Positions 1 through 64,000 of a stretch of DNA of 64,000 bases are shown in pieces. This DNA is from Gammaproteobacteria bacterium (GTDB lineage Bacteria; Pseudomonadota; Gammaproteobacteria; JACCXJ01). A program made the translations under genes and the position numbers. How positions within the stretch are numbered: the stretch's first letter is position 1; the number at the start of each line of letters is the position of its first letter. The stretch spans positions 91 through 64,090 of the forward strand of contig JBOIDF010000009.1 of NCBI GenBank assembly GCA_050740455.1. The letters are read 5' to 3'. Below the pieces are notes generated by a model, which was not told where the DNA came from, ran no database searches, and was given only the letters and a program-made list of their open reading frames with translations.

Positions 1-2
1 CC

Positions 3-1043
3 TTATTTTTCAATAAGTTTAAAGATCCTACCTATGATCATCGTATAGAAGGCCATAGCGGAGCCGCGCTCGCGGGGCTCGGCGCGTTCCACGAGCAGAC
101 TGAAGAGCACGGGGTAGGTGTAACCATGACCGGTTCCGCAAAGGAGTCCCGCTACCAGCACGTGCACGGGCGTCTGTGCGGCCGATAGAACGGTGAAGCC
201 CAGCGCATAAAAAGACATCGCAATGCCGAGCATGCGCCGTGTCCCGAGCCGATCCGGGATCCAGCCCAAGAACACGCGCGGTGCGACGGCGATCGTGGCA
301 TAGGCGCTACAGAAAGGGCCGACGCTACCTATATTCACGGTCGATATAAATGTCTTCAGAAACGCGAAAAGCCCCTGCAGCGAGACGAAAAACGCGATCA
401 ACGCGCACCACATCGGCAGCAGATTCCACTGAGTCGCGGCCGCAAAGATACCGCGCGACGGAAGGCTGGCGTCGGCATGCGTGACCAGCACATCGCGCAG
501 CGGCAAACACATGATTAAGCCGATAACGGCAAAACCAAGCGCGCCGAAGAACAGCTCCCGGTAGTTGGCGTATGCCAGGATGACGTCGCCAAACTGCGCA
601 CCGAGCCCAATCGTGATCAACCCCGCGGTGCCGAAGATAGCCAAGCCGTGGGTGCGTCGCTGTGCAGGAACGAGGTCAGCACCATAAGTAAACAAGGCCG
701 TGTACCACATAGTGTGGGCCACACCATCGAGCAGGCGTACGAGGTACACAAACGGTCCCAGCGAGTCGATGAAGAGATAAAGCGTGATCGTGACGATAAA
801 TAGTACCCAACCGCCGAGGATCACAACGCGCCGGCCACGTGCGTCCATCCCCCGCCCTACGAGCGGTTAGGCGATCACCGCACCCAACGCCTGCACCGCC
901 ATGATACGGCCGATTTCCGCCTCCCCCGCCCCGAGCTGTTGCAGAAAACCGGGCAGGCGTACGAACAGGAAGCCCGCGAGACTGAGCATCGATGTAGCGC
1001 ACGCGGCCAGCACGAACGCGCGCGTGAACAGAGGCGGCTTCAT
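3..1043 (-). pseudogene. MFS transporter pseudogene (in-frame stop, truncated 3' end)
   Basis: ATG at 1043 reads MKPPLFTRAFVLAA...GAVIA, then an in-frame TAA (869-867), then PLVGRGMDARGRR (MFS motif A-like) continuing as ORF 848-3. The C-terminus breaks off into AT-rich sequence after ERGSAMAFYT, short of a full 12-TM MFS. Confidence 0.8.
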
Positions 1044-1395
1044 GAGTGGCCTTTGCTCTGCCCCTACTTAGCTAACGTGACCTGCTGGACCGCGGGCACG
1101 GTTGTTCTATAAGCCCTAGAAGCCACCAACACCGCCTCCCCACGATTTAAAACCCAATACTCACCCGCGGAGGTGGCGCGTTGCTATACGCCAACGGCCG
1201 AGGACATCGCGTCGTGCGATCGGTGGCCAAGGGCGATACGACGCGGCTGGGGTTTATCCCGTTGCTCAAGACCTTTCGGCCATCGAGCAGGGAGTAGCAG
1301 CGGATGATTTCATCCGTCTAGATGATGAAAAATCTGGCAGTCCCTTGGTCCTGGCTCGACGCTTTCCGTGTATCCGCCGCCTCGCCACCAAAAAT

Positions 1396-1769
1396 CTAGT
1401 TGCGCTGGTATGTCCCGACTAGTTGCACCTGGTCGAGGATATGGCCCTGCATCCCGTTTTCCAGTGCTACCGCAGTCGGTTTGCCGAGGTCGGGCAACAC
1501 CACATCGAGCGCATAGAGCTTGTGGAAGTAACGATGGCGGCCGATCGGCGGGCAGGGGCCCCCGTAGCCTGTGCGCTTCCAGTCGTTCAACCCCTCGCGT
1601 GTGCCGGACGGCAGATCGCGCGGAACGACCGCCTCCGGGAGCCCGGCGGCGGTCGGCGGGAGGTTCCGGACCAGGCCAATGGCGGTGAGATGTCCTTGCC
1701 GTCGCAGGTGTATGCTTGGGGCATGGTGCCGTTGTGGGCGAAGGCCGACGAGGTCAGTGACAGGCTCAT
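1396..1769 (-). pseudogene. YbhB/YbcL (PEBP/Raf-kinase-inhibitor-like) pseudogene with internal deletion and frameshift
   Basis: The N-terminus MSLSLTSSAFAHNG..YTCDGKDISPPLAWSG is fused out of frame to NLPPTAAGLPE...GYGGPCPPIGRHRYFHKLYALD. The family DPDAP/HW core is missing. Confidence 0.85.
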
Positions 1770-2417
1770 GGGTTTGCCTCCTTCTCAGCCGCCAGGCTGT
1801 GGGCCACCAGCCCGAGCAGGCACAGCGTGACGGTGTGAATCCGATCGCGGACCGATGCATGGAACGTCCCCCTCCTTGCCCTCGGGATTTGCCGGTTGCC
1901 ATCATAGATAGACAGTGTGCCGCAGTTCCTCAAGCCAAGGACAAAGTCGTGGCGATGGCGGAACGAGTCTTATCCGCTGGCATGCGGCACTTGCCGGCGT
2001 GGATCTCTGTAGCGAGACCAAAAATCAGATCGGCCTCGCATGGAGCCATCTGTACCGCGCTATCTGTGTTTTAGTCACTCCCGGACAATCACACGATTAA
2101 CTTCAGTAGCATTTCGCATCGTTCTGATCGCGATGGTTGAAAGCATGTGCAGACCTCTGAAAGCTCAGCTTCGGAGAGATCGTGTCACTGCGATCGCTGG
2201 CTTTTTCTGTTCCATCAGCAGCGGCGGCTACGAACAGTTGCGAATGGGTGGACCGTTAGCTCGCAACTTAAACTGTCCCTAAAACTATGCGACGGCAGCG
2301 CTATCCTGAGCTTTACGCTTATCTGGGCGACACCGTGTGGTAGACTCTAACTTACGGCTCTTCCGCTCTACGGGTTGTTGTGATTAGGTTACCATCTGGG
2401 GTTGTGAGGCCCGAGTG

Positions 2418-3014
2418 ATGGATCAAAGCAGGCGTTCACCTGCTATTATCCACCTGTCCTGGGGAAGGATGGAAATGGACGGTTATGCTCCGTTCAAGGA
2501 CGCCAAGGTTTATCCTGGTGGTGCCAGAGAGTGGGACTGGCGTGAAACAGAGACCCATCATGTACCGTTTGCGCGGCGGCCCTCGTCTGTACATTTCGGC
2601 CATCCTGTCCCCGAAATGCACTCGGTCTCGCCGCGACTAATTCCTTTCGCCGCGACCGTCCTGCGCTCAAGCACGCTACGTCGCTATCGCTCGCGCGTGC
2701 CTTCACTCAATGACTTTACGCCGTCCATCTAGAGGACGGCCATCGCGGGCTCCTCGCCTCGGCGTTCCGCCTTCCATGGCTCGTCGCCGGCATTCAACCG
2801 GCCGATGTGCAGGAATTAGTGGATAACGGTGCCGAGGTCATCGTCCTTTCAGCAGGGATCCTGAACTACCGTTCGGGTGTGTCCCGAAACACTACGGCTT
2901 CTCGAACACAAAGGGATCACGACCCATGTACTTCAGACTGAGAAGGCCGTCAGCCTTTACAACCGGTTGTGCAAAAAGGAACGGGTCGGTGGGTTGTTCC
3001 ATTCCACGTGCTGA
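2418..3014 (+). pseudogene. Mth938-like / AAMDC-family protein, interrupted by a MITE and a frameshift
   Basis: SPAIIHLSWGRME..FKDAKVYPGGAREWDWRETETHHV | 222-bp insert | GIQPADVQELVDNGAEVIVLS, then a frameshift, then VCPETLRLLEHKGITTHVLQTEKAVSLYN..VGGLFHSTC*. This matches the AAMDC family pattern end to end. Confidence 0.85.
2566..2787 (+). mobile_element. ~222-bp structured MITE-like repeat, copy 1
   Basis: Near-identical to 46093-46293 (+) and 48409-48630 (-). Internal hairpins gtacatttcgg/ccgaaatgcac and gccgtcc/ggacggc. Its removal restores ...cat gta ccc ggc att (HVPGI) in the host gene. Confidence 0.85.
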
Positions 3015-3039
3015 TTGATGCCTTTCAGTGGCAACATTC

Positions 3040-3530
3040 CAAGCCACCCTCCCCTACCTGGAAATTGTTCCTAGCCAATCATCTCGCTGATTTGGTCGCC
3101 ATCGACTTTTCCATTTTTATCTTTTTAAATGTTAATTAATCTATCCAATGTTATTTACGAGCTGGACGCGTCTGTCCGTGGCATACCTCGATGGTTCGCA
3201 GGAGTGAAACATTCACAGCTGTATATTTTACCTTCGTTCACCTATTGGGGTTCGTTCCATGACACCAAAAATACATTCAAAGTAACAAGCATTTCGCGGC
3301 GTGGACGCTCTCGCTTCGGTGACCCTGCCGTCGTCAGGTACCTGAGTCTCCCGACCCTGCGGCGTGTCCATCTCTAGACCGAGGTGAGTGCGCCACCGAT
3401 GGTAATACTCGAAGTACCTCGTGAGGATCCGTTTCAGGTGGCCCTCGTTGAAAACGATGATGCGGTCCAGGCAATCGCGGCGGATACTGCCAATGATCCT
3501 TTCCACGTACGGATTTTTCCAGGGGATCAA
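3040..3530. mobile_element. Fragments of an integrase-core (rve, IS481/IS3-like) transposase on both strands
   Basis: + strand KPPSPTWKLFLANHLADLVAIDF (about 3040-3113); - strand PWKNPYVERIIGSIRRDCLDRIIVFNEGHLKRILTRYFEYYHRWRTHLGL (3530 to about 3310). Confidence 0.75.
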
Positions 3531-3842
3531 TGTCAGCGGCGGAGCGAAAATCGGAGAGGATATGACTCCCTTATCTGGTCTTGGCGACTAACTGCGCGAC
3601 ACGCAAGACTGCAATCAGCATGGAATTGTTCCTAGAATCTGTGACTTGCGACGCACACCCCCGGGGGCAGGTCACTCGCAAATCATCGTGCACGCGGTTG
3701 CTTCCGCTCGCGAAACCGGCTATACACTTGGTTCCGGCGCAAACTCCTGGGGGCTTTCGCACAGGTTGGCAGAGGGGGTGATGCCTTTACCGGATGGCGG
3801 TGGGCCTTTTGTTCCGTCCGAACAACAACGAGGATCCTAACC

Positions 3843-4412
3843 ATGTCATTACAAGAAACCATTTCGAATCAACTGAAGGTCATCGCAGACAAGGCCGATC
3901 TGTTTCCCGATCTCAATGATGCACTGGTCCTGGGAGGCATGGTCGTACTATCGTTAATCGGCCTCTTCATCACAACCGTGTGGCTACAGGGTAGCCATCT
4001 ATACTGGACCATCATCGTGCCTGTATTCGCGATAATTAGTCTCGTCACTCAGTGGCCGCGGCTCCGCGGAGAAGAGACGAAATGGATTCAGTTGTTGCGG
4101 GCGCAGTTGTTCCACTGGATCGGTTTGCTCGCCGCGATACAGCTTGCTTATATGATGGTGCGCATGGGTCGATTGAGCTATGAAGCCACCGGTTTCGTGG
4201 TGCTGCTGTTGGTGACCTTTACCGTTTTTCTACAAGGCGTCTATGTCGACTGGCGGTTTTATCTAGTTGGACTGTTTCTCGCCGTGTGTCTGGTCCTGGC
4301 AATGTACATCACCGCTTATCTGTGGATAATCTTGTTGCTGGCCGTTGTGTTTGTGTTTGTCGGGATGAAATTCGTCAAGTATTACGGAAGTCGCGGAAAA
4401 CCCGCGGCGTAG
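3843..4412 (+). CDS. Hypothetical integral membrane protein (about 5-6 TM)
   Basis: 189-aa ORF with several long hydrophobic segments and a GAGGA upstream of the ATG; no family recognised. Confidence 0.7.
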   Translation: MSLQETISNQLKVIADKADLFPDLNDALVLGGMVVLSLIGLFITTVWLQGSHLYWTIIVPVFAIISLVTQWPRLRGEETKWIQLLRAQLFHWIGLLAAIQLAYMMVRMGRLSYEATGFVVLLLVTFTVFLQGVYVDWRFYLVGLFLAVCLVLAMYITAYLWIILLLAVVFVFVGMKFVKYYGSRGKPAA

Positions 4413-4623
4413 AACTGCCATGTCGATGGTTCTGTTGCGAGGGATCTTGGTCAAGACGCGCAACGAATCGCGGCACACAAAACCAGCTCGATGACAGACC
4501 GATACGTAAAGACAAGAAGTGTGAAGCGCGTACAGCCTCTACGGCCCCAATCTCGGAAGAATATTCCGCAATCAGGCTAGATTCCTTGTTTAAACAGGGT
4601 TTGTGGTTGTTGAGTCAAGTTTA

Positions 4624-4860
4624 TCATGCGGCCAGTTTCATCTCGTCGCACCAAGTGTCGACCGCTCGTTGTGCCGCCTGGAAGGTACGCTGCAGAGAAG
4701 CGCGCGGCGCCACCGCCGTTGTGTTGATCAGTGCGAGTCCCGGGCGGAGGATACGTGCATACACGCGGGTATAGAACAGCGAATCGGTAGCAAAGCCATA
4801 CGGCATAGCTGATGACTTCCGGCGGGTAGCGGTAACCGCGATACCTAACCCGGCATAAAC
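4624..4860 (-). mobile_element. IS6-family transposase fragment
   Basis: RYRGYRYPPEVISYAVWLCYRF resembles the IS6 N-terminus; degenerate and frameshifted. Confidence 0.7.
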
Positions 4861-4937
4861 CCGGCATAGCCGGAACCAAAGTGTTGAATGTACTATTTCT
4901 GGCGAATAGGCAATGAGAACCGAGACGAGTCATCGCC

Positions 4938-5896
4938 ATGAATCCCTTTATCGAACGCCATCAAGAGAAGATCAGCGCGGTACTCGCTTGTTTTGACCGC
5001 ATCGTGATTACCGGCATGCTGCCTGCGATTGGTCATGCCGAAGCCATGGCCGGTATCTGAGCGGACGCGGTATTCGTCTCTTTGACTATCCCCGCTGGGC
5101 AGAGCCGCTGCGAGAGGAGCTTCGGGCCCATGCCGAGCGGCTGGCCGCTGAGGCTTCTTTGGAAATCGAGTTCATCCGCAATTACAGGGCGTTTCGCAAA
5201 GAAGAGCGGATCAAGGCGATTTTGGCTTCGCGCGCTTGGGACGCAAGCTCACCGGTTGGTAATGACTTTCACACCCGTATTTCGGGTACACGCATCCGCC
5301 ACCATATGGGGCCAGCGAGCCTCAAGCTCTACGATAAATTGGGCCTCATGGCACGGGTGAAATGCACCGCCAACGATGTTTCTTTCTTCAAACACCACCG
5401 TTTTGTGGAACACCGCGATGGGCGCAAGCAATTCAAACTCGCACCCCTTCGCAAAACTATCTATAGCCTCCCCGATCTTAGGCAACTGATGCAAGCCGCC
5501 ACTGAGCGCTATCTCCGCTTCATGACCAGCATCGATAACCCCGATGCGGGTCTGCACGCCATCGACCAAATGGCCAAACCCGCCCGAGAGAAGGACCGCT
5601 CCTATCGGGGCTTCAATCTCTTCCTCGGCGAAGACCGCGGTCTTTTTATCACCCTCGCACGCGGGGAGTGGGCCATCAGCGGCTTTCGCGCCTCTGATCT
5701 CCGAACCCATCTCCGGGATCTCTCCACCGGCCGTGCCTCGTACCGGCTGAAACGTTTGCGCACCCACGGACTCATCAAAAAGATCGGACATCGCTACAAG
5801 TATTACCTCACTACCTTCGGTCGTCGTGTGCTCACCACCGCACTCGCCATCCGAGAATACGTCGTCATGCCTGCTCTCACTAGCGCTACCGCATGA
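4938..5896 (+). mobile_element. Deleted copy of a putative transposase family (often auto-annotated as MarR-family regulator)
   Basis: MNPFIERHQEKISAVLACFDRIVITG, a stop/frameshift, LFDYPRWAEPLREE..EIEFIR..RKEERI, an internal deletion, then TRISGTRIRHHMGPASLKLYDK..NDVSFFKHHRFVEHRDG..APLRKTIYSL..LKRLRTHGLIKKIGHRYKYYLT (C-terminal winged-helix-like). Confidence 0.65.
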
Positions 5897-5973
5897 CACT
5901 CTTTGCTTTTTTGCACAAGATTCATGGATAAGAGACTAACCGGCAAACACATTGACCGGCCTCAGTATGAGAC

Positions 5974-6909
5974 CTACACCCATGGAGGATGCAGTGCGAG
6001 ATCCCGAGCGCAGCAGGTTTTTTCACAAGCTTCCGAGCTGGCCTCGATGGACCGGCGCGCGGAGGCGGCGCCTAGGGCCATGAGGTCGCGGGCGTGCTCC
6101 GGCCACGGCTTGGGGGGCCAGAAAGTGATCGGGACGCCTATCCGCGGGCGCGGGGTGATGGTCTCGACGGCGACGACTGTCTTGCCGGCGCGCCGGGCGA
6201 GCTCGATCTTCCAGTGGAGCAACTCATCCGCAGTGAGCTGGTGGCCGGCCAGCATGGCGCCGGCAAAGCTGAAGCGGTCGCTCCGCTCTCGGGCGCGTAC
6301 CTGGATGTGGTGGAGGATGCTGTGCACGACGATATAGGTCACGTCCGGGTCATCGATCCATTGCTCGACCGGCGCCGAGCAGCCGAGGCCACCGTCCCAC
6401 AAGGTCTCGCCCTCCACGCGGCGCGGGGCGATGAGGCCGGGAAGCGCGCAGCTCGCGAGCATCGTGTCGGCGAGCGGGCCGTGATCGCGCACCTCGACGC
6501 GGCTGGTACGCAGATTGGTGACCGCAAGATGGAGCCGCGCGGTCGTGCAGTCTTCGATACGGCGCTCGCCGACCAGCTCGTGGAGCAGACGGCGCAGGTG
6601 CCGCCCTTCGAGCACCGCTGGCACGCCGCGCCAACCGAGCAGGGTGCCGAGGGCACGCAAAGGCATCCGCCATTCACGAAAGTGGGCGCACATATCCGGG
6701 CGCGTGAACGCGGCCTCCAACCGTTCGGTGGGGAGACCCGCCGCGTAGAGCCCGGCGACGATCGCGCCGGCGGACGAGCCTGCCACCGCGACCGGCCGGC
6801 GGCCGGCGGCGAGCAGCTCGCGCAGAAACCCGAAGTGGGTGGCGAAACCGAGAAAGGACGAGCCGAACGTAACCGCAAGGCGCGGAGGGGTGGATGTGAG
6901 ATCAGGCAT
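5974..6909 (-). CDS. Patatin-like phospholipase
   Basis: GSSFLGFATHFG glycine loop, AGSSAG nucleophile motif and WDGG motif. The C-terminal EACEKTCCARD is read from a MITE end. Confidence 0.85.
   Translation of the reverse strand: MPDLTSTPPRLAVTFGSSFLGFATHFGFLRELLAAGRRPVAVAGSSAGAIVAGLYAAGLPTERLEAAFTRPDMCAHFREWRMPLRALGTLLGWRGVPAVLEGRHLRRLLHELVGERRIEDCTTARLHLAVTNLRTSRVEVRDHGPLADTMLASCALPGLIAPRRVEGETLWDGGLGCSAPVEQWIDDPDVTYIVVHSILHHIQVRARERSDRFSFAGAMLAGHQLTADELLHWKIELARRAGKTVVAVETITPRPRIGVPITFWPPKPWPEHARDLMALGAASARRSIEASSEACEKTCCARDLALHPPWV
6001..6031 (-). repeat. End of the AGCTTGTGAAAAAA MITE family (copy A)
   Basis: Reverse complement matches 10401-10431 at 30 of 31 bp and shares the terminal inverted repeat of the full element at 52266-52407. 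Confidence 0.75.
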
Positions 6910-7876
6910 CGGCAGGCTTTTTATGTACCGGCGCGCGTAACCAGAAAAACACCCCGGCGCCGGGCAAGGACCAGGTCGCACCGACGAAGAATCCAGTAAG
7001 GGAAACCAACACGGCCGTCGCCGGAGCCACGGCGCAGAGGGGCACGAGCAAGGCTTGGAATACGGCCTCGCGCAAGCCGAGGCCGGAGAGTGTGACCGGC
7101 AGCATGGTGATCACATCGATCACCGGCATGAGGCTGAGCGCGTCGGCGAGCGCCCAGGCCATGCCCTGCGCGCGCGCGGCAAAATAGTAGAGCCCGACGT
7201 TGCCGGCGTGGCAGACCCCGGCGAGGAGCAGCACGGCGAGGGCCTGCCTGCGGCCGGCGAAGAAAAGATCGAAGACGCCCGCGAGCTCCGAAATTCGCCT
7301 GCCGAACGGAAACCGGCGCGGATGCCGGAGCGGCCACCCCGGATGGTTGATGAGATACCAAGCCGCCATCGCGAGCCCCGCTGTGCCGAGGAAAAAGAGC
7401 ACCGTGTGGAAGAGCGCGGCGGTCGCGGGTGCGCGCTGAAACCACTCGGCACGCAGCGCGGCGACCACGGTGGTCCAGATCATCACGATAAAAAGGCCGG
7501 AGAGCCGCTCCATGAGCATGGCGAGCACGGCGGCGATCTTCCGCTCCGGGTGCCAGAACATGACGGCCGCGATCTTTGCCGCATCGCCTCCCGCCGTGCC
7601 GGGAAGAAAGAGTGAGATGAACAACCCGAGAAAATGCAACCCCGCCGCGTGGGGGAAACCGAGTGGCACGCCGGCGATGCGCAGGCACAGCCACCAGCGC
7701 AGCGCGCCGGCCAGCTCATTCATCCCGCCCGCGAGCCACGCAGGCAGGAGCCAACGGGGCGCGGGCGGCGTGGGCATTGCGGCGAGCTGGGCGCGAATTG
7801 CGGGGTCACGCGCGATCCACCAGAGAAGCGCGACGGTAATGAGCACGCGCAGGAGGGTCCAAAGAAAACGTTTCAC
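6902..7876 (-). CDS. Lysylphosphatidylglycerol synthase TM-domain / flippase-like (UPF0104) protein
   Basis: LRWWLCL..FLGLFISLFLPGTAGGDAAK..LMERLSGL..LPVTLSGLGLREAVF motifs; polytopic membrane protein. Confidence 0.85.
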   Translation of the reverse strand: MKRFLWTLLRVLITVALLWWIARDPAIRAQLAAMPTPPAPRWLLPAWLAGGMNELAGALRWWLCLRIAGVPLGFPHAAGLHFLGLFISLFLPGTAGGDAAKIAAVMFWHPERKIAAVLAMLMERLSGLFIVMIWTTVVAALRAEWFQRAPATAALFHTVLFFLGTAGLAMAAWYLINHPGWPLRHPRRFPFGRRISELAGVFDLFFAGRRQALAVLLLAGVCHAGNVGLYYFAARAQGMAWALADALSLMPVIDVITMLPVTLSGLGLREAVFQALLVPLCAVAPATAVLVSLTGFFVGATWSLPGAGVFFWLRAPVHKKPADA

Positions 7877-7973
7877 GCGCCCGGCACGTGCCTACGCAAT
7901 GGTCGGCCACAGCCCATTCGCAGCCGCGTGCATGCTATGCTGGGAGGGCCGGCTGCGTTCACAGCAGGTCCGG

Positions 7974-8705
7974 CTATGGAGAATGATATGCGTACGGGCC
8001 GAGCCTAGCGACAAGCAACACGTTCGCAAAGGGTGTACCTTGACTCATCGGCACCGGCTCGACCGTGAAGCCGAGCCGGCAGAGCGACGTTTGCCAGTCT
8101 TGCAGGGAGCGGCAATAAAGCCTGGAAAGCCGATGGCCGCGGATGAAACTCACAAGGTGATCGGCCCAGTGGGAGATCCTGAACGGCAGGCCGCCGGCGG
8201 CGTCCCCCACCCGTATCAGCAGCACGCCCACGGGCATCAGGGCCTCCCGCACCCGCCGTAACACGTCGTCTTGTGCGGAGTAGTCGATGTAATGCAGTAC
8301 ATCGAAGATGACGATCGCATCGGACTTGCCGAAGTCCGCGGTGCGCATGTCGGCGAGGACGAACTCCGCCCGCTCGCCGAGCGCCCGGCTGGCCCGCCGC
8401 ACGTCGCGCGGCATCAACTCGACCCCCCGATAGGCCAAGGGTTTTGGGGCCGGCGGCCAGCGTGCCGGCCACTGGCCCGCCTCAAACAGGGCGCGCGCCG
8501 CAAGCAGCCATGAAGCCAGCAAGCCCTGGCCGCAGCCGAGGTCGAGAATCCGTGCGTGGTCCGGGATCAGACCCAGCTCCAGCAGGCCGAGAAATACCGG
8601 GTCGCGACCGAGCTTGCCGCGGGCAAAGTACCAGGCGAAACGGCCGGCAGATCGGTAGGGACCGGCGGCGGTATCAAGCAATGCCCGCCTGAATGCAGTG
8701 CTCAT
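7974..8705 (-). CDS. Class I SAM-dependent methyltransferase
   Basis: ILDLGCGQGLL motif I, GVEL, DAIVIFDVLHY. Confidence 0.9.
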   Translation of the reverse strand: MSTAFRRALLDTAAGPYRSAGRFAWYFARGKLGRDPVFLGLLELGLIPDHARILDLGCGQGLLASWLLAARALFEAGQWPARWPPAPKPLAYRGVELMPRDVRRASRALGERAEFVLADMRTADFGKSDAIVIFDVLHYIDYSAQDDVLRRVREALMPVGVLLIRVGDAAGGLPFRISHWADHLVSFIRGHRLSRLYCRSLQDWQTSLCRLGFTVEPVPMSQGTPFANVLLVARLGPYAYHSP

Positions 8706-9517
8706 GTAATCACCGAACGAAGGGTGACCGGACGAAGCTTGGCAGCGTTGATGGCGTCGAGCAACCGTGGCAAGACATCGAGAACAACCGCATCGCCGCC
8801 GGTGGTGCGGGCTGCATTGCCGTCATGGAGGAGCAAGATGTCGCCCCCGTTCAGTCCGCGCAGCAGTCTCGCGGAAACCGATTCCGCATTGCCGTCGCGG
8901 GTGTCGAAGCCGCGGCGGGTCCAGCTCACCAGGCGCAGGCCGAGGCGCCAGAGCGCCGGATCGAGCAAGGGGTTGCGCAAGCCTGCGGGGGCACGGAAGA
9001 ACCAGGGGCGCATCTCGGTGATCGCGGCCAATGTGTCCTGGGCGGCTTCGATCTCTCGGACGAAGCCGCGGAGTCCAAGCAGTGCGAAGTCGCGCCGGTG
9101 ACGCAGGCTATGGTTTTCCACTGCGTGGCCGCGCTGGACGATTTCTCTGCTCAGATCGGGGTGGCGCATCGCCCGCTCGCCGATGCAGAAGAAGGTGGCT
9201 TTCACGCCGTGCCGGTCGAGGAGATCCAGGACTTCGGGTGTAACCGCTGGGTCGGGGCCGTCGTCGATGGTAATGGATATCTCACCCCGCGCTGCGGCTT
9301 CGGGCGGTAGTCGCTTCCAGTTCGGTCCCAGTAGACTACACCGCGGCCACAGCCCGGCGATGGTCAGCATCGCCTGGTCGGTGACGACGGCGCCGGCGGT
9401 CCACGGCCAGGCTTCTGGGCGGAGGATCGTCGCCACCACCGCGCCGGCGTGCAGAAGCGCGGACGCCTTGATCAGGGGAGCCGGACGCCAGCGGCGGTCG
9501 TCGGGTAAAGTCGTCAT
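8702..9517 (-). CDS. Polysaccharide deacetylase (CE4/NodB)
   Basis: ITIDDGP, ATFFCIG, ENHSLRH, FRAPAG, LLLHDG motifs. Confidence 0.92.
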   Translation of the reverse strand: MTTLPDDRRWRPAPLIKASALLHAGAVVATILRPEAWPWTAGAVVTDQAMLTIAGLWPRCSLLGPNWKRLPPEAAARGEISITIDDGPDPAVTPEVLDLLDRHGVKATFFCIGERAMRHPDLSREIVQRGHAVENHSLRHRRDFALLGLRGFVREIEAAQDTLAAITEMRPWFFRAPAGLRNPLLDPALWRLGLRLVSWTRRGFDTRDGNAESVSARLLRGLNGGDILLLHDGNAARTTGGDAVVLDVLPRLLDAINAAKLRPVTLRSVIT

Positions 9518-9616
9518 GAGTAAGGATGATTTGGATCGCCTGGGCCAAGATCCTCTAGTCAGTTCATACGAATGGCCTTACCCTATAAAAATGCCGGTGA
9601 ACACGGTCCTCGCGAT

Positions 9617-10399
9617 ATGAACGGCGTCGTTACCGTCATTCCTGCCTACAATGAAGCGCGGACTCTGCGCGCCGTCGTCGTGGGGGTCTTGCGCCATTGC
9701 CCCCAGGTCATTGTCGTTGACGACGGCTCCACGGACGGCACCGCCGCCAGCGTCGCCGATCTACCGATCACCCTGGTACGCAATCCGCGCAACCTCGGTA
9801 AGGCCGCGAGCCTCTGGTCCGGCATGCGGGCGGCGCTCCGTCACGGGGCCTCGGCGGTGATTACCCTGGACGCCGACGGCCAGCACCGGCCGGAAGATAT
9901 TCCGCGATTCCTGGCCCTGGCGCAAGCCCACCCGCGGGAGATCATCACCGGCTCGCGCCTCGCGGAGAAGGCCGCCTTTCCCCGTAAGCGCTATATCGCC
10001 AACAAGATCGCCAATTTCTGGATCTCGTGGGCCGCCGGTTACGCCGTCGACGACAGTCAATGCGGTTTCCGCCTGTACCCTGCCGGTCTTCTGCGGCGCT
10101 TGGATCTTCGATCCGAAGGCTTTGTGTTGGAAAGCGAGATCTTGATCCAGGGGGCCCAGCGGGGGTGTCTAAGCTTGTTCTTGCCGATTCCGGCCCTCTA
10201 CGCGGGCAATGGCCGTCCCAGTCATTTCCGCGCGGTCAAGGACATCGCGCTCATTACCCGGATGGTGGCCCGCAGCTTACTTTCCCGCTGGCTCTATCTA
10301 CCGGGATTATACCGGGGCGTGATCCGGCCGCAAGCGTGGCAGCGCAAACGCATGGGCGCGAACGCCGTCCCTGGCACCCGGCTCTTGCGTGACGCGTGA
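9617..10399 (+). CDS. Glycosyltransferase family 2
   Basis: VIPAYNE, VVDDGSTD, NLGKAA, TLDADGQH, DSQCGFR motifs. Confidence 0.92.
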   Translation: MNGVVTVIPAYNEARTLRAVVVGVLRHCPQVIVVDDGSTDGTAASVADLPITLVRNPRNLGKAASLWSGMRAALRHGASAVITLDADGQHRPEDIPRFLALAQAHPREIITGSRLAEKAAFPRKRYIANKIANFWISWAAGYAVDDSQCGFRLYPAGLLRRLDLRSEGFVLESEILIQGAQRGCLSLFLPIPALYAGNGRPSHFRAVKDIALITRMVARSLLSRWLYLPGLYRGVIRPQAWQRKRMGANAVPGTRLLRDA

Positions 10400-10431
10400 G
10401 AGCTTGTGAAAAAATCTGCTGCGCTCGGGAT
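10400..10431 (+). repeat. End of the GAGCTTGTGAAAAAA MITE family (copy B), directly after the GT2 TGA stop
   Basis: TGA (10397-10399) is followed immediately by GAGCTTGTGAAAAAA; inverted partner at 6001-6031. Confidence 0.75.
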
Positions 10432-10468
10432 GTGGAAGCGCCGTTACACGCGCCCCACGCATGGCGTA

Positions 10469-11257
10469 TTAGCCGGGACAGGCGTCGATGGCCGTCACCA
10501 GCTGATCATGAATCCAACGCCTTAAAAACCCCGCCGCGCGCTGAGCGACCTCATGCTCGGGCAGCCAACGGCACAGCCCTTCACAGAGATCACCGAAGCG
10601 CGTGCCGTTCTGGACCGCATCGAGCGCCCAGGCTTCTTCGCCCTCCAGCGAGCGGAAAAAGGTTTTCAGTTCTTGACGCCAGATTAGCCACGCCAGCGGG
10701 TGCGGGTAGGCGAGGGGTGTTCCCGGAGTCTCATGGCGATCGGCGGCCTGCCAGATCTCGGCTACGTTCCAGCCGAGATCCAAGCGCCGCACCGATGGGT
10801 GCAGGGCGAGGCCGATGGTAGACCACGCGGCAGGCGCAAGCTGGGCGAGTGACTCCGCCGTCAGAGGCGGTGCGTGCGCGGCATCGAAGGCCTCACCCAG
10901 CTGCCATTCAAAAGCCGCTAGTTCCGAAAGCCAAGGTTCATTGCGGAAATCGTCGGACGACGCGAGAAAAGCGCGGAGATGCTGCCCGAAGTAGCGTATG
11001 GAAAAATGCCCGGAGGGATAAGCATCGGTATAGGCCGCGGCCAAGTGAGCGAAGCGCTCCGCGCCGAGCATGGCCAGCAATGCGGGAAAGTCGCTCGCCA
11101 AGGCATCTTGGAGCCGTAGACGGTAGGCGTTAGCGTAAATCTCGAGGCGCGTCTCGGCGCTTACCGAGGGGCTCGCCAGCACTTCGGCTTGCGCGCCCCG
11201 GCGGCGCGCAAGCACATAGGCTTGAATGGATTGCTGTAGCTCACGCAAGCTCGGCAT
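10469..11257 (-). CDS. bufC: DUF2063-family MNIO partner protein (BufC/HvfC-like)
   Basis: LRELQQSIQAYVL..RLEIYANAYRLRLQDALASDFPAL..LG.ERF..LAAAY..PS..ELAAFEW; overlaps the DUF692 gene end. Confidence 0.85.
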   Translation of the reverse strand: MPSLRELQQSIQAYVLARRRGAQAEVLASPSVSAETRLEIYANAYRLRLQDALASDFPALLAMLGAERFAHLAAAYTDAYPSGHFSIRYFGQHLRAFLASSDDFRNEPWLSELAAFEWQLGEAFDAAHAPPLTAESLAQLAPAAWSTIGLALHPSVRRLDLGWNVAEIWQAADRHETPGTPLAYPHPLAWLIWRQELKTFFRSLEGEEAWALDAVQNGTRFGDLCEGLCRWLPEHEVAQRAAGFLRRWIHDQLVTAIDACPG

Positions 11258-12125
11258 GGACGTCACGGCCGGCCGAGGAATCGGGCGGCGGGAGCGCTTG
11301 CGTGGCGATTCCCGCAGCCTGCGCCAGCTCCGCAAGCAAGTCCTCGAAGGGGGGAATATTATCATCGCGCTCGATCATGGTAGACACCTTGCCAAAAAGC
11401 GTAATCGCCCTGGCATAAAGGTCCCACACGGGATCGATTATGGGCTCGTCGTGAGTATCGATGCGGTAGGCTCCATAATCACGGTGACCGGCGAGATGAA
11501 ATTGCTGCACCCGGGTGAGTGGCAGATGTTCGAGGTAGGTGTACGGATCGAACGCATGGTTGCAAGCGCTGACGTACACGTTGTTGATGTCGAGCAGGAG
11601 CAGGCAATCGGATTCCTCGGCGAGGGCTCCGAGAAACTCCCATTCCGGCATTTCCGAGGCGCGGTAGTCGAGGTAGCTCGACACGTTTTCCAACAGGATC
11701 CGCCGTCCCAGGTACTCTTGAACCTGGCGCACGCGCCCGGCGACATGATGCATAGCCTCGGCAGTGTAAGGCAAGGGCATTAAATCGTGCAGGTTAACGG
11801 GTTTCATTCCGGTCCAGCACAGATGATCGGAAATCCAGGCGGGCTCGATGCGATCGGCCAAGGTCTTAAGTTGCTTGAGGTAGCCCACATCGAGCGGATC
11901 CGTCCCGCCGATGGAAAGCGAGACGCCGTGCATCACGATCGGATAATCGGCGCGGATGCGTTCGAGGTAATCGACGGGCTTGCCGCCGGCCACCATAAAG
12001 TTTTCAGAGACTATTTCGAACCACCCGAGCGGTGGCTGGGTGGCGAGGACGGCTTCGTAATGCTCCTTGCGGAGACCGAGGCCAAAACCGAGTGCCGGAA
12101 ATCGCTTTTCCGAAATGGGGAACAT
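11241..12125 (-). CDS. bufB: DUF692 multinuclear non-heme iron oxidative enzyme (MNIO; BufB-like)
   Basis: GFGLGLRKEHY, FEIVSENF, HGVSLSIG, WISDHLCW, DLMPLPY, LLENVSSY, LLLDINNVYV, FHLAGH, IDTHD, IERDD. Confidence 0.93.
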   Translation of the reverse strand: MFPISEKRFPALGFGLGLRKEHYEAVLATQPPLGWFEIVSENFMVAGGKPVDYLERIRADYPIVMHGVSLSIGGTDPLDVGYLKQLKTLADRIEPAWISDHLCWTGMKPVNLHDLMPLPYTAEAMHHVAGRVRQVQEYLGRRILLENVSSYLDYRASEMPEWEFLGALAEESDCLLLLDINNVYVSACNHAFDPYTYLEHLPLTRVQQFHLAGHRDYGAYRIDTHDEPIIDPVWDLYARAITLFGKVSTMIERDDNIPPFEDLLAELAQAAGIATQALPPPDSSAGRDVHAELA

Positions 12126-12170
12126 TGGACAGGCGGGGCCGAACCGGCCCCGCCTCAACCTCTCTGACCC

Positions 12171-12431
12171 TTATTCGGTCACTTTGCCGCCTTTAGTCTC
12201 GCACTCCTCCTTGGTCAAGGATACCCAGCCTTGTCCGGAGCACGCGTTTTTCCCTTGACAGGCGTTAAGATCGGCTTTGGTATTGCACTCCGAGGTGCCT
12301 TTGCAGGCGTTAACGCCGCTGCATTTTACCTTACCTTCGGCGGCAGGGTGGACGTCTTCCGCCAGTATGGGATGGCTCACGAATAACGCCGCGGCAGCCG
12401 TGGCCAATAAAACGCCCTTGGTATTTTTCAT
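12171..12431 (-). CDS. bufA2: Secreted Cys-rich RiPP precursor (BufA2-type bufferin-like)
   Basis: 86 aa: Sec signal peptide, then CSGVNACKGTSEC..NACQGKNACSGQG..EECETKGG (6 Cys); directly upstream of DUF692 and DUF2063; AGGAGG RBS. Confidence 0.82.
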   Translation of the reverse strand: MKNTKGVLLATAAAALFVSHPILAEDVHPAAEGKVKCSGVNACKGTSECNTKADLNACQGKNACSGQGWVSLTKEECETKGGKVTE

Positions 12432-12953
12432 ACGATGGCCTCCTGATGGTGAATAGATAAGCCGGCCTGCTATCGAGTCCTGTTCGATAGCGGGCCGTTC
12501 AACGCATGCGCAGTAGATGTTCTTTCAGACTGCGCTTCCCCAGCATTCTTCCATGAACGCCGCTCAAGCGGTATTCGTTGTCTGCGTACCACGGCCGGTG
12601 CTGCAGCGGTCAAATTCTGGAATGTTCTTTATGACCATAAGCACCGCAAAGGGGTATGCCAAAGGGCGGGTTCGTCAGGATGTTAGCGGTGCGTAATTAT
12701 CAGCGTCTTTGGGCTCGCAATGCGGTCATCACGGCGAATTTCCCTACTCCGACCTTGGCCGCCTGACAAAGTTCAATGCCCCGCGCCACGGTGACCGTGT
12801 TAACCACGTTATCAGGCGAGCTCAGCCGGCGTTCGTGTCAAGCGGCTGAAAACTCATCTCGTTACCGCTATGCTGTCGCCCATAAAAGCAGCGGCGTCTC
12901 GTGTTACCGGTAGGTCGCCGCCCGTCGCGACGGTTTGAAATCCGCAGGGGGGA

Positions 12954-13976
12954 ATGGTAGACGTCATGATATACGTGGAACTAGTGGGCATGCTGCTCGT
13001 TATTCTCCTGGCCGCCGAGATTTTCACCAATGCGCTGGAACATCTGGGTGAAAAACTGAAAATCTCCGAAGGAGTGACGGGCTCGCTGTTTGCCGCTGTC
13101 GGCACCGCCATGCCGGAGAGCATGGTCCCCATTCTCGCTATCTTTGCCGGGACTGAACATGCGGACGTCAACGAAGAGATAGGAGTCGGGGCGATCATCG
13201 GCGCACCGCTGATGCTCTCCACGCTGTCCTTATGCCTGATGGGCTTGTCGGTCGTCTGGGAGCGCGGGCCTAAAGGTTGGCTCACGCCCGAGAAAACCGG
13301 GCTCGCTCGGGACCTAAATTTCTTCTTGCTGGCCTTCGGCATCGCTGCCGGGGCGCTTTTTATCCCGCGAGAACCCCACCATTTCGTCACTTTGAAGGTT
13401 ATGCTGGGCCTGACCCTGGTGCTCATTTATTTCATCTATGTCATGCTGACGCTGCGGGTGTCGGCGCAATTGGTTAAGGATGGCCACGGTACGCAGGCGC
13501 ATACGGATATGTATCTCTGCCGCCTCGGCCTGCCCGACCACATGCTGGTCCTGTTAATTCAGATCGCTATTGGGCTCGGGTTATTGGTCGCCGGCGCGGA
13601 AGGGTTTATTCATAATGTAGATGAAGTGGCGCGCGAGATCGGCGTTTCAGCGCTGTTGCTGTCGCTCTTGATCATCCCGATCGCGACCGAGCTTCCCGAG
13701 AAGGTGAACAGCATTCTCTGGATCCGCCGCAACAAAGACACACTGGCGTTCGGAAACATCACGGGCGCAATGGTGTTTCAGGGTACGATACTTCCGGCCA
13801 TCGGTATCCTATTGACACCGTGGGATTTGCGCCTGGAGGTATTCACGGGGGTGCTCGTCACCTTAGTCGCCGCCCTATGGCTGAGGCTGGCACTCCGGGT
13901 GGGGAGGCTCTACGTCTGGCAGCTCGCCATTAACGGTAGCCTCTATGCTGCCTATCTCATCGCGGTCCTGGGGTAG
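12954..13976 (+). CDS. Sodium:calcium antiporter (CaCA family)
   Basis: Two alpha-repeat motifs GTAMPE and IATELPE, GNITGA; multi-TM. Confidence 0.88.
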   Translation: MVDVMIYVELVGMLLVILLAAEIFTNALEHLGEKLKISEGVTGSLFAAVGTAMPESMVPILAIFAGTEHADVNEEIGVGAIIGAPLMLSTLSLCLMGLSVVWERGPKGWLTPEKTGLARDLNFFLLAFGIAAGALFIPREPHHFVTLKVMLGLTLVLIYFIYVMLTLRVSAQLVKDGHGTQAHTDMYLCRLGLPDHMLVLLIQIAIGLGLLVAGAEGFIHNVDEVAREIGVSALLLSLLIIPIATELPEKVNSILWIRRNKDTLAFGNITGAMVFQGTILPAIGILLTPWDLRLEVFTGVLVTLVAALWLRLALRVGRLYVWQLAINGSLYAAYLIAVLG

Positions 13977-14018
13977 CGTTCTAACGGCGCGCCTCCGGCC
14001 ACTAAACCACTGAAGCTC

Positions 14019-16124
14019 ATGAACCAGAAAAAGAATCGCGACCGAGCACCATCTGCACGCGTGATATTGCAGGCATGCCTGTGGCTGGGAGTCTCCATCC
14101 TCGGGGCGAGCGCGGTGGGCGCCATCGCGCTGCATCGAGGTGAAACCATCAACGGCCTTTGGTTTATCGTCGCCGCACTATGCATTTACGCATTAGGTTA
14201 CCGCTTTTACAGCGCCTTTATCGCCGCCAAGGTGCTGGCTTTGGATGGCACTCGCGCGACTCCCGCCGAACGGCTTAACGATGGCCGCGACTTTGTCCCC
14301 ACGCATAAATGGATCGTTTTCGGGCACCACTTCGCGGCCATCGCGGGTCCGGGCCCTCTTATCGGGCCGACGCTGGCGGCCCAGTTCGGTTACCTGCCCG
14401 GCACCCTATGGATTTTAGTGGGAGCGGTGCTCGGGGGCTGCGTGCAGGATTTCGTGATCTTGTTTTTCTCGACCCGGCGCGATGGGCGCTCGCTCGGACA
14501 GATGGCCCGCGATGAGCTTGGACCGGTTGGCGGAGCGGTGGCGCTCGCGGGAGTCATGGTCATCATGATTATTCTCATCGCCGTGCTCGGGCTGGTCGTC
14601 GTCAACGCGATGAAACATAGCCCGTGGGCCACCAGCACCGTCGCCGCGACGATCCCGATTGCCTTATTGATGGGCGCTTATATGCGCGGCATCCGGCCTG
14701 GGCGCGTGCTCGAAGGGACCTGCCTCGGTGTGATTTTGCTGGTGCTCGCGGTCCTCGGCGGAGGGTGGATAGACGCACAGCCATGGCTACGCGTTTGGTT
14801 CGATTACGACGCTCCGAGCCTGGCACTCATGGTCATTGCCTACGGCTTTGCGGCCTCGGTTCTTCCGGTCTGGCTGTTGCTTGCGCCGCGCGATTACTTA
14901 TCGACGTTTATGAAGATCGGAACCATCGCGGCGCTGGCCGTGGCGATCGTGGTGCTCCAGCCCGAGGTCAAGATGCCTGCGCTCACGCAATTTATCGATG
15001 GCACGGGCCCCATCTTCGGGGGCAAGCTGTTCCCGTTTGTCTTTATCACGGTCGCCTGCGGCGCGATCTCGGGGTTTCACTCACTTGTCGCCTCGGGGAC
15101 AACGCCGAAGCTCCTCACCAACGAGCGGGATGTGCGTTTTATCGGCTACGGCGCGATGATGATGGAGTCCTTCGTCGGAATCATGGCGATGGTGGCGGCC
15201 ACCGTATTGGAACCCGGGGTGTATTTCGCCATCAATAGCCCGGCGGGTGTCGTCGGGGCGGAGGCGGCCGAAGCCGTGGCAAAGATCACGAGCTGGGGTT
15301 TTCCGGTGACGGTGGAACAAATGCAATCGCTGGCGGCGTCGATGGGGGAAGCGACGCTGTTCGCGCGCACCGGTGGCGCCCCTTCCTTGGCCGTAGGCAT
15401 GGCCAGCATTTTTTCCAGTACCTTCGGTGGCGGTCTTCTGGCCGTGTGGTATCACTTCGCGATCATGTTTGAAGCGTTATTTATCTTGACCACGCTGGAC
15501 GCGGGTACCCGTGTCGCACGCTTCATGCTCCAAGACCTCCTGGGGAACCTGATTCCGGCTTTAGGGCGGACCGGTTGGTATCCGAGTGTCTGTCTGACGA
15601 GCGCGCTCGTGGTCGGCGGCTGGGGTTATTTCCTGTATATCGGCACGATTGACCCCCTCGGGGGCATCAATAGTCTCTGGCCGCTCTTCGGGATCTCGAA
15701 TCAAATGCTCGCCGCGATCGCGCTTTGCGTTGCGACTACCATCTTGGTCAAGTCCGGACGGGCGCGGTACGCGTGGGTGACCGTGCTGCCTCTGACATGG
15801 CTTGTCACCGTGACGAGCGCCGCCGCTTGGGAGAAGCTTTTCAGCCCCGAGCCGCGGGTCGGGTTTCTCGCGCATGCGCGCGATCTCGGTGAGCAATTGA
15901 GCCGCGGCCTGCTAGCCCCCGACAAAGTAGGGCAGGCGCCGCAGCTTATCTTCAATGACCAACTGGACGCCGCCTTGACGGTGTTGTTCCTCGTCACCAC
16001 CTGGGTGCTCGTGATCGAGACCTTGCGGGTGTGTCATGCGGTATGGACCGGGCGCCGGCACCCGCCGCTGACGGAGACACCTCACCTCCCACGGCGCGTG
16101 GCCGAAGACTGGGTGCGGAACTGA
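14019..16124 (+). CDS. cstA: Carbon starvation protein A (peptide/pyruvate transporter family)
   Basis: [58 protein letters not shown]. Confidence 0.95.
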
Positions 16125-16139
16125 GAGGACGGCCAGGGC

Positions 16140-16300
16140 CCCGATCTCTCTGCGGCTGAAGTGATCGTCTACTATCGTATCTATCGTTTTCTGATTGAAC
16201 ATACCGTGCTTGCCCAGATGCTCCGGCGACAGCTTACTGAATATCAGTGACTTGAGATCAGCCTGAAGCCACTTGCCCATCGGGCCGATTGAATATATCG
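16140..16300 (-). pseudogene. Asparagine synthase (glutamine-hydrolysing) C-terminal fragment
   Basis: PMGKWLQADLKSLIFSKLSPEHLGKHGMFNQKTIDTIVDDHFS resembles the AsnB-family C-terminus; no rest of gene present. Confidence 0.55.
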
Positions 16301-16329
16301 ATAAACCGCTGCTCCGCTGCCCCAAAAGC

Positions 16330-16505
16330 CTCCTGATAGCGCATGGCACACCCGACGATTGGTTGGAACAGAATATTTATAGCACGCGTTTCGAGTACGG
16401 CCCCCTTCATGCTCGTGATCGACCTCATCTTATTCGGCCCGCTTGGGCTGTCCATTTGGGCGATCCAAATGGCTTGGATCCCCTTCTTCGCCGCGGGTGT
16501 GGTTT
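16330..16505 (+). pseudogene. Delta-9 fatty acid desaturase (DesA-like) internal fragment
   Basis: HGTPDDWLEQNIYS, then (frameshifted) MLVIDLILFGPLGLSIWAIQMAWIPFFAAGVV. Confidence 0.7.
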
Positions 16506-16672
16506 CATCGAAATGGTGGGAGCTCGATCTCGGCTGGTTGCATATACGAGCTCTCTGCGCGCTCGGTCTCGCACGGGGTTAAAAAGATAGCTCCGAAGCC
16601 GATGCGGGATTCTTCTTGAGTTTATCGCGGCTTTTTACGGCCGCTTTCAGTAACCTGCCGGGAACCGCTGCC

Positions 16673-17875
16673 CTACCCCCGCTTGAAGCGCGCCGCCTCA
16701 TCGGACCCGCCCGTGGCGTTGCCGGCGCTGTAGGAATGCGCGCCCACGCCGGCGAGCTTGCCGGCATCGACGACCAGGTACTCGTTGCGGATGGGTCGGC
16801 CTTCGAACCAGCACTCCAGGATCTCACGCGTACCGGCCGCGTAGCGCGCCTGCGCCGAGAGGCTGGTGCCCGAGATGTGCGGGGTCATGCCGTGGTGGGG
16901 CATGGTGCGCCACGGGTGGTCCTGGGGCGGCGGCTGCGGAAACCACACATCCCCGGCGTAACCGGCTAGCCGGCCGCTCTCGAGCGCCCGGGCGATCGCC
17001 TCGCGATCGCAGATCTTGGCGCGCGCGGTGTTGACGATGTAGGCGCCGCGCTTCATCTTGCCGATCAGCGCCTCGTTGAAGAGATGCTCCGTCTCCGGGT
17101 GCAGCGGACAGTTGATGGTTACGACATCGCAGACCCGCACCAGCGATTCGACGTTCGCATGGAAGGTGAGGCCCAGTTCCCGCTCGATGTCCGGGGAGAG
17201 ACGATGCCGGTCGGTGTAGTGGAGCTTGACATCGAAGGGTTTGAGCCGGCGCAGCACGGCGAGGCCGATGCGCCCGGCAGCCACCGTCCCGACTGCCATG
17301 GCCTCCAGATCGTAGGAACGCGCGACGCAGTCGGCGATGTTCCAGCCCTTGTCGATCACCCAGTGGTACGAGGGGATGTAGTTGCGCACCAGCGAGAGGA
17401 TCATCATTACCCCGTGCTCGGCGACGCTGATGCTGTTGCAATAGGTGACCTCGGCCACTGTGATTCCGCGGTCGATCGCCGCCTGCAGATCGGTATGGTC
17501 CGAACCGACGCCGGCGGTGACGATGAGCTTGAGCTTCGGTGACTTGGCGATGCGAGCCGCGGTCATGTAGGCCGGCCAGAAAGGCTGCGAGATGACGATG
17601 TCCGCATCGGGCAGCTCCCGTTCCAGGACCGAGCCGGGACCGTCCTTGTCCGAGGTGACGACGAGTTTGTGACCGTTTCCTTCCAGGAACTTGCGTAGCC
17701 CTAGCGCACCCGAGACGCTGCCCAGCAACTGGCCGGGCTGGAAATCGATACGCTTCGGAGAGGGCAAGCTTTGTCCGTCGGGATAGCGTTCCAGTTTGGG
17801 CACATCATCGCGGGCGTAGGATTTCGGGTAGCCGCTGACGGGATCGTCGTAAAGCACGCAAACAACCTTGGCCAT
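16673..17875 (-). CDS. fdh: NAD-dependent formate dehydrogenase
   Basis: MAKVVCVLYDDP, QPFWPAY, GVGSDH, YCNSISVAEH, AAGRIG, NCPLHPET, RGAYIVNTAR, GDVWFPQP, PHISGTSLSAQARY; 400 aa. Confidence 0.97.
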   Translation of the reverse strand: MAKVVCVLYDDPVSGYPKSYARDDVPKLERYPDGQSLPSPKRIDFQPGQLLGSVSGALGLRKFLEGNGHKLVVTSDKDGPGSVLERELPDADIVISQPFWPAYMTAARIAKSPKLKLIVTAGVGSDHTDLQAAIDRGITVAEVTYCNSISVAEHGVMMILSLVRNYIPSYHWVIDKGWNIADCVARSYDLEAMAVGTVAAGRIGLAVLRRLKPFDVKLHYTDRHRLSPDIERELGLTFHANVESLVRVCDVVTINCPLHPETEHLFNEALIGKMKRGAYIVNTARAKICDREAIARALESGRLAGYAGDVWFPQPPPQDHPWRTMPHHGMTPHISGTSLSAQARYAAGTREILECWFEGRPIRNEYLVVDAGKLAGVGAHSYSAGNATGGSDEAARFKRG

Positions 17876-17974
17876 GGTCGGGCCTCCTGTATTTCTTGGA
17901 ATCGTGGAAGGATTAAGGGCCTAAGCCCTTCGCTGGTCCCGGTGTTACCGGGTGTGCGAGATCCTGGGTGCGCG

Positions 17975-18187
17975 CTACCGCTGTGCCCAGCCGAGGAGCC
18001 GTTCGCCTTCCGGGGTGAGACCCTGGAAGCGCTGATCACGGCGAACGATGGCGATGCCTAGCTCTTCCTCGAGGTGCTGGATGGCCGCCGACAGGGCCGG
18101 CTGCGAGACGTGGCAGAGCTCGGCCGCGCGTGCGAAGTGGCGCGTCCTGGCCAGCGCCACGAGGTATTGGATTTGGCGGATGAACAT
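17975..18187 (-). pseudogene. LysR-family regulator, HTH only (effector domain deleted)
   Basis: [51 protein letters not shown], then a stop; no substrate-binding domain before fdh. Confidence 0.85.
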
Positions 18188-18693
18188 GGCTCTTACGATG
18201 CTCTGGGCTGGTATTAGCTTTGAGTCCCTGGGGGCAAGGTCAGCCGTGTGCCGGGTGATATTCTGGACAGAAAGGGGGCCGAAATAAAGGGGGCCGGTAA
18301 CAAAAGCATCGGCCTTTCCGCCGAAACCAAGAATCCGGCGGACGGCCGACGTTGTTCTTGCTGGCGTGGGTCACTTGTCGGATGGCGCAAACCCCAGCGA
18401 GACCGCACTCTGGCCGGGACCGAGGTGGTATCGGACGCGCATCCTGAGGCGGGCGTTCCGTGCCACTCGGGCTACTGACGTACCACTAACGGGAGGTGTA
18501 AGATGATATCGATACGAAATGACTGGAGAGAGGAGCGTGCGGTGCTCCTGGCTGCAGCCTGCGCAGTGAGCGAACGATTCGCCAGCAGGCCCAATCGATC
18601 TATGGGAAGGCGAATCTCAGTGGGCGGGCGGCGCTGTCCGCCTTCTTTCTCGAGGACCTCCGACTACCGCGCGAACAGGCGAACCTCTAAAAG

Positions 18694-21246
18694 ATGACCG
18701 GCACCCGATTCGATCTCGAAGTACAGCCCGTGCTCCCTACGGCCCTCGCCAGGTTGGAAGAACTGGCCAATGATCTAGTCTATAGCTGGAACCGCCCGAT
18801 CCGAACGCTGTTCGCACATCTGGACCGCGATCTTTGGCATGCCTGTGGCCATAACCTGAAGATATTCTTGCGCCGGGTGGCGCAGGATAAACTCGAAGCG
18901 GCGGCCAAAAATCTCGTTTACCTGCAGGATTATCGTAGTGTGCTTTCCGATTATGACACCTATCTGGCGAAGGAGGTCAACCCGGAAGTCAGGACATTGA
19001 TCGATCCCGGCCGCAATCTGATCGCGTACTTCTGTGCCGAGTTCGGGCTTCACGAGAGCCTGCCGATCTATTCGGGAGGGCTCGGGATCCTCGCCGGGGA
19101 TCACTGCAAGGCGGCAAGTGATCTCGGCTTGCCCTTTGTCGCTGTCGGTCTTCTTTACCGCGTGGGGTCCTTTGAGCAAACGCTCGACGGGGCCGGTAAT
19201 CAGCAATTAAAGCCATCGCGCCTGGAGTTCAACGATCTACCGATTAGCCCCGTACTCGATGCGCAGCAGTCTCCGCTTACCGTCGCAGTGGAGCTTCCCG
19301 GCCGCGAGGTCGTCATCCAACTCTGGCAGGCCCGTGTGGGTCACATCCGGCTTTTTCTTCTCGATACCGACGTCAGCGCCAACAGCGGCGAAGATCGTCA
19401 CATTACCTATCAGCTTTACGGCGGCGACAAGCACACGCGCATTCAACAGGAGATGGTGCTCGGCATCGGAGGTGCGCGGGCGCTGCGCGCGCTCGGGATC
19501 GCGCCCACGGTCTGGCATATCAACGAAGGGCACGCCGCGTTCTTGGTCCTGGAAAGATGCCGTGCACTGGTGGAAAGCGGAATCGGTTTCGGGGCCGCCC
19601 TCGAACAGGTCGCCGCGGGGACTGTATTTACTACGCACACGCCGGTCCCGGCCGGTCACGACATCTTCGACGCAAGCATGGTCGGGCACTATTTCAAAGG
19701 CTTCCCGGAGCGGCTGGGGCTCTGCGAAGAGGAGTTCCTAAGACTCGGGATCAGCACCAATCCCGGGGGCGATTTTAATCAAACCGCGCTCGCGTTCCGC
19801 GGTTCGCGTTTTCACAACGGCGTGAGCCGTACCCACGCCGAGACGGCCGCGCGGATGGAGGCCGCTATCTGGCCCGAGATCCCGGCGCATGAAAACCCCA
19901 TCGAATGCATCGCCAACGGCGTGCATGTGCAAACCTTTCTGGCCGCGGCCTGGGTGCATCTATTCGATTTGCGCTTCGGAATTCAATGGCGCAATGAGCT
20001 GCTCAACGAAGCGTTCTGGGAGCGCATCGACGATCTCCCCAATTCCGCCTTATGGAGTACGCGCCAGCTTTTGAAATCGGACCTGATGAAGGAACTCCGT
20101 GAGCGCGCCGGCGCGCAGTTTAGAAGGAACGGTTACAGTCAATCGCTAATAAATCGCCTTACTCGCCATCTCGGAGTCGACGACGACATCCTCATCATCG
20201 GCTGCGCGCGCCGTTTTGCCACCTACAAGCGCGCGACGCTAGTGTTTTCCGATCGGGCGCGGCTCGCGCGCCTGATGAACAACGCGGATCGGCCATTTCT
20301 GATCATATTTTCAGGCAAGGCCCATCCGCATGACGGACCCGGTCAGGAGTTGATCCGCGCCGTGCATGAGTTGTCGCGGCAACCGCAGTTCGAGGGCAAG
20401 GTATTGCTGATCGAGGGCTATGATCTGGCGCTCGCGCGCCGCTTGGTTACGGGCGTCGATGTCTGGCTCAATACCCCGCGCTACCCGTTAGAGGCGAGCG
20501 GTACCTCCGGCATGAAGGCCGGCATCAATGGCGTGCCGCATCTCAGCATTCTGGATGGCTGGTGGCCGGAGGGTTATGATGGGCGGAACGGCTGGGGTAT
20601 TGCGCCGCAAAGCGCCTCGGCGCCCGCCGAGCCCCATGCCCACGCGGAGGCGCAGGAGCTCCTGGATATCCTCGAATATGAAGTCATCCCGCTCTATTAC
20701 GATCGCAACCGGCAAGGATACTCGCCAGGCTGGATCAACAAGGTCAAGGCGTCGATGAAATCCCTGATCCCCCACTATGGCGCGGAACGGATGGTCATGG
20801 ACTATGTGAGAAAGTTCTACAGCCGGGGGGCGTTGCAACAGGAACGGTTCGCCGCCGATAACTTCGCCGCGGCGATTGAACTGGCGCGATGGAAGCAACG
20901 GGTCGGCGAGTGCTGGCCCAAGGTGCGGTTGCAGCGCCTCGACCAACCCAAACCGAGCGTGCGGACGGGAGAGCAACTCACGTTCTGCGCCGCTGTTCAT
21001 TTAGGGGGCCTCGCGGTCGAGGATGTGGTGATGGAATGTCTCGTCGGAAGCGAGCGCGACAACCGATACGTCGCTATAGAAACGCACCGCTTCACCGCGA
21101 CAGACACAAATGCCGAGGGCGAAACGCGATTCGAGCTTGAATTGACCCCCGGCTTTTCCGGTCTGCAAACCTACAAGCTGCGCCTGTACCCCTACCACCG
21201 GCTCTTGACCCATCGCTTCGAGACGGGCTTGATGAAGTGGATTTGA
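18694..21246 (+). CDS. glgP: Alpha-glucan (glycogen/maltodextrin) phosphorylase
   Basis: YFCAEFGLHESLPIYSGGLGILAGDH, HINEGHAAF, RRFATYKRA, EASGTSGMKA (PLP lysine). Confidence 0.95.
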   Translation: MTGTRFDLEVQPVLPTALARLEELANDLVYSWNRPIRTLFAHLDRDLWHACGHNLKIFLRRVAQDKLEAAAKNLVYLQDYRSVLSDYDTYLAKEVNPEVRTLIDPGRNLIAYFCAEFGLHESLPIYSGGLGILAGDHCKAASDLGLPFVAVGLLYRVGSFEQTLDGAGNQQLKPSRLEFNDLPISPVLDAQQSPLTVAVELPGREVVIQLWQARVGHIRLFLLDTDVSANSGEDRHITYQLYGGDKHTRIQQEMVLGIGGARALRALGIAPTVWHINEGHAAFLVLERCRALVESGIGFGAALEQVAAGTVFTTHTPVPAGHDIFDASMVGHYFKGFPERLGLCEEEFLRLGISTNPGGDFNQTALAFRGSRFHNGVSRTHAETAARMEAAIWPEIPAHENPIECIANGVHVQTFLAAAWVHLFDLRFGIQWRNELLNEAFWERIDDLPNSALWSTRQLLKSDLMKELRERAGAQFRRNGYSQSLINRLTRHLGVDDDILIIGCARRFATYKRATLVFSDRARLARLMNNADRPFLIIFSGKAHPHDGPGQELIRAVHELSRQPQFEGKVLLIEGYDLALARRLVTGVDVWLNTPRYPLEASGTSGMKAGINGVPHLSILDGWWPEGYDGRNGWGIAPQSASAPAEPHAHAEAQELLDILEYEVIPLYYDRNRQGYSPGWINKVKASMKSLIPHYGAERMVMDYVRKFYSRGALQQERFAADNFAAAIELARWKQRVGECWPKVRLQRLDQPKPSVRTGEQLTFCAAVHLGGLAVEDVVMECLVGSERDNRYVAIETHRFTATDTNAEGETRFELELTPGFSGLQTYKLRLYPYHRLLTHRFETGLMKWI

Positions 21247-21331
21247 CGCAAACGTCCCCTCCCGCATAGCGGCCTTGGTCCCCAAACCGCTGTCGCCCTT
21301 TGAGCCGAGCGCAGCGCGTGGTGAGTCGCTG

Positions 21332-23539
21332 TCAGTCAGGCGTCCGGGGATGCCTGGGACCACGGGCTTCCCGCAGGGTCGCGGCGAATGTCTGAAAGCG
21401 CGGATCACTCGCCCAGTCTTCTAGGCCCAGAGAGAGTTTGCGCCGCCAGTTGGGATGCTCGTTTATCGTCCCGGGCAGGTTGGCCTGCTCGGGCTGACAC
21501 AAGATGTCCTCGGGCTGAACGATCATGATCGCGGCAGGCGTACGCGCCAGGTAGATGTGTACGGCACAGGCAAGTTCCGGCGTCATCGCCGGCGGTTGCA
21601 CGCTGCACTCGAGGGGTAGCAGCCCTTCTTGATCGAGGGCCGCGAGCAGCCGTGCCCGGTCCTCGGCGCGCGCCGTCACTTGTTCTTTCTCTAGTTCATC
21701 GGAAGGGAACAAGCCAAGCTCTCCGCGAAGCTCCAAATCCCTTCCGCGCCAGTAGCCGCTCAAGCTTGGTAGATCATGGGTGTTCACGGCCACGGTGGCC
21801 TGAGGCGGATACTCGGCGGGCGGCTTGAAGCCGCCCTCGGGCGATCGTTCAAAATAAAGCACGCGGTAAGCGAGGATGCCCGCGGGTTGCAATGCCGCTC
21901 GCACCTCATCGGGCACGGTACCGAGGTCTTCGCCGATCACCAGACAGTGGTGGCGCTGGCTCTCCAAGGCCAAAATCCCGAGCAACTCCTCGAAGGGGTA
22001 GTGGACATAAGTGCCGTCCTCCGGCGTACCGCCGGCCGGGATCCAGAACAAGCGCTGCAGGCCCATGACATGGTCGAGTCGCAGCGCCCTCGCGTGGCGC
22101 ATGTTCGCGCGCAAGGCGGCCACGAACGGCCCATGGGCGCCCGCGCGCATTCGCCCTGGACTGAGCGGCGCGAGCCCCCAATCTTGTCCCTTGAGGTTGA
22201 AATCGTCCGGGGGTGCGCCGATGCCCGCTTCCAGTGCGTACAAACGCTGATTGGCCCAGGTCTCCGCGCCGCCGCGCTCGACGCCGAGGGCCAGGTCTTG
22301 GTAAATCCCGATCGCCAAGCCGCGTTCGCGGGCGCGCCGGGAGGCTATCGCGAGCTGCACGTCTGCCTGCCACTGCAGGTATTCAAAGAACTCGACGCGA
22401 GCCTCGTTTCGGTCCGCAAACGCTACTACGGCCTCGGAATTCGGATCGCGGTAAGCCGCGGGCCAGACGGGCCAGCCCCAGATCCCTCGGTCTTGACGAT
22501 TAAACGACTCCTGTAAGGCGTCGAAAAGCGCGTGCGTCCGCAATGCCTGACCCCGGTCGGCCTGATACGCTCGGAAGGCGGTTCCACGTTGACTATCCGC
22601 ATCGCGATGATGCTCGCGAAAATGGCGATAGAGCCGATCGAGAATTTCCATCTTGGCTGCGGCGACACCTTGATATTCGACCAGCTCTGCCGCGCGCGAT
22701 GCGCGCAGTTGCGCTTGAAACCGCGGCGCGCTGACACACGCTTGCGCGGCCTCGCATTCCAAAAAATCGGGCACGGCTTCAATATCCAGATAAAGGATAT
22801 TGAGAAATGACCGGCTCGAGGGACTGTACGGGCTGGCATGCGTGGGAGCGTGCGGGAAGAGGGCATGCAAGGGATTGAGACCGATGATACCCGCGCCAAA
22901 GCCATCCGCCACTTCGATGACGCGATCGAGATCGGTGAAGTCCCCGATTCCCCAATTCCGCTCCGAACGCAGGCTGTAAAGCTGAAGCGCCAAACCCCAA
23001 ATGCGTTTACCACCCTCAAGTGCGGCCGGTTGATAGCAGCGCTCGGGCGCGATGATGAGGGCCATGCTGGCAGCGGTTCGATGGCCCTCGATCTCGACGC
23101 GGTGATAGCCGGGAACCAAGCTCGCTGATAGGTGCAGGACCAAGCGGATAAAGCTCCCTCCAGCGACTTCCTTGCGCTCGATCACATCCAATGTACCGGG
23201 GGAAAAACTGCCGTGCAGACACTCGCCGTTCTCAGCCGTCAACACCCAGCGCATCGGCTTGTCTATCTTAGGGCTAGGAACGGTGACAACAACTTCGATC
23301 GGTGTTTGGGTCTCCCACACTACCCGGACCGGTGGTAGCAGTCGATTCCATGCTTTCATCCTATGAGCTTCGAGCGCCTCGCGCAGTTCCACATCGCTGC
23401 CCGCGGCCACGCCCATCGAGGCCAACAACGCCCGCTTCGTCTCCAGCGAGGCAGTGTGCCGCCTGCCCCGGATGTCTCTGTATTCGTGAGCGATCCCGAA
23501 GTACTGACAGGTCTGGTCGAGCGGCGTGCGGCCACTCAT
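21332..23539 (-). CDS. malQ: 4-alpha-glucanotransferase (amylomaltase, GH77)
   Basis: WGIGDFTDL, SPYSPSSR, YQDLALG, GAPPDDF..GQDWG, RLDHVMGL, VIGEDLGTVP, NLPGT..HPNWRRKL. Confidence 0.95.
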   Translation of the reverse strand: MSGRTPLDQTCQYFGIAHEYRDIRGRRHTASLETKRALLASMGVAAGSDVELREALEAHRMKAWNRLLPPVRVVWETQTPIEVVVTVPSPKIDKPMRWVLTAENGECLHGSFSPGTLDVIERKEVAGGSFIRLVLHLSASLVPGYHRVEIEGHRTAASMALIIAPERCYQPAALEGGKRIWGLALQLYSLRSERNWGIGDFTDLDRVIEVADGFGAGIIGLNPLHALFPHAPTHASPYSPSSRSFLNILYLDIEAVPDFLECEAAQACVSAPRFQAQLRASRAAELVEYQGVAAAKMEILDRLYRHFREHHRDADSQRGTAFRAYQADRGQALRTHALFDALQESFNRQDRGIWGWPVWPAAYRDPNSEAVVAFADRNEARVEFFEYLQWQADVQLAIASRRARERGLAIGIYQDLALGVERGGAETWANQRLYALEAGIGAPPDDFNLKGQDWGLAPLSPGRMRAGAHGPFVAALRANMRHARALRLDHVMGLQRLFWIPAGGTPEDGTYVHYPFEELLGILALESQRHHCLVIGEDLGTVPDEVRAALQPAGILAYRVLYFERSPEGGFKPPAEYPPQATVAVNTHDLPSLSGYWRGRDLELRGELGLFPSDELEKEQVTARAEDRARLLAALDQEGLLPLECSVQPPAMTPELACAVHIYLARTPAAIMIVQPEDILCQPEQANLPGTINEHPNWRRKLSLGLEDWASDPRFQTFAATLREARGPRHPRTPD

Positions 23540-24009
23540 GTAGCCGAACCGTGTGTGATCCTTGCGGTCATAATCTCTGTATTTAGGCTGTCGCCGAGTT
23601 CCGCCTCTACCGTCCTAGCTCCAGCTGGCATGGGGTCTCGCACTGTGGTATCATTGACTCCGATCCAAGGATGTCCCCGGGGACATTTGGTGGCTTTCCC
23701 TTTGTGGAAAGAACCCCCAGGGTATTGTCACATCTTACCTGAAATACTCGCCCGGTAGAGTGCGCGTGGTCCGCCCTGCGATGGGTGGCTGTGCTGACAC
23801 TGGAGCGCCGAGGGATCATTAATCAATGTACCCGCTTTTTTGCGGATATGGAGCCAATTTGCAATGCCTACGAAATTCTATATTGGAAATCTGTCGCCCC
23901 AGGGCATCCAAGAGGATATCCGATTAGCTCAGCATGGTTAGCTGGCGATCGCTTGCGCTTACCATCGTTTCGCAGAGCGATCGTATGCTTTGATGCTCGG
24001 CGACCGGCT

Positions 24010-24282
24010 ATGAGTAACACCATGACGGAAATAACCGCTACGTTCTCTCCCAGCAGTGAGTTTCGGCAAACCTGCGGCTTTTGTGGCTGCGTCTTTCGGG
24101 TCGAAGTTGAAAGGGCACGGTCTCATAAGGACGTCCAGGAGTATCGCTGCCCGGAATGTCACGACCATGTATGTTTAGCCAAAACGTCGACTCCACCTCG
24201 AGTAACTTTGATCTCGAACCGGACCGACGGCCGCGAAGTAATCCCGTGCGCTTTGCGGGGCTTGACCCTGAAGTATCCCTAG
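24010..24282 (+). CDS. Small Cys-rich (putative Zn-ribbon) hypothetical protein
   Basis: CGFCGC...CPEC..VC..PRVTLIS.RTDG; start chosen at the ATG within the longer ORF. Confidence 0.55.
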   Translation: MSNTMTEITATFSPSSEFRQTCGFCGCVFRVEVERARSHKDVQEYRCPECHDHVCLAKTSTPPRVTLISNRTDGREVIPCALRGLTLKYP

Positions 24283-24640
24283 ACTGCCAGCCCTCGGCAC
24301 TCGCTCGAATTCAGAGATCGCACGGTAGAATAAAAGGGCAGGTGAGAGCCTGCTTTCTACTCTATCCTACTCTTCGTCCTGATCGAGTTGTGAGCCTCGC
24401 TCCAACACCGACCCTATTCTTGACTATTTGTTCCATAACGGCTAGGCTTACTTCCATTAGACATTGGTTCGCGGCTCAGAATACAGGGGCGTTCGACAAA
24501 CGGTGCGATCCGCGCAAACGCTCGCTATCTTACCAGGAGCCTGCGAGGACCATTGGAAAGATCCGAGATACCGTCGAGGTGACCCTGCAGGCTTTGGAGT
24601 ATTTTTTGTGGTTCATTCTAGAACGAATAGTCATGTATTA

Positions 24641-25537
24641 TTGAACTACTTGCCATTACGCACCGTATTAGCGAAGAGCATATTAGCGCCTCTGCTTCTG
24701 GCCTCGGGACTCGCGCTGATGGCGTATCCGGAGCGTGGGAAAATCGATCTTGGTGTGTACGCGTATCCTCGGGGCAGCACGGCTGTCGCTTGCAAGTCCC
24801 ACTCGAGGATCGGTCTCGCGGGGGTCATCGACAGCGAACGTACCCCGAAGGGTATTCGTTTCAACGTAAGAACTCCCGAGAACTATCGACCAAACATCGC
24901 CCATCCCTTACTCGTCGTTTTTGCTCCAGCGGGTCTCTCCGCCGCGGCTAACGAACGGGCTACGGGTTTAACAAAAATCGCCACGGGTCAAGGGTTTCTG
25001 ATCACCTATGCAGATCACGTCCGAACCTCTATTTCCGCGATCGAGGATCTGAGTGCAATTCCGAGTCTCGCCGCGAAAAAATGGTGCATCGATACGACAC
25101 GCGTCTACTTGACCGGGCACTCGGATGGTGGAACCGTTGCGTTGGCTATGGCGATACTCGATCGAACTAAACATATTCCCGCGGCGATCGCAGCGAGTGC
25201 CGCGGGCTTCACCAAGGCAGACCTCGCCGGTTTCGAGTGCCCAAAACCGCTCCCGGTAATGATTATGCACAGCGCAAACGATGGGCTATTTCCGGGGTAC
25301 GGGAAGGACGCGGCGAGTTGGTGGGCCGCATGTAACCAGTGCGAGCTAAGTGCTCGCAAGCGACTGCCCAGTGGTTGCGAAACCTACCCGAAGTGTGCTC
25401 ATGGCGTGGCCACGCGATACTGCGAGGGAACCCAGCCCCATGCGCAGTGGCCAGCCTTGAATCAGTCGATCATCGACTTCTTCACCGACACGGGCCGGCC
25501 GGGACGCGAAGCCGCCCGAGAACCGGCCGTAGAATGA
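24641..25537 (+). CDS. PHB-depolymerase/LpqC-like alpha/beta esterase with signal/TM N-terminus
   Basis: RVYLTGHSDGG nucleophile elbow, PVMIMHSAND, QPHAQWP; Cys-rich C-terminal lid; start codon uncertain. Confidence 0.75.
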   Translation: MNYLPLRTVLAKSILAPLLLASGLALMAYPERGKIDLGVYAYPRGSTAVACKSHSRIGLAGVIDSERTPKGIRFNVRTPENYRPNIAHPLLVVFAPAGLSAAANERATGLTKIATGQGFLITYADHVRTSISAIEDLSAIPSLAAKKWCIDTTRVYLTGHSDGGTVALAMAILDRTKHIPAAIAASAAGFTKADLAGFECPKPLPVMIMHSANDGLFPGYGKDAASWWAACNQCELSARKRLPSGCETYPKCAHGVATRYCEGTQPHAQWPALNQSIIDFFTDTGRPGREAAREPAVE

Positions 25538-26718
25538 GAGCTGTGCCGGGCGGTCTTCTCCATCTCGGTGTCGCGGCTATTCTTCTATGGTTGCTGTGGC
25601 CCGAGCGTTTCACGGTGAACATGCCTAGCGCAATCGGTGGATGGTTTCGGAGCGCGCCAACGACCGACTCGCTTCGAACTCGAATTCGCTTGCCGGATGG
25701 CTTTTCTATCGCCCTTTACGCGAGCGGACTAACCGATGCGCGCATGCTGCGGTTTACCGAGGCCGGTGATCTACTCGTGAGCCTGCCTCGCTCAGGACGC
25801 ATCGTCCTACTTGAGCGCGATAGCGATGCGGATGGCCGGCCGGATGGCCGTCGAGATTTGCTCACGGGGCTCAATCGACCTCATGGTCTAGACCTCCATG
25901 AAGGCTGGCTGTACGTCGCCGAGACCAGCGCGCTGGGGCGCGTCCGATTCGACGAGAAGGCCCGCAACGTGAGCGGCAGTTTCGAGCGCCTGGCGGTGCT
26001 TCCCGCCGGCGGCCAACACTGGACACGCAGCGTGCGCCTGGGACCGGATGGGTGGGTGTACGTGTCGGTGGGGTCGAGCTGCAATGCCTGTAGGGAAGAA
26101 GATCCTCGGCGCGCCGCCTTGCTGCGCTTTCGACCCGATGGTACGTCGAGGAAGATCTATGCCACCGGGCTTCGTAATACCGTGGGCTTTGATTGGCGGC
26201 CGGTACAAAACGAACTGTACGGCGCCGACAACGGGCGCGATTTCCTGGGCGATGCCTTTCCTCCCTGTGAGCTGAATCGCATCGAGGACGGCAAGTTCTA
26301 CGGCTGGCCTTATGCCAACGGCGATAAGGCGCCCGATCCCGACCTCGGCGCCGGAAACGAAGATGAGGTGCGCGCGAGCGTGCCTCCCGTCCACAACTTC
26401 GGCGCCCACACCGCGCCCTTAGGCTTGTCGTTCATTCACGGCAACGGTCTGCCGCCAGGCTACCAGGGTGCGGCGCTGGTCGCCCTTCATGGGTCCTGGA
26501 ATCGTACCGAAAAAGCCGGGTACGAGGTGGTGTCGCTGCATTTTGATGCTACAGGGAAGATCACCGAGCGCAAATTTGCTACAGGCTTCGAGCAAGATGA
26601 AGAAGTCATCGGTCGCCCCGTGGATGTCGCCGAGGGGCCCGACGGGGCTATCTACATCTCCGACGATTACGGCGGGAATATTTACCGCGTGAGCTATCGC
26701 AAGACTCTCAAACCATGA
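25534..26718 (+). CDS. PQQ-dependent sugar/sorbosone dehydrogenase family (beta-propeller)
   Basis: GGQHWTR, GSSCNAC, YATGLRNTVG, FYGWPY, AHTAPLG, HGSWNR, GRPVDV..GPDGAIYISDD; ATGA overlap with the esterase stop. Confidence 0.9.
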   Translation: MRAVPGGLLHLGVAAILLWLLWPERFTVNMPSAIGGWFRSAPTTDSLRTRIRLPDGFSIALYASGLTDARMLRFTEAGDLLVSLPRSGRIVLLERDSDADGRPDGRRDLLTGLNRPHGLDLHEGWLYVAETSALGRVRFDEKARNVSGSFERLAVLPAGGQHWTRSVRLGPDGWVYVSVGSSCNACREEDPRRAALLRFRPDGTSRKIYATGLRNTVGFDWRPVQNELYGADNGRDFLGDAFPPCELNRIEDGKFYGWPYANGDKAPDPDLGAGNEDEVRASVPPVHNFGAHTAPLGLSFIHGNGLPPGYQGAALVALHGSWNRTEKAGYEVVSLHFDATGKITERKFATGFEQDEEVIGRPVDVAEGPDGAIYISDDYGGNIYRVSYRKTLKP

Positions 26719-26739
26719 GTGGAGGCATTATGATCGTGG

Positions 26740-26915
26740 TACTTCACATCGCCGGTGTGTGCCTGCACTACATGGCACGAGACCAGGGGGGCAAACGTAC
26801 TTCCAGTTGCCCGTTGGCAATCACGGCAATGGCAATTCCCAGCGACAACCGGCTCCGCCGACCACTCATAGCGAATGGTGCCGCATGCACAACCACCAGT
26901 AAAGTGTATAGTCAT
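26740..26915 (-). pseudogene. GFA/CENP-V family protein, truncated
   Basis: GGCACG.IRY..CHCRDCQRATGS N-terminal Zn motif; the C-terminal CxxCG half is absent. Confidence 0.8.
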
Positions 26916-27076
26916 GAGAAAAGTGCTCCTTCCATTTTAAGCTACGTAAATTCAAAGAACCTCCGCAGCCTAACGACTAGGATTTTATCCGGTGTGCGAC
27001 AGCAATAGCGGATAAAATTAGTTGAACGAAACCCCTGGATCGATTTCGGGATCTAATGGAACTATTTCGCACATCA

Positions 27077-27108
27077 TTCTTGACTATTTGGTCTAGAATG
27101 TCTAGACT
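27077..27108 (+). promoter_or_regulatory. Sigma70-like promoter overlapped by a TetR-type inverted repeat
   Basis: TTGACT (27080-85), 17-nt spacer, TAGACT (27103-08); palindrome TTCTTGAC-N6-GTCTAGAA. Confidence 0.6.
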
Positions 27109-27140
27109 TATACCATTGGCAACGAAGGTACCAACGTAGC

Positions 27141-27722
27141 GTGGCGAGACCGAGAGAGTTCGACATAGAGGAAGTGTTGGACAAGGCCGTGGAGACATTT
27201 TGGTCCAAAGGGTACGAAGCGACCTCGATCCAAGACCTGGTGGAGAGTATGGGGATCCATCGCGGTAGCCTGTACGCTGCCTTTGGGGACAAGCAACGCC
27301 TTTTTCTCACGGTCCTGGACCGCTATCGCAAGGTGGTGGTGAGGAAACTGCTCGATATTCTTGATTCTAACGCCTCGGGCAAAGTGGCTATCCGTCAGTT
27401 CTTTGCAACGGTCATTGAGCATGTGATGACCGGCGGGCCGTTGCGCGGCTGCCTGGTTACCAACTCTGCCGTTGAGCGGGGACTGAGTGATCCTGACACG
27501 GCCAACAAGGTGAGCCTGTGCATAAAGCAACTCGAGGATGGTTTCTACAAGACCTTACTGCGCGATCGGGGTACAGGCGAGCTCGATAAGCAACGCGATC
27601 TGCGCGCGCTAGCGGGCTATTTGACGTGCAACCTGCAGGGACTCTTGGTTATTGGAAAGATCCGAAGCGATCGTTCGGCCCTCGAAGAGGTGGTCGAGGT
27701 GACGCTGGAGGCTTTGGAATGA
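27141..27722 (+). CDS. TetR/AcrR-family regulator (NemR/ComR-like)
   Basis: MARPREFD..FWSKGYEATS..DLVESMGIHRGSLYAAFGDKQRLF; GCLVTNS. Confidence 0.92.
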   Translation: MARPREFDIEEVLDKAVETFWSKGYEATSIQDLVESMGIHRGSLYAAFGDKQRLFLTVLDRYRKVVVRKLLDILDSNASGKVAIRQFFATVIEHVMTGGPLRGCLVTNSAVERGLSDPDTANKVSLCIKQLEDGFYKTLLRDRGTGELDKQRDLRALAGYLTCNLQGLLVIGKIRSDRSALEEVVEVTLEALE

Positions 27723-27733
27723 TTTTTTTCTTG

Positions 27734-27757
27734 ATTATAGAACGAACAGTCTATAAT
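27734..27757 (+). promoter_or_regulatory. Second TetR-type operator upstream of ethD-like gene
   Basis: ATTATAGA-ACGAACAG-TCTATAAT inverted repeat; core TAGAA-N6-GTCTA matches the site at 27080; overlaps TATAAT. Confidence 0.6.
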
Positions 27758-27853
27758 TGGGCTGGACACGGGTTTGAACGCGCTAGGATTGATTGGATCT
27801 GAAACAGGGATCGGCGAATTTCTCTCAACCGATACTATGATTAGGAGGATGTT

Positions 27854-28264
27854 ATGGCTGGCGTTAAGTTAATAGTGATGTATCCGCGTCCTCTGGATAT
27901 CGACGCATTCGAAAAGCTTTATCAAGAGGCGCACGTACCGATGGCGGTGGAGAAGCTCTCGGGTAAAACGAAGTTTGTAGCGACCAAGGTCGTGGCGACC
28001 CCGGACGGGACACCGCCCCCATTCTACCGGATCGCCGAGGTTCATTTCCCGTCCCTAGAGGCCCTGCAAGCGTGTGCGCAGTCCGAGGGCGGAAAAGAAA
28101 CCCTTGCCCATGCGGTCGAAATCTCCAGTGGTGGTACGCCGGTATTATTGATCGCGGAGGAACAAGCATTCGCGTTTGGCAGCAAATCGCTTTGGGACCG
28201 ACTCCGGGCATGTGTGTCGCCACAAGAGAATTCCATGGCTCCTAGTGCGGTATCCCACAAATAA
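27854..28264 (+). CDS. EthD-family reductase
   Basis: KLIVMYPRP.D..AFEKLYQEAHVPMA..FYRIAEVHFPSLEALQA; AGGAGG RBS. Confidence 0.85.
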   Translation: MAGVKLIVMYPRPLDIDAFEKLYQEAHVPMAVEKLSGKTKFVATKVVATPDGTPPPFYRIAEVHFPSLEALQACAQSEGGKETLAHAVEISSGGTPVLLIAEEQAFAFGSKSLWDRLRACVSPQENSMAPSAVSHK

Positions 28265-28739
28265 GTACAGGAAATCGAAAGCGGTGCATCGGCGCTCAGG
28301 TACTGTCTTTCTGACCAGGGAATGGCCGGAATCCAGGTCTAGGGAGGGCATTGCTGCACTGGGTCCCGGCCAATCCATGGCCGGGATGACAGCTGATTTA
28401 CGCCCATTCCCTGTGGGACTTAGGTATTACGAGAGAGGGATGCTGTGGCTGATATTAAGTTAATGGTGATATATTCGCCAGTATGACAGGACACGAGCCA
28501 CAATAGGATTAAGCGCAAAGGATCAATCAAGCAATTAATCTAGGGAAGCGATAACGCATCACTTGCTTTATGAAATATGCTGTAGCGAACTGCGGGGGAA
28601 GACGATGCGCGCTTGAAAATGCAATTAGCCAGACGAGCGTTCAAATCCTGCGCTAGCGTGGTAACCTTGTACCTCACCTCATAGCGCGCAGAGACGTATT
28701 GCAGGGCATGAAACTGAATTGAAGATCTATGCTTTGAAC

Positions 28740-29684
28740 ATGGATCATAGTTCACGCAGACTTATTCTGGTTACCGGCATACCCCGGAGCGGTACAACCG
28801 CTGTTGGACGAATGTTGTCGCTGGCACCTCATGCCTGCACGCTCCATGAGCCATTCAATTATCACTCCGGGCTTAGACAGATTAACGCATACTTCGAAAT
28901 TCCAGGCGCGCCTTCTTTTCCATTTCAGATGCTTGACCAGATAATATGTAACGCCAAGCAGCTAGAGCTAGCGTTTAAACTCGGAGTTTTTCCTACTGAT
29001 GAAGGATTGAGACGAGTAATAAAATCGATAATCGGCGGGCGGCCGTTAAATACTTATCGGCGGTTGCGACTTTACCCCGCTGTTAAGACGATAATTTGGA
29101 AGGATCCGGCGGCGTGCTTCACAGCGGATTACGTATCTAAGCAACACGATGTCGACGTGCTGGTGACCCTTCGCAATCCTTGGGCGGTTGCGGCGAGCTT
29201 CAAACGCATGGAATGGGCTTTTGATCTTAGCGATATTTCCACACGCTTGAGTCAAGCAGGTATAGACGGTCGCAACATCCTGCCGTTGGTCGGGGGGCAG
29301 GTTCATAATTCGGTAGTGAATGCGGGTGTTCTCTGGGTCACAATCTATTCAGTTCTTGCGAAATGGGCGGATACGAACACAAGGATCCACATTGTTAACT
29401 TAGATGAGATCCTCGCTCATCCGAATTCGGCCTACGCTAAAATTTACCAGTTACTCAAACTCGAGTGGACGGATCGAGTTTCAAGAAAGATCAGTAAACT
29501 CTACAGGACAACATCGGATTCAATCGTACCGAAACATAAAAAAGCGCACGATCAGAATAGGGATATTCGCAAAGTGAATGATTACTGGCGAGAAATTCTT
29601 ACTGAAGAAGAATGCGATTTTATCGCCAATCATGTAACGCCACACTGGGAGAAGCTTCAGAGAGTTGGTGCTGGAAAAAGTTAG
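28740..29684 (+). CDS. Sulfotransferase-family protein
   Basis: ILVTGIPRSGTT 5'-PSB loop, LHEPF, WKDP, VTLRNPWAVAASF 3'-PB motif. Confidence 0.8.
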   Translation: MDHSSRRLILVTGIPRSGTTAVGRMLSLAPHACTLHEPFNYHSGLRQINAYFEIPGAPSFPFQMLDQIICNAKQLELAFKLGVFPTDEGLRRVIKSIIGGRPLNTYRRLRLYPAVKTIIWKDPAACFTADYVSKQHDVDVLVTLRNPWAVAASFKRMEWAFDLSDISTRLSQAGIDGRNILPLVGGQVHNSVVNAGVLWVTIYSVLAKWADTNTRIHIVNLDEILAHPNSAYAKIYQLLKLEWTDRVSRKISKLYRTTSDSIVPKHKKAHDQNRDIRKVNDYWREILTEEECDFIANHVTPHWEKLQRVGAGKS

Positions 29685-29754
29685 ACGGGGGCATTAAGTG
29701 ATGGAGCTGCTCTACGCTATCGAAAAGGGAGCAGCATTATGAAACTCCCCGTCG

Positions 29755-29885
29755 TAATCACTCACCGGCCTTCGAGGCCAAGGTGGCTCTGGACGCCATT
29801 CGCTACGATAAGACGCTCGCCGAACTGGCCGAACGCCACGACGTGCGCCCCAATCGGATCACGGCCTGGAAACGGCACATGGAAG
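29755..29885 (+). mobile_element. IS3-family OrfA fragment
   Basis: HSPAFEAKVALDAIRYDKTLAELAERHDVRPNRITAWKR. Confidence 0.75.
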
Positions 29886-30025
29886 ATTGAGCGCCCGGCA
29901 GGCCGCCTTGCGACCCACGTGCTGCCCCAATGCTTGCGCGGCGCTCATGAGTTAACCCGCCCTGCAGGTTCTCTAGCATTGGAAGAGACCGTGTCTTGGA
30001 GCAACACAAGCGCTGCTATAACTGT

Positions 30026-31195
30026 CTAGGCGCAAGCCTCTCGATCGTCCAAGGCTTTGATACAAATATCCTGGATGAGCCGCTCTGCTATCCGCGTCCA
30101 CGAATGTGAAGCGGAAGCGGCCTTCGCGAATCTGCTGATCTCAAATCGCTCCTCCGAATTTTCTAGCAGCCTGCCGACTTGCTCGGCAAATTCTCGAGAA
30201 CTGTTCGCGAGCCGGATGAAATCCAAGTTTCGCCGCGCGAGTTCGATGGTGCGGCTAGCAACAACCGGCAAGCCGCTGGCACCATATTCGAAGAGTTTCA
30301 TAGGACTGCGCCCGTCGTTTGCCGGGTGATTGCTCAGCGGTAACAATCCGATATCGGAGTGTTGAAAATAGGCTGGTAGTCGCGCATAACTCCTCGGTCC
30401 AAGCAAATGCAGGTTGCCTCTTCCGCCTAATAGCCTACTCGCATCCTTTGGATACGGACCGATCAAGACCACGTTTGCATGGGGCAGCATGTCTGCGAGG
30501 GCCGTCACAATACCATAACCGAATCGATCATCGAAGGCGCCGGCATACACCAATCGCGGAGACGAGATCTCGCGGTATTCTGGTGGTGGGTCCATAGGCA
30601 TCGAGAAAAAGGTATAGTCGACCCCGTTTTCAAGGAGGTACACCGGCTTACTAGGCGCTAAATTTGTTAGCCGATCCATAACGAGCGCCGATGTACCGAT
30701 CAAAAAATCGGCCTGGTGCGCAAGCTCTTGTTCTACGCTGTCGATAGCAACTCCAAGTTGCTCGCTAGACAGGTCTGTAGCCCGATACCCCATGACCCTT
30801 GCTTTCACATACTTCGGGAGCCCCGCAAGGGTCGGCGCATCGATTAAAAGCACATCTACCTCGGAAAATCCGTATTTCCTTAGGCAATACTTGATTGATG
30901 GTAAAGTAGTTAGGAAAAGATGCATTTTCCCGAGGCGACGAGCGAGTTGCCAGGGCACCAAACTTAGCGGCACGTAATCGATAAGGTCTTTGTTAACCAC
31001 ATATCCATTCTCAAGCCAGTTTCTAAATCGAAACCTGACTCGCGGGTTAACCCATCTGAGCAAGTGCGCGATGGTTACGGGTTTGCTCAGATGTAGCACT
31101 CTATGCCCCTTCTTTGTGAATTCATGGGCCAGATGGTGAGAACCGACTACAAACACACCACCCATAGGCGTGTGGCTGCCGAAGACGATATTCAA
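30026..31195 (-). CDS. Glycosyltransferase (GT-B fold, GT4/TuaH-like)
   Basis: YRATD, YLLENGVD, LVYAGAFDDR, LHLLGPRSY..LP, GRSPMKLFEYGASGLPVVA; TTG start abutting an IS3 end. Confidence 0.88.
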   Translation of the reverse strand: MNIVFGSHTPMGGVFVVGSHHLAHEFTKKGHRVLHLSKPVTIAHLLRWVNPRVRFRFRNWLENGYVVNKDLIDYVPLSLVPWQLARRLGKMHLFLTTLPSIKYCLRKYGFSEVDVLLIDAPTLAGLPKYVKARVMGYRATDLSSEQLGVAIDSVEQELAHQADFLIGTSALVMDRLTNLAPSKPVYLLENGVDYTFFSMPMDPPPEYREISSPRLVYAGAFDDRFGYGIVTALADMLPHANVVLIGPYPKDASRLLGGRGNLHLLGPRSYARLPAYFQHSDIGLLPLSNHPANDGRSPMKLFEYGASGLPVVASRTIELARRNLDFIRLANSSREFAEQVGRLLENSEERFEISRFAKAASASHSWTRIAERLIQDICIKALDDREACA

Positions 31196-31510
31196 GTGGA
31201 CTTCCCCCGCTTTCGTGGACAGTTGGTAGTCTCAAGTTAAGCTTCCTGGGTAATTCCTCCTTTCGAAATTGACTGGCGATAGGTAGCCGATCGCAGAGTG
31301 GAACCGGTGTGGATTATAGAACCCTTCGATGTATTCGAACACGGCCATTTTGGCTTCTGCCGGGTCTTGAACCGATGCCGGGCCAGCAGTTCGCATTCCA
31401 AGCTGGCAAAGAAGCTCTCCGCCATGGCATTGTCGAAGCAGTCGCCCACCGAGCCCATCGACGGCTGGACCCCCATCTCCCGGCACCGGCCGCCAAATGC
31501 GATCGAGGTG
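31196..31510 (-). mobile_element. IS3-family OrfB 3' fragment with terminal inverted repeat
   Basis: SMGSVGDCFDNAMAESFFASLECE..FEYIEGFYNPHR.HSAIGYLSP; end sequence TGTCCACGAAAGCGGGGGAAGTCCA. Confidence 0.85.
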
Positions 31511-31655
31511 TATATGGCCTTAATAATTTTGGCAGGATTCTATGATGTGTTGACCGCTGAAGTGAGCGTGATCACGGTTCGCGCTCCGATAGATGAGGAG
31601 TACAATTCCATGATCTGCAATTTAAACTGCGTTGAACTTCTTATCCTTATCTGGC

Positions 31656-32237
31656 ATGTTGGACGTCGATAACTACTTCAATTTTGAATTCGCCGAGCAT
31701 TCGCGGGTAGTGGCCGCGACGCGAGACCAGCTGGCCGAGCCCTTCAAACATCTCGTAGAGGCATGTGTCAAGGCTGTACGTGGCGGTGGTAAGCTCATGT
31801 TTTTCGGCAACGGGGGCAGTGCCGCCGACGCCCAGCACCTGGCGACGGAGCTCACCGTACGCTACGTGAAGAATCGTCAGCCGATTGCCGCCATCTCGCT
31901 GACCACGGACACGTCGGCCCTCACAGCGATCGGTAACGACTTCAGTTTCGACCAACTGTTTGCGCGCCAGGTCTTGGCGCTCGGCAAGGCGGGCGACGTG
32001 GCCATCGGGATCTCCACGTCGGGCCGCAGCGCCAACGTCGTGTGTGCGCTGCAGGTGGCACGAAAGCAGGGCATCGTGCCGGCTGCCCTCACCGGGAGAG
32101 ATGGCGGCGACTTGGTAGGGTTGGCCGAGCCTATCCTGATCGTCCCCTCCGACACCACTTCCCGCATACAAGAGATGCATATCACGCTAGGACAGATGCT
32201 GTGCGGCGCGCTGGAGCTCGGTTTGGGACTGGTCTGA
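31656..32237 (+). CDS. gmhA: D-sedoheptulose-7-phosphate isomerase
   Basis: FGNGGSAADAQHLATEL, TAIGNDF, GISTSGRS, SRIQEMH. Confidence 0.95.
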   Translation: MLDVDNYFNFEFAEHSRVVAATRDQLAEPFKHLVEACVKAVRGGGKLMFFGNGGSAADAQHLATELTVRYVKNRQPIAAISLTTDTSALTAIGNDFSFDQLFARQVLALGKAGDVAIGISTSGRSANVVCALQVARKQGIVPAALTGRDGGDLVGLAEPILIVPSDTTSRIQEMHITLGQMLCGALELGLGLV

Positions 32238-32249
32238 GAAGGTAACCCT

Positions 32250-33728
32250 ATGGGGGCGGCACGTAAAATTGACTCTGCCACGCGGATCCGCGAATTGGCT
32301 CGCGCCCGGGTGTTAGTGGTGGGTGACGTGATGTTGGATCGCTTCGTGAGCGGGTCCGTGAACCGGATCTCACCGGAAGCACCCGTACCGGTCTTGAACA
32401 TCGAGCATGCCTGTTCGATGCTCGGGGGGGCGGGTAATGTCATAAGAAACCTTACCGCGTTAGGGGCGATGCCGAGGTTCGTGGGCGTCATCGGCGGCGA
32501 CCGCGAGGGCGAAGAAGTTCGTACTTTAATGGCGGAGGCCGTGGGACAAGATCGTCACCACCTAGTGCTCGAAGCGGGCCGGCCAACCACCACCAAGACG
32601 CGATATGTCTCGGGGGGCCACCAATTGTTACGGGTCGATTGCGAGATTGCGGCGCCTTTAAGCCCGGTATCGGCGCTGGCTTTGATAGCCGCGGCCGAGG
32701 GCGCTCTCAAGCATGCGGACGTGCTGGTGCTCTCTGATTATGCGAAGGGCGTCCTGGCCCCGAGCATTGTTACCAGCCTGATCGAAGCGGCGCAGCGCTT
32801 CGCTTGCCGGGTCATCGCCGATCCCAAGAGCCGGCATTTCGATGTATATCGAGGCGTCAGTGTTATCACGCCGAACCGTGGCGAGCTGGCGGCCGCGACC
32901 GGCATGTCGGCACGGACCGACGCGGAAATAGAAAGGGCTTGCAAGCAGGTGCTCGCGAGTTGCGATATTACGGCGGTCCTGGCGACGCGTAGTGAGGAGG
33001 GCATGAGCTTAGCTACTCGTGAGGGAGGCGTATGGCATTTGGCCGCGCATGCTCGGGAAGTCTATGATGTCTCGGGGGCTGGCGATACTGTCGTGGCAGT
33101 GCTGAGCGCCGCATTGTCGGCAGGGACCGATTTCCTCGAAGCGGCGCAGCTAGCCAACCTAGCCGCGGGCATCGTCGTGGGCAAGGTAGGTACGGCGGTG
33201 GTACGCCCGGACGAACTGATTTACGCCGTGCGCGAGGAACGCTGGATCGAAGCCGACAACAAGATAGTGAGCCTACAAATCGTCGTTGAACAGGTTGCTG
33301 CGTGGCGGCGCGCCGGTCTGAGGATCGGCTTTACCAACGGCTGCTTCGACCTGTTACATCCTGGCCACCTGTCGTTGCTGCGGCAGGCGCGCGCCGCCTG
33401 CGACCGCCTGGTCGTGGGTCTGAACAGCGACGCTTCGATTAAGCGGCTCAAAGGTGAAGGACGGCCAGTACAGCCGGAATTGGCGCGGGCGGCGCTATTG
33501 GCATCGCTGGCTGACGTAGACCGAGTGGTGATCTTTGTCGAGGATACGCCGATTAGTCTGATCGATGCGATCCGCCCGGACTTGCTCGTCAAGGGCGCCG
33601 ATTACAGCCGCGATACGGTCGTCGGAGGGGATATCGTTGAGCGTTATGGCGGGAAGATCTTGCTCGCAAACCTGGTACCTGAGCACTCCACAACGGCCAC
33701 TATCAGGCGCGTCGGCGGTGCGGGATAG
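32250..33728 (+). CDS. hldE: Bifunctional heptose-7-phosphate kinase / heptose-1-phosphate adenylyltransferase
   Basis: GDVMLDRF..RISPEAPVP, GGAGNV, DVSGAGDTV, FTNGCFDLLHPGH, VKGADY. Confidence 0.96.
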   Translation: MGAARKIDSATRIRELARARVLVVGDVMLDRFVSGSVNRISPEAPVPVLNIEHACSMLGGAGNVIRNLTALGAMPRFVGVIGGDREGEEVRTLMAEAVGQDRHHLVLEAGRPTTTKTRYVSGGHQLLRVDCEIAAPLSPVSALALIAAAEGALKHADVLVLSDYAKGVLAPSIVTSLIEAAQRFACRVIADPKSRHFDVYRGVSVITPNRGELAAATGMSARTDAEIERACKQVLASCDITAVLATRSEEGMSLATREGGVWHLAAHAREVYDVSGAGDTVVAVLSAALSAGTDFLEAAQLANLAAGIVVGKVGTAVVRPDELIYAVREERWIEADNKIVSLQIVVEQVAAWRRAGLRIGFTNGCFDLLHPGHLSLLRQARAACDRLVVGLNSDASIKRLKGEGRPVQPELARAALLASLADVDRVVIFVEDTPISLIDAIRPDLLVKGADYSRDTVVGGDIVERYGGKILLANLVPEHSTTATIRRVGGAG

Positions 33729-33871
33729 ATGGCCACTGGCGGTTCGCAATTCGATAAGCTGTACTGCAATAAGCGGAGGTAAGTTTGGGGATGGCTATCT
33801 GGGCTTGAAGTTCGGAATAATTGCGTTACCCAATCAACGTTTTTGGGCTCACGCGGCGTTTCGTTTGATAT

Positions 33872-35002
33872 ATGACAGGAGAAAGAGGAAATCTAGGACT
33901 AAAATTAGCTGACCGCTATATTGGAATTCCTCTGGTAGCGATTTTAGGCTTTGTGCTTGCAATGATGCGCCGAGCGTCGAACGCCAGCAAGTGCGAGACC
34001 GATAGTCGATTGGCTATCGGTATTCTTGCTACTGGCGCCATCGGCGATACGATTTTGGCGAGTGCGATTATGCACGACATCAGGGACGCTTTTCCGGATG
34101 CTTCCCTAACCATATTTACTTCCAAAGCAAACGCTGCCGTCGCATCGTTAATTACGGCAATAAACGAGGTAATTGTCCTGCCTATCATGCAGCCCTGGCG
34201 GGCGCTTGCCCAGTTGAGACGGCGACGCTTCGACTGGCTTATCGACCTCGGTCCTTGGCCGCGAATCAACGCTGTTTTCGCTGGCCTATCGGGCAGCCGT
34301 CACACCGTTGGCTTCAAAACCCGAGGTCAGTGCCGCCACATGGTTTATGACTATGTCGTAAATCATCGAAATGATCGTCACCAGTTGGAGAATCTTCGGG
34401 CACTGGTCGAACCACTAAAAATATCCCCGACCCAGCATCCAACAATCAAGACCGAAAGCGCGCCTCCCAATGCCACTCCCGCGCGTCCTTTTGTGGTATT
34501 TCACGCATGGCCCGGCGGCTACAAATCGCACTACAAGGAGTGGCCCGCAGGACAATGGCAAGATCTTGGACAGCGGGTGCAAGGATTGGGCTGGGCAACC
34601 GTTTTGACCGGCGGTCGGGATGATATCGACAAGTCGGCGTTCCTCGCGGGCGAACTCGGAAACGCGGGCGTCCAAGTTACCGATCTAGCGGGAACCTGCT
34701 CCCTGGCGCAAACGGTGGCCCTAATTCAGCGAGCCGATGCAGTCGTCAGCGTAAATACCGGGATCATGCACATGGCGGCGGCATTGGGTACGCCAGTCGT
34801 CGGTCTGCACGGCCCGACTAGTTCCTTGCGCTGGGGCCCCGTGGGATCACGCGCAGCAAGTGTGGATGCGCCAGGATCTGGCTGCGCGTACTTGGATCTT
34901 GGGTTTGAATACCCAAGCAATCCACCCGAGTGCATGGCGAGGATTTCAACCGATAGTGTAATGGCCGCGTTGCGGCGCATAGCCAGGCACCCACGGTGCT
35001 GA
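33872..35002 (+). CDS. Glycosyltransferase family 9 (heptosyltransferase-like)
   Basis: GAIGDTILA, K.WP, DLAGTCSL, VSVNTGIMHMAAALGTPVVGLHGPT. Confidence 0.92.
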   Translation: MTGERGNLGLKLADRYIGIPLVAILGFVLAMMRRASNASKCETDSRLAIGILATGAIGDTILASAIMHDIRDAFPDASLTIFTSKANAAVASLITAINEVIVLPIMQPWRALAQLRRRRFDWLIDLGPWPRINAVFAGLSGSRHTVGFKTRGQCRHMVYDYVVNHRNDRHQLENLRALVEPLKISPTQHPTIKTESAPPNATPARPFVVFHAWPGGYKSHYKEWPAGQWQDLGQRVQGLGWATVLTGGRDDIDKSAFLAGELGNAGVQVTDLAGTCSLAQTVALIQRADAVVSVNTGIMHMAAALGTPVVGLHGPTSSLRWGPVGSRAASVDAPGSGCAYLDLGFEYPSNPPECMARISTDSVMAALRRIARHPRC

Positions 35003-35434
35003 ATTCAGCAATGGGACAACTAAAAAAAGTATCGCCACCATTATGGTGGGAGTCAAATGCCTAAGCACTGTATCCAAAATCGCTAGCCTACGGAGACGTG
35101 AAGGCCTTGATTAGAGATCGGGCGATTGCCCACGCCCACCCGAGCCCGCGAAATCGGCCGGCGGAAGATTCTTGAATTCCGGGAAAAGAAGGTTGGTGAT
35201 ACTTGAGACGAAATTGACCGATACTTTAAGTGCCGGAGCATAGAACATTTTGCGATCGATGGAATATTCTTCCGGACGTAATATCGAGTATTGATTTGAA
35301 CTTGCCGTCTACTTGCTTCGTAATATGCAATAGCCTCGGTGCATGAAGGGAATGTGCTGCCTGGTCCCCGCGCCCGCCCCGAAACGTTGAGAAATAGCTC
35401 CCGGTTTTCAACTATTTGACCGAAAATTAGATCG

Positions 35435-36115
35435 ATGAAATACCGTTTCATAAAGCGCCTTCTGGTCCGGGCGGGACGCTATTGCCCGTTCGTCGTCATT
35501 CGATTTTTGAACTCCGCGATTAATTACTTGGGCACCGGCCACTGGTTCAAGGCAAGGGGGATCGAGATCGGTAATTCCGTGCCGACCCGGTACCAGCTCT
35601 TCGATCTCGTGGTCTCGAAAATCGCGCAGGACCGCGTGCTCTACCTGGAGTTCGGGGTGTACGAGGGTACCACCATGCGCTACTGGTCGAAGTTGCTGCG
35701 GAACCCCTCTTCGCAATTGCATGGCTTCGATAGTTTCACCGGACTGCCCGAGGAGTGGAATCTCAGGAGCAAGCACGCCTTCTCGACGGGGGGCCAGATC
35801 CCGCTGATCGACGATCCGCGGGTGAAGTTCTTCAAAGGGTGGTTCTCAGACACTCTCAAAGACTATACCTTGCCCGATAACGAGCAGCTCCTGTTCGTGA
35901 ATATCGACGCGGATCTCTATTCCTCCGCTAAGACGGTGCTCGAATTCCTGGGCGATCGCCTTCGGGTCGGCAGCTACGTTTATTTCGACGAATTCTGTGA
36001 TCGCGCGAACGAGCTGAAGGCTTTCGACGAGTTCATTAAAGATACCAAGATGGAATTTCGCGCCGTCTGCGCCACTGAAGCGCTCGAGCATGTCGTGTTT
36101 CAACGGGTACGGTAA
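35435..36115 (+). CDS. TylF/MycF/NovP-like O-methyltransferase
   Basis: YLEFGVYEG, GFDSFTGLPE, KGWFSDTL, NIDADLYSS, YVYFDEF. Confidence 0.85.
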   Translation: MKYRFIKRLLVRAGRYCPFVVIRFLNSAINYLGTGHWFKARGIEIGNSVPTRYQLFDLVVSKIAQDRVLYLEFGVYEGTTMRYWSKLLRNPSSQLHGFDSFTGLPEEWNLRSKHAFSTGGQIPLIDDPRVKFFKGWFSDTLKDYTLPDNEQLLFVNIDADLYSSAKTVLEFLGDRLRVGSYVYFDEFCDRANELKAFDEFIKDTKMEFRAVCATEALEHVVFQRVR

Positions 36116-36229
36116 ATGTCAAGAATACCCCTAGCCGGCGATATGACGCTGTCCGCGGTCGCGCGAGGCCTTCAGAGGAAATTGAGCGCGCGCGGCGTGC
36201 AGGCCGAGCGACTGTGTGAACATTGTGTT

Positions 36230-36803
36230 TCTACCGAGAACGCTTTCACGGATTTTCAAACCGGCCTGTGTTGCTGTGTTTGTTTGATTATCGGCCCTGC
36301 CAATTCTGGGTAATGTGGCAGAACATGCGATGCTCGACCTTGTTCCAGTTGCTGGTCCCCGGCGGGAAATGGCACACGTGGATTGGCATTCCCAGGCGGA
36401 CGGCCAACGCTTGCAGCGCCACCTTGCACGAGCGGCACCGGCTGCCGTTGCTGCCGCCTCCGTCCGCCGTAATCAACACTTCTTTGGCATGGGGATAGCG
36501 CTTGGTGCCCATCTTCTGCCACTACCGGCCGATGGCACCGCGAACTGCGCCGTGTCGTGATCGATGCCCACGCTCACCCAGCCCTTATTCTGGCTCAGAT
36601 CGAACAGGCCGTAGAAAATGACTTGCCCGATTTCGGGTCCGGGAAAATCATGGACGTTTGCCTCTTCCGGCTCGCCTTTGGGCTGCCACTCGCGCCCGCC
36701 GTTCTTGAACTGACCTACGAGTTCCTTCTTCTTCGTATCCACCAACATCACCGGGCGACCGCGTTGCTGAAACCGCTTCACCGTCGTGTTGATATGCTCA
36801 AAC
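36230..36803 (-). mobile_element. ISAzo13-family transposase remnant
   Basis: DTKKKELVG.FKNGGREW, VSVGIDHDTAQFAV, LITADGGGSNGSR, CHFPPGTSNWNKVEHRMFCHITQNW; frameshifted and cut at 36804 by an IS1182-like end. Confidence 0.88.
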
Positions 36804-36806
36804 TGA

Positions 36807-37330
36807 GAGGCTGTGAAAAACCCAACTTTCGGATTCTATCTGCGGTGTGCCGAGGTATAATGCTCTGGTCATTCATCAGAGCGAAACGCTCATGACGGCG
36901 GAAACATCGAAGGTAGTTAATGACCTTCCTGAAGCGACGGTAAGAGAGAAGAGCGGAACGGCGGCTAAGGTCCCGGCGCGGGTGTTGATGCCGAACCGGT
37001 TGCAGATGGGAGCTGCGGGCCAGCGCGATCTGGAATCGTTGCTGCCGGAGGGCCATCGAGCGCGGATGGTGTGGGGCTGTTTGGAGCGCCAGGACCTGAG
37101 CGGCATGTACGAGGGGATTAAGGCGCGGGAAGGCGGCGCGGGGCGCAGTGCGATTGCCCCGGAGATCCTGTTTGCGCTATGGTTGTACGCGACGCTGGAG
37201 GGGGTGGGCAGTGCGAGAGGTTGGCGTGTCTTACGCCAGAGCACGATATCTACCGCTGGATGTGCGGTGGGTGCATACCCACACCCTGGCGCATTTCCGC
37301 GTGGGGCATGGGGCGCTGGATGACTTAAGG
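36807..37330 (+). mobile_element. IS1182-family element, left end plus 5' transposase fragment
   Basis: End GAGGCTGTGAAAAAC preceded by TGA; DLESLLPEGHRARMVW..DLS..Y..GGAGRSAIAPEILFALWLYATLEGVGSAR. Confidence 0.8.
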
Positions 37331-37473
37331 GACAGCGTGGCGAGCCCCCCGTAACCGCCTCCTAATCGAGTTCAACCATAAAATCGCTATTGCGAAACCG
37401 CATTGGATTTCTTATCCTTTTCCTGTTTATGTTCATCTTCTAACCTGCGCAATAAGCTGGAGGCTTGTAGGCC

Positions 37474-39000
37474 ATGGGCGATGCGAGAAAAATCTTACTC
37501 TTGGAAATGAATGAGATTCCCTATCGGGTTATAGATTATTACACGAGCGAACATGACGAGAGCGTTATTCAGCGTTTGCTCGAACGTTCCAAGGCTTATC
37601 TGACCATCTGCGAAGATCAGATCGAGCTCGATCCCTGGATCAGCTGGCCGACACTGCATCGCGGCGTCATCGATGAACAACACCGAGTCCTCCATCTCGG
37701 CCAGGCACTCGACTACGCCAACAACACCTACCCGCCGATCTGGGAGATCTTAGCAAGCGAGGGATGGCAGATCGGCGTATTTGGTTCCCTGCATAGCTCA
37801 GCGAAGCCCAAGGACCTGAGGAATTATCGCTTCTACGTGCCGGACTTTTTTGCCGACGAAGCGTTCGTTCATCCTCAGGAACTGGAAGCCTTTCAAAAAT
37901 TTAATCTTATGATGACCCGGAAGTCAGCGCGCAATGTTGATACCGCCGTTCCAATCAAGGAGGCGTTCAACTTCCTTATTGCCTACCTTCGACAAGGAAT
38001 GAGCGCCGGCACCGCAGCGGCCATTGCTACGCAGTTGGTTAATGAGGTTTTGCATCCGCACCTGAAGTGTCGCCGCCGATCGATCCAGCCTGCGATTAGC
38101 ATGGACATTTTCCTCTATCTCATGCGGCATATCCGGCCAGACCTCGCGACATTCCACACGAACCACGTCGCTGCGGCGATGCATCGCTTCTGGGCAGCGA
38201 CCTTTCCGGACGACGTTCCCGAGAATCGGATGTCGGATACATGGACAAAGCAGTATTGTAAGGAAATCGACCACGCGATGAGTATGCTTGACGACATGCT
38301 TGGCCGGATCAAGGACTTCATCGATGCTCATCCGGACTATAAGCTATTGATCGCGACCAGCCTCGGGCAGGCTGCGGTCAGGGCCGAAGAAACCAAGGGT
38401 TTCGTTACTGTCACCGATCCGAACCGCTTACTCAGCGCTCTCGGCTTGGCAAACGGCGAATGGAAAGAAAAACATGCGATGGTGCCGTGTATTAGCGTCA
38501 TTACTAAAGCAGGCAAAGGTGACTTCTTGGAAGAACGCCTAAACCAGCTAGCCGTAAACGGGGCACGGATGATTCGTAACGAGCGTGAAACCGCACCGCT
38601 AAGTTATGATCGAAAGGAGAGCAACTCCTTCCATATCTTCGTCTACTTCGAGAGGTACTCGGGTCCATCGATTGCCGTGCTTGGGAATCGCGAGCTGTCA
38701 TTTGGCGACCTAGGTCTCGGGTTCTTCCAGCATCAAGACAATATTGCGTGTTCCGCCAGGCACACGCCACACGGCGTGCTAATTGTGTACGATCCAATTC
38801 GGCCGCATCCTGATCGGCGACGCACAACCATCTCCACGCTCGATATCGCACCCGCCATCCTTGACAACTTTAATATACCCTCTCCCTCCTACATGAAGCG
38901 TCCGGACCCAACCTTGCTAGATACTGGGGCTGTCGGCGTGCCGTGCGAGTTGCTTATCGACACACCTGAGCGCCAGCGGATGGTGAAACGCGTCGACTGA
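37474..39000 (+). CDS. Alkaline-phosphatase-superfamily (phosphodiesterase/sulfatase-like) hypothetical protein
   Basis: LLLEMNE, LDPWISWPTLHRG (nucleophile-like Thr/Ser motif), FHTNHVAAAMHRFW, ARHTPHG; 508 aa. The ATSLG stretch lacks the usual SDHG. Confidence 0.6.
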   Translation: MGDARKILLLEMNEIPYRVIDYYTSEHDESVIQRLLERSKAYLTICEDQIELDPWISWPTLHRGVIDEQHRVLHLGQALDYANNTYPPIWEILASEGWQIGVFGSLHSSAKPKDLRNYRFYVPDFFADEAFVHPQELEAFQKFNLMMTRKSARNVDTAVPIKEAFNFLIAYLRQGMSAGTAAAIATQLVNEVLHPHLKCRRRSIQPAISMDIFLYLMRHIRPDLATFHTNHVAAAMHRFWAATFPDDVPENRMSDTWTKQYCKEIDHAMSMLDDMLGRIKDFIDAHPDYKLLIATSLGQAAVRAEETKGFVTVTDPNRLLSALGLANGEWKEKHAMVPCISVITKAGKGDFLEERLNQLAVNGARMIRNERETAPLSYDRKESNSFHIFVYFERYSGPSIAVLGNRELSFGDLGLGFFQHQDNIACSARHTPHGVLIVYDPIRPHPDRRRTTISTLDIAPAILDNFNIPSPSYMKRPDPTLLDTGAVGVPCELLIDTPERQRMVKRVD

Positions 39001-39139
39001 AGGTAAAAGGGAAACTCAATGCGTTTTGGCAACATTGTCAAAACTCTTTGGGTGCGACTCTTTTAGAACGACGGCATTTTCTCCCGTGATGATACTGGCT
39101 TAGGAGTAGAAATCCTCGCCATTCAGGAGTCTTTCAAGG

Positions 39140-39320
39140 CCCGATATGCCACTCACCGACGGGTTGGTTGTAAAGGCGGGATTGGAGAAGGCCGCGCTCT
39201 TAGTAGTCGTAGCGGGCCTAAGCGATGGGCGCCAGGTCTTTTTAGCCATCGCACCCGGAGTATCGGGGATCCACCGAGAGTTAGCCAGCGGGAGGGCCTT
39301 GCGTCTTAGGCCGCGCATGA
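39140..39320 (+). mobile_element. IS256-family transposase fragment
   Basis: DGLVVKAGLEK-AALLVVVAGLSDGRQVFLAIAPG, followed by a frameshifted RESTESW-like sequence. Confidence 0.7.
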
Positions 39321-39358
39321 GCTTTGACTTAACGGCTCCTGGATCCCGGGAATAAGGA

Positions 39359-40501
39359 ATGAGAATCGCAGTTAACGGCAAGGCCTTCGGTATCGCCACG
39401 AAGGGGGGTGCTGTGAGAGTGGCTATCGCACTGGTCAAACAGATTGCTTCGCTCGATCACGCGATTTCCCTGCATATCTATATTCCGATGGAAAATTCAC
39501 ACGGCAAATCCTTTCAAACGCTGCCGGCAAGCGTAACCGTCCATAAAACATGCTCGGCCCTTTATCGGAATAGTATTGCTAGATCATTATGGGAGCAAAT
39601 CCTGCTGCCGGTTCTTATTCGCAAACACGGGGGCTACGATATTTTGATCAACTTAACCAATTCAGCGCCGGTGTTTCTATCTCCTGGTATACCGCAAGTT
39701 CTACTACTCCATGACGTTGGCTTTCGTAACACTCGATGGTTTTCTCGTTCCTTCTCCATGTATCTGTCGTGGGTGTTGCACCGAGCGATCAAACGCGGAA
39801 TCCAGTTGGTAACCGTGTCAAAAACCTCCGCGGCGCAAATAGCTGAAATGTTTCCCACGGTCAGCACGGTGCACGTTATTCCGAATGACGCCGACCACCC
39901 CGAAGATGTGGTGAAAGCGCGCGAGTTGGGCTATCGTTACGGGCTGTTTCTTGGCTCGCTCAATCCAAGAAAGAATCTCGACGGCGCCATTTCAGGCTTT
40001 CAAAATTTTATCGCTACCACTCGCGACGACCTTCGTTTGGTTGTCGTCGGTGCGGAAAAACAAATCTTTGCTCGCAACCGAGCCAAGCAAGCCAAGTTTG
40101 GCAATGTCGTTTTTCGCGGCTATGTGGACGATTTAGAAAAGTGGAGTCTGCTCCGTGGCGCCGATTTTCTTTTATTCCCGTCGTTTTTGGAAGGCTTTGG
40201 AATTCCCATTCTGGAGGCTATGCGAGTCGGCACGCCGGTTGTAGCCTCGGACATTCCGGTATTTCGTGAGCTATTCGAAGATGCCGTTGAATATGTGGAT
40301 CCTCATTCTCCTGCCGATATCGGCCGGGGAATTCGTGAACTGCATGGCAATGCAACGAAAAAGGAATGGATGATCGTACGTGGGGTGGAGATAGCCAAGA
40401 AATTTTCTTGGACGCGCGCCGCGCAGAATTATCTCCAGCTTTTCGCAGAAACTGTGAAGGTTCATAATCTAGAGCATAATCACAGAGTGCGAGGAAAGTG
40501 A
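39359..40501 (+). CDS. Glycosyltransferase family 4
   Basis: FLGSLNPRKNL, FRGYVDD, FPSFLEGFGIPILEAM..GTPVVASDIPVFRE. Confidence 0.93.
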   Translation: MRIAVNGKAFGIATKGGAVRVAIALVKQIASLDHAISLHIYIPMENSHGKSFQTLPASVTVHKTCSALYRNSIARSLWEQILLPVLIRKHGGYDILINLTNSAPVFLSPGIPQVLLLHDVGFRNTRWFSRSFSMYLSWVLHRAIKRGIQLVTVSKTSAAQIAEMFPTVSTVHVIPNDADHPEDVVKARELGYRYGLFLGSLNPRKNLDGAISGFQNFIATTRDDLRLVVVGAEKQIFARNRAKQAKFGNVVFRGYVDDLEKWSLLRGADFLLFPSFLEGFGIPILEAMRVGTPVVASDIPVFRELFEDAVEYVDPHSPADIGRGIRELHGNATKKEWMIVRGVEIAKKFSWTRAAQNYLQLFAETVKVHNLEHNHRVRGK

Positions 40502-40744
40502 AATTTAGGCCAACCGAGCGGTTTGGGAGACGCTGCCGCCTTACGCATCAAACGCAAGACGGACCGCCTCTGTCCCATCGTAGTATTATCGAGACGACAT
40601 CCTGGAAGATGGCAGCGCAGATCGGAGCGCTCGGCCGCTCGCACTTTTTTCGATTCGAGCATGCGTGCAAAGTGGAGGCAGTTGATTCACACTCGCTAGG
40701 CGTTGTAAAAACTCAGCGTTCTGCAAGGCGGAGAAGGGATTAAA

Positions 40745-41620
40745 ATGAAACCGACATTCCTGTTTATCGGACCCGATAAAACCGGCTCAACGTGGCTGTA
40801 TGAAATTCTGCGCCAGCATCCCGATTGTTACGTGCCCCCATGCAAAGACATCTATTTTTTCGATCGCTACTACGACCGTGGACTGGATTGGTACTTCTCT
40901 TTTTTCAAGCATACTCCGGCTGGCGTTCGGGCCGTCGGTGAGTTTTCGCATGACTACCTTTTCTCGCCGCAAGTCGCCGAACGGATCGCGCAGGACCTCC
41001 CAGGCATCAAGCTCTTGACCTGTCTGCGGAATCCGGTGGAGCGAACATTTTCTCATTACCTGTACTTGATTCGAAGCGGAAGGACGGTAGAGCCATTCGA
41101 GGTCGCTCTGGATAAATTCCCTGAACTTATCAATAACAGCATGTATTACAAGAATCTCTCGGAATATTTCCGCCGCTTCGATTCACGCCAGATCAAAGTG
41201 CTTTTTTTTGATCTGCTACAGTCCGACCCAGAAGCCTTCGCGAAGTCAGTCTTTGAGTTTCTCGGTCTGACTTTTATCCGGAATATCGAGTACAGTAAAA
41301 AGATACGGGTCGCAAGCCAACCACGTAGTTATCTGTTGGCACGGCTTGCTAAATCTGGCGCCAACCTCGCAAGATATTTTGACATGACGAATCTAGTGGG
41401 AGTTGTGAGCCGCAGCACGTTGGCGCAGATGCTTTATATGCCTTATCACCAACATGAGCGACCCAAGATGGATGCTTCGACCCAAGAGCAGTTGACCGCT
41501 CTATTTCAGCCCGATATTTTGCGCTTGCAAGGTTTGCTGGGTGCAGATCCTTTTGGACGACGCTCATGCGTGGTCCGGCAGCCTTCTGCAAGGGATAGCG
41601 AGAGGCATAATTGCGCTTGA
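40745..41620 (+). CDS. Sulfotransferase (heparan 3-O-ST / Sulfotransfer-like)
   Basis: FIGPDKTGSTWL, KDIYFFD, GEFSHDY, CLRNPVERTFSHY, SMY..L..Y..F; extreme C-terminus may be altered. Confidence 0.9.
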   Translation: MKPTFLFIGPDKTGSTWLYEILRQHPDCYVPPCKDIYFFDRYYDRGLDWYFSFFKHTPAGVRAVGEFSHDYLFSPQVAERIAQDLPGIKLLTCLRNPVERTFSHYLYLIRSGRTVEPFEVALDKFPELINNSMYYKNLSEYFRRFDSRQIKVLFFDLLQSDPEAFAKSVFEFLGLTFIRNIEYSKKIRVASQPRSYLLARLAKSGANLARYFDMTNLVGVVSRSTLAQMLYMPYHQHERPKMDASTQEQLTALFQPDILRLQGLLGADPFGRRSCVVRQPSARDSERHNCA

Positions 41621-41760
41621 GGTATCGGGCCTTATTGAACTCCCAGTACGCCTCGAAGTCACCACTCGAGCGCGAGGCGTAACTTCAGGATAGCCTCGGC
41701 ACTTTTTAATCCCTATCGCACCGGTTATGTCCATCCGGTCTTGGAAGAGCTGGTGCCGGA
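41615..41760 (-). mobile_element. ISKra4-family transposase C-terminal fragment
   Basis: Frameshifted ..FQDRMDITGA..GLKSAEAILKL..SSGDFEAYWEF. Confidence 0.7.
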
Positions 41761-41806
41761 AATTTAGACAGGGGTAGAGTGTCTCAGCTATATTGGGACA
41801 GAGGGG

Positions 41807-42153
41807 CCACTAAAACCCCCCGATCTGCTTGACCGTCTCGTGTGTCTGTCGTTCATGATGGCCTTCTTCATCCTCCCATCATGAAGAGGCGCCGAGCTAG
41901 TTCAGTATCATTTCACGTTAGATTCGCACTCCTGGTTCAGTATCATTTCATATTGGAAGAGACTAGAAGAGTATTTTCTAACGATCTCGGTGCCCGCTAA
42001 AAACTCCCCGACCTGCTTAACCGTCTCTAACTGTCTGTCGTTCATGATGGCCTTCATCCTCCCATCATGAACAGTCGCCGCCTTACTTCAGACTCATCTT
42101 GTAAGAAATAAGCCCTCCCTTCAGACTCATCTAGCATTGGAAGAGGCTAGAAG
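41807..42153 (-). mobile_element. Two tandem IS left-end stubs (period about 187 bp)
   Basis: On the - strand each unit reads AG(T/C)CTCTTCCAAT..., internal direct repeats (AGATGAGTCTGAA or TGAAATGATACTGAAC, each twice), GGGAGG RBS and an ATG; the intact unit reads MNDRQLETVKQVGEFLAGT, resembling the N-terminus of an integrase-core transposase family. A third degenerate end lies at about 29960-29990. Confidence 0.6.
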
Positions 42154-42258
42154 TTGCAATCGTCGCGGGGGTAACTTATGATCATTATCACTGAGTGTTA
42201 TCCATCCTGGCTGGCTATCCCAAAAGTTCGGTGAAAGCCATTCTAAGCAAGCTCATAT

Positions 42259-43002
42259 ATGCCAACGCGTACTATGGACAAAGTTGACGTCGAAGAGATC
42301 GAAAAAAAAATAGCGGGCATTCCCTGGTGGCATCGGATCGACATCCATGGTGTGGTAACGCCGGGATCCCGCGCGGCACCCTCTCAACAGTGGAAATCCG
42401 ACGCCATCGACAAAGATTTGAGCGGCAAGGACATTCTCGATATTGGGACGTGGGACGGGTATTACACGTTCTTGGCGGAGTCGCGAGGAGCCAGGCGCGT
42501 CGTCGCCGTTGATGCCTGTCAGGGACCCTCCACGCCCAGAGGATTTCAGACGGCCAAGGAATTACTGAGATCGAAGGCGGAACACCACATTTTGGATGTC
42601 CACCAGCTGGATCGGCTCGACGGCACTTTCGATTGGATCTTCTTTTTTGGGGTTTACTATCATTTGGAAGATCCCTATTCGGCTTTACAGCAGATTTTCA
42701 ACAAGCTCAAGCCCGGCGGCACTCTCCTCTTGGAAGGGCTGGTCCGCGCCGGAAGCAAACCCTACCTTTACGCTTATCGCCCCGGGGAAGCCGACCCCAC
42801 CACGTACTGTGCAGCCACGGTACCCTGGCTGCGGTTAGCTTGCCAACGCATAGGTTTTTCTTCCGTTGATTTTGTGTCTCGTTATCCGGGAGACAACGCC
42901 TGGGAGAAGCTTGGTCGCTTTGTTGCCTGGCATCTACGGCTTCACGCGGGGCGGTTCAGAAAAGCTCACCGCGCGATCATCAAGGCCCGCACACCAGCTT
43001 AG
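42259..43002 (+). CDS. Class I SAM-dependent methyltransferase (DUF1698/CmoB-like)
   Basis: WWHRID, DLSGKDILDIGTWDGYY, GARRVVAVD, FDWIFFFGVYYHLEDP, LKPGGTLLLE. Confidence 0.88.
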   Translation: MPTRTMDKVDVEEIEKKIAGIPWWHRIDIHGVVTPGSRAAPSQQWKSDAIDKDLSGKDILDIGTWDGYYTFLAESRGARRVVAVDACQGPSTPRGFQTAKELLRSKAEHHILDVHQLDRLDGTFDWIFFFGVYYHLEDPYSALQQIFNKLKPGGTLLLEGLVRAGSKPYLYAYRPGEADPTTYCAATVPWLRLACQRIGFSSVDFVSRYPGDNAWEKLGRFVAWHLRLHAGRFRKAHRAIIKARTPA

Positions 43003-43063
43003 CATCGGGCAACGCGCCCCCCGACACAAACATATCGCTCCCGGAAAACGTTCGCCTCTACAT

Positions 43064-43292
43064 CAAACTTAGCGGCACATAATCGATAAGGTCTTTGTTA
43101 ACGACGTATCCATTATCAAGCCAGTTTCTAAAGCGAAACCGTACTCGCGGGTTGCCCCATCTGAGCAAGTGCGCGATGGTCACGGGTTTGCTCATATGCA
43201 GCACTCTATGTCCATTCTTTGTGAATTCATGGGCCAGATGGTGAGAACCGACTACAAACACACCGCCCAAAGGCGTGTGGCTGCCAAAGACG
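43064..43292 (-). pseudogene. Partial duplicate of the 5' end of the GT gene at 30026-31195
   Basis: About 229 bp highly similar to 30959-31187 (FGSHTP.GGVFVVGSHHLAHEFTK..DLIDYVPLSL). Confidence 0.9.
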
Positions 43293-43400
43293 GCTTCCCG
43301 CCGTCGAGCGCTCTCCACTAGCCCCCCCGCGTTCAAAACCTTAACTCAGGTCACACCTTTTCTCCCTGAACCGCGCCGTTCAGGGTGATTCTTGCGCGTT

Positions 43401-43429
43401 TTGCTAAAGCAGTATACTGTGCTTATGAT
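43401..43429 (+). promoter_or_regulatory. Putative sigma70 promoter for the riboswitch-GH transcript
   Basis: TTGCTA (43401-06), 17-nt spacer, TATGAT (43424-29); spacer contains the palindrome CAGTATACTG; direct repeat GGTTACAG at 43431 and 43443. Confidence 0.5.
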
Positions 43430-43562
43430 CGGTTACAGGTCGGGTTACAGCCGCGGCGTACCGTAAACCGCTACTAAAGCTTCAAAACCGAGCGCCGATA
43501 GATTCGGGCGTTCGAGCGAGGATTCTCGCGAGGTGGATCAACACCTAAAGAACTAGAGAGCA

Positions 43563-43653
43563 CTGAAAAAGGCAAACCATCCGAAAGGATGGGACGCAAA
43601 GCTACTGGCCTAAACCCTCAATGGTTGGGGGGCATGGTCGCAGGGTTGCCAGG
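43563..43653 (+). ncRNA. c-di-GMP-I (GEMM-I) riboswitch aptamer
   Basis: AAAGGCAAACCATCCGAAAGGATGGGACGCAAAGCTACTGGCCTAAA...GGTCGCAGGGTTGCC closely follows the Vc2-type consensus: GNRA loop GAAA and receptor TAAA. Equivalents of G20 (43571), A47 and C92 (43649) are retained; short P1 CTG/CAG. Confidence 0.93.
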
Positions 43654-43722
43654 CGATCCAACAGTACCTCCTGTGTGCTGGGCGTTTCGCTAGGCACATG
43701 TCCGTAAACAAGGAGGCTACTA

Positions 43723-45366
43723 ATGTTCAGTATTAAATCACGCCTCAGCTTCACCAGGACTTTAGGTTCAACGGTGATGTTGGGAATCATGTTATTTCTC
43801 TCTGTACCAGCGCACACGTATGCGGCGGATATAATCATCGACAACAAGGACCCTGGTGTGTCCTGGTCGAATACACCAGGATGGTCTGGCCAACGCATAA
43901 CGTCAGCGTATAAAGGCCACGCGGGGATGACGCGGAACAAAAATGCGTGGAGTACATTCAAGTTCGGTTCCCCGCAGAGCGGCAAGTACGATGTATACAT
44001 GCACTGGCCTAAATGGTCGGGATCGCTACCAGATAACGCTGTGCCGGTAGTCATCAAGCATTCGTCCGGTACTCAGACGGTTAAGGTTAATCAGCGGCAG
44101 AATGGCGGACGGTGGAACCGTTTAGGGACTTGGAAGCTGGATAATTCAGCTTACTTAACCCTTACGAATCGGGGCCATGGGAGAACTTATTTCGATGCCA
44201 TTAAACTGGTGCCGTCGTTGGGAACTCCTCCGAAGGATCCCACTTTATCATTGACGGCGAACCCTCTAACGGTGAGTAAAGGCGGGGCCGCGACCTTATC
44301 GTGGGCCTCTCAAAATTCCACATCATGCACGGCAAGCGGCGGATGGTCCGGAAACAAAGGCTTGTCGGGTAGTCAAACTGCTAGTAATATTACCTCCAGC
44401 CAAACCTATAATTTGACTTGTACCGGTACTACTAAGAACGTCTCGGCGGCGGTTAACGTGGTAGTCGCACTCCCTCCACCCCCTCCCCCTTCTCCTCCAC
44501 AGCCTGTCATCGGCCTCGCCGTCCAACAGCACATGGGCACGTTCGATGTGGCAGGCCAGGCATTCACTAAAGAACTCGACCCTCACTCCTTACGGTTGGG
44601 GTACAACCACGGGGACCACGATTTCGGCATCAAATGGGCTGCTCAAAACGGCAAGTCGGTTGTTTTCATGCTGGGTTACGGTGTAGGTATTGATGCGAAG
44701 ACTCCCAACGGCCGGCAGGCGTACGCGAATCGTTCCGCCAATCTCGCTCAAACGTATGGCAATAAAGTCCAATATTACGAAGTTTGGAACGAATGGAATG
44801 GGGGATTCGGTTTGCCGTGCAATTGGCGAGAGCCCCCCTGCAACGATGCCGCTATGTATACCGACCTGCTTTGCAAGACATACACGGCAATCAAGGCGGT
44901 TCGGCCGAGTGCCATGGTTGTCGGCGGCGCAGTGGCGAACGCGAGCAAAGCTTTTATTAGTGGCATGCTCGATGCCGGTGCTGGAAACTGCATGGACATG
45001 TTGTCTTTGCACATATACATCTACGGGCAAAAGTCGCCTGGTAATGTCGCACGCAATGCACCCGCATCGGAGGGCGCCGCCAAGCTTATTAAAATCGTGA
45101 CGGACAGAGAGAATCTGATCAAACAAAAGACTGGGAGGACTATCCCGATTCTTGTGACTGAAGCTGGCTTCCACGGTACTGATGAGCAACTTGGGGCCGA
45201 GTATGTCACTGAACTCTACAAGCAAGCTCAAGCAGTACCGTTTATTGAGGGGATATGGTGGTATGCGCTGGAAGACGCGGGCAAGGGGACTTTTGGCCTG
45301 GTACGGAGCAACAACACCAAGAAGCCTGCCTTTGCGGCATATCAGGAAGTTGCACGGGAATATTAG
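43723..45366 (+). CDS. Secreted multi-domain glycoside hydrolase (clan GH-A, GH39/PslG-like) with N-terminal golvesin/xanthan-lyase-type CBM-like domain, Ig-like domain and Pro linker
   Basis: Signal peptide ending AHTYA-ADIIIDN; GKYDVY..W..NQRQNGGRWNRLGTW; PTLSLTANP..TLSW..CTASGGWSG..TYNLTC; poly-Pro; YEVWNEWN (acid/base), ILVTEAG (nucleophile), FGLV..KKPAFAAY; AGGAGG RBS. Confidence 0.85.
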   Translation: MFSIKSRLSFTRTLGSTVMLGIMLFLSVPAHTYAADIIIDNKDPGVSWSNTPGWSGQRITSAYKGHAGMTRNKNAWSTFKFGSPQSGKYDVYMHWPKWSGSLPDNAVPVVIKHSSGTQTVKVNQRQNGGRWNRLGTWKLDNSAYLTLTNRGHGRTYFDAIKLVPSLGTPPKDPTLSLTANPLTVSKGGAATLSWASQNSTSCTASGGWSGNKGLSGSQTASNITSSQTYNLTCTGTTKNVSAAVNVVVALPPPPPPSPPQPVIGLAVQQHMGTFDVAGQAFTKELDPHSLRLGYNHGDHDFGIKWAAQNGKSVVFMLGYGVGIDAKTPNGRQAYANRSANLAQTYGNKVQYYEVWNEWNGGFGLPCNWREPPCNDAAMYTDLLCKTYTAIKAVRPSAMVVGGAVANASKAFISGMLDAGAGNCMDMLSLHIYIYGQKSPGNVARNAPASEGAAKLIKIVTDRENLIKQKTGRTIPILVTEAGFHGTDEQLGAEYVTELYKQAQAVPFIEGIWWYALEDAGKGTFGLVRSNNTKKPAFAAYQEVAREY

Positions 45367-45510
45367 TATCTATTGACCATTGGTTCAATATCACGGAAGG
45401 AGCGAAATAAGTCGGTTTCGTTAACCCAACCTGGGCTGGTATTAGGTATGGTGCGAGAGGCCCTTCAGGAATGATTTAATCCCTCGCACCTGCCATCGGC
45501 TAACTCCGTG

Positions 45511-45680
45511 TGTAACCCCCCGGCTTTGCCGGGGGACTCACCGTGGTTTGACCTGAACTACGGTCGGCGCGGATCTCCGATCTCCGCCAACAGAAGAGGG
45601 TTCACAGATGAAGGAATATCAGAGTTTGAGTCACGTAGAGTTTTTACCGAAGCGAAGGAAGAAACGGATTCTGCCTGAAG
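45511..45680 (+). mobile_element. IS200/IS605-family left-end hairpin and deleted tnpA stub
   Basis: CCCCCCGGCTTTGCCGGGGG hairpin, then MKEYQSLSH fused to V.FLPKRRKKR (intervening CKYH segment missing). Confidence 0.75.
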
Positions 45681-45970
45681 GGTGGGAGATCGTGCGAGGC
45701 AGAGGTAACCCTCAAGATGGTCCTTCACCGACGTTGTCCGTCGGATCACACCCAACGTTTTACAACGTCTACCTCGGAATCGAGCTAATAAACGATTTTG
45801 GGGGCGTACGCGCTAAACCCCAAAATTCAGCGGAATGAGGTCCCCGTTAACATACGGTGCGCGTAAGTCGGATGAAAGCGCGAGCGCCCCGATGCTGGAA
45901 AACGCATTCCACCCCACGTAAGCCCAACGGGTAAAACGCACGGCGCGGCTTTGAACCTGACAATCGCGAC

Positions 45971-46070
45971 TGTGTATTCCAGCGATTGAGATCGCTGATT
46001 CCGAGCATTGCGATCGCTGATTCCGAGCATTGTGATCACCTAATCCGAAGTGCTTGATCACTCATCGGAA
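45971..46070 (+). mobile_element. IS21-family terminal region
   Basis: TGTGTATTCC followed by about four 22-bp tandem units (GATCGCTGATTCCGAGCATTG.), as typical of IS21 ends; no istAB here. Confidence 0.75.
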
Positions 46071-46092
46071 CGAAGTGAGACGCGTTTTGTTT

Positions 46093-46293
46093 GTCTGTAC
46101 ATTTCGGCCATCCTGTCCCCGAAATGCACTCGGTCTCGCCGCGACTAATTCCTTTTGCCGCGACCGTCCTGCGCTCAGGCACTACACGTCGCTATCGCTC
46201 GCGCGTGCCTTCGCTCAATGACTCTACGCCGTCCATCTAGAGGACGGCTATCGCGGGATCCTCGCCTCGGCGTTCCGCCTTCCATGGCTCGTC
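46093..46293 (+). mobile_element. ~200-bp structured MITE-like repeat, copy 2 (lacks about 20 bp of the left end)
   Basis: Near-identical to 2585-2785. Confidence 0.85.
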
Positions 46294-46294
46294 T

Positions 46295-46524
46295 TCAGCT
46301 CTATGTCTTCCACTCCGTTAGCTCGCTCGTTGACAAATACTGTATTCATGTGTGCTAGTTCGCTTACGTCCGTAGCAACGATGATTTTGCCACAGATGTC
46401 ATGCGAGATCTTATGCTCTTTGGCAAAGCGTACTAGTTCACGGCGACCTTCAACGCAGTTTGTCGCTCTATGGGAGCCCGGTTTGTAGTATATGCCGGAA
46501 TGGATAACGCCTGAATTGCGGCCG
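46295..46524 (-). pseudogene. lhgO: L-2-hydroxyglutarate oxidase (LhgO-like) internal fragment
   Basis: [47 protein letters not shown]; ends at MITE copy 2. Confidence 0.85.
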
Positions 46525-46551
46525 CTGATCACATCCGCAGGATCCTTGCGA

Positions 46552-47844
46552 TCAGAAAGCCTGAATTTCGGGACGTCGCGAAACGCTGGATAGGAGCGAT
46601 CTAGAGTTCGAAATGTAGCTATAGGCGATTCCAAGGAATAGTGACAGCGGTAGACTTGTGTAGTGAGGTACGGCAACCATGAGTGTTATGAACACTGTTA
46701 GAACCGCTGCCTTGAGGCCAACCTCCGCCTCCGTGTTACCTAGCTTCAACACGGGATATACAAAAATCCACGTCGTCATAATCAATCCCACAACCCCTAA
46801 GTTAACAAGAATGGTTGAAAAAAAATCCGTTGAACGAACGTAGCCATTACCTATGCCAAACACTTGAGTAAGTAGCGAGCCATTCAAAAAGAAGTCTGTC
46901 GTGTTCAGAAAAGAATCGTATCGATTAGCTCCTGAGGCACTTTGAAGAGTTAGTTTGTTTTCGACTATCTGTGCATATACATCCAGTACAATTGCGTTAC
47001 CGGACAGGCCCATGGCCAAGACGGTAACTAATACGATTAATGAGACAAACACGATTTTGTCGGCTGGCCCAAAATAGCAGAGGCGAACAATAAAATACAC
47101 AAAGATCCCTAACATTGCGGTCGTCGACGTACTCAACAGTAGCGTTATGAAAAGCAACATGTGCGTAAAAGTACGATTCGTATGCAACGCGTAAATCCAG
47201 AACGGCAAGATTGCGAATGCATACATTGAAGGCTCTCCCGCGAGACTCTTCAACCTCTGGACCGTCAGGGGCCCCAAATGAATTGTCTGAAACCAGCTGC
47301 CCGTGTGAACGTCGCCGAATAAGTTTCCACTGTCGAAGGTTCGGTTACTGAGGAAGTCCCCACTGTCCCCGAAAACGAGAAAGTACACCCACTCATATAT
47401 ACCGTATAGAGCAAACACTATGGCGCCGGTAAAAAGATATTTGTCCCACCGTACGCTGTACAAATGCTTCACGAAAAAAAAAGTCGATGCAGCCGCCAGA
47501 ACATAAAGAGACTGGGTGAACATGGGTTTTCTCATTAATATCCGTCGATCAGTATCCGAATCGATCAGCGGTAAGTTCAGCGGGAACTGCACAGTTTGCG
47601 AAAAACTTAGGCTAAGTTGCGCGATCGCATTAAGCGCCGCGTATAGCATAACAAACAGAATCAAGTCATAGTAAAAACGTAATAGCATGTCTTTAGGAAT
47701 CACCAGTACACTTATCGGCGGACAGATAACCGCTAGCGCAAATAAATAGCCAGGCGTCGTGCCTTGAACAGACGGTAGTAAAAGAATAGAAGTTATTGGC
47801 AGGACTATCGCCCAAGCAGCGAAATAAAAATCATGTCGAGACAT
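46552..47844 (-). CDS. Wzy/O-antigen-polymerase-like polytopic membrane protein
   Basis: 430 aa, about 10-12 TM, AT-rich; periplasmic loop with RLKSLAGEPS, LLLSTSTTAMLG, SGANRY and GIGNG motifs. Confidence 0.7.
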   Translation of the reverse strand: MSRHDFYFAAWAIVLPITSILLLPSVQGTTPGYLFALAVICPPISVLVIPKDMLLRFYYDLILFVMLYAALNAIAQLSLSFSQTVQFPLNLPLIDSDTDRRILMRKPMFTQSLYVLAAASTFFFVKHLYSVRWDKYLFTGAIVFALYGIYEWVYFLVFGDSGDFLSNRTFDSGNLFGDVHTGSWFQTIHLGPLTVQRLKSLAGEPSMYAFAILPFWIYALHTNRTFTHMLLFITLLLSTSTTAMLGIFVYFIVRLCYFGPADKIVFVSLIVLVTVLAMGLSGNAIVLDVYAQIVENKLTLQSASGANRYDSFLNTTDFFLNGSLLTQVFGIGNGYVRSTDFFSTILVNLGVVGLIMTTWIFVYPVLKLGNTEAEVGLKAAVLTVFITLMVAVPHYTSLPLSLFLGIAYSYISNSRSLLSSVSRRPEIQAF

Positions 47845-47946
47845 AGAAAACGTACCTGGAAACTATTCCGCCTATACTAGATTGCCAATTGTCGCATATC
47901 GTGACCCTTCTGCGCAGATGGCTTGAGTCTTTTCCAACGCTGCATT

Positions 47947-48300
47947 AGGGAACCTCTGAACAAGTAACTAAAATGGGTCGGGCAGCGCGCATACGAAGCG
48001 ATTTCAGACGGAAAAGCAGCCGTTAAGTCTGTTTGTCATCGTTCACGGGGCCATTTTCGCCCCGTTTGCCATACTGCAGACACACTACGCCCCCGACAGT
48101 CGCCGCAACCGCCGGCGCAACAGGTATAAGTTCGCAAGCGCGCGGGTGACAAACAACCGATGGGCGTTCTTCGCCAATCCCTTGTAGCGGGTCTTCACGA
48201 AGCCGAAGATACGCTTAATGATGAGAAAGGGGTGCTCGACCTTGGCGCGCGGCGGGCCAGACGCACACTGACCTTGCTCGACCGCGTCCATAGTTGCAGT
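47947..48300 (-). mobile_element. IS5-family transposase 3' fragment with end
   Basis: [45 protein letters not shown]; end GGAACCTCTGAACAA at about 47948. Confidence 0.85.
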
Positions 48301-48380
48301 CGTTGCCGTTGTTCATGGGTAGATCGTTTCTCCAATTCCGTTATGGCAGTCTTGAATATCGCCTCGGAACGCTATAGGTC

Positions 48381-48406
48381 GTCATACCTGCGAAAGCAGG
48401 TACCCA
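48381..48406 (+). repeat. REP-like palindrome (GTCATnCC..G class)
   Basis: GTCATACCTGCGAAAGCAGGTACCCA; inverted partner at 48646-48671. Confidence 0.65.
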
Positions 48407-48408
48407 GA

Positions 48409-48630
48409 GCGACGAGCCATGGAAGGCGGAACGCCGAGGCGAGGAGCCCGCGATAGCCGTCCTCTAGATGGACGGCGTAAAGTCATTGAGTGAAGGCACG
48501 CGCGAGTGATAGCGACGTAGCGTGCCTGAGCGCAGGACGGTCCCGGCGAAAGGAATTAGTCGCGGCGAGACTGAGTGCATTTCGGGGACAGGATGGCCGA
48601 AATGTACAGACGAGGGCCGCCGCGCAAACG
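48409..48630 (-). mobile_element. ~222-bp structured MITE-like repeat, copy 3
   Basis: Reverse complement of copy 1, including both termini (CGTTTGCGCGGCGG...CCATGGCTCGTCGC). Confidence 0.85.
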
Positions 48631-48645
48631 TTTATGCCGGTTTCC

Positions 48646-48671
48646 TGGATGCCAGCTTCCGCTGGCATGAC
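48646..48671 (-). repeat. REP-like palindrome, inverted partner
   Basis: Reverse complement GTCATGCCAGCGGAAGCTGGCATCCA. Confidence 0.65.
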
Positions 48672-48701
48672 GGTCGTTCTTGGAATTCAAGTCGTAAACG
48701 T

Positions 48702-48950
48702 TTATATAAAACGCACTACTAGTTCACGGCGACCTTCAACGCAGTTTTTCGCTCTATGGGAGCCCGGTTTGTAGTATATGCCGGAATGGATAACGCCTGA
48801 ATTGCGGCCGGTCTGATGTGCCGCCAGCCTATTTTCCTTTTCGAGCAAAGCTATTTTCAGGTCGGGATACCGGGTATTGATTTTGTACGCAGCCGCGAGA
48901 CCGACGCAACCTCCGCCGACCACCACAACATCAAATTGCTGGTTTGTCAT
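48702..48950 (-). pseudogene. lhgO: LhgO-like FAD oxidase, 5' fragment
   Basis: [42 protein letters not shown]; truncated after about 80 codons. Confidence 0.88.
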
Positions 48951-48980
48951 TGTTTGCTCGCTCCGCGTCGGAAGTTTTTC

Positions 48981-50012
48981 TTATTTCGCCCAATCCTCTG
49001 GAGTATCGTGCTGCCAATCTTCCAGTGCCTGGTCGAGGGTATACTGGTATTGATATCCGGCATGATAAAGAACGCTGGGAACAATGTTGTTTGATTGCAC
49101 CAACTTGCGAATACGAACTGGGCTAATCGGTTGGTTAATGCCCAGAGGACGGCCCACCGCTTCTAGCGCATAAGATGCCGCGAGCAACAGATGGTAGGGA
49201 ACCGAAGGCACAAATCGCGCTATACCGGCCACACGGCAGATAGCCTGCACATACTCCTCGACGGTAGGAGTCGGGTCCATTGAAAAATTGAACAACTCGA
49301 CGTTAATCCCTTGCGTTTCTATACGTGCTAATGCCCAAGCGAGCGCATGGCAGAGCTCCTTTACATAGCCGCCCGCTTTCCGGGTCTGACGGTTCCCTAT
49401 ATAGAAAAGGTACCGTCCTAATAACGCTCGTATCATGCGGGTCATGTTGCCGTGTTCCCCCGCTCCAAAAACCACTCCCGGGCGGACGATTATGAGACGG
49501 CGGCCTTTACCTGCAAGCTGCCAGGCAATATGAATTTTCTCGGCCACCAACTTTGATGCTCCGTACGGAGAAATTGGAACCGGCAAGGATCGTTCGTCTT
49601 TATTCTCCTCAGTTGGGCCGTACGGTGCGATGCTGCTAGTGAAAATAATGTGCTGGCAGCCAACGTGCTCGGCCCAGGCACAAACGTTTTCCGCGCCAGG
49701 AAGGTTCGTGGCATAGTATTCGTGCGCTTCATGGCCTGGCTCTCGATGCACGGCGGCGAAGTTTCCAATCAGATCAACCCGCTCGGATAGAGCAGGATGT
49801 TGGATGGGGTAGCGCACATCAATCGGCACATGTTCGATCTGCCCGCTTTTACTTAGCTCTAGCAGACCTTGTGGCCAAGCCCCACGCTCGATCGGTTGAA
49901 GGTCAGCCAGAAAGACCTTCTCAGCAATGTCATTCGTTAACAGATAGCGCGCGAAATGTGTGCCTATAAAACCAGTGCCTCCGAATAGTACACACATCTT
50001 ATATGTGCTCAC
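48981..50012 (-). CDS. NAD-dependent epimerase/dehydratase (extended SDR)
   Basis: LFGGTGFIG, NFAAVHREPG, FTSSIAPYG, YGASK, RPGVVFG; GTG start chosen. Confidence 0.9.
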   Translation of the reverse strand: MSTYKMCVLFGGTGFIGTHFARYLLTNDIAEKVFLADLQPIERGAWPQGLLELSKSGQIEHVPIDVRYPIQHPALSERVDLIGNFAAVHREPGHEAHEYYATNLPGAENVCAWAEHVGCQHIIFTSSIAPYGPTEENKDERSLPVPISPYGASKLVAEKIHIAWQLAGKGRRLIIVRPGVVFGAGEHGNMTRMIRALLGRYLFYIGNRQTRKAGGYVKELCHALAWALARIETQGINVELFNFSMDPTPTVEEYVQAICRVAGIARFVPSVPYHLLLAASYALEAVGRPLGINQPISPVRIRKLVQSNNIVPSVLYHAGYQYQYTLDQALEDWQHDTPEDWAK

Positions 50013-50284
50013 GTTTCTCTTAGGTTCTCCGATCAAGGTTTTCCATGGGCGTAGATCAAGTACTATACCGTAAATCAATAGGTAACAATATAATTGCTAA
50101 TTGAAAGTGACACTTTTGTAGTTTAGAAGAGGAAGGCTACCTGGGATAATATGAAGCATCGAATGCAAACGAACCCCAAAGGGTTACCCGAGGACTAAAG
50201 TGTCATACGAAGAAGCTATGGTTTCCACCCATAGCGCAAAGTTCCCCGGAACAAACCTGCGATGTGTATATGCGCTGGTCAAAT

Positions 50285-50525
50285 CGCAGGATCCTTGCGA
50301 TCAGAAAGTCTGAATTTCGTGGCATCGCGAAACGCTGGATAGGAGCGATCTAGGTTTCGAAATGTAGCTATAGGCGATTCCAAGGAATGGTGATAGCGGT
50401 AGACTTGTGTAGTCAGGTACGGCAACCATGAGTGTTATGAACCCTGTTAGGCACTTTGAAGAGTTTGTTTCCGATTATATTTGAATAGATATCCAGTACA
50501 ATAGTGTTAGCGGCCAGGCCCAGCG
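50285..50525 (-). pseudogene. Deleted second copy of the wzy-like gene 3' half
   Basis: 50285-50450 matches 46536-46701; 50451-50520 matches about 46937-47010; about 235 bp missing between them. Confidence 0.85.
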
Positions 50526-50609
50526 TGGAGCCCGGCCTTCCCGCTTGCTGGAAACACGTTCCAAGTGCCTTTAACTAGCCTCAAGGGATTGAGCTTTGCG
50601 GCGCTGGCT

Positions 50610-51785
50610 CTACAAACGATACCGCTGATCGTAGGTCTTGAATCCTGTAAGCGGCCCATCCCATTCCCTTCCTACCGCCATCACCTTGAACCGTTCTCCC
50701 ATCCCCGCGGGCAGGGTGAGTTGTTTCGCCTCCTGGATATGTCTCAAGTATCTCTGCGGTTCGGCCGCTTGCAACGACTCAAGGGCTTCTTCAAGACCGC
50801 AATCGATCAGGAAATGGGCCTGGGTCGTGTAGCCTAAAACCGCGAGCCCGCAGGTTTCCGCGGATTCAGCTAGGGCCGTGAAATCGACAAAGCTACTGAT
50901 ATCCTGGAGTCCGGTGAGGATCAGTGGATCGGCGTGGACCCGATGGCGGTGGTGGCAGATCAGCGTGCCCTCGCGGCGTTCGGGCAGGTAGTACTCGCGG
51001 CGCGTGTAACCATAATCGATGCAGAGAAATATTCCACGGCTTAGAGATTCCGTCACTGTCCCTAACCACGGCGTTAAGGCGAGATTGACCTCGGAGACAT
51101 AGCCTTCCGGGAGCGGGGGGCCCAATGCGCTTTGGATCGTCTCGATCTGTGCTCGCAGGCGCGGCTCGGCGGCGACCTCCTCGTCCCAGATGAAGCCATC
51201 GCCCTGCCACCTCACGCGTTGTTCGTAAACATTCCCGCCAGCAATGCGAAAGCGGTGCACCGGCAGCGCGTCGAGCACCTCGTTAGCGATCATGATCCCG
51301 CGCCAAGGCCGGCTGGGCGGCCGCTCTAGCCATGCGACCCTTGAGGCCAAATGCGGCACGGCGCTTTCTATCCATTGCTGTTGGCGCGCGCGCAGATCCG
51401 CGCTGATCTCAAGAATAAAGTAAGCTCCCGGCAAGCTACCCCGGCGTTCGAGCTCGGTCAAGATCTCGACGGCGAGTCGGCCGCTGCCTGCGCCGAGCTC
51501 GCAGATGGCGCCGCCGCCGAGCCCCGCGAGGACCTCGCGGCATGGCCGCGCGAGGCAACGCCCGAACAGTGGGGAGAGTTCCGGGGCGGTGACGAAATCG
51601 CCGCTCGAGCCGAGCTTCACGCTCCCGGCGCTGTAGTACCCGAGACCGGGGGCGTAGAGCGCGAGCTCCATATAGCGCGCGAAGCTCATGCTCCCGCCGG
51701 CTACGGCCAATTCCTCGCGTATCGCCTCGATCAGCCGCGCGCTGTGGGCCGCGGCCTCGGGGCTAGACGGAAGTGATCCACTCAA
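50610..51785 (-). CDS. MidA/NDUFAF7-family SAM-dependent methyltransferase
   Basis: FARYMELALYAPGLGYY, GDFVTAPELSPLFG, ELGAGSG, ANEVLDALP, IDYG, GLQDISSFVDF, MGERFKVM. Confidence 0.93.
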   Translation of the reverse strand: MSGSLPSSPEAAAHSARLIEAIREELAVAGGSMSFARYMELALYAPGLGYYSAGSVKLGSSGDFVTAPELSPLFGRCLARPCREVLAGLGGGAICELGAGSGRLAVEILTELERRGSLPGAYFILEISADLRARQQQWIESAVPHLASRVAWLERPPSRPWRGIMIANEVLDALPVHRFRIAGGNVYEQRVRWQGDGFIWDEEVAAEPRLRAQIETIQSALGPPLPEGYVSEVNLALTPWLGTVTESLSRGIFLCIDYGYTRREYYLPERREGTLICHHRHRVHADPLILTGLQDISSFVDFTALAESAETCGLAVLGYTTQAHFLIDCGLEEALESLQAAEPQRYLRHIQEAKQLTLPAGMGERFKVMAVGREWDGPLTGFKTYDQRYRL

Positions 51786-51786
51786 G

Positions 51787-52236
51787 CTATTCGTAGTGAC
51801 GCTGAAAATCCGGCAGCTCGCCATCGAGGAACCACCGCTTCCGGGCCGCGTCATACCACCATTTCTGGATATCGCGAAGCGTGGCGACCTGGCCCACATC
51901 CTGGTAATAATAACGAAACAGGACCGTCACGGTGGCCTCGGTCTGAGTTGCGTTCAGGGCCTGATTGACGATATCGTAGGAGGCGACCCGGATAGCTTGA
52001 AGGGGTTCCGTGTTGATCGGGGGGTAGGGGCCGGTACGGGAAACACGATACAACGCCGCTGCGTCATAATCACCCCAGCGCAACGCGCTTTCGTAGGTGG
52101 CGACGCTCAACTCCAGATTTTCCAAGCGCTCGTGGGTTTCCATCCCGGCGCACGCGGCCGTCAACAAGGCGACGATGAGCGCTGCCGCATGACGCCCCGC
52201 GAAGGTTCTTGCCGACTCTTGTATTTTATTCTGCAT
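51787..52236 (-). CDS. Hypothetical lipoprotein
   Basis: Hydrophobic signal with LLTAAC lipobox; YESALRWGDY..A motif. Confidence 0.7.
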   Translation of the reverse strand: MQNKIQESARTFAGRHAAALIVALLTAACAGMETHERLENLELSVATYESALRWGDYDAAALYRVSRTGPYPPINTEPLQAIRVASYDIVNQALNATQTEATVTVLFRYYYQDVGQVATLRDIQKWWYDAARKRWFLDGELPDFQRHYE

Positions 52237-52265
52237 AACGCTGCCCTCGGTAATGGAATCGCTCA

Positions 52266-52407
52266 GAGCTTGTGAAAAAACTATTGCGCTCGGAACCTCG
52301 CGTTCCGGCGGTGCTCGGAATCCTCATGTATTTCAATATACACTCCGGTTCCTGTGCTCCGGCGGAACGCGACTTCCCTTCGCTCGCGACGATTTTTTCA
52401 CAAGCTC
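52266..52407. mobile_element. Complete MITE (142 bp) with GAGCTTGTGAAAAAA terminal inverted repeats and TCA target duplication
   Basis: TCA|GAGCTTGTGAAAAAA ... TTTTTTCACAAGCTC|TCA; internal imperfect palindrome around CTCATGTATTTCAATATACACTCCGG. Confidence 0.88.
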
Positions 52408-52422
52408 TCAGGCATGCGATGT

Positions 52423-52950
52423 TCACGCCCGCGGCTCCGAAGTGCTTGCAGACGGTCCCAGGAGGTCTTCAAGGGGAACCGGCGCAAGCGCTTGTCCGCT
52501 CTTATCAAACTCCGCCCAAAGCTCGCGGATGCGCCGGCCCTCGAGCGGGTGCATGACCTCGCCCGCGATGTCGGCCAAGGGCCGCAACACGAAGGCATAA
52601 CGGGTGATGTCCTTACGCGGCAAGTTCAAGCCATTGTCTCGAATCACGAGTTCATCATAAAGCAAGATGTCGAGGTCGAGCGGCCGGGGCGCATAGCGCG
52701 GCGTATCGGGTGTGCGGCCATGCTGCGACTCGATCGCGGCTAGGCGCGTCCGCAGTGCGTGCGGATCTAAATCAGTACTGAAGCCCACGACAAGATTATA
52801 GAAATGATCTCCGGGAAAGCCGATGGCGGCGCTCTCGTAGACGGGCGACAGCATCAATTCCCCGAACTGGCCGCGCAGTGATGCGATAGCGCTGCGAATG
52901 TTGTCCCGGCGCTCCACATTGCTGCCTATGCTTACATAGACCCGTGCCAC
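52423..52950 (-). CDS. folK: 2-amino-4-hydroxy-6-hydroxymethyldihydropteridine diphosphokinase
   Basis: VYVSIGSN, SPVYES, FYNLVV, PRPLDLDILLY, FVLRPLADI. Confidence 0.95.
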   Translation of the reverse strand: MARVYVSIGSNVERRDNIRSAIASLRGQFGELMLSPVYESAAIGFPGDHFYNLVVGFSTDLDPHALRTRLAAIESQHGRTPDTPRYAPRPLDLDILLYDELVIRDNGLNLPRKDITRYAFVLRPLADIAGEVMHPLEGRRIRELWAEFDKSGQALAPVPLEDLLGPSASTSEPRA

Positions 52951-53309
52951 GCCTCCTCCCGGCGGCCGCGTTCGATGATGACCCCGACGTCGCGCACACC
53001 GCGCACGGCACCCTGCTTGTTCAGCCGTAAACGGAGCCAAGGGATATCAAACTCCTTGATGATGAGCTCGGCGACGGCCTCGGCAAGCGACTCGACCAAC
53101 TGGTAGTGGCTGTCTGTGACGAAGGCCATCACCCGTTTGGCGACCTCTTTATAATTCAGTGTGTCGGCCACCGAATCGGTGAGCGCCGCTTTGCGGATAT
53201 CGGTGCCGAGCTCGAGGTCGAAGATGACCACTTGTTTGATCTGCCGCTCCCAGGCATAGACTCCGATCACGGCTTCAATGCGCAGATCGTTTATATAAAT
53301 GATATCCAT
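52932..53309 (-). CDS. folB: Dihydroneopterin aldolase
   Basis: MDIIYINDL..IGVYAWER..LNYKEV..LVESLAE..KQGAV..VGVIIER. Confidence 0.96.
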   Translation of the reverse strand: MDIIYINDLRIEAVIGVYAWERQIKQVVIFDLELGTDIRKAALTDSVADTLNYKEVAKRVMAFVTDSHYQLVESLAEAVAELIIKEFDIPWLRLRLNKQGAVRGVRDVGVIIERGRREEAWHGSM

Positions 53310-53415
53310 ACGCCGTTCAATGGTATGCGCCTGGCCACGGCTACCTGTGCCGATAACCGAACACTACACCCGATGCTTGCTTGACCTGTCAAGGCCAAGC
53401 GACTCCAATAGCGCC

Positions 53416-54027
53416 ATGCTGCAGGAGCTCGCTCTGATTGTCTTCAGTTATCTCTTGGGATCGATTTCCTTGGCCATCGTCGTCTGCCGGGCGGGCGGAT
53501 TCCCCGATCCGCGCGGGCAGGGCTCGGGCAACCCAGGCGCGACCAACGTCTTGAGGCTTGCCGGCAAGCCGGCGGCGGTCATTACCCTGGTGGGGGATCT
53601 GCTCAAGGGTTTGCTACCGTTGGTCATCGGGCGCGTGCTGGGCGTGTCCGATCCGGGTCTCGCCTTGATGGGCCTCGCGGCGTTCTCGGGCCATCTGTAC
53701 CCGGTATTCTTTGGCTTTCACGGGGGCAAGGGAGTCGCCACTTTCATCGGCGTGCTCTATGGCTTCGCTTGGCCGGCCGGGATCGGCTTCATGCTGATAT
53801 GGTTGGCCTTAGCGGGCCTATTTCGCTATTCGTCGCTGGCCGCCTTGGGTGCAGCCGCATGCGCGCCGTTCATGGTTTTTCTGCTTGACCGCACCTGGGT
53901 TCATGCCGCGGTCGTCGTGTTGATGGTGGCGCTGATCTTCTGGAGGCACCGGGGAAACCTGCGCAAGCTGCTCGCGGGGACCGAATCGAAAATTGGTGCC
54001 CGAGAGGCGGCCGCACGGGCGGAATAG
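53416..54027 (+). CDS. plsY: Glycerol-3-phosphate acyltransferase
   Basis: YLLGSI, DPRGQGSGNPGATNVLR, DLLKG, GHLYPVFFGFHGGKGVAT, RHRGNL..L..GTESK. Confidence 0.96.
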   Translation: MLQELALIVFSYLLGSISLAIVVCRAGGFPDPRGQGSGNPGATNVLRLAGKPAAVITLVGDLLKGLLPLVIGRVLGVSDPGLALMGLAAFSGHLYPVFFGFHGGKGVATFIGVLYGFAWPAGIGFMLIWLALAGLFRYSSLAALGAAACAPFMVFLLDRTWVHAAVVVLMVALIFWRHRGNLRKLLAGTESKIGAREAAARAE

Positions 54028-54044
54028 CGCGGATCTAAGGTTCC

Positions 54045-55055
54045 CTAAACGGGAGGCAGTTCGGTCAGCGGCCAGCGCGGCCGTACCGGGAACTCGAGGC
54101 CGTCGCGGTGGCCGGCGCGAAGGCGCACCCATCCCGCATAAGCAATCATCGCGCCGTTGTCGGTGCAGAACTCAGGCCGTGGATAGTAGACCTGAATCCC
54201 CTCGCCGCTAAGCTCGCGCAAGCGAGCGCGTAAAGCGCGGTTGGCGCTCACGCCGCCCGCTGCCACAAGCCGCCGGTAGCCGGTCGCCTTGAGCGCGCGC
54301 CGGCACTTGATCGCCAGCGTGTCGACCACCGCATCGGCGAAAGCGCGCGCGATATCCGCACGCGTCTTTTGATCGCCGCCTGTTGTCCGCAGGGTTTGGA
54401 GCGTAGCCGTCTTTAAGCCGCTGAAACTAAAGTTCAGGCCGGGCCGGATGGTCATGGGACGTGGAAACACGAATCGGCCGGCTTCACCCTGCTCCGCAAG
54501 ACGCTCGAGCGCGGGACCGCCCGGGTAACCGAGGCCGAGCAGCTTCGCCGTCTTGTCGAAGGCCTCGCCCGCGGCATCGTCCACGGACTCGCCGAGGATT
54601 CGGTAACTCCCGACCCGCGCCATGTCCACCAACTGGGTATGCCCGCCGGAAACGAGGAGCGCGAGCAAGGGCGGCTCGGGCGGGGTGGGCTCCAACATCG
54701 GGGCGAGCAGATGGCCTTCCATATGATGGATCCCTAAGCATGGGATGCCGAGCGCCCAGGCCAGGCTGCGCGCCACGGCGGCCCCGGCGAGAAGCGCGCC
54801 GATGAGGCCCGGCCCTGCGGTATAGCTGACACCCGCGAGATCCCGCGCCTCACAGCTCGCCTCCCGAAGTGCCGATCGGATCAACGGGATAATGTGGCGA
54901 ACATGATCGCGCGAGGCCAGCTCGGGCACCACGCCCCCGTAGTAAGCATGAAGGGGGGCCTGGGTGCGTAACACATGCGCCAATAGCCCGCGCTCGGAAT
55001 CGTAGATCGCGATCCCGGTCTCATCGCACGAGGTTTCTATTCCCAGCACGCGCAT
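54045..55055 (-). CDS. tsaD: tRNA threonylcarbamoyladenosine biosynthesis protein
   Basis: [54 protein letters not shown]. Confidence 0.97.
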
Positions 55056-55159
55056 GGACTGCTTTTTCGTTACGGTACGTACTTTGCCAACGGAACGGAG
55101 TCGATTACACTATGCCGCTTTTGTAATAAACTAAATTTTTACAAGGATCCGATTTCTCA

Positions 55160-55444
55160 ATGCCGTCAGTAAGAGTGAGAGACAACGAACCCTTCGACAT
55201 CGCCTTGCGGCGCTTCAAGCGCGCCTGTGAAAAGGCGGGCGTCCTGGCCGAGGTGCACCGGCGCGAATTTTACGAGAAACCGACCCAGGTGCGGAAGCGT
55301 AAAGCAGCCGCGGCCGTCAAGCGCTGGCAAAAGAAACTCGCCCGCACCCAGGCCCGCCTTATACCCTCGGCATTCGGGCAGCGGGGCAAACCCGTCGTCC
55401 GGCGTTTCCATCGAGGCCCATACGCGGATGCCGCTCACGCTTAA
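55160..55444 (+). CDS. rpsU: 30S ribosomal protein S21 (C-terminally extended to 94 aa)
   Basis: [55 protein letters not shown]. Confidence 0.95.
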
Positions 55445-55509
55445 ACAGCGCGTGCAGGGCCGCGCGGACAGGGCACAGCCACTCGCTTAAACGCCGCCTG
55501 GGCGGCTGA
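55428..55509 (+). pseudogene. GatB/YqeY-domain gene reduced to fused N- and C-terminal stubs
   Basis: MPLTLKQRV fused to QGRAD..., ending (frameshifted) LKRRLGG*; occupies the usual yqeY slot between rpsU and dnaG. Confidence 0.65.
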
Positions 55510-55590
55510 ATCCGAGCGGCCCGAACCGGTACCGCGACAGACTGGCATTGTAGCTTGCCCCGTCTATACTCGAAAGAGTAAGGCATAGGC

Positions 55591-57345
55591 ATGACCCGCC
55601 GCATTTCACAGCCGGTCATCGACGAGCTGTTGTCCAAGACGGACGTCGTCGAGGTGATCGAAGAATTCCTCAGCTTGCGCAAGGTCGGGCGCAATTACGT
55701 GGCGCTTTGCCCTTTCCACAACGAGAAAACTCCCTCGTTCAGCGTCAACCGTGAGAAACAGTTTTATTACTGTTTCGGGTGCGGCGCAGGTGGCTCCGCC
55801 ATTAACTTTTTAATGAATTATCTACGGCTGAGCTTTGTCGAGACGGTCTCGCGGCTCGCCGATCACGCCGGCATGCCACTCCCCAGCACCGATCCCGGCA
55901 CGCCCCGAGCCCCAAGCGCCGAGCTGTACGATATCTTGGCGCAGGCAGCCAAGTACTACGCGGCGCAGTTGCGCCAACGGCCCGCCGCAAACCGGGCCGT
56001 CGCCTACCTCAAGCAGCGGGGTTTAACCGGCCGTGTCGCCGCCGATTTCGATCTGGGTTATGCCCCACCGGATTGGGATCAACTGCAGCGGGCCCTGGGA
56101 ACTTCCCCGCAAGCCCTGCGTACGCTTGGCCTGGCGGGGCTTGTGATCGCGAAACCGGACGGTTGCTATTACGACCGTTTTCGCGACCGGATCATGTTCC
56201 CGATCCGAGACCCCCGAGGCAGGATCGTCGGGTTTGGCGGACGTGGCCTGAACGGCGGCGAGCCCAAGTACCTCAACTCGCCCGAGACTCCCGTTTTCCA
56301 CAAAGGGGCCGAGCTCTATGGATTGCACCGGGCCTTAAAAGTCGGCGCGGATCCGCAGCGCCTTTTGGTCGTCGAAGGTTATATGGACGTGATCGCCCTC
56401 GCGCAGTTCGGGATCAACCATGCGGTCGCGACCCTTGGCACCGCCCTAACCCGAGATCACGTCACCCGCTTGTTTCGCGCGGTTCCCGAGGTCATTCTAT
56501 GCTTCGATGGCGATGAGGCCGGAGAGCGCGCCGCTTGGCGCTCGCTGAACGTGATCCTGCCGCAGATGAAGGATGGGCGAACGGTGGGCTTTCTTTTTTT
56601 GCCGGCGGGCGAAGATCCCGACAGTTGGGTGCGTAAGGCGGGCGCCACAATATTCGAAACCACGGACAAGGTGACAGCGCTCTCGGAATTCCTCTTCGCA
56701 AGCCTGTTAAAAAAGGTCAACCTGAATACGCCTGAAGGTAACGCCCGGCTGGTCGCACTAGCAAACCCATACATAAACCTGCTGCCGCCCGGCGCATTAC
56801 AACAGCTTTTGCGGCGCCGCTTAGGGGAACTTTCAACGCTGGATGCGGACGAATTAACGGCTGTGGCGCGAACGGCGCGTCCGGCCGAGAAAGTCGTCGT
56901 CCCCACTCGCCGCCCAACGCCATCCATAATTCAATCTGCAATTGCAATCATGCTGCGGCGGCCGGAATTAGCCATGCGGGTCGATCTGACGCAGGATCTC
57001 ACGCCGGTGGAACTTCCTCACATGGGGATATTTTTGGAGTTGGTTCGTTTAATCCAAGATCATCCCGGAATCCATTGTGGCGCCCTTCTTGAGCGGTGGC
57101 GCGGCGCCGAGGAAAGCAGTTTATTGAATCGGCTGGCGGCCAAGGACTCACTGGTATGCAACGAGGCCCTCGAAGCGGAATTCGCGGGGATCATGAAACG
57201 CTTACAGGCTCTTGCCAACAAGCAACGGCGGGATCGGTTGCTGACATCCCATCCGGGCGCGCTTACGCCGCAAGCAAAATCGGAACTGCGCGCAGCACTT
57301 GCCAAAAACGGCACCACCAGCGCTAGCGATATTATTAACGAGTGA
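55591..57345 (+). CDS. dnaG: DNA primase
   Basis: CPFHNEKTPSF..CFGCG Zn-finger, FRDRIMFPI, GFGGR, KYLNSPET, VVEGYMDV, CFDGD.AG. Confidence 0.98.
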   Translation: MTRRISQPVIDELLSKTDVVEVIEEFLSLRKVGRNYVALCPFHNEKTPSFSVNREKQFYYCFGCGAGGSAINFLMNYLRLSFVETVSRLADHAGMPLPSTDPGTPRAPSAELYDILAQAAKYYAAQLRQRPAANRAVAYLKQRGLTGRVAADFDLGYAPPDWDQLQRALGTSPQALRTLGLAGLVIAKPDGCYYDRFRDRIMFPIRDPRGRIVGFGGRGLNGGEPKYLNSPETPVFHKGAELYGLHRALKVGADPQRLLVVEGYMDVIALAQFGINHAVATLGTALTRDHVTRLFRAVPEVILCFDGDEAGERAAWRSLNVILPQMKDGRTVGFLFLPAGEDPDSWVRKAGATIFETTDKVTALSEFLFASLLKKVNLNTPEGNARLVALANPYINLLPPGALQQLLRRRLGELSTLDADELTAVARTARPAEKVVVPTRRPTPSIIQSAIAIMLRRPELAMRVDLTQDLTPVELPHMGIFLELVRLIQDHPGIHCGALLERWRGAEESSLLNRLAAKDSLVCNEALEAEFAGIMKRLQALANKQRRDRLLTSHPGALTPQAKSELRAALAKNGTTSASDIINE

Positions 57346-57470
57346 GATAAAATTAGCATTTTTGCATCGAATTAACGGTAATTCTGATCATAGCGATCTG
57401 GCAGATTGACAATTGCTTTACTATACTTTCAATTGATCTTTTAACGCATTGAACAGTTTATACTTTAACT

Positions 57471-59333
57471 ATGGATACTCCCGAAGATATCGACTCAGGC
57501 GACGAACGCTCGCAGATTAAACAACTCATCGCAAAAGGGAAGGAGCAAGGATTTCTGACCTATCACGAGGTCAATGACCACCTCCCGGAGGGCATCGTCG
57601 ATCCCGAGCAAATCGAGGACATCATCGGCATGATCACGGACATGGGAATCGAGGTCCATGAAACGGCGCCCGATATCGAATCCCTGCTGTTGGCCGATAC
57701 AGCGATCGCCGCCGATGAGGATGTCGCGGAAGACGCCGCAGCCGCCTTAGTGCCTGTCGACGACGAGTTTGGCCGCACGACCGATCCGGTTCGCATGTAT
57801 ATGCGCGAGATGGGCACGGTTGATCTGCTCACGCGCGAGGGTGAGATCGCGATCGCAAAGCGCATCGAAGAAGGGCTCAATCAAGCACTCTCGGCGCTCG
57901 CTGACTTCCCTTACATCGTCGAAAAACTGCTGGCTGAATACGGCCAGGTCGAGGCCGGCGAGTCGAAACTAAGCGACGTGCTCAACGGTTTCTCTTCCGA
58001 AGAGGTGCTAAAGGCCGGCGAATTGAAGCCACCGATCGCTCCGGCGAATGTTCGCCCCCTAAAAGACCAGGATGAGGAGGCCGAGGAACGAGAACAGGAC
58101 GACGAGGCGGACCCATTGAGTTTCGCTTTGAATCCCGAGGAGGTCAAAGAGAGGTTTGTTGCCCTTAAAAAAATGCACCAAAAGATCCTCAGCGCGGTAA
58201 AGAGAAACGGGCGCAATGATCCCAAGACCAAAAGGCTGCGAGACGGCCTTTGCGTGCACATCCTCGAGTTTCGGTTTGTACCCAAGCTTGTCGATAAGCT
58301 CACGAGCGAAGTTCGGCAAATCGTCGAGAATATCCGCATGCTGGAACGGGAAATCATGGAGATTTGCACGCAGCGTGCGAATATGCCACGCAAAGACGCA
58401 ATCAGCTCGTTGCAGAACAACGAGACCAATCTCCAATGGACGAAGTCCTTAGGGCGTTCGCGTAAACCGTGGGCGGCCGCCATCAGGGCACACGATGATG
58501 AAATCGTCCAGGCGCAAAAGAAGCTCGCTGCCACTGAAAGAAACACAGGACTGACGATTGTTGAGATTAAGGACATTAACCGCCGTATGTCGATTGGGGA
58601 GGCAAAAGCACGTCGTGCAAAGAAGGAAATGGTTGAGGCAAACTTGCGGCTGGTCATCTCGATTGCGAAGAAGTACACCAACCGCGGGTTGTTGTTCCTG
58701 GATTTGATTCAGGAAGGAAACATCGGTCTGATGAAGGCGGTGGATAAATTCGAATACCGGCGGGGTTACAAATTTTCCACCTACGCCACCTGGTGGATAC
58801 GGCAAGCAATCACTCGCTCGATCGCCGACCAGGCCAGAACGATTCGAATTCCCGTGCATATGATTGAAACAATCAACAAGCTCAACCGCATCTCCCGCCA
58901 AATCGTCCAGGAAATGGGCCGGGAGCCGACCCCCGAAGAGCTCGCCAAGCGCATGGAAATGCCCGAGGAAAAGATCCGCAAGGTATTAAAGATCGCTAAG
59001 GAACCGATCTCTATGGAAACCCCCATCGGTGACGACGAAGACTCGCATTTAGGGGATTTCATTGAAGACCAAAACACCCTGATGCCGGTGGACCTCGCTA
59101 CCTTCGAGGGCCTGTGCCGGACGACACGGGAAGTATTGGCAGGATTAACTCCGCGTGAAACCAAGGTATTACAGATGCGCTTCGGAATCGACATGAACAC
59201 CGATCACACCTTAGAAGAAGTAGGTAAGCAATTCGACGTCACACGGGAACGGATTAGACAAATTGAAGCCAAAGCGCTGCGGAAACTGCGCCATCCTTCC
59301 CGTTCGGAACAGTTGCGTACCTTCCTCGATTAA
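57471..59333 (+). CDS. rpoD: RNA polymerase primary sigma factor sigma70
   Basis: [69 protein letters not shown]. Confidence 0.99.
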
Positions 59334-59347
59334 CGGTTGATGGCCGC

Positions 59348-59424
<77 letters not shown>

Positions 59425-59519
59425 TAAAATCAATAGCTTATAGAAACACTTGATTAATTGCCTGGCCGCTCGGTACAATTGCGGTACAGTGATACGCTGC
59501 GCTGAAAGGAGAACGGCCC

Positions 59520-60563
59520 ATGGCGACCCTCGTTAAGACCCCCTCCGGGACCTGGAAGGCCATCGTCAGAAAGACCGGCTGGCCCCAGGTCATCAAGACC
59601 TTCAGGACCAAGCGCGACGGCGAGGACTGGTCGCGGCGCGTCGAGGACGAGATGGTCCGCGGGGTGTACATCGACCGGGCGCCGTCTGAACGGATGACCC
59701 TGACCTCTGCGCTCACCCGCTATCTCACCGAGGTGACCCCGTCGAAGAGGGCGAGCACCCAGTACGCCGAGCGCCGGAAGGCCAAGCCGATCTTCGAAAG
59801 GCTTGGCGACTACTCGCTCGCCGCGATCACCCCAGAGATCGTGGCCTGCTACCGCGATGACCGACTGTCAGAAGGGAGGTCCAATACCACGGTGCGTCTG
59901 GAGCTGGCCATCCTCAGTCACTTGTTCAATACGGCAATCCGCGAATGGGGGCTGGGTCTGGTCTATAACCCGGTTGCCAACATTCGCAAGCCTACGCCTG
60001 CAGACGGCCGCAATCGCCGCCTGTCTCCCGACGAGGAAGAACAGCTACTTTCCGCGATTTTCCAGCATAGCAACCCAATGTTGGACTGGATAGCGAGGAT
60101 TGCCCTCTATACCGGCATGCGCCAGGGCGAGATCTTGAGTCTCTACCGTGACCAGGTGGATATTCAACGCCGCGTCGTGCGTTTGGACAAGACCAAGAAT
60201 GGCGACGCCAGGACAGTACCATTGTCAATTCATGCGGCGGAAGTGTTCCGCGAGGCGCTCGAACATCCGATGCATAAGCTGGTCGATACGCCCTTGCTTT
60301 TCTATGGCGAGCCGGGACGAGACGGGAAGCGTAGACCCTATGTGATCCACAAGGTCTGGGCGCAGGCCAAGCTTCGTGCGGGTCTCCGCGACTTTCGTTT
60401 TCATGACCTCCGGCACGAAGCTGTTTCCCGTCTGGTCGAGGCCGGATTGGGTGATCAGGAAGTCGCAACGATATCGGGCCATAAGTCGATGCAGATGCTC
60501 AAACGCTATACGCATCTTCGGGCCGAGGATCTCGTGGCGAAGCTGGACAAGGCGTTTCTGTGA
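59520..60563 (+). CDS. Tyrosine recombinase / integrase (Rci-like, tRNA-associated)
   Basis: All catalytic residues present: TGMR, TKNG, HDLRH, SGH, RYTH; N-terminal arm-binding-like region; begins 95 bp after the tRNA. Confidence 0.93.
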   Translation: MATLVKTPSGTWKAIVRKTGWPQVIKTFRTKRDGEDWSRRVEDEMVRGVYIDRAPSERMTLTSALTRYLTEVTPSKRASTQYAERRKAKPIFERLGDYSLAAITPEIVACYRDDRLSEGRSNTTVRLELAILSHLFNTAIREWGLGLVYNPVANIRKPTPADGRNRRLSPDEEEQLLSAIFQHSNPMLDWIARIALYTGMRQGEILSLYRDQVDIQRRVVRLDKTKNGDARTVPLSIHAAEVFREALEHPMHKLVDTPLLFYGEPGRDGKRRPYVIHKVWAQAKLRAGLRDFRFHDLRHEAVSRLVEAGLGDQEVATISGHKSMQMLKRYTHLRAEDLVAKLDKAFL

Positions 60564-60898
60564 AGGTAGAGGAGAAATCCTACAATCTTCACTTTAGTAA
60601 ACGGCCTCAATGAGTAACTACCGTTAGAGGTAGCGCTTCTTTCTTGCCCACCTGGAATCCCGCAAAGGACGATTGCGGGCCTGATTCGACTTGCTGAGCG
60701 CGTTACTTGAGAGGCGCGCTGGACGATCGTCATCGTGCGCCGCGCAGTCGTGCGAATAGAAGCGCCGCAGAAGCCTTAATGCACCATTCGCACTGGCTCG
60801 TTAATCTATAGCGATGACAGGACCGAACGGATCAAAATAAATACTCAGTGATGTAAGAGCGCACGTGACATCCGCAAGCTAGAACGGGAGGAGCAATC

Positions 60899-61717
60899 AT
60901 GACGACCATCAACGATCTCAAGGGATTTTGTTATCCCCTCACACCCGGTGGCGTCTCTTCGCTCGTCGGCGATATGCCTTGGCACTACGCCACAGAATAT
61001 CTAAACATTGCCTATCGCACCGACCCCGCGGCGATCACCGCCTACCTACCCGAACCGCTTGAAGCGGGTCCCGAACCCGGCCTGGCTTATGTTGCCTTTA
61101 GCAAATGGTGGGCGCTCTGGGACAGCCAACCGGATATGGCGTTCACGAATCCTGAGCGTACCCAGTACAAAGAATGCGCTATTTGGGTGGGGTGTTCGTA
61201 CCAAGGTACGCCAGGGCAGATTTGCTTGCAGATTTGGGTCAACAATGATTTTACGATGGCTCGCGGGTGGTTTATGGGCTTTGCGAAGAAGCTCGGTCAG
61301 ACCTATATGACCGAGTACCATCCGTTGAATCCGATGATGCCCTCGCTGGGGCCAGGCGCAAAGCTGAAGGCTTATGTGTGCGCCCACGGGGAACGGCTCA
61401 TCGAAGGCACGATGGAAATTGAACAGAGGATCACCCGGTCTGAACTCCCCAGGCCGATGGGGTTGCCGCTATTTCACATTCGGCATTTCCCGAGTGTGGT
61501 ACGCGGCGCTCCACCCTCGGTGCTCGAGCTAGTGAGACTCGGGGCCGAGAATATCCGCTACAGTGAGGACATATGGGCAGGCAAGGGAGATCTCAGGTTT
61601 TTCCCTTCAGACATCGAGGAACACATGATGCTCGCTCCGCAAGAAATCGTTGGCGCTTATCATTTCAACTCCGGGTATACCTTCCCGGGCGGGGAAGTGT
61701 TGCATCGTTGGGTGTAG
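60899..61717 (+). CDS. Acetoacetate-decarboxylase-like superfamily enzyme (MppR/Swit_4259-like group)
   Basis: YPLTP.G.SSL...PWHY, QYKEC, RGWFMGFAKKLG (Schiff-base Lys); GGAGGAG RBS. Confidence 0.85.
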   Translation: MTTINDLKGFCYPLTPGGVSSLVGDMPWHYATEYLNIAYRTDPAAITAYLPEPLEAGPEPGLAYVAFSKWWALWDSQPDMAFTNPERTQYKECAIWVGCSYQGTPGQICLQIWVNNDFTMARGWFMGFAKKLGQTYMTEYHPLNPMMPSLGPGAKLKAYVCAHGERLIEGTMEIEQRITRSELPRPMGLPLFHIRHFPSVVRGAPPSVLELVRLGAENIRYSEDIWAGKGDLRFFPSDIEEHMMLAPQEIVGAYHFNSGYTFPGGEVLHRWV

Positions 61718-62791
61718 CGGGCTCCCCGTGGATCATACGTGCCTACTACCAGCGCGGTCGGGATTTGTACACCGTGGGACCCGCGGCACCCTCCTAGACC
61801 ACGGTCAACACGTTTCCTGCGTGTGACACCCGGCTCGCTGTGCGAAGCCGCCCGCGTCGAACGGGTTGGCGATTATCGATCAGGACGGAGGACAGGGTAG
61901 TCAGGAATTCCAGCATGACATCATCGGCCTACTTGAACACAGGCTTGCAGGTCAGCGTTTACGGTTTCGCCTGAAGCCCGGTATTGAGGGACTGCTTTAC
62001 GCCTGACCAGTCGCAAACGGCCAAAACTTGCCATTCAGCCGAGGTGCGACAACCTGGCACAGAACGAGTGGCGACTCGAGCCGCCACTTTCGGCCTCCGA
62101 ATACGACGTCGATACCGCGGACATCGCCAACCCAGAAGTCGAAGTCTCTGCACCCCTCTTGTACGTCGATCTCCAAAGATGTGATCGGTTGATATGCAAC
62201 AATCTTGTCGCGCCCAACGCTCCTCATCTCTATTTCTTCCCTGGACGGATGTAACGTCACTAGCGCGAAATACGATAAGCGAGGCTTCGTATTTCGCGTG
62301 TCACCTTTATTTAAATTATTAGGACGCTAACCGGCACTCAGATCACGAGCCATGCGGATCGCGGCTTCAATGCCCTGATAATAGCGAGGGACATGAGCGA
62401 CACAGCGATATCCCAGCGTTTGGTAGAAGGCGCGGGCACCCTGGTTACTGGCGCGCACTGCCAGATAGACAACGAAGCTACCGGCCACCGTGCAGGATTC
62501 CTCAAGCCAGCGAACGAGACGTCGGCCGAGGCCTGCACGACGGTACCTCGGGTCTACTGCTAAAGTTCCAAATGCGCCTCCTCTTCAAGGAATTCCATGA
62601 TGGCAAAGCCCCGCATCCGTGGGCCATCAGGCGCACTCAAGACGACCGTAGCAGGACACTGAATCGATCGTCTCACTCGATCCGGTGTCCACGACCAACC
62701 GAGGCCCACCTCAACGAGGTCGCGTGACATGCGAGCGATCTGCTGGGCATCAGCGAGTTCCGCTAGTTGGGCTCTGGCATTTCATTCCAAT

Positions 62792-63976
62792 CTACCGTTG
62801 CGTATCAACCGCTGTCAGCGGCGGCGGGTCATGGCTAATATCGCGGTTTCCGTCAGGCCAGACGGCAGGCGTACTGAGGTCGCCAACGTACCGCGACGGC
62901 CTAAGCGACTTGACCCTAATCCCGAGCAAGCGTAGTTTTCGATCTAGCGCTACCCGCTGAAGACAGGTTCGCGCGGCAGCTCGGATGGTCTCCGGATCCG
63001 CCGTCGCTTCCTCTAGCGTGACGTCGCGGGTCACTGTCCGGAAATCATCATAGCGGAGTTTGATACCGATGGTCTTCCCGAGGTAACGCTTACGGCCGAG
63101 ATCGCCACTGACGCGCTGGCACAGCCCCAGCAGGATGTTGGACAGGGCCGCTCGGTCGCGCTTGGGATGCAAATCGTCTTCGAACGTGGTTTCGCAACTA
63201 ATGGACTTGGGCTCTCGGCGCGTGACCACCGGGCGTTCATCGCGTCCGTGGGCGGCGTCCGTCAGCCAAATCCCGTAGTGCAGGCCAAACCTCGCTACCA
63301 GCATTGCGGGATCCGAGTGGGCCAAGTCGCCAACGGTGTGAATACCGAGTGCCTCGAGCTTCGCACTCGCCTTCGGGCCGATGCCGCTGATGCTCCGCGC
63401 CGGCAGCGGCCAGATACGGGTGGGGAGATCTGCATAGGAAAGTACCGTCAATCCGTCCGGTTTCTGCAGCTCCGAGGCGAGCTTGGCGAGGAGCTTGTTG
63501 GGTGTGATCCCAATGGAGCAAGACAAACCGGTTGCGCGTCGCACTTTGCTCTTGATGCGCTGCGCGAGTTCTACGGTGTCACCGGGAAGCTTGGTCAGAT
63601 CGATATAAATCTCGTCGATGCCACGGTCTTCAATTTCCGCTGCGATTTCGGCGACGGCCGCTTTGAATAGCCGCGAGTAATGTCGATAGTGTTCGAAGTC
63701 CGCCGGCAGCAGGATTGCGTCCGGTGCGAGTCTGGCGGCTTTCATGATGCCCGTGCCTGAGTGAATGCCGAATGCCCGCGCCTCATAGGTCGCGGTGGTG
63801 ACGACACCCCGGCCAACATAGTCACGAAGGCGAGGAAAGGTGTCCACCGTCCGGACGTGCCCGTGATGCCGACCGCCAATCACCACTGGCAAGCCTCTGA
63901 GTTGTGGATAGCGCAAGAGCTCCACCGATGCATAAAAGGCATCCATGTCCAGATGGGCGACTTGTCGCTGCATCAA
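62792..63976 (-). CDS. dinB: DNA polymerase IV (Y-family)
   Basis: HLDMDAFYASVE, TATYEARAFGIHSG, GIDEIYID, KLLAKLASELQKPDG, GIGPK, KSISCETTF, LRLLGIR. Confidence 0.96.
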   Translation of the reverse strand: MMQRQVAHLDMDAFYASVELLRYPQLRGLPVVIGGRHHGHVRTVDTFPRLRDYVGRGVVTTATYEARAFGIHSGTGIMKAARLAPDAILLPADFEHYRHYSRLFKAAVAEIAAEIEDRGIDEIYIDLTKLPGDTVELAQRIKSKVRRATGLSCSIGITPNKLLAKLASELQKPDGLTVLSYADLPTRIWPLPARSISGIGPKASAKLEALGIHTVGDLAHSDPAMLVARFGLHYGIWLTDAAHGRDERPVVTRREPKSISCETTFEDDLHPKRDRAALSNILLGLCQRVSGDLGRKRYLGKTIGIKLRYDDFRTVTRDVTLEEATADPETIRAAARTCLQRVALDRKLRLLGIRVKSLRPSRYVGDLSTPAVWPDGNRDISHDPPPLTAVDTQR

Positions 63977-64000
63977 ACCGCCGCTTGGGTGAGGGGGAAA

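Follow-up and report, generated by a model that had tools for sequence, protein, structure and literature searches.

The segment 43401-45366 of the window (the whole stretch of 64,000 nucleotides analysed here) appears to be a single-gene transcription unit in which an aptamer of the class I c-di-GMP (GEMM-I) kind occupies the 5' leader of a gene for an exported glycoside hydrolase, itself placed within a cluster of glycan biosynthesis genes. Taken as a whole, this arrangement is, on balance, best explained as a class I riboswitch with a translational expression platform, governing a clan GH-A hydrolase that belongs to the cluster for the cell's own glycan. An earlier note on this DNA had proposed a self-contained RNA switch coupling c-di-GMP to remodelling or shedding of that glycan; the aptamer, its position in the 5' leader, the separate unit, the glycan cluster and the co-occurrence seen in relatives support the proposal in part, the coupling itself keeping its conditional form. 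The elements of the unit and its immediate surroundings are as follows.

43364-43385, + strand: terminator-like GC-rich hairpin with a T-rich tail (consensus scan)
43401-43429, + strand: sigma-70-like promoter candidate, TTGCTA-17-TATGAT (consensus scan)
43436-43559, + strand: pre-aptamer leader, about 125 nt, in which four hairpins are predicted (RNAalifold)
43560-43654, + strand: c-di-GMP class I (GEMM-I) aptamer (Rfam and orthologue pairing)
43643-43659, + strand: alternative hairpin GGGUUGC-CAG-GCGAUCC (ViennaRNA minimum-free-energy folds)
43647-43696, + strand: candidate switching helix, UGCCAGGCGA (43647-56) with UCGCUAGGCA (43687-96) (RNAalifold consensus)
43663-43721, + strand: expression platform, a long SD-sequestering hairpin (folds and orthologue alignment)
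43723-45366, + strand: exported hydrolase ORF, 547 aa, ATG start (translation)

The terminator-like hairpin, whose sequence is conserved in the orthologous locus L001, closes the upstream unit, so that the hydrolase gene probably forms a transcription unit of its own. The promoter candidate is the sole promoter-like site on the + strand between 42900 and 45700 and predicts a transcription start near 43436, with a leader of about 290 nt; the consensus scan gave no such site on that strand 3' of the aptamer as far as 45700, the gap between aptamer and ORF included. A separate transcription unit is thereby supported. The sigma-70-like promoter of the earlier note fares less evenly: the site is present and its -10 element, TATGAT, is kept in 8/9 orthologous leaders, but a single site is not above chance, given that shuffled sequences would yield 2.3. 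The pre-aptamer leader (43436-43559) matches no Rfam family. Its alignment has a mean identity of 88%, and a 36-nt hairpin insert present in 8/8 orthologues is absent from the window.

Searching the whole window with Rfam cmscan gave a single riboswitch match, at 43562-43654 (+; 69.5 bits, E 2.3e-14), bearing out the aptamer previously noted at 43563-43653. It shares its strand with the ORF and ends 69 nt from the ATG (70 nt had been noted, before the same 547-aa ORF). The layout is that of an RF01051 member: two hairpins joined by AAA and a short closing helix, in which G43560, C43561 and C43563-G43565 pair with C43650-C43654. A GAAA tetraloop (43583-86) is accompanied by a receptor, CCUAAA/CAUGG (43609-14/43633-37); the features of GEMM-I include a GNRA tetraloop on hairpin 1, for which hairpin 2 holds the receptor (PMC1950547). 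All 28 aptamer pairs are standard in every one of nine orthologous sequences (28/28, compared with 35-53% in a slid-partner control), and two of them are altered on both sides. In the Rfam alignments the ligand-contact nucleotides, whose roles in class I aptamers have been described (PMC5888326), are G20 at 43571, A47 at 43598 and C92 at 43649. With its two hairpins, AAA joint, GAAA tetraloop and receptor, and these three nucleotides, the aptamer resembles Vc1 (gbpA) and Vc2 (tfoY) of Vibrio cholerae and, like those class I riboswitches, it lies in the 5'-UTR of a gene facing the extracellular environment.

The top Rfam family, both for the window and for L001 (68.7 bits), is RF03167 (c-di-GMP-I-GGC; gathering score 59), ahead of RF01051 (gathering score 35), whose own score for the window is masked by clan filtering. 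The covariance-model check suggested earlier therefore returns a clan match above the gathering score, with RF03167 rather than RF01051 as its first label. An aptamer for 3',3'-cGAMP, or a variant with some other specificity, would be in keeping with that label and with the A found at the G20 position in L089, this being the change tied to cGAMP recognition in GEMM-Ib, but such an identity is very improbable. The 'GGC' of the family name, which we take to denote the nucleotides at positions 20, 47 and 92, calls for G at the A47-equivalent position, where the window has A, mismatching the RF03167 column. At this column, which separates the two families, the window agrees with RF01051 (consensus GACGCGAAG in RF03167 and GACGCAAAG in RF01051; GACGCAAAG in the window) and, the diagnostic position being A, its G20/A47/C92 set is canonical. 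Aptamers of the same G20/A47/C92 type, matching the models, occur in seven orthologues (L080, L081, L084, L085, L087, L096 and L098); the four of these scanned against Rfam (L080, L081, L096 and L098) score best on RF01051, at 76-84 bits. Since RF01051 comes first for orthologues sharing this core, the RF03167 label reflects competition between related models and not a variant pocket. The Rfam 'GGC' label can, then, fall on aptamers with a canonical binding pocket. We infer that the aptamer is a canonical class I c-di-GMP riboswitch domain, with c-di-GMP as its predicted ligand.

Control is likely to be exerted at the level of translation, judging from the sequence that follows. An anti-SD, CCUCCU (43667-72), pairs with the SD, AGGAGG (43711-16), around an inner hairpin at 43673-99; the fold of the whole has a z of -2.1 to -2.9, and equilibrium folding gives an SD pairing probability of about 1.0 whether the aptamer is enforced or left free. 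Across nine orthologous sequences the sequestering helix has 87% of cells paired, and L001 and L088 carry a perfect 11-bp SD/anti-SD complement. The consensus scan revealed no terminator-like site 3' of the aptamer, and no U-tract follows the SD hairpin. In this the platform differs from those of Vc1 and Vc2, being a long SD-sequestering hairpin without a terminator, and a conserved leader of about 125 nt precedes the aptamer here.

The alternative hairpin at 43643-59 takes up C92 together with the 3' strand of both hairpin 2 and the closing helix, and so excludes the folded aptamer. The candidate switching helix (43647-56/43687-96) is mutually exclusive both with the ligand-bound aptamer and with the inner hairpin of the SD sequestor; 96% of its cells are paired in the nine orthologous sequences, with zero covariation. 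Compensatory changes were found among these nine for neither the sequestering nor the switching helix, because the sequences are too similar. RNAalifold also draws a small local anti-SD hairpin beginning at C43662-G43680. These elements suggest a scheme in which bound c-di-GMP would lock the closing helix and C92 in the aptamer, leaving 43687-96 free for the inner hairpin; the anti-SD would pair with the SD, and translation would be off; when ligand is absent, 43647-56 would pair with 43687-96, the anti-SD would be held in its small local hairpin and the SD would be free. As the SD is free only without ligand in such a mechanism, the enzyme would be made at low c-di-GMP, and the cell's own glycan would then be trimmed or released. 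We advance this ligand-OFF direction tentatively, giving it about an even chance.

The conformer with the switching helix formed and the SD free is the minimum-free-energy structure in L084 and lies within 2 kcal/mol of it in L080 and L096; in the window it is 8.6 kcal/mol above the minimum. With the SD predicted to be paired in either case and the SD-free conformer so much less stable in the window, either the switch is kinetic or the model is wrong. Folds of progressively longer transcripts led to several different apo structures, and thermodynamic folding was non-decisive between ON and OFF, the SD staying paired in both states. Given that the default fold sequesters the SD, opening of the hairpin by ligand is equally conceivable: high c-di-GMP would then turn translation on, and the hydrolase, made alongside the polymer, would be a processing enzyme of PslG type required for synthesis and export and not one for release or dispersal. 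PslG itself is a product of the psl operon and is expressed together with it. This ON arrangement is possible, though we hold it to be improbable. When truncated transcripts are folded, ACUG (43562-65) is able to base-pair, beside the anti-SD, with CAGU (43662-65), and for many GEMM representatives ligand has been predicted to increase expression (Weinberg 2007, PMC1950547). However, we found no conserved helix that would free the SD solely in the folded state of the aptamer, and L001 and L084 do not keep the GAG/CUC pairs that extend the 5'-flank pairing. Moreover, the sole well-conserved competitor helix, 43647-56/43687-96, uses aptamer nucleotides, which points to OFF logic.

Two other pairings were set aside. 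A long-range helix in the minimum-free-energy fold, ACUGAA (43562-67) with UUCAGU (43728-33), was dropped, orthologue codons being different. Pairing of GAGGUGGAUC (43528-37) with GAUCC...ACCUC (43655-70), which might have freed the SD, was abandoned when the changes in L081 proved not to be compensatory, and is further weakened by the preference of RNAalifold for the local hairpin.

The hydrolase, whose ATG has AAGGAGG 6 nt to its 5' side, is divided as follows.

aa 1-34: signal peptide (read from the sequence by eye)
aa 38-163: Golvesin_C beta-sandwich (Pfam, 7.7e-18)
aa about 174-249: Ig-like domain
aa 250-261: proline linker
aa 262-547: GH-A (β/α)8 catalytic domain (AF2 model and Foldseek)

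By its modelled barrel and its NE and TE catalytic motifs, the protein is a predicted retaining glycoside hydrolase of clan GH-A. The AF2 model has pLDDT >90 for most of residues 260-547, with strands and helices alternating, and Foldseek gives a probability of 1.00 to GH39, GH10, GH2 and PslG. The predicted acid/base is E357 (44791-93, in VWNEWN) and the predicted nucleophile E480 (45160-62, in VTEAG); among 41 homologues W355-N356-E357 is invariant and E480 at least 90% conserved. The 'secreted clan GH-A hydrolase' of the earlier note thus keeps its fold and has a Sec-type signal peptide, but of the secretion only the word 'exported' is supported.

The nearest relatives of the catalytic domain are GH39 enzymes and PslG, although no Pfam glycoside hydrolase model, PF01229 (GH39) included, matches the protein at E up to 1. 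GH39 structures overall are matched by the family profile at E 5e-16 to 1e-5, and individual PDB matches include 5jvk (E 5e-16), GH39 xylosidases (about 3e-9) and PslG (8e-4). The closest solved sequence relatives are 5jvk and the GH39 β-xylosidases 4ekj, 4m29, 6uqj and 2bs9, with which the NE acid/base and TE nucleophile align; identity is, however, <25%, and 5jvk is listed as an 'uncharacterized protein'. The best single-domain Foldseek match is PslG of Pseudomonas aeruginosa (GH39; PDB 5bx9, 4zn2 and 9g17), at TM 0.54 on the target, rmsd 4.2 Å and 19% identity, an enzyme that is likewise an exported GH-A (β/α)8 barrel encoded in a polysaccharide locus. The sequence relation to it is weak, and domain order also differs. 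In GH39 xylosidases and PslG the barrel is accompanied by a β-sandwich domain; here Golvesin_C and Ig-like domains precede the barrel and no β-sandwich comes after it, the protein ending with the last barrel helix (residue 547) and its β-domains being N-terminal only. The N-terminal module matches the C-terminal domain of 6f2p in a PDB sequence search and resembles the C-terminal domain of a xanthan lyase.

The surrounding genes are these.

28719-29684, + strand: sulfotransferase (Pfam)
30026-31195, - strand: GT4-like (Pfam)
31632-32237, + strand: GmhA-like SIS (Pfam)
32250-33728, + strand: HldE (Pfam)
33872-35002, + strand: GT9 heptosyltransferase (Pfam)
35435-36115, + strand: TylF-like methyltransferase (Pfam/NCBIfam)
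37474-39000, + strand: 508-aa protein with no family match (Pfam/NCBIfam)
39359-40501, + strand: GT4 (Pfam/NCBIfam), 95% identical to its L080 counterpart
40745-41620, + strand: sulfotransferase (Pfam/NCBIfam), 91% identical to its L080 counterpart
42259-43002, + strand: CmoB-like methyltransferase (Pfam/NCBIfam)
46552-47844, - strand: Wzy_C-like membrane protein of 430 aa with 8 hydrophobic segments (hydropathy; BLASTP)
48981-50078, - strand: NAD-dependent sugar epimerase/dehydratase (Pfam Epimerase)

The cluster probably builds a heptose-containing, sulfated and methylated surface glycan. Of the neighbours claimed earlier, those encoding GT4, sulfotransferase and methyltransferase have confirming Pfam matches, but 'wzy-like' depends on the 8-TM protein, whose L001 homologue matches Wzy_C at 2e-6, short of the Pfam cut-off. 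Similarly, the supposed 'EPS' locus is indeed a glycan-assembly cluster with two sulfotransferases, but the presence of GmhA, HldE and a GT9 heptosyltransferase makes it as LPS-core/O-antigen-like as it is EPS-like. The hydrolase is, as PslG is, encoded within a polysaccharide biosynthesis cluster; unlike PslG, which is co-transcribed in an operon, it has a promoter candidate and riboswitch of its own, and its locus includes LPS-core heptose genes and sulfotransferases. GT4, sulfotransferase, Wzy-like and epimerase genes adjoin the hydrolase in both the window and L080 (BLASTP identity with L080 being 90% for the Wzy_C-like protein and 93% for the epimerase/dehydratase), while in L001 its neighbours are sulfotransferase, Wzy_C-like and arylsulfotransferase genes. 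This synteny suggests that the substrate of the enzyme would be the cell's own glycan.

Pairing of aptamer and gene is kept in ten further loci of the gammaproteobacterial clade (L001, L080, L081, L084, L085, L087, L088, L089, L096 and L098), the hydrolases of L080, L001 and L088 being 57-69% identical to that of the window in aligned stretches. Between the window and L080 the leader is about 88% identical at the nucleotide level and the flanking genes 91-94%; between the window and L001 the leader (82-83%) exceeds the coding sequence (71-77%). The idea of a leader under special selection and better conserved than the coding sequence is therefore only partly true: against L080 the leader is no better kept than the flanking genes, so that the unusual divergence belongs to the hydrolase gene, which is 62% identical between genomes sharing their flanking genes at 90-95%.

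RF01051 aptamers also precede a second, homologous family of hydrolases (hhalign 99.7%, E 3e-25), carried by Derxia gummosa, a peat metagenome contig, Methyloversatilis and the MAG GCA_050305135.1, the last identified through homology to the Derxia enzyme. The pairing thus recurs at EPS loci in Betaproteobacteria, Derxia gummosa and Methyloversatilis among them, and, with the ten clade loci, this answers favourably the survey for co-occurrence of aptamer and polysaccharide locus that had been suggested at the outset. Linkage to several members of the set Wzx, Wzz/GNVR, Ugd and GT4 is found in 4/5 loci (L012, L165, L166 and L168); L167, that of GCA_050305135.1, has no Wzx, Wzz, Ugd or GT4 neighbours, and L168 has the glycan-gene neighbours and no aptamer. 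The enzyme of Derxia gummosa DSM 723, annotated as 'cellulase family glycosylhydrolase', shares with ours a homologous catalytic domain and an RF01051 aptamer in the 5' leader; in L012 (NZ_AXWS01000007.1) this aptamer spans 12341-12428 and the gene encodes 1007 aa. However, it and its betaproteobacterial relatives are 1000-1700 aa long, their N-terminal modules are repeated and they share 23-25% identity with the window protein, and the Derxia leader has a terminator-like hairpin where the window has its SD sequestor. Among about 140 loci of distant homologues, searched by regular expression and covariance model, no GEMM-I aptamer was found besides that of Derxia. In a Pfam scan of 95 neighbouring ORFs GT4 was the commonest family near distant homologues, some of which sit in catabolic settings with sulfatase, heparinase and GH92 genes nearby.

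Those catabolic clusters, together with the xanthan lyase-like N-terminal module, the divergence of the gene relative to its flanks and the mosaic locus with its remnants, could indicate a foraging hydrolase for exogenous polysaccharide, its place in the cluster being incidental, as for a mobile, fast-evolving cassette. GEMM riboswitches are known 5' of chitinase genes (PMC6366702). We nevertheless think this origin unlikely: no transporter, sugar-catabolic or TonB-type genes lie beside the hydrolase in the window, L080 or L001, whereas GT4, sulfotransferase and Wzy-like genes stay linked to it in these three genomes, and four of the five second-family loci examined have linked Wzx, Wzz, Ugd and GT4 genes. 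The c-di-GMP-I riboswitches before chitinase and chitin-binding genes of Aeromonas hydrophila and Vibrio (PMC6366702, PMC1950547) do resemble the present case in preceding an exported carbohydrate-active protein, but those chitinases act on exogenous chitin, belong to another GH family and are encoded outside glycan biosynthesis clusters. Likewise, what lies downstream of Vc1 and Vc2 differs from the GH39-like hydrolase within a glycan biosynthesis cluster seen here.

c-di-GMP is the main signal for building of the biofilm matrix, but far less is understood of how cells turn a fall in c-di-GMP into removing or trimming that matrix by enzymes, and PslG-type locus hydrolases are usually seen as regulated by operon co-expression. 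If our preferred reading, a riboswitch acting on an own-glycan hydrolase, is true, it would tie c-di-GMP to glycan hydrolysis in a simple way, with no protein effector in between, and would extend the GEMM-I regulon by a defined class of gene. The association of riboswitch and hydrolase is kept across two proteobacterial classes. A broader proposal, which we hold only loosely and consider rather doubtful, is that of a protein-free module linking c-di-GMP to a matrix hydrolase in Beta- and Gammaproteobacteria, in which a class I riboswitch would directly set the amount of a PslG-related exported hydrolase encoded in the glycan cluster, falling c-di-GMP would de-repress cutting of the cell's own polymer and, in the gammaproteobacterial clade, a rapidly diversifying array of hydrolase paralogues would have one riboswitch-controlled copy at its head; if correct, the module would be an RNA-level switch for dispersal or coat-shedding, acting here on a sulfated surface polymer. 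Derxia gummosa DSM 723, one of the carriers, is a gum producer in culture and so opens the idea to genetics. We found no published account of the Derxia-type link between hydrolase and riboswitch, the enzyme being annotated by family name only, nor, in the open-access literature, any description of such a pairing in searches on the c-di-GMP riboswitch with glycoside hydrolase, cellulase or exopolysaccharide, an absence that is weak evidence. The connection, between the biofilm signal and an enzyme that would trim the coat of its own cell, looks undescribed though, in kind, ordinary.

The hydrolase locus is, in addition, a mosaic with gene remnants. It weighs against the preferred reading that, in the lineage of L082, L083 and L086, the 5' half of the aptamer has been lost, while the SD hairpin and an intact gene are kept.

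The Rfam covariance-model scan suggested in an earlier, sequence-only note on this DNA gave two matches in the whole 64-kb window, one a tRNA and the other an aptamer of the c-di-GMP-I clan at 43562-43654 on the plus strand (69.5 bits, gathering score 59, E 2.3e-14), placing the note's coordinates of 43563-43653 within one base of the mark. The top family for this aptamer was RF03167 (c-di-GMP-I-GGC), in a scan that names the best clan family only and does not display an overlapping, lower-ranked member. The 'GGC' of the name may be read as the nucleotides at positions 20, 47 and 92. The two family consensus sequences, GGGACGCGAAG for RF03167 and ggGACGCAAAg for RF01051, differ at one core position; the window core is GGGACGCAAAG, which mismatches RF03167 at the differing column. 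Among orthologous aptamers, RF03167 ranks first only in the window and in the homologous locus L001 (L001:5629-5720). RF01051 ranks first for those of loci L080, L081, L096, L098 and L089 (76-84 bits, gathering score 35), the first four of which have positions 20, 47 and 92 unchanged relative to the window. The two families are close competitors on the aptamers of this clade and, since the label flips among orthologues sharing the same A47 (and, except in L089, the same G20), the RF03167 call alone is no proof of a variant pocket. We set aside the GGC-variant identity, given the RF01051-like core column, the preference of the orthologues for RF01051 and the canonical G20, A47 and C92.

These three nucleotides, which the earlier note names as specifying c-di-GMP binding in class I aptamers, are all present in the Rfam alignments, where they count to 43571, 43598 and 43649, respectively; A47 stands 27 nt after G20, matching the spacing implied by the position names. 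In class I aptamers G20 forms a Hoogsteen pair with one ligand guanine and C92 a Watson-Crick pair with the other, the role of A47 being likewise described (PMC5888326). The window aptamer also has the AAA linker, GAAA tetraloop (43583-86) and receptor (CCUAAA/CAUGG) that are traits of the receptor-containing GEMM type (PMC1950547). The fold is not in doubt: across 28 pairs and nine distinct orthologous aptamers, 251 of 251 alignment cells are standard pairs, compared with 35-53% in a slid-partner control. Two pairs are altered on both sides, covariation being thin among sequences 93% identical. The L089 aptamer (L089:526-627) has A for G at the position of G20, equivalent to window 43571 (AAAAAAGCAAACC), which we take to be the change tied to 3',3'-cGAMP recognition in GEMM-Ib; it comes from a single metagenome contig and may be a sequencing error.

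The other elements of the unit are as follows.

Elements of the transcription unit
43364-85, plus strand: terminator-like hairpin, ahead of the promoter candidate
43401-29, plus strand: promoter candidate TTGCTA-17-TATGAT, the sole promoter-like site on this strand in 42900-45700
43723-45366, plus strand: hydrolase ORF of 547 aa with ATG start, the next same-strand ORF after the aptamer

The gap from aptamer to ATG measures 69 nt, against 70 in the earlier note, and AAGGAGG lies 6 nt 5' of the ATG. The note's sigma70-like promoter holds as a site, its -10 element being kept in orthologous leaders, but the single match in 42900-45700 is not above the 2.3 expected from shuffles, and the promoter is therefore a candidate only. 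The promoter scan of the plus strand found no such site between aptamer and ATG. If the candidate is used, the leader is some 290 nt long and the aptamer begins about 125 nt from its 5' end. Mean identity over the whole leader is 88% (nine sequences), and the pre-aptamer portion (43436-43559, ~125 nt), conserved across orthologues and folded by RNAalifold into four hairpins, matches no Rfam family even at E up to 10. A 36-nt hairpin (GUUGUC-AUCG-GACAAC plus flanks) is found in 8/8 orthologous leaders and is absent from the window. Beyond the hydrolase stop codon, region 45385-45633 is 86% identical to L001 and 80% to L088, exceeding the coding region. Two hairpins rich in GC lie within it, one near 45448-45488 and one near 45522-45540, and it may be a terminator or 3'-UTR element.

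A terminator scan found no hairpin with U-tract after the aptamer. What follows it is a long hairpin (43663-43721; folding z -2.1 to -2.9) in which the anti-SD CCUCCU (43667-72) pairs with AGGAGG (43711-16), AGUA/UACU pairing extends the stem right to the start codon, and an inner hairpin occupies 43673-99. Every orthologue preserves the complementarity of SD and anti-SD, with 87% of cells paired; in L001 and L088 it amounts to a perfect match of 11 bp (CAGUACCUCCU/AGGAGGUACUG). The lack of a U-tract hairpin and the conserved burial of the SD together point to translational control by SD sequestration as the most likely mechanism.

Equilibrium folding gives the SD a pairing probability of about 1.0, with the aptamer either enforced or free. 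Two structures compete with the aptamer: a local hairpin (43643-59) and an RNAalifold consensus helix of UGCCAGGCGA (43647-56) with UCGCUAGGCA (43687-96), the former strand taking in the closing helix's 3' strand as well as C92, and the latter being the 3' strand of the inner hairpin. This helix is 96% paired across orthologues, which show no covariation that bears on it either way. Its conformer equals the MFE in L084, lies within 2 kcal/mol of the MFE in L080 and L096, and is 9-14 kcal/mol above it in the other six sequences (8.6 in the window). Without ligand, 43647-56 would pair with 43687-96 and the released GUGUGCUG with CAGUACC, trapping the anti-SD and leaving the SD open; with ligand bound, the aptamer would hold 43647-56, allowing the inner hairpin to form and the anti-SD to close the SD. 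Such a toggle would make an OFF switch, a direction to which we give about an even chance; that the ligand would instead turn translation ON is rather doubtful.

Read from the translation, residues 1-34 of the hydrolase resemble a Sec signal peptide (K/R-rich start, hydrophobic core, TYA then AD). For residues 38-163 the matches are Pfam Golvesin_C (7.7e-18) and the β-sandwich at the C-terminus of a Paenibacillus xanthan lyase (6f2p, 1e-11); next come an Ig-like β-domain and a linker, PPPPPPSPP. Neither Pfam nor NCBIfam has a match for residues 262-547. As a single sequence they find 5jvk (1.5e-8) and GH39 β-xylosidases (3e-3); as a 41-sequence profile, 5jvk (5e-16), GH39 xylosidases (3e-9 to 1e-5) and PslG (8e-4). 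An AlphaFold model from the 41-sequence alignment has pLDDT >90 over most of residues 260-547 and the alternating strand-helix pattern of a (β/α)8 barrel. Foldseek matches in the PDB are GH-A enzymes only, the best single-domain one being PslG (TM 0.54 on target, rmsd 4.2 Å, 19% identity), ahead of GH39 xylosidases and GH10 xylanases; the top-listed GH2 matches are multi-domain alignments with rmsd ~15 Å. Within the 41-sequence family W355-N356-E357 is invariant and E480 (VTEAG) at least 90% conserved, at positions where the acid/base and nucleophile of clan GH-A are expected. The barrel of GH39 xylosidases and of PslG comes with a β-sandwich, whereas the window enzyme ends with the barrel; the catalytic domain is therefore called GH39-related, not a proven member of GH39.

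The unit lies within a cluster of glycan genes.

Gene neighbourhood of the unit (assignments by Pfam unless stated)
28719-29684, plus strand: sulfotransferase
30026-31195, minus strand: GT4-like
31632-32237, plus strand: SIS/GmhA-like
32250-33728, plus strand: HldE
33872-35002, plus strand: GT9 heptosyltransferase
35435-36115, plus strand: TylF-type methyltransferase
39359-40501, plus strand: GT4
40745-41620, plus strand: sulfotransferase
42259-43002, plus strand: methyltransferase
43401-45366, plus strand: riboswitch unit
46552-47844, minus strand: 430-aa protein with eight hydrophobic segments; L001 homologue with a sub-threshold Wzy_C match
48981-50078, minus strand: epimerase/dehydratase

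Pfam thus confirms the glycosyltransferase, sulfotransferase and methyltransferase setting, the 'wzy-like' label depending on the hydrophobic segments and the sub-threshold match; the two sulfotransferases support the suggestion of a possibly sulfated glycan. With its heptose genes, the cluster looks LPS-core/O-antigen-type as much as EPS. Upstream are alpha-glucan phosphorylase-like (18694-21246) and 4-alpha-glucanotransferase MalQ (21332-23539, minus strand) genes that look unrelated to the riboswitch unit. Housekeeping genes (folK, plsY, tsaD, dnaG, rpoD) follow the cluster and, just after rpoD, a tRNA with anticodon CAU (59348-59421) directly precedes a phage-type integrase gene (59520-60563), likely an integration site or island boundary. 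Gene remnants at 43061-43292, 45850-45915, 46296-46526 and 48708-48950 make the locus a mosaic: a 232-nt piece matches part of the L080 GT gene (93%), a 22-aa piece matches arylsulfotransferase, and two DAO-family oxidoreductase pieces flank the Wzy-like and epimerase genes.

Among 5.8 billion proteins searched, none exceeds 71% identity to the window hydrolase; full-length relatives have 62-65% and come entirely from metagenomes or gammaproteobacterial MAGs. A survey of co-occurrence, as the earlier note had proposed, covered 164 genomic and metagenomic loci together with the contigs of single matches, and placed a GEMM-I aptamer directly 5' of the hydrolase gene in ten further loci (L001, L080, L081, L084, L085, L087, L088, L089, L096 and L098). 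The window and L080 share 90-95% identity in the GT4, sulfotransferase, second GT, Wzy-like and epimerase proteins but only 62% in the hydrolase, whose gene is hypervariable; the corresponding DNA figures are 91-94% for the flanks and 74% for the hydrolase cassette. Hydrolase paralogues stand in tandem in L080 (three), L001 (three) and L088 (two), with the aptamer on only one copy per array; in L080 a platform fragment (L080:7500-7554) precedes an aptamer-less paralogue. In L001 the array is followed by arylsulfotransferase, sulfotransferase and Wzy_C-like genes. Sulfotransferase and Wzy-like genes thus stay linked to the enzyme in the window, L080 and L001, as do GT4 and epimerase genes in the first two of these; the enzyme itself turns over quickly. 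The lineage of L082, L083 and L086 keeps only the aptamer 3' half and the SD hairpin; decayed leaders (L083:864-978, L082:82-186) precede an intact hydrolase gene (P0002). N-terminal modules are swapped among the tandem paralogues of relatives, and the riboswitch and signal-peptide 'head' is more conserved than the gene body (window against L080, L001 and L088). Group II intron domains, of which the window has none, lie beside hydrolase homologues on short metagenome/MAG contigs (L003:1381-1514, L102:2075-2193).

A covariance model from nine aptamers, searched over all loci, yielded one further match, an independent occurrence in Derxia gummosa DSM 723 (L012 12341-12428, minus strand; RF01051, 67 bits in Rfam). 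The ORF 147 nt downstream of it encodes 1007 aa and includes a GH5/GH39-like domain (Pfam Cellulase 1e-10); the leader has a terminator-like hairpin. Other genes of the locus encode a Wzx flippase, a UDP-glucose dehydrogenase, a Wzz/GNVR protein and another hydrolase, which shares 35% identity with the window enzyme. Proteins homologous to the 1007-aa one (36-62% identity) are present in other Betaproteobacteria and in MAGs of unreported taxonomy, and three of the four contigs retrieved for them have a leader aptamer (~62 bits), the leader in L168, a Sterolibacteriaceae MAG, having none.

Aptamers of Derxia-type loci
L165, peat metagenome contig: 3767-3855, RF01051
L166, Methyloversatilis discipulorum MAG: 3703-3794, RF01051
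L167, GCA_050305135.1: 3828-3917, RF01051

Sequence divergence among these aptamers is considerable. The Derxia-type hydrolases have Wzz/GNVR, Wzx, Ugd and GT4 genes as neighbours, L167 excepted. The 'cellulase family' hydrolases that follow such riboswitches in the EPS loci of D. gummosa, M. discipulorum and betaproteobacterial relatives are 1000-1700 aa long. The two hydrolase families share their catalytic domain (hhalign probability 99.7%, E 3e-25), with EVWNE and TE motifs aligned. From the clade loci and this second family, the pairing of a class I c-di-GMP riboswitch with a GH-A hydrolase in a polysaccharide locus is recurrent and conserved, and no accident of the window.

GEMM-I riboswitches are known ahead of genes for environment, membranes and motility, including chitin-binding and chitinase genes (PMC1950547; PMC6366702), so a riboswitch with an exported glycoside hydrolase falls within the known range of the class. 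The open-access literature gave no link between a c-di-GMP riboswitch and a GH39/PslG-like or 'cellulase family' hydrolase in a polysaccharide biosynthesis locus, such absence being weak evidence; we regard these hydrolases as a new class of regulon member for a riboswitch of known kind. The earlier note had read the unit as c-di-GMP gating of a secreted GH-A hydrolase within a surface-polysaccharide locus. The observation is confirmed and the reading partly supported: structure, context and co-occurrence are in evidence, whereas ligand response, control direction and enzyme substrate are inferences. The aptamer itself will hold little surprise for the specialist; the conserved hydrolase link, the culturable Derxia gummosa and the fast-diversifying paralogue array make a worthwhile, testable lead.

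No aptamer was found in the 6-8 kb flanks of ~140 more distant homologues (26-34% identity; Pseudomonas/Stutzerimonas, Planctomycetes, Acidobacteria). GT4 is the commonest family (13 members) among 95 of their neighbour ORFs, a census in which some loci also have genes for sulfatase, heparinase, GH92 and GH99; the wider hydrolase family therefore serves both biosynthetic and catabolic settings.
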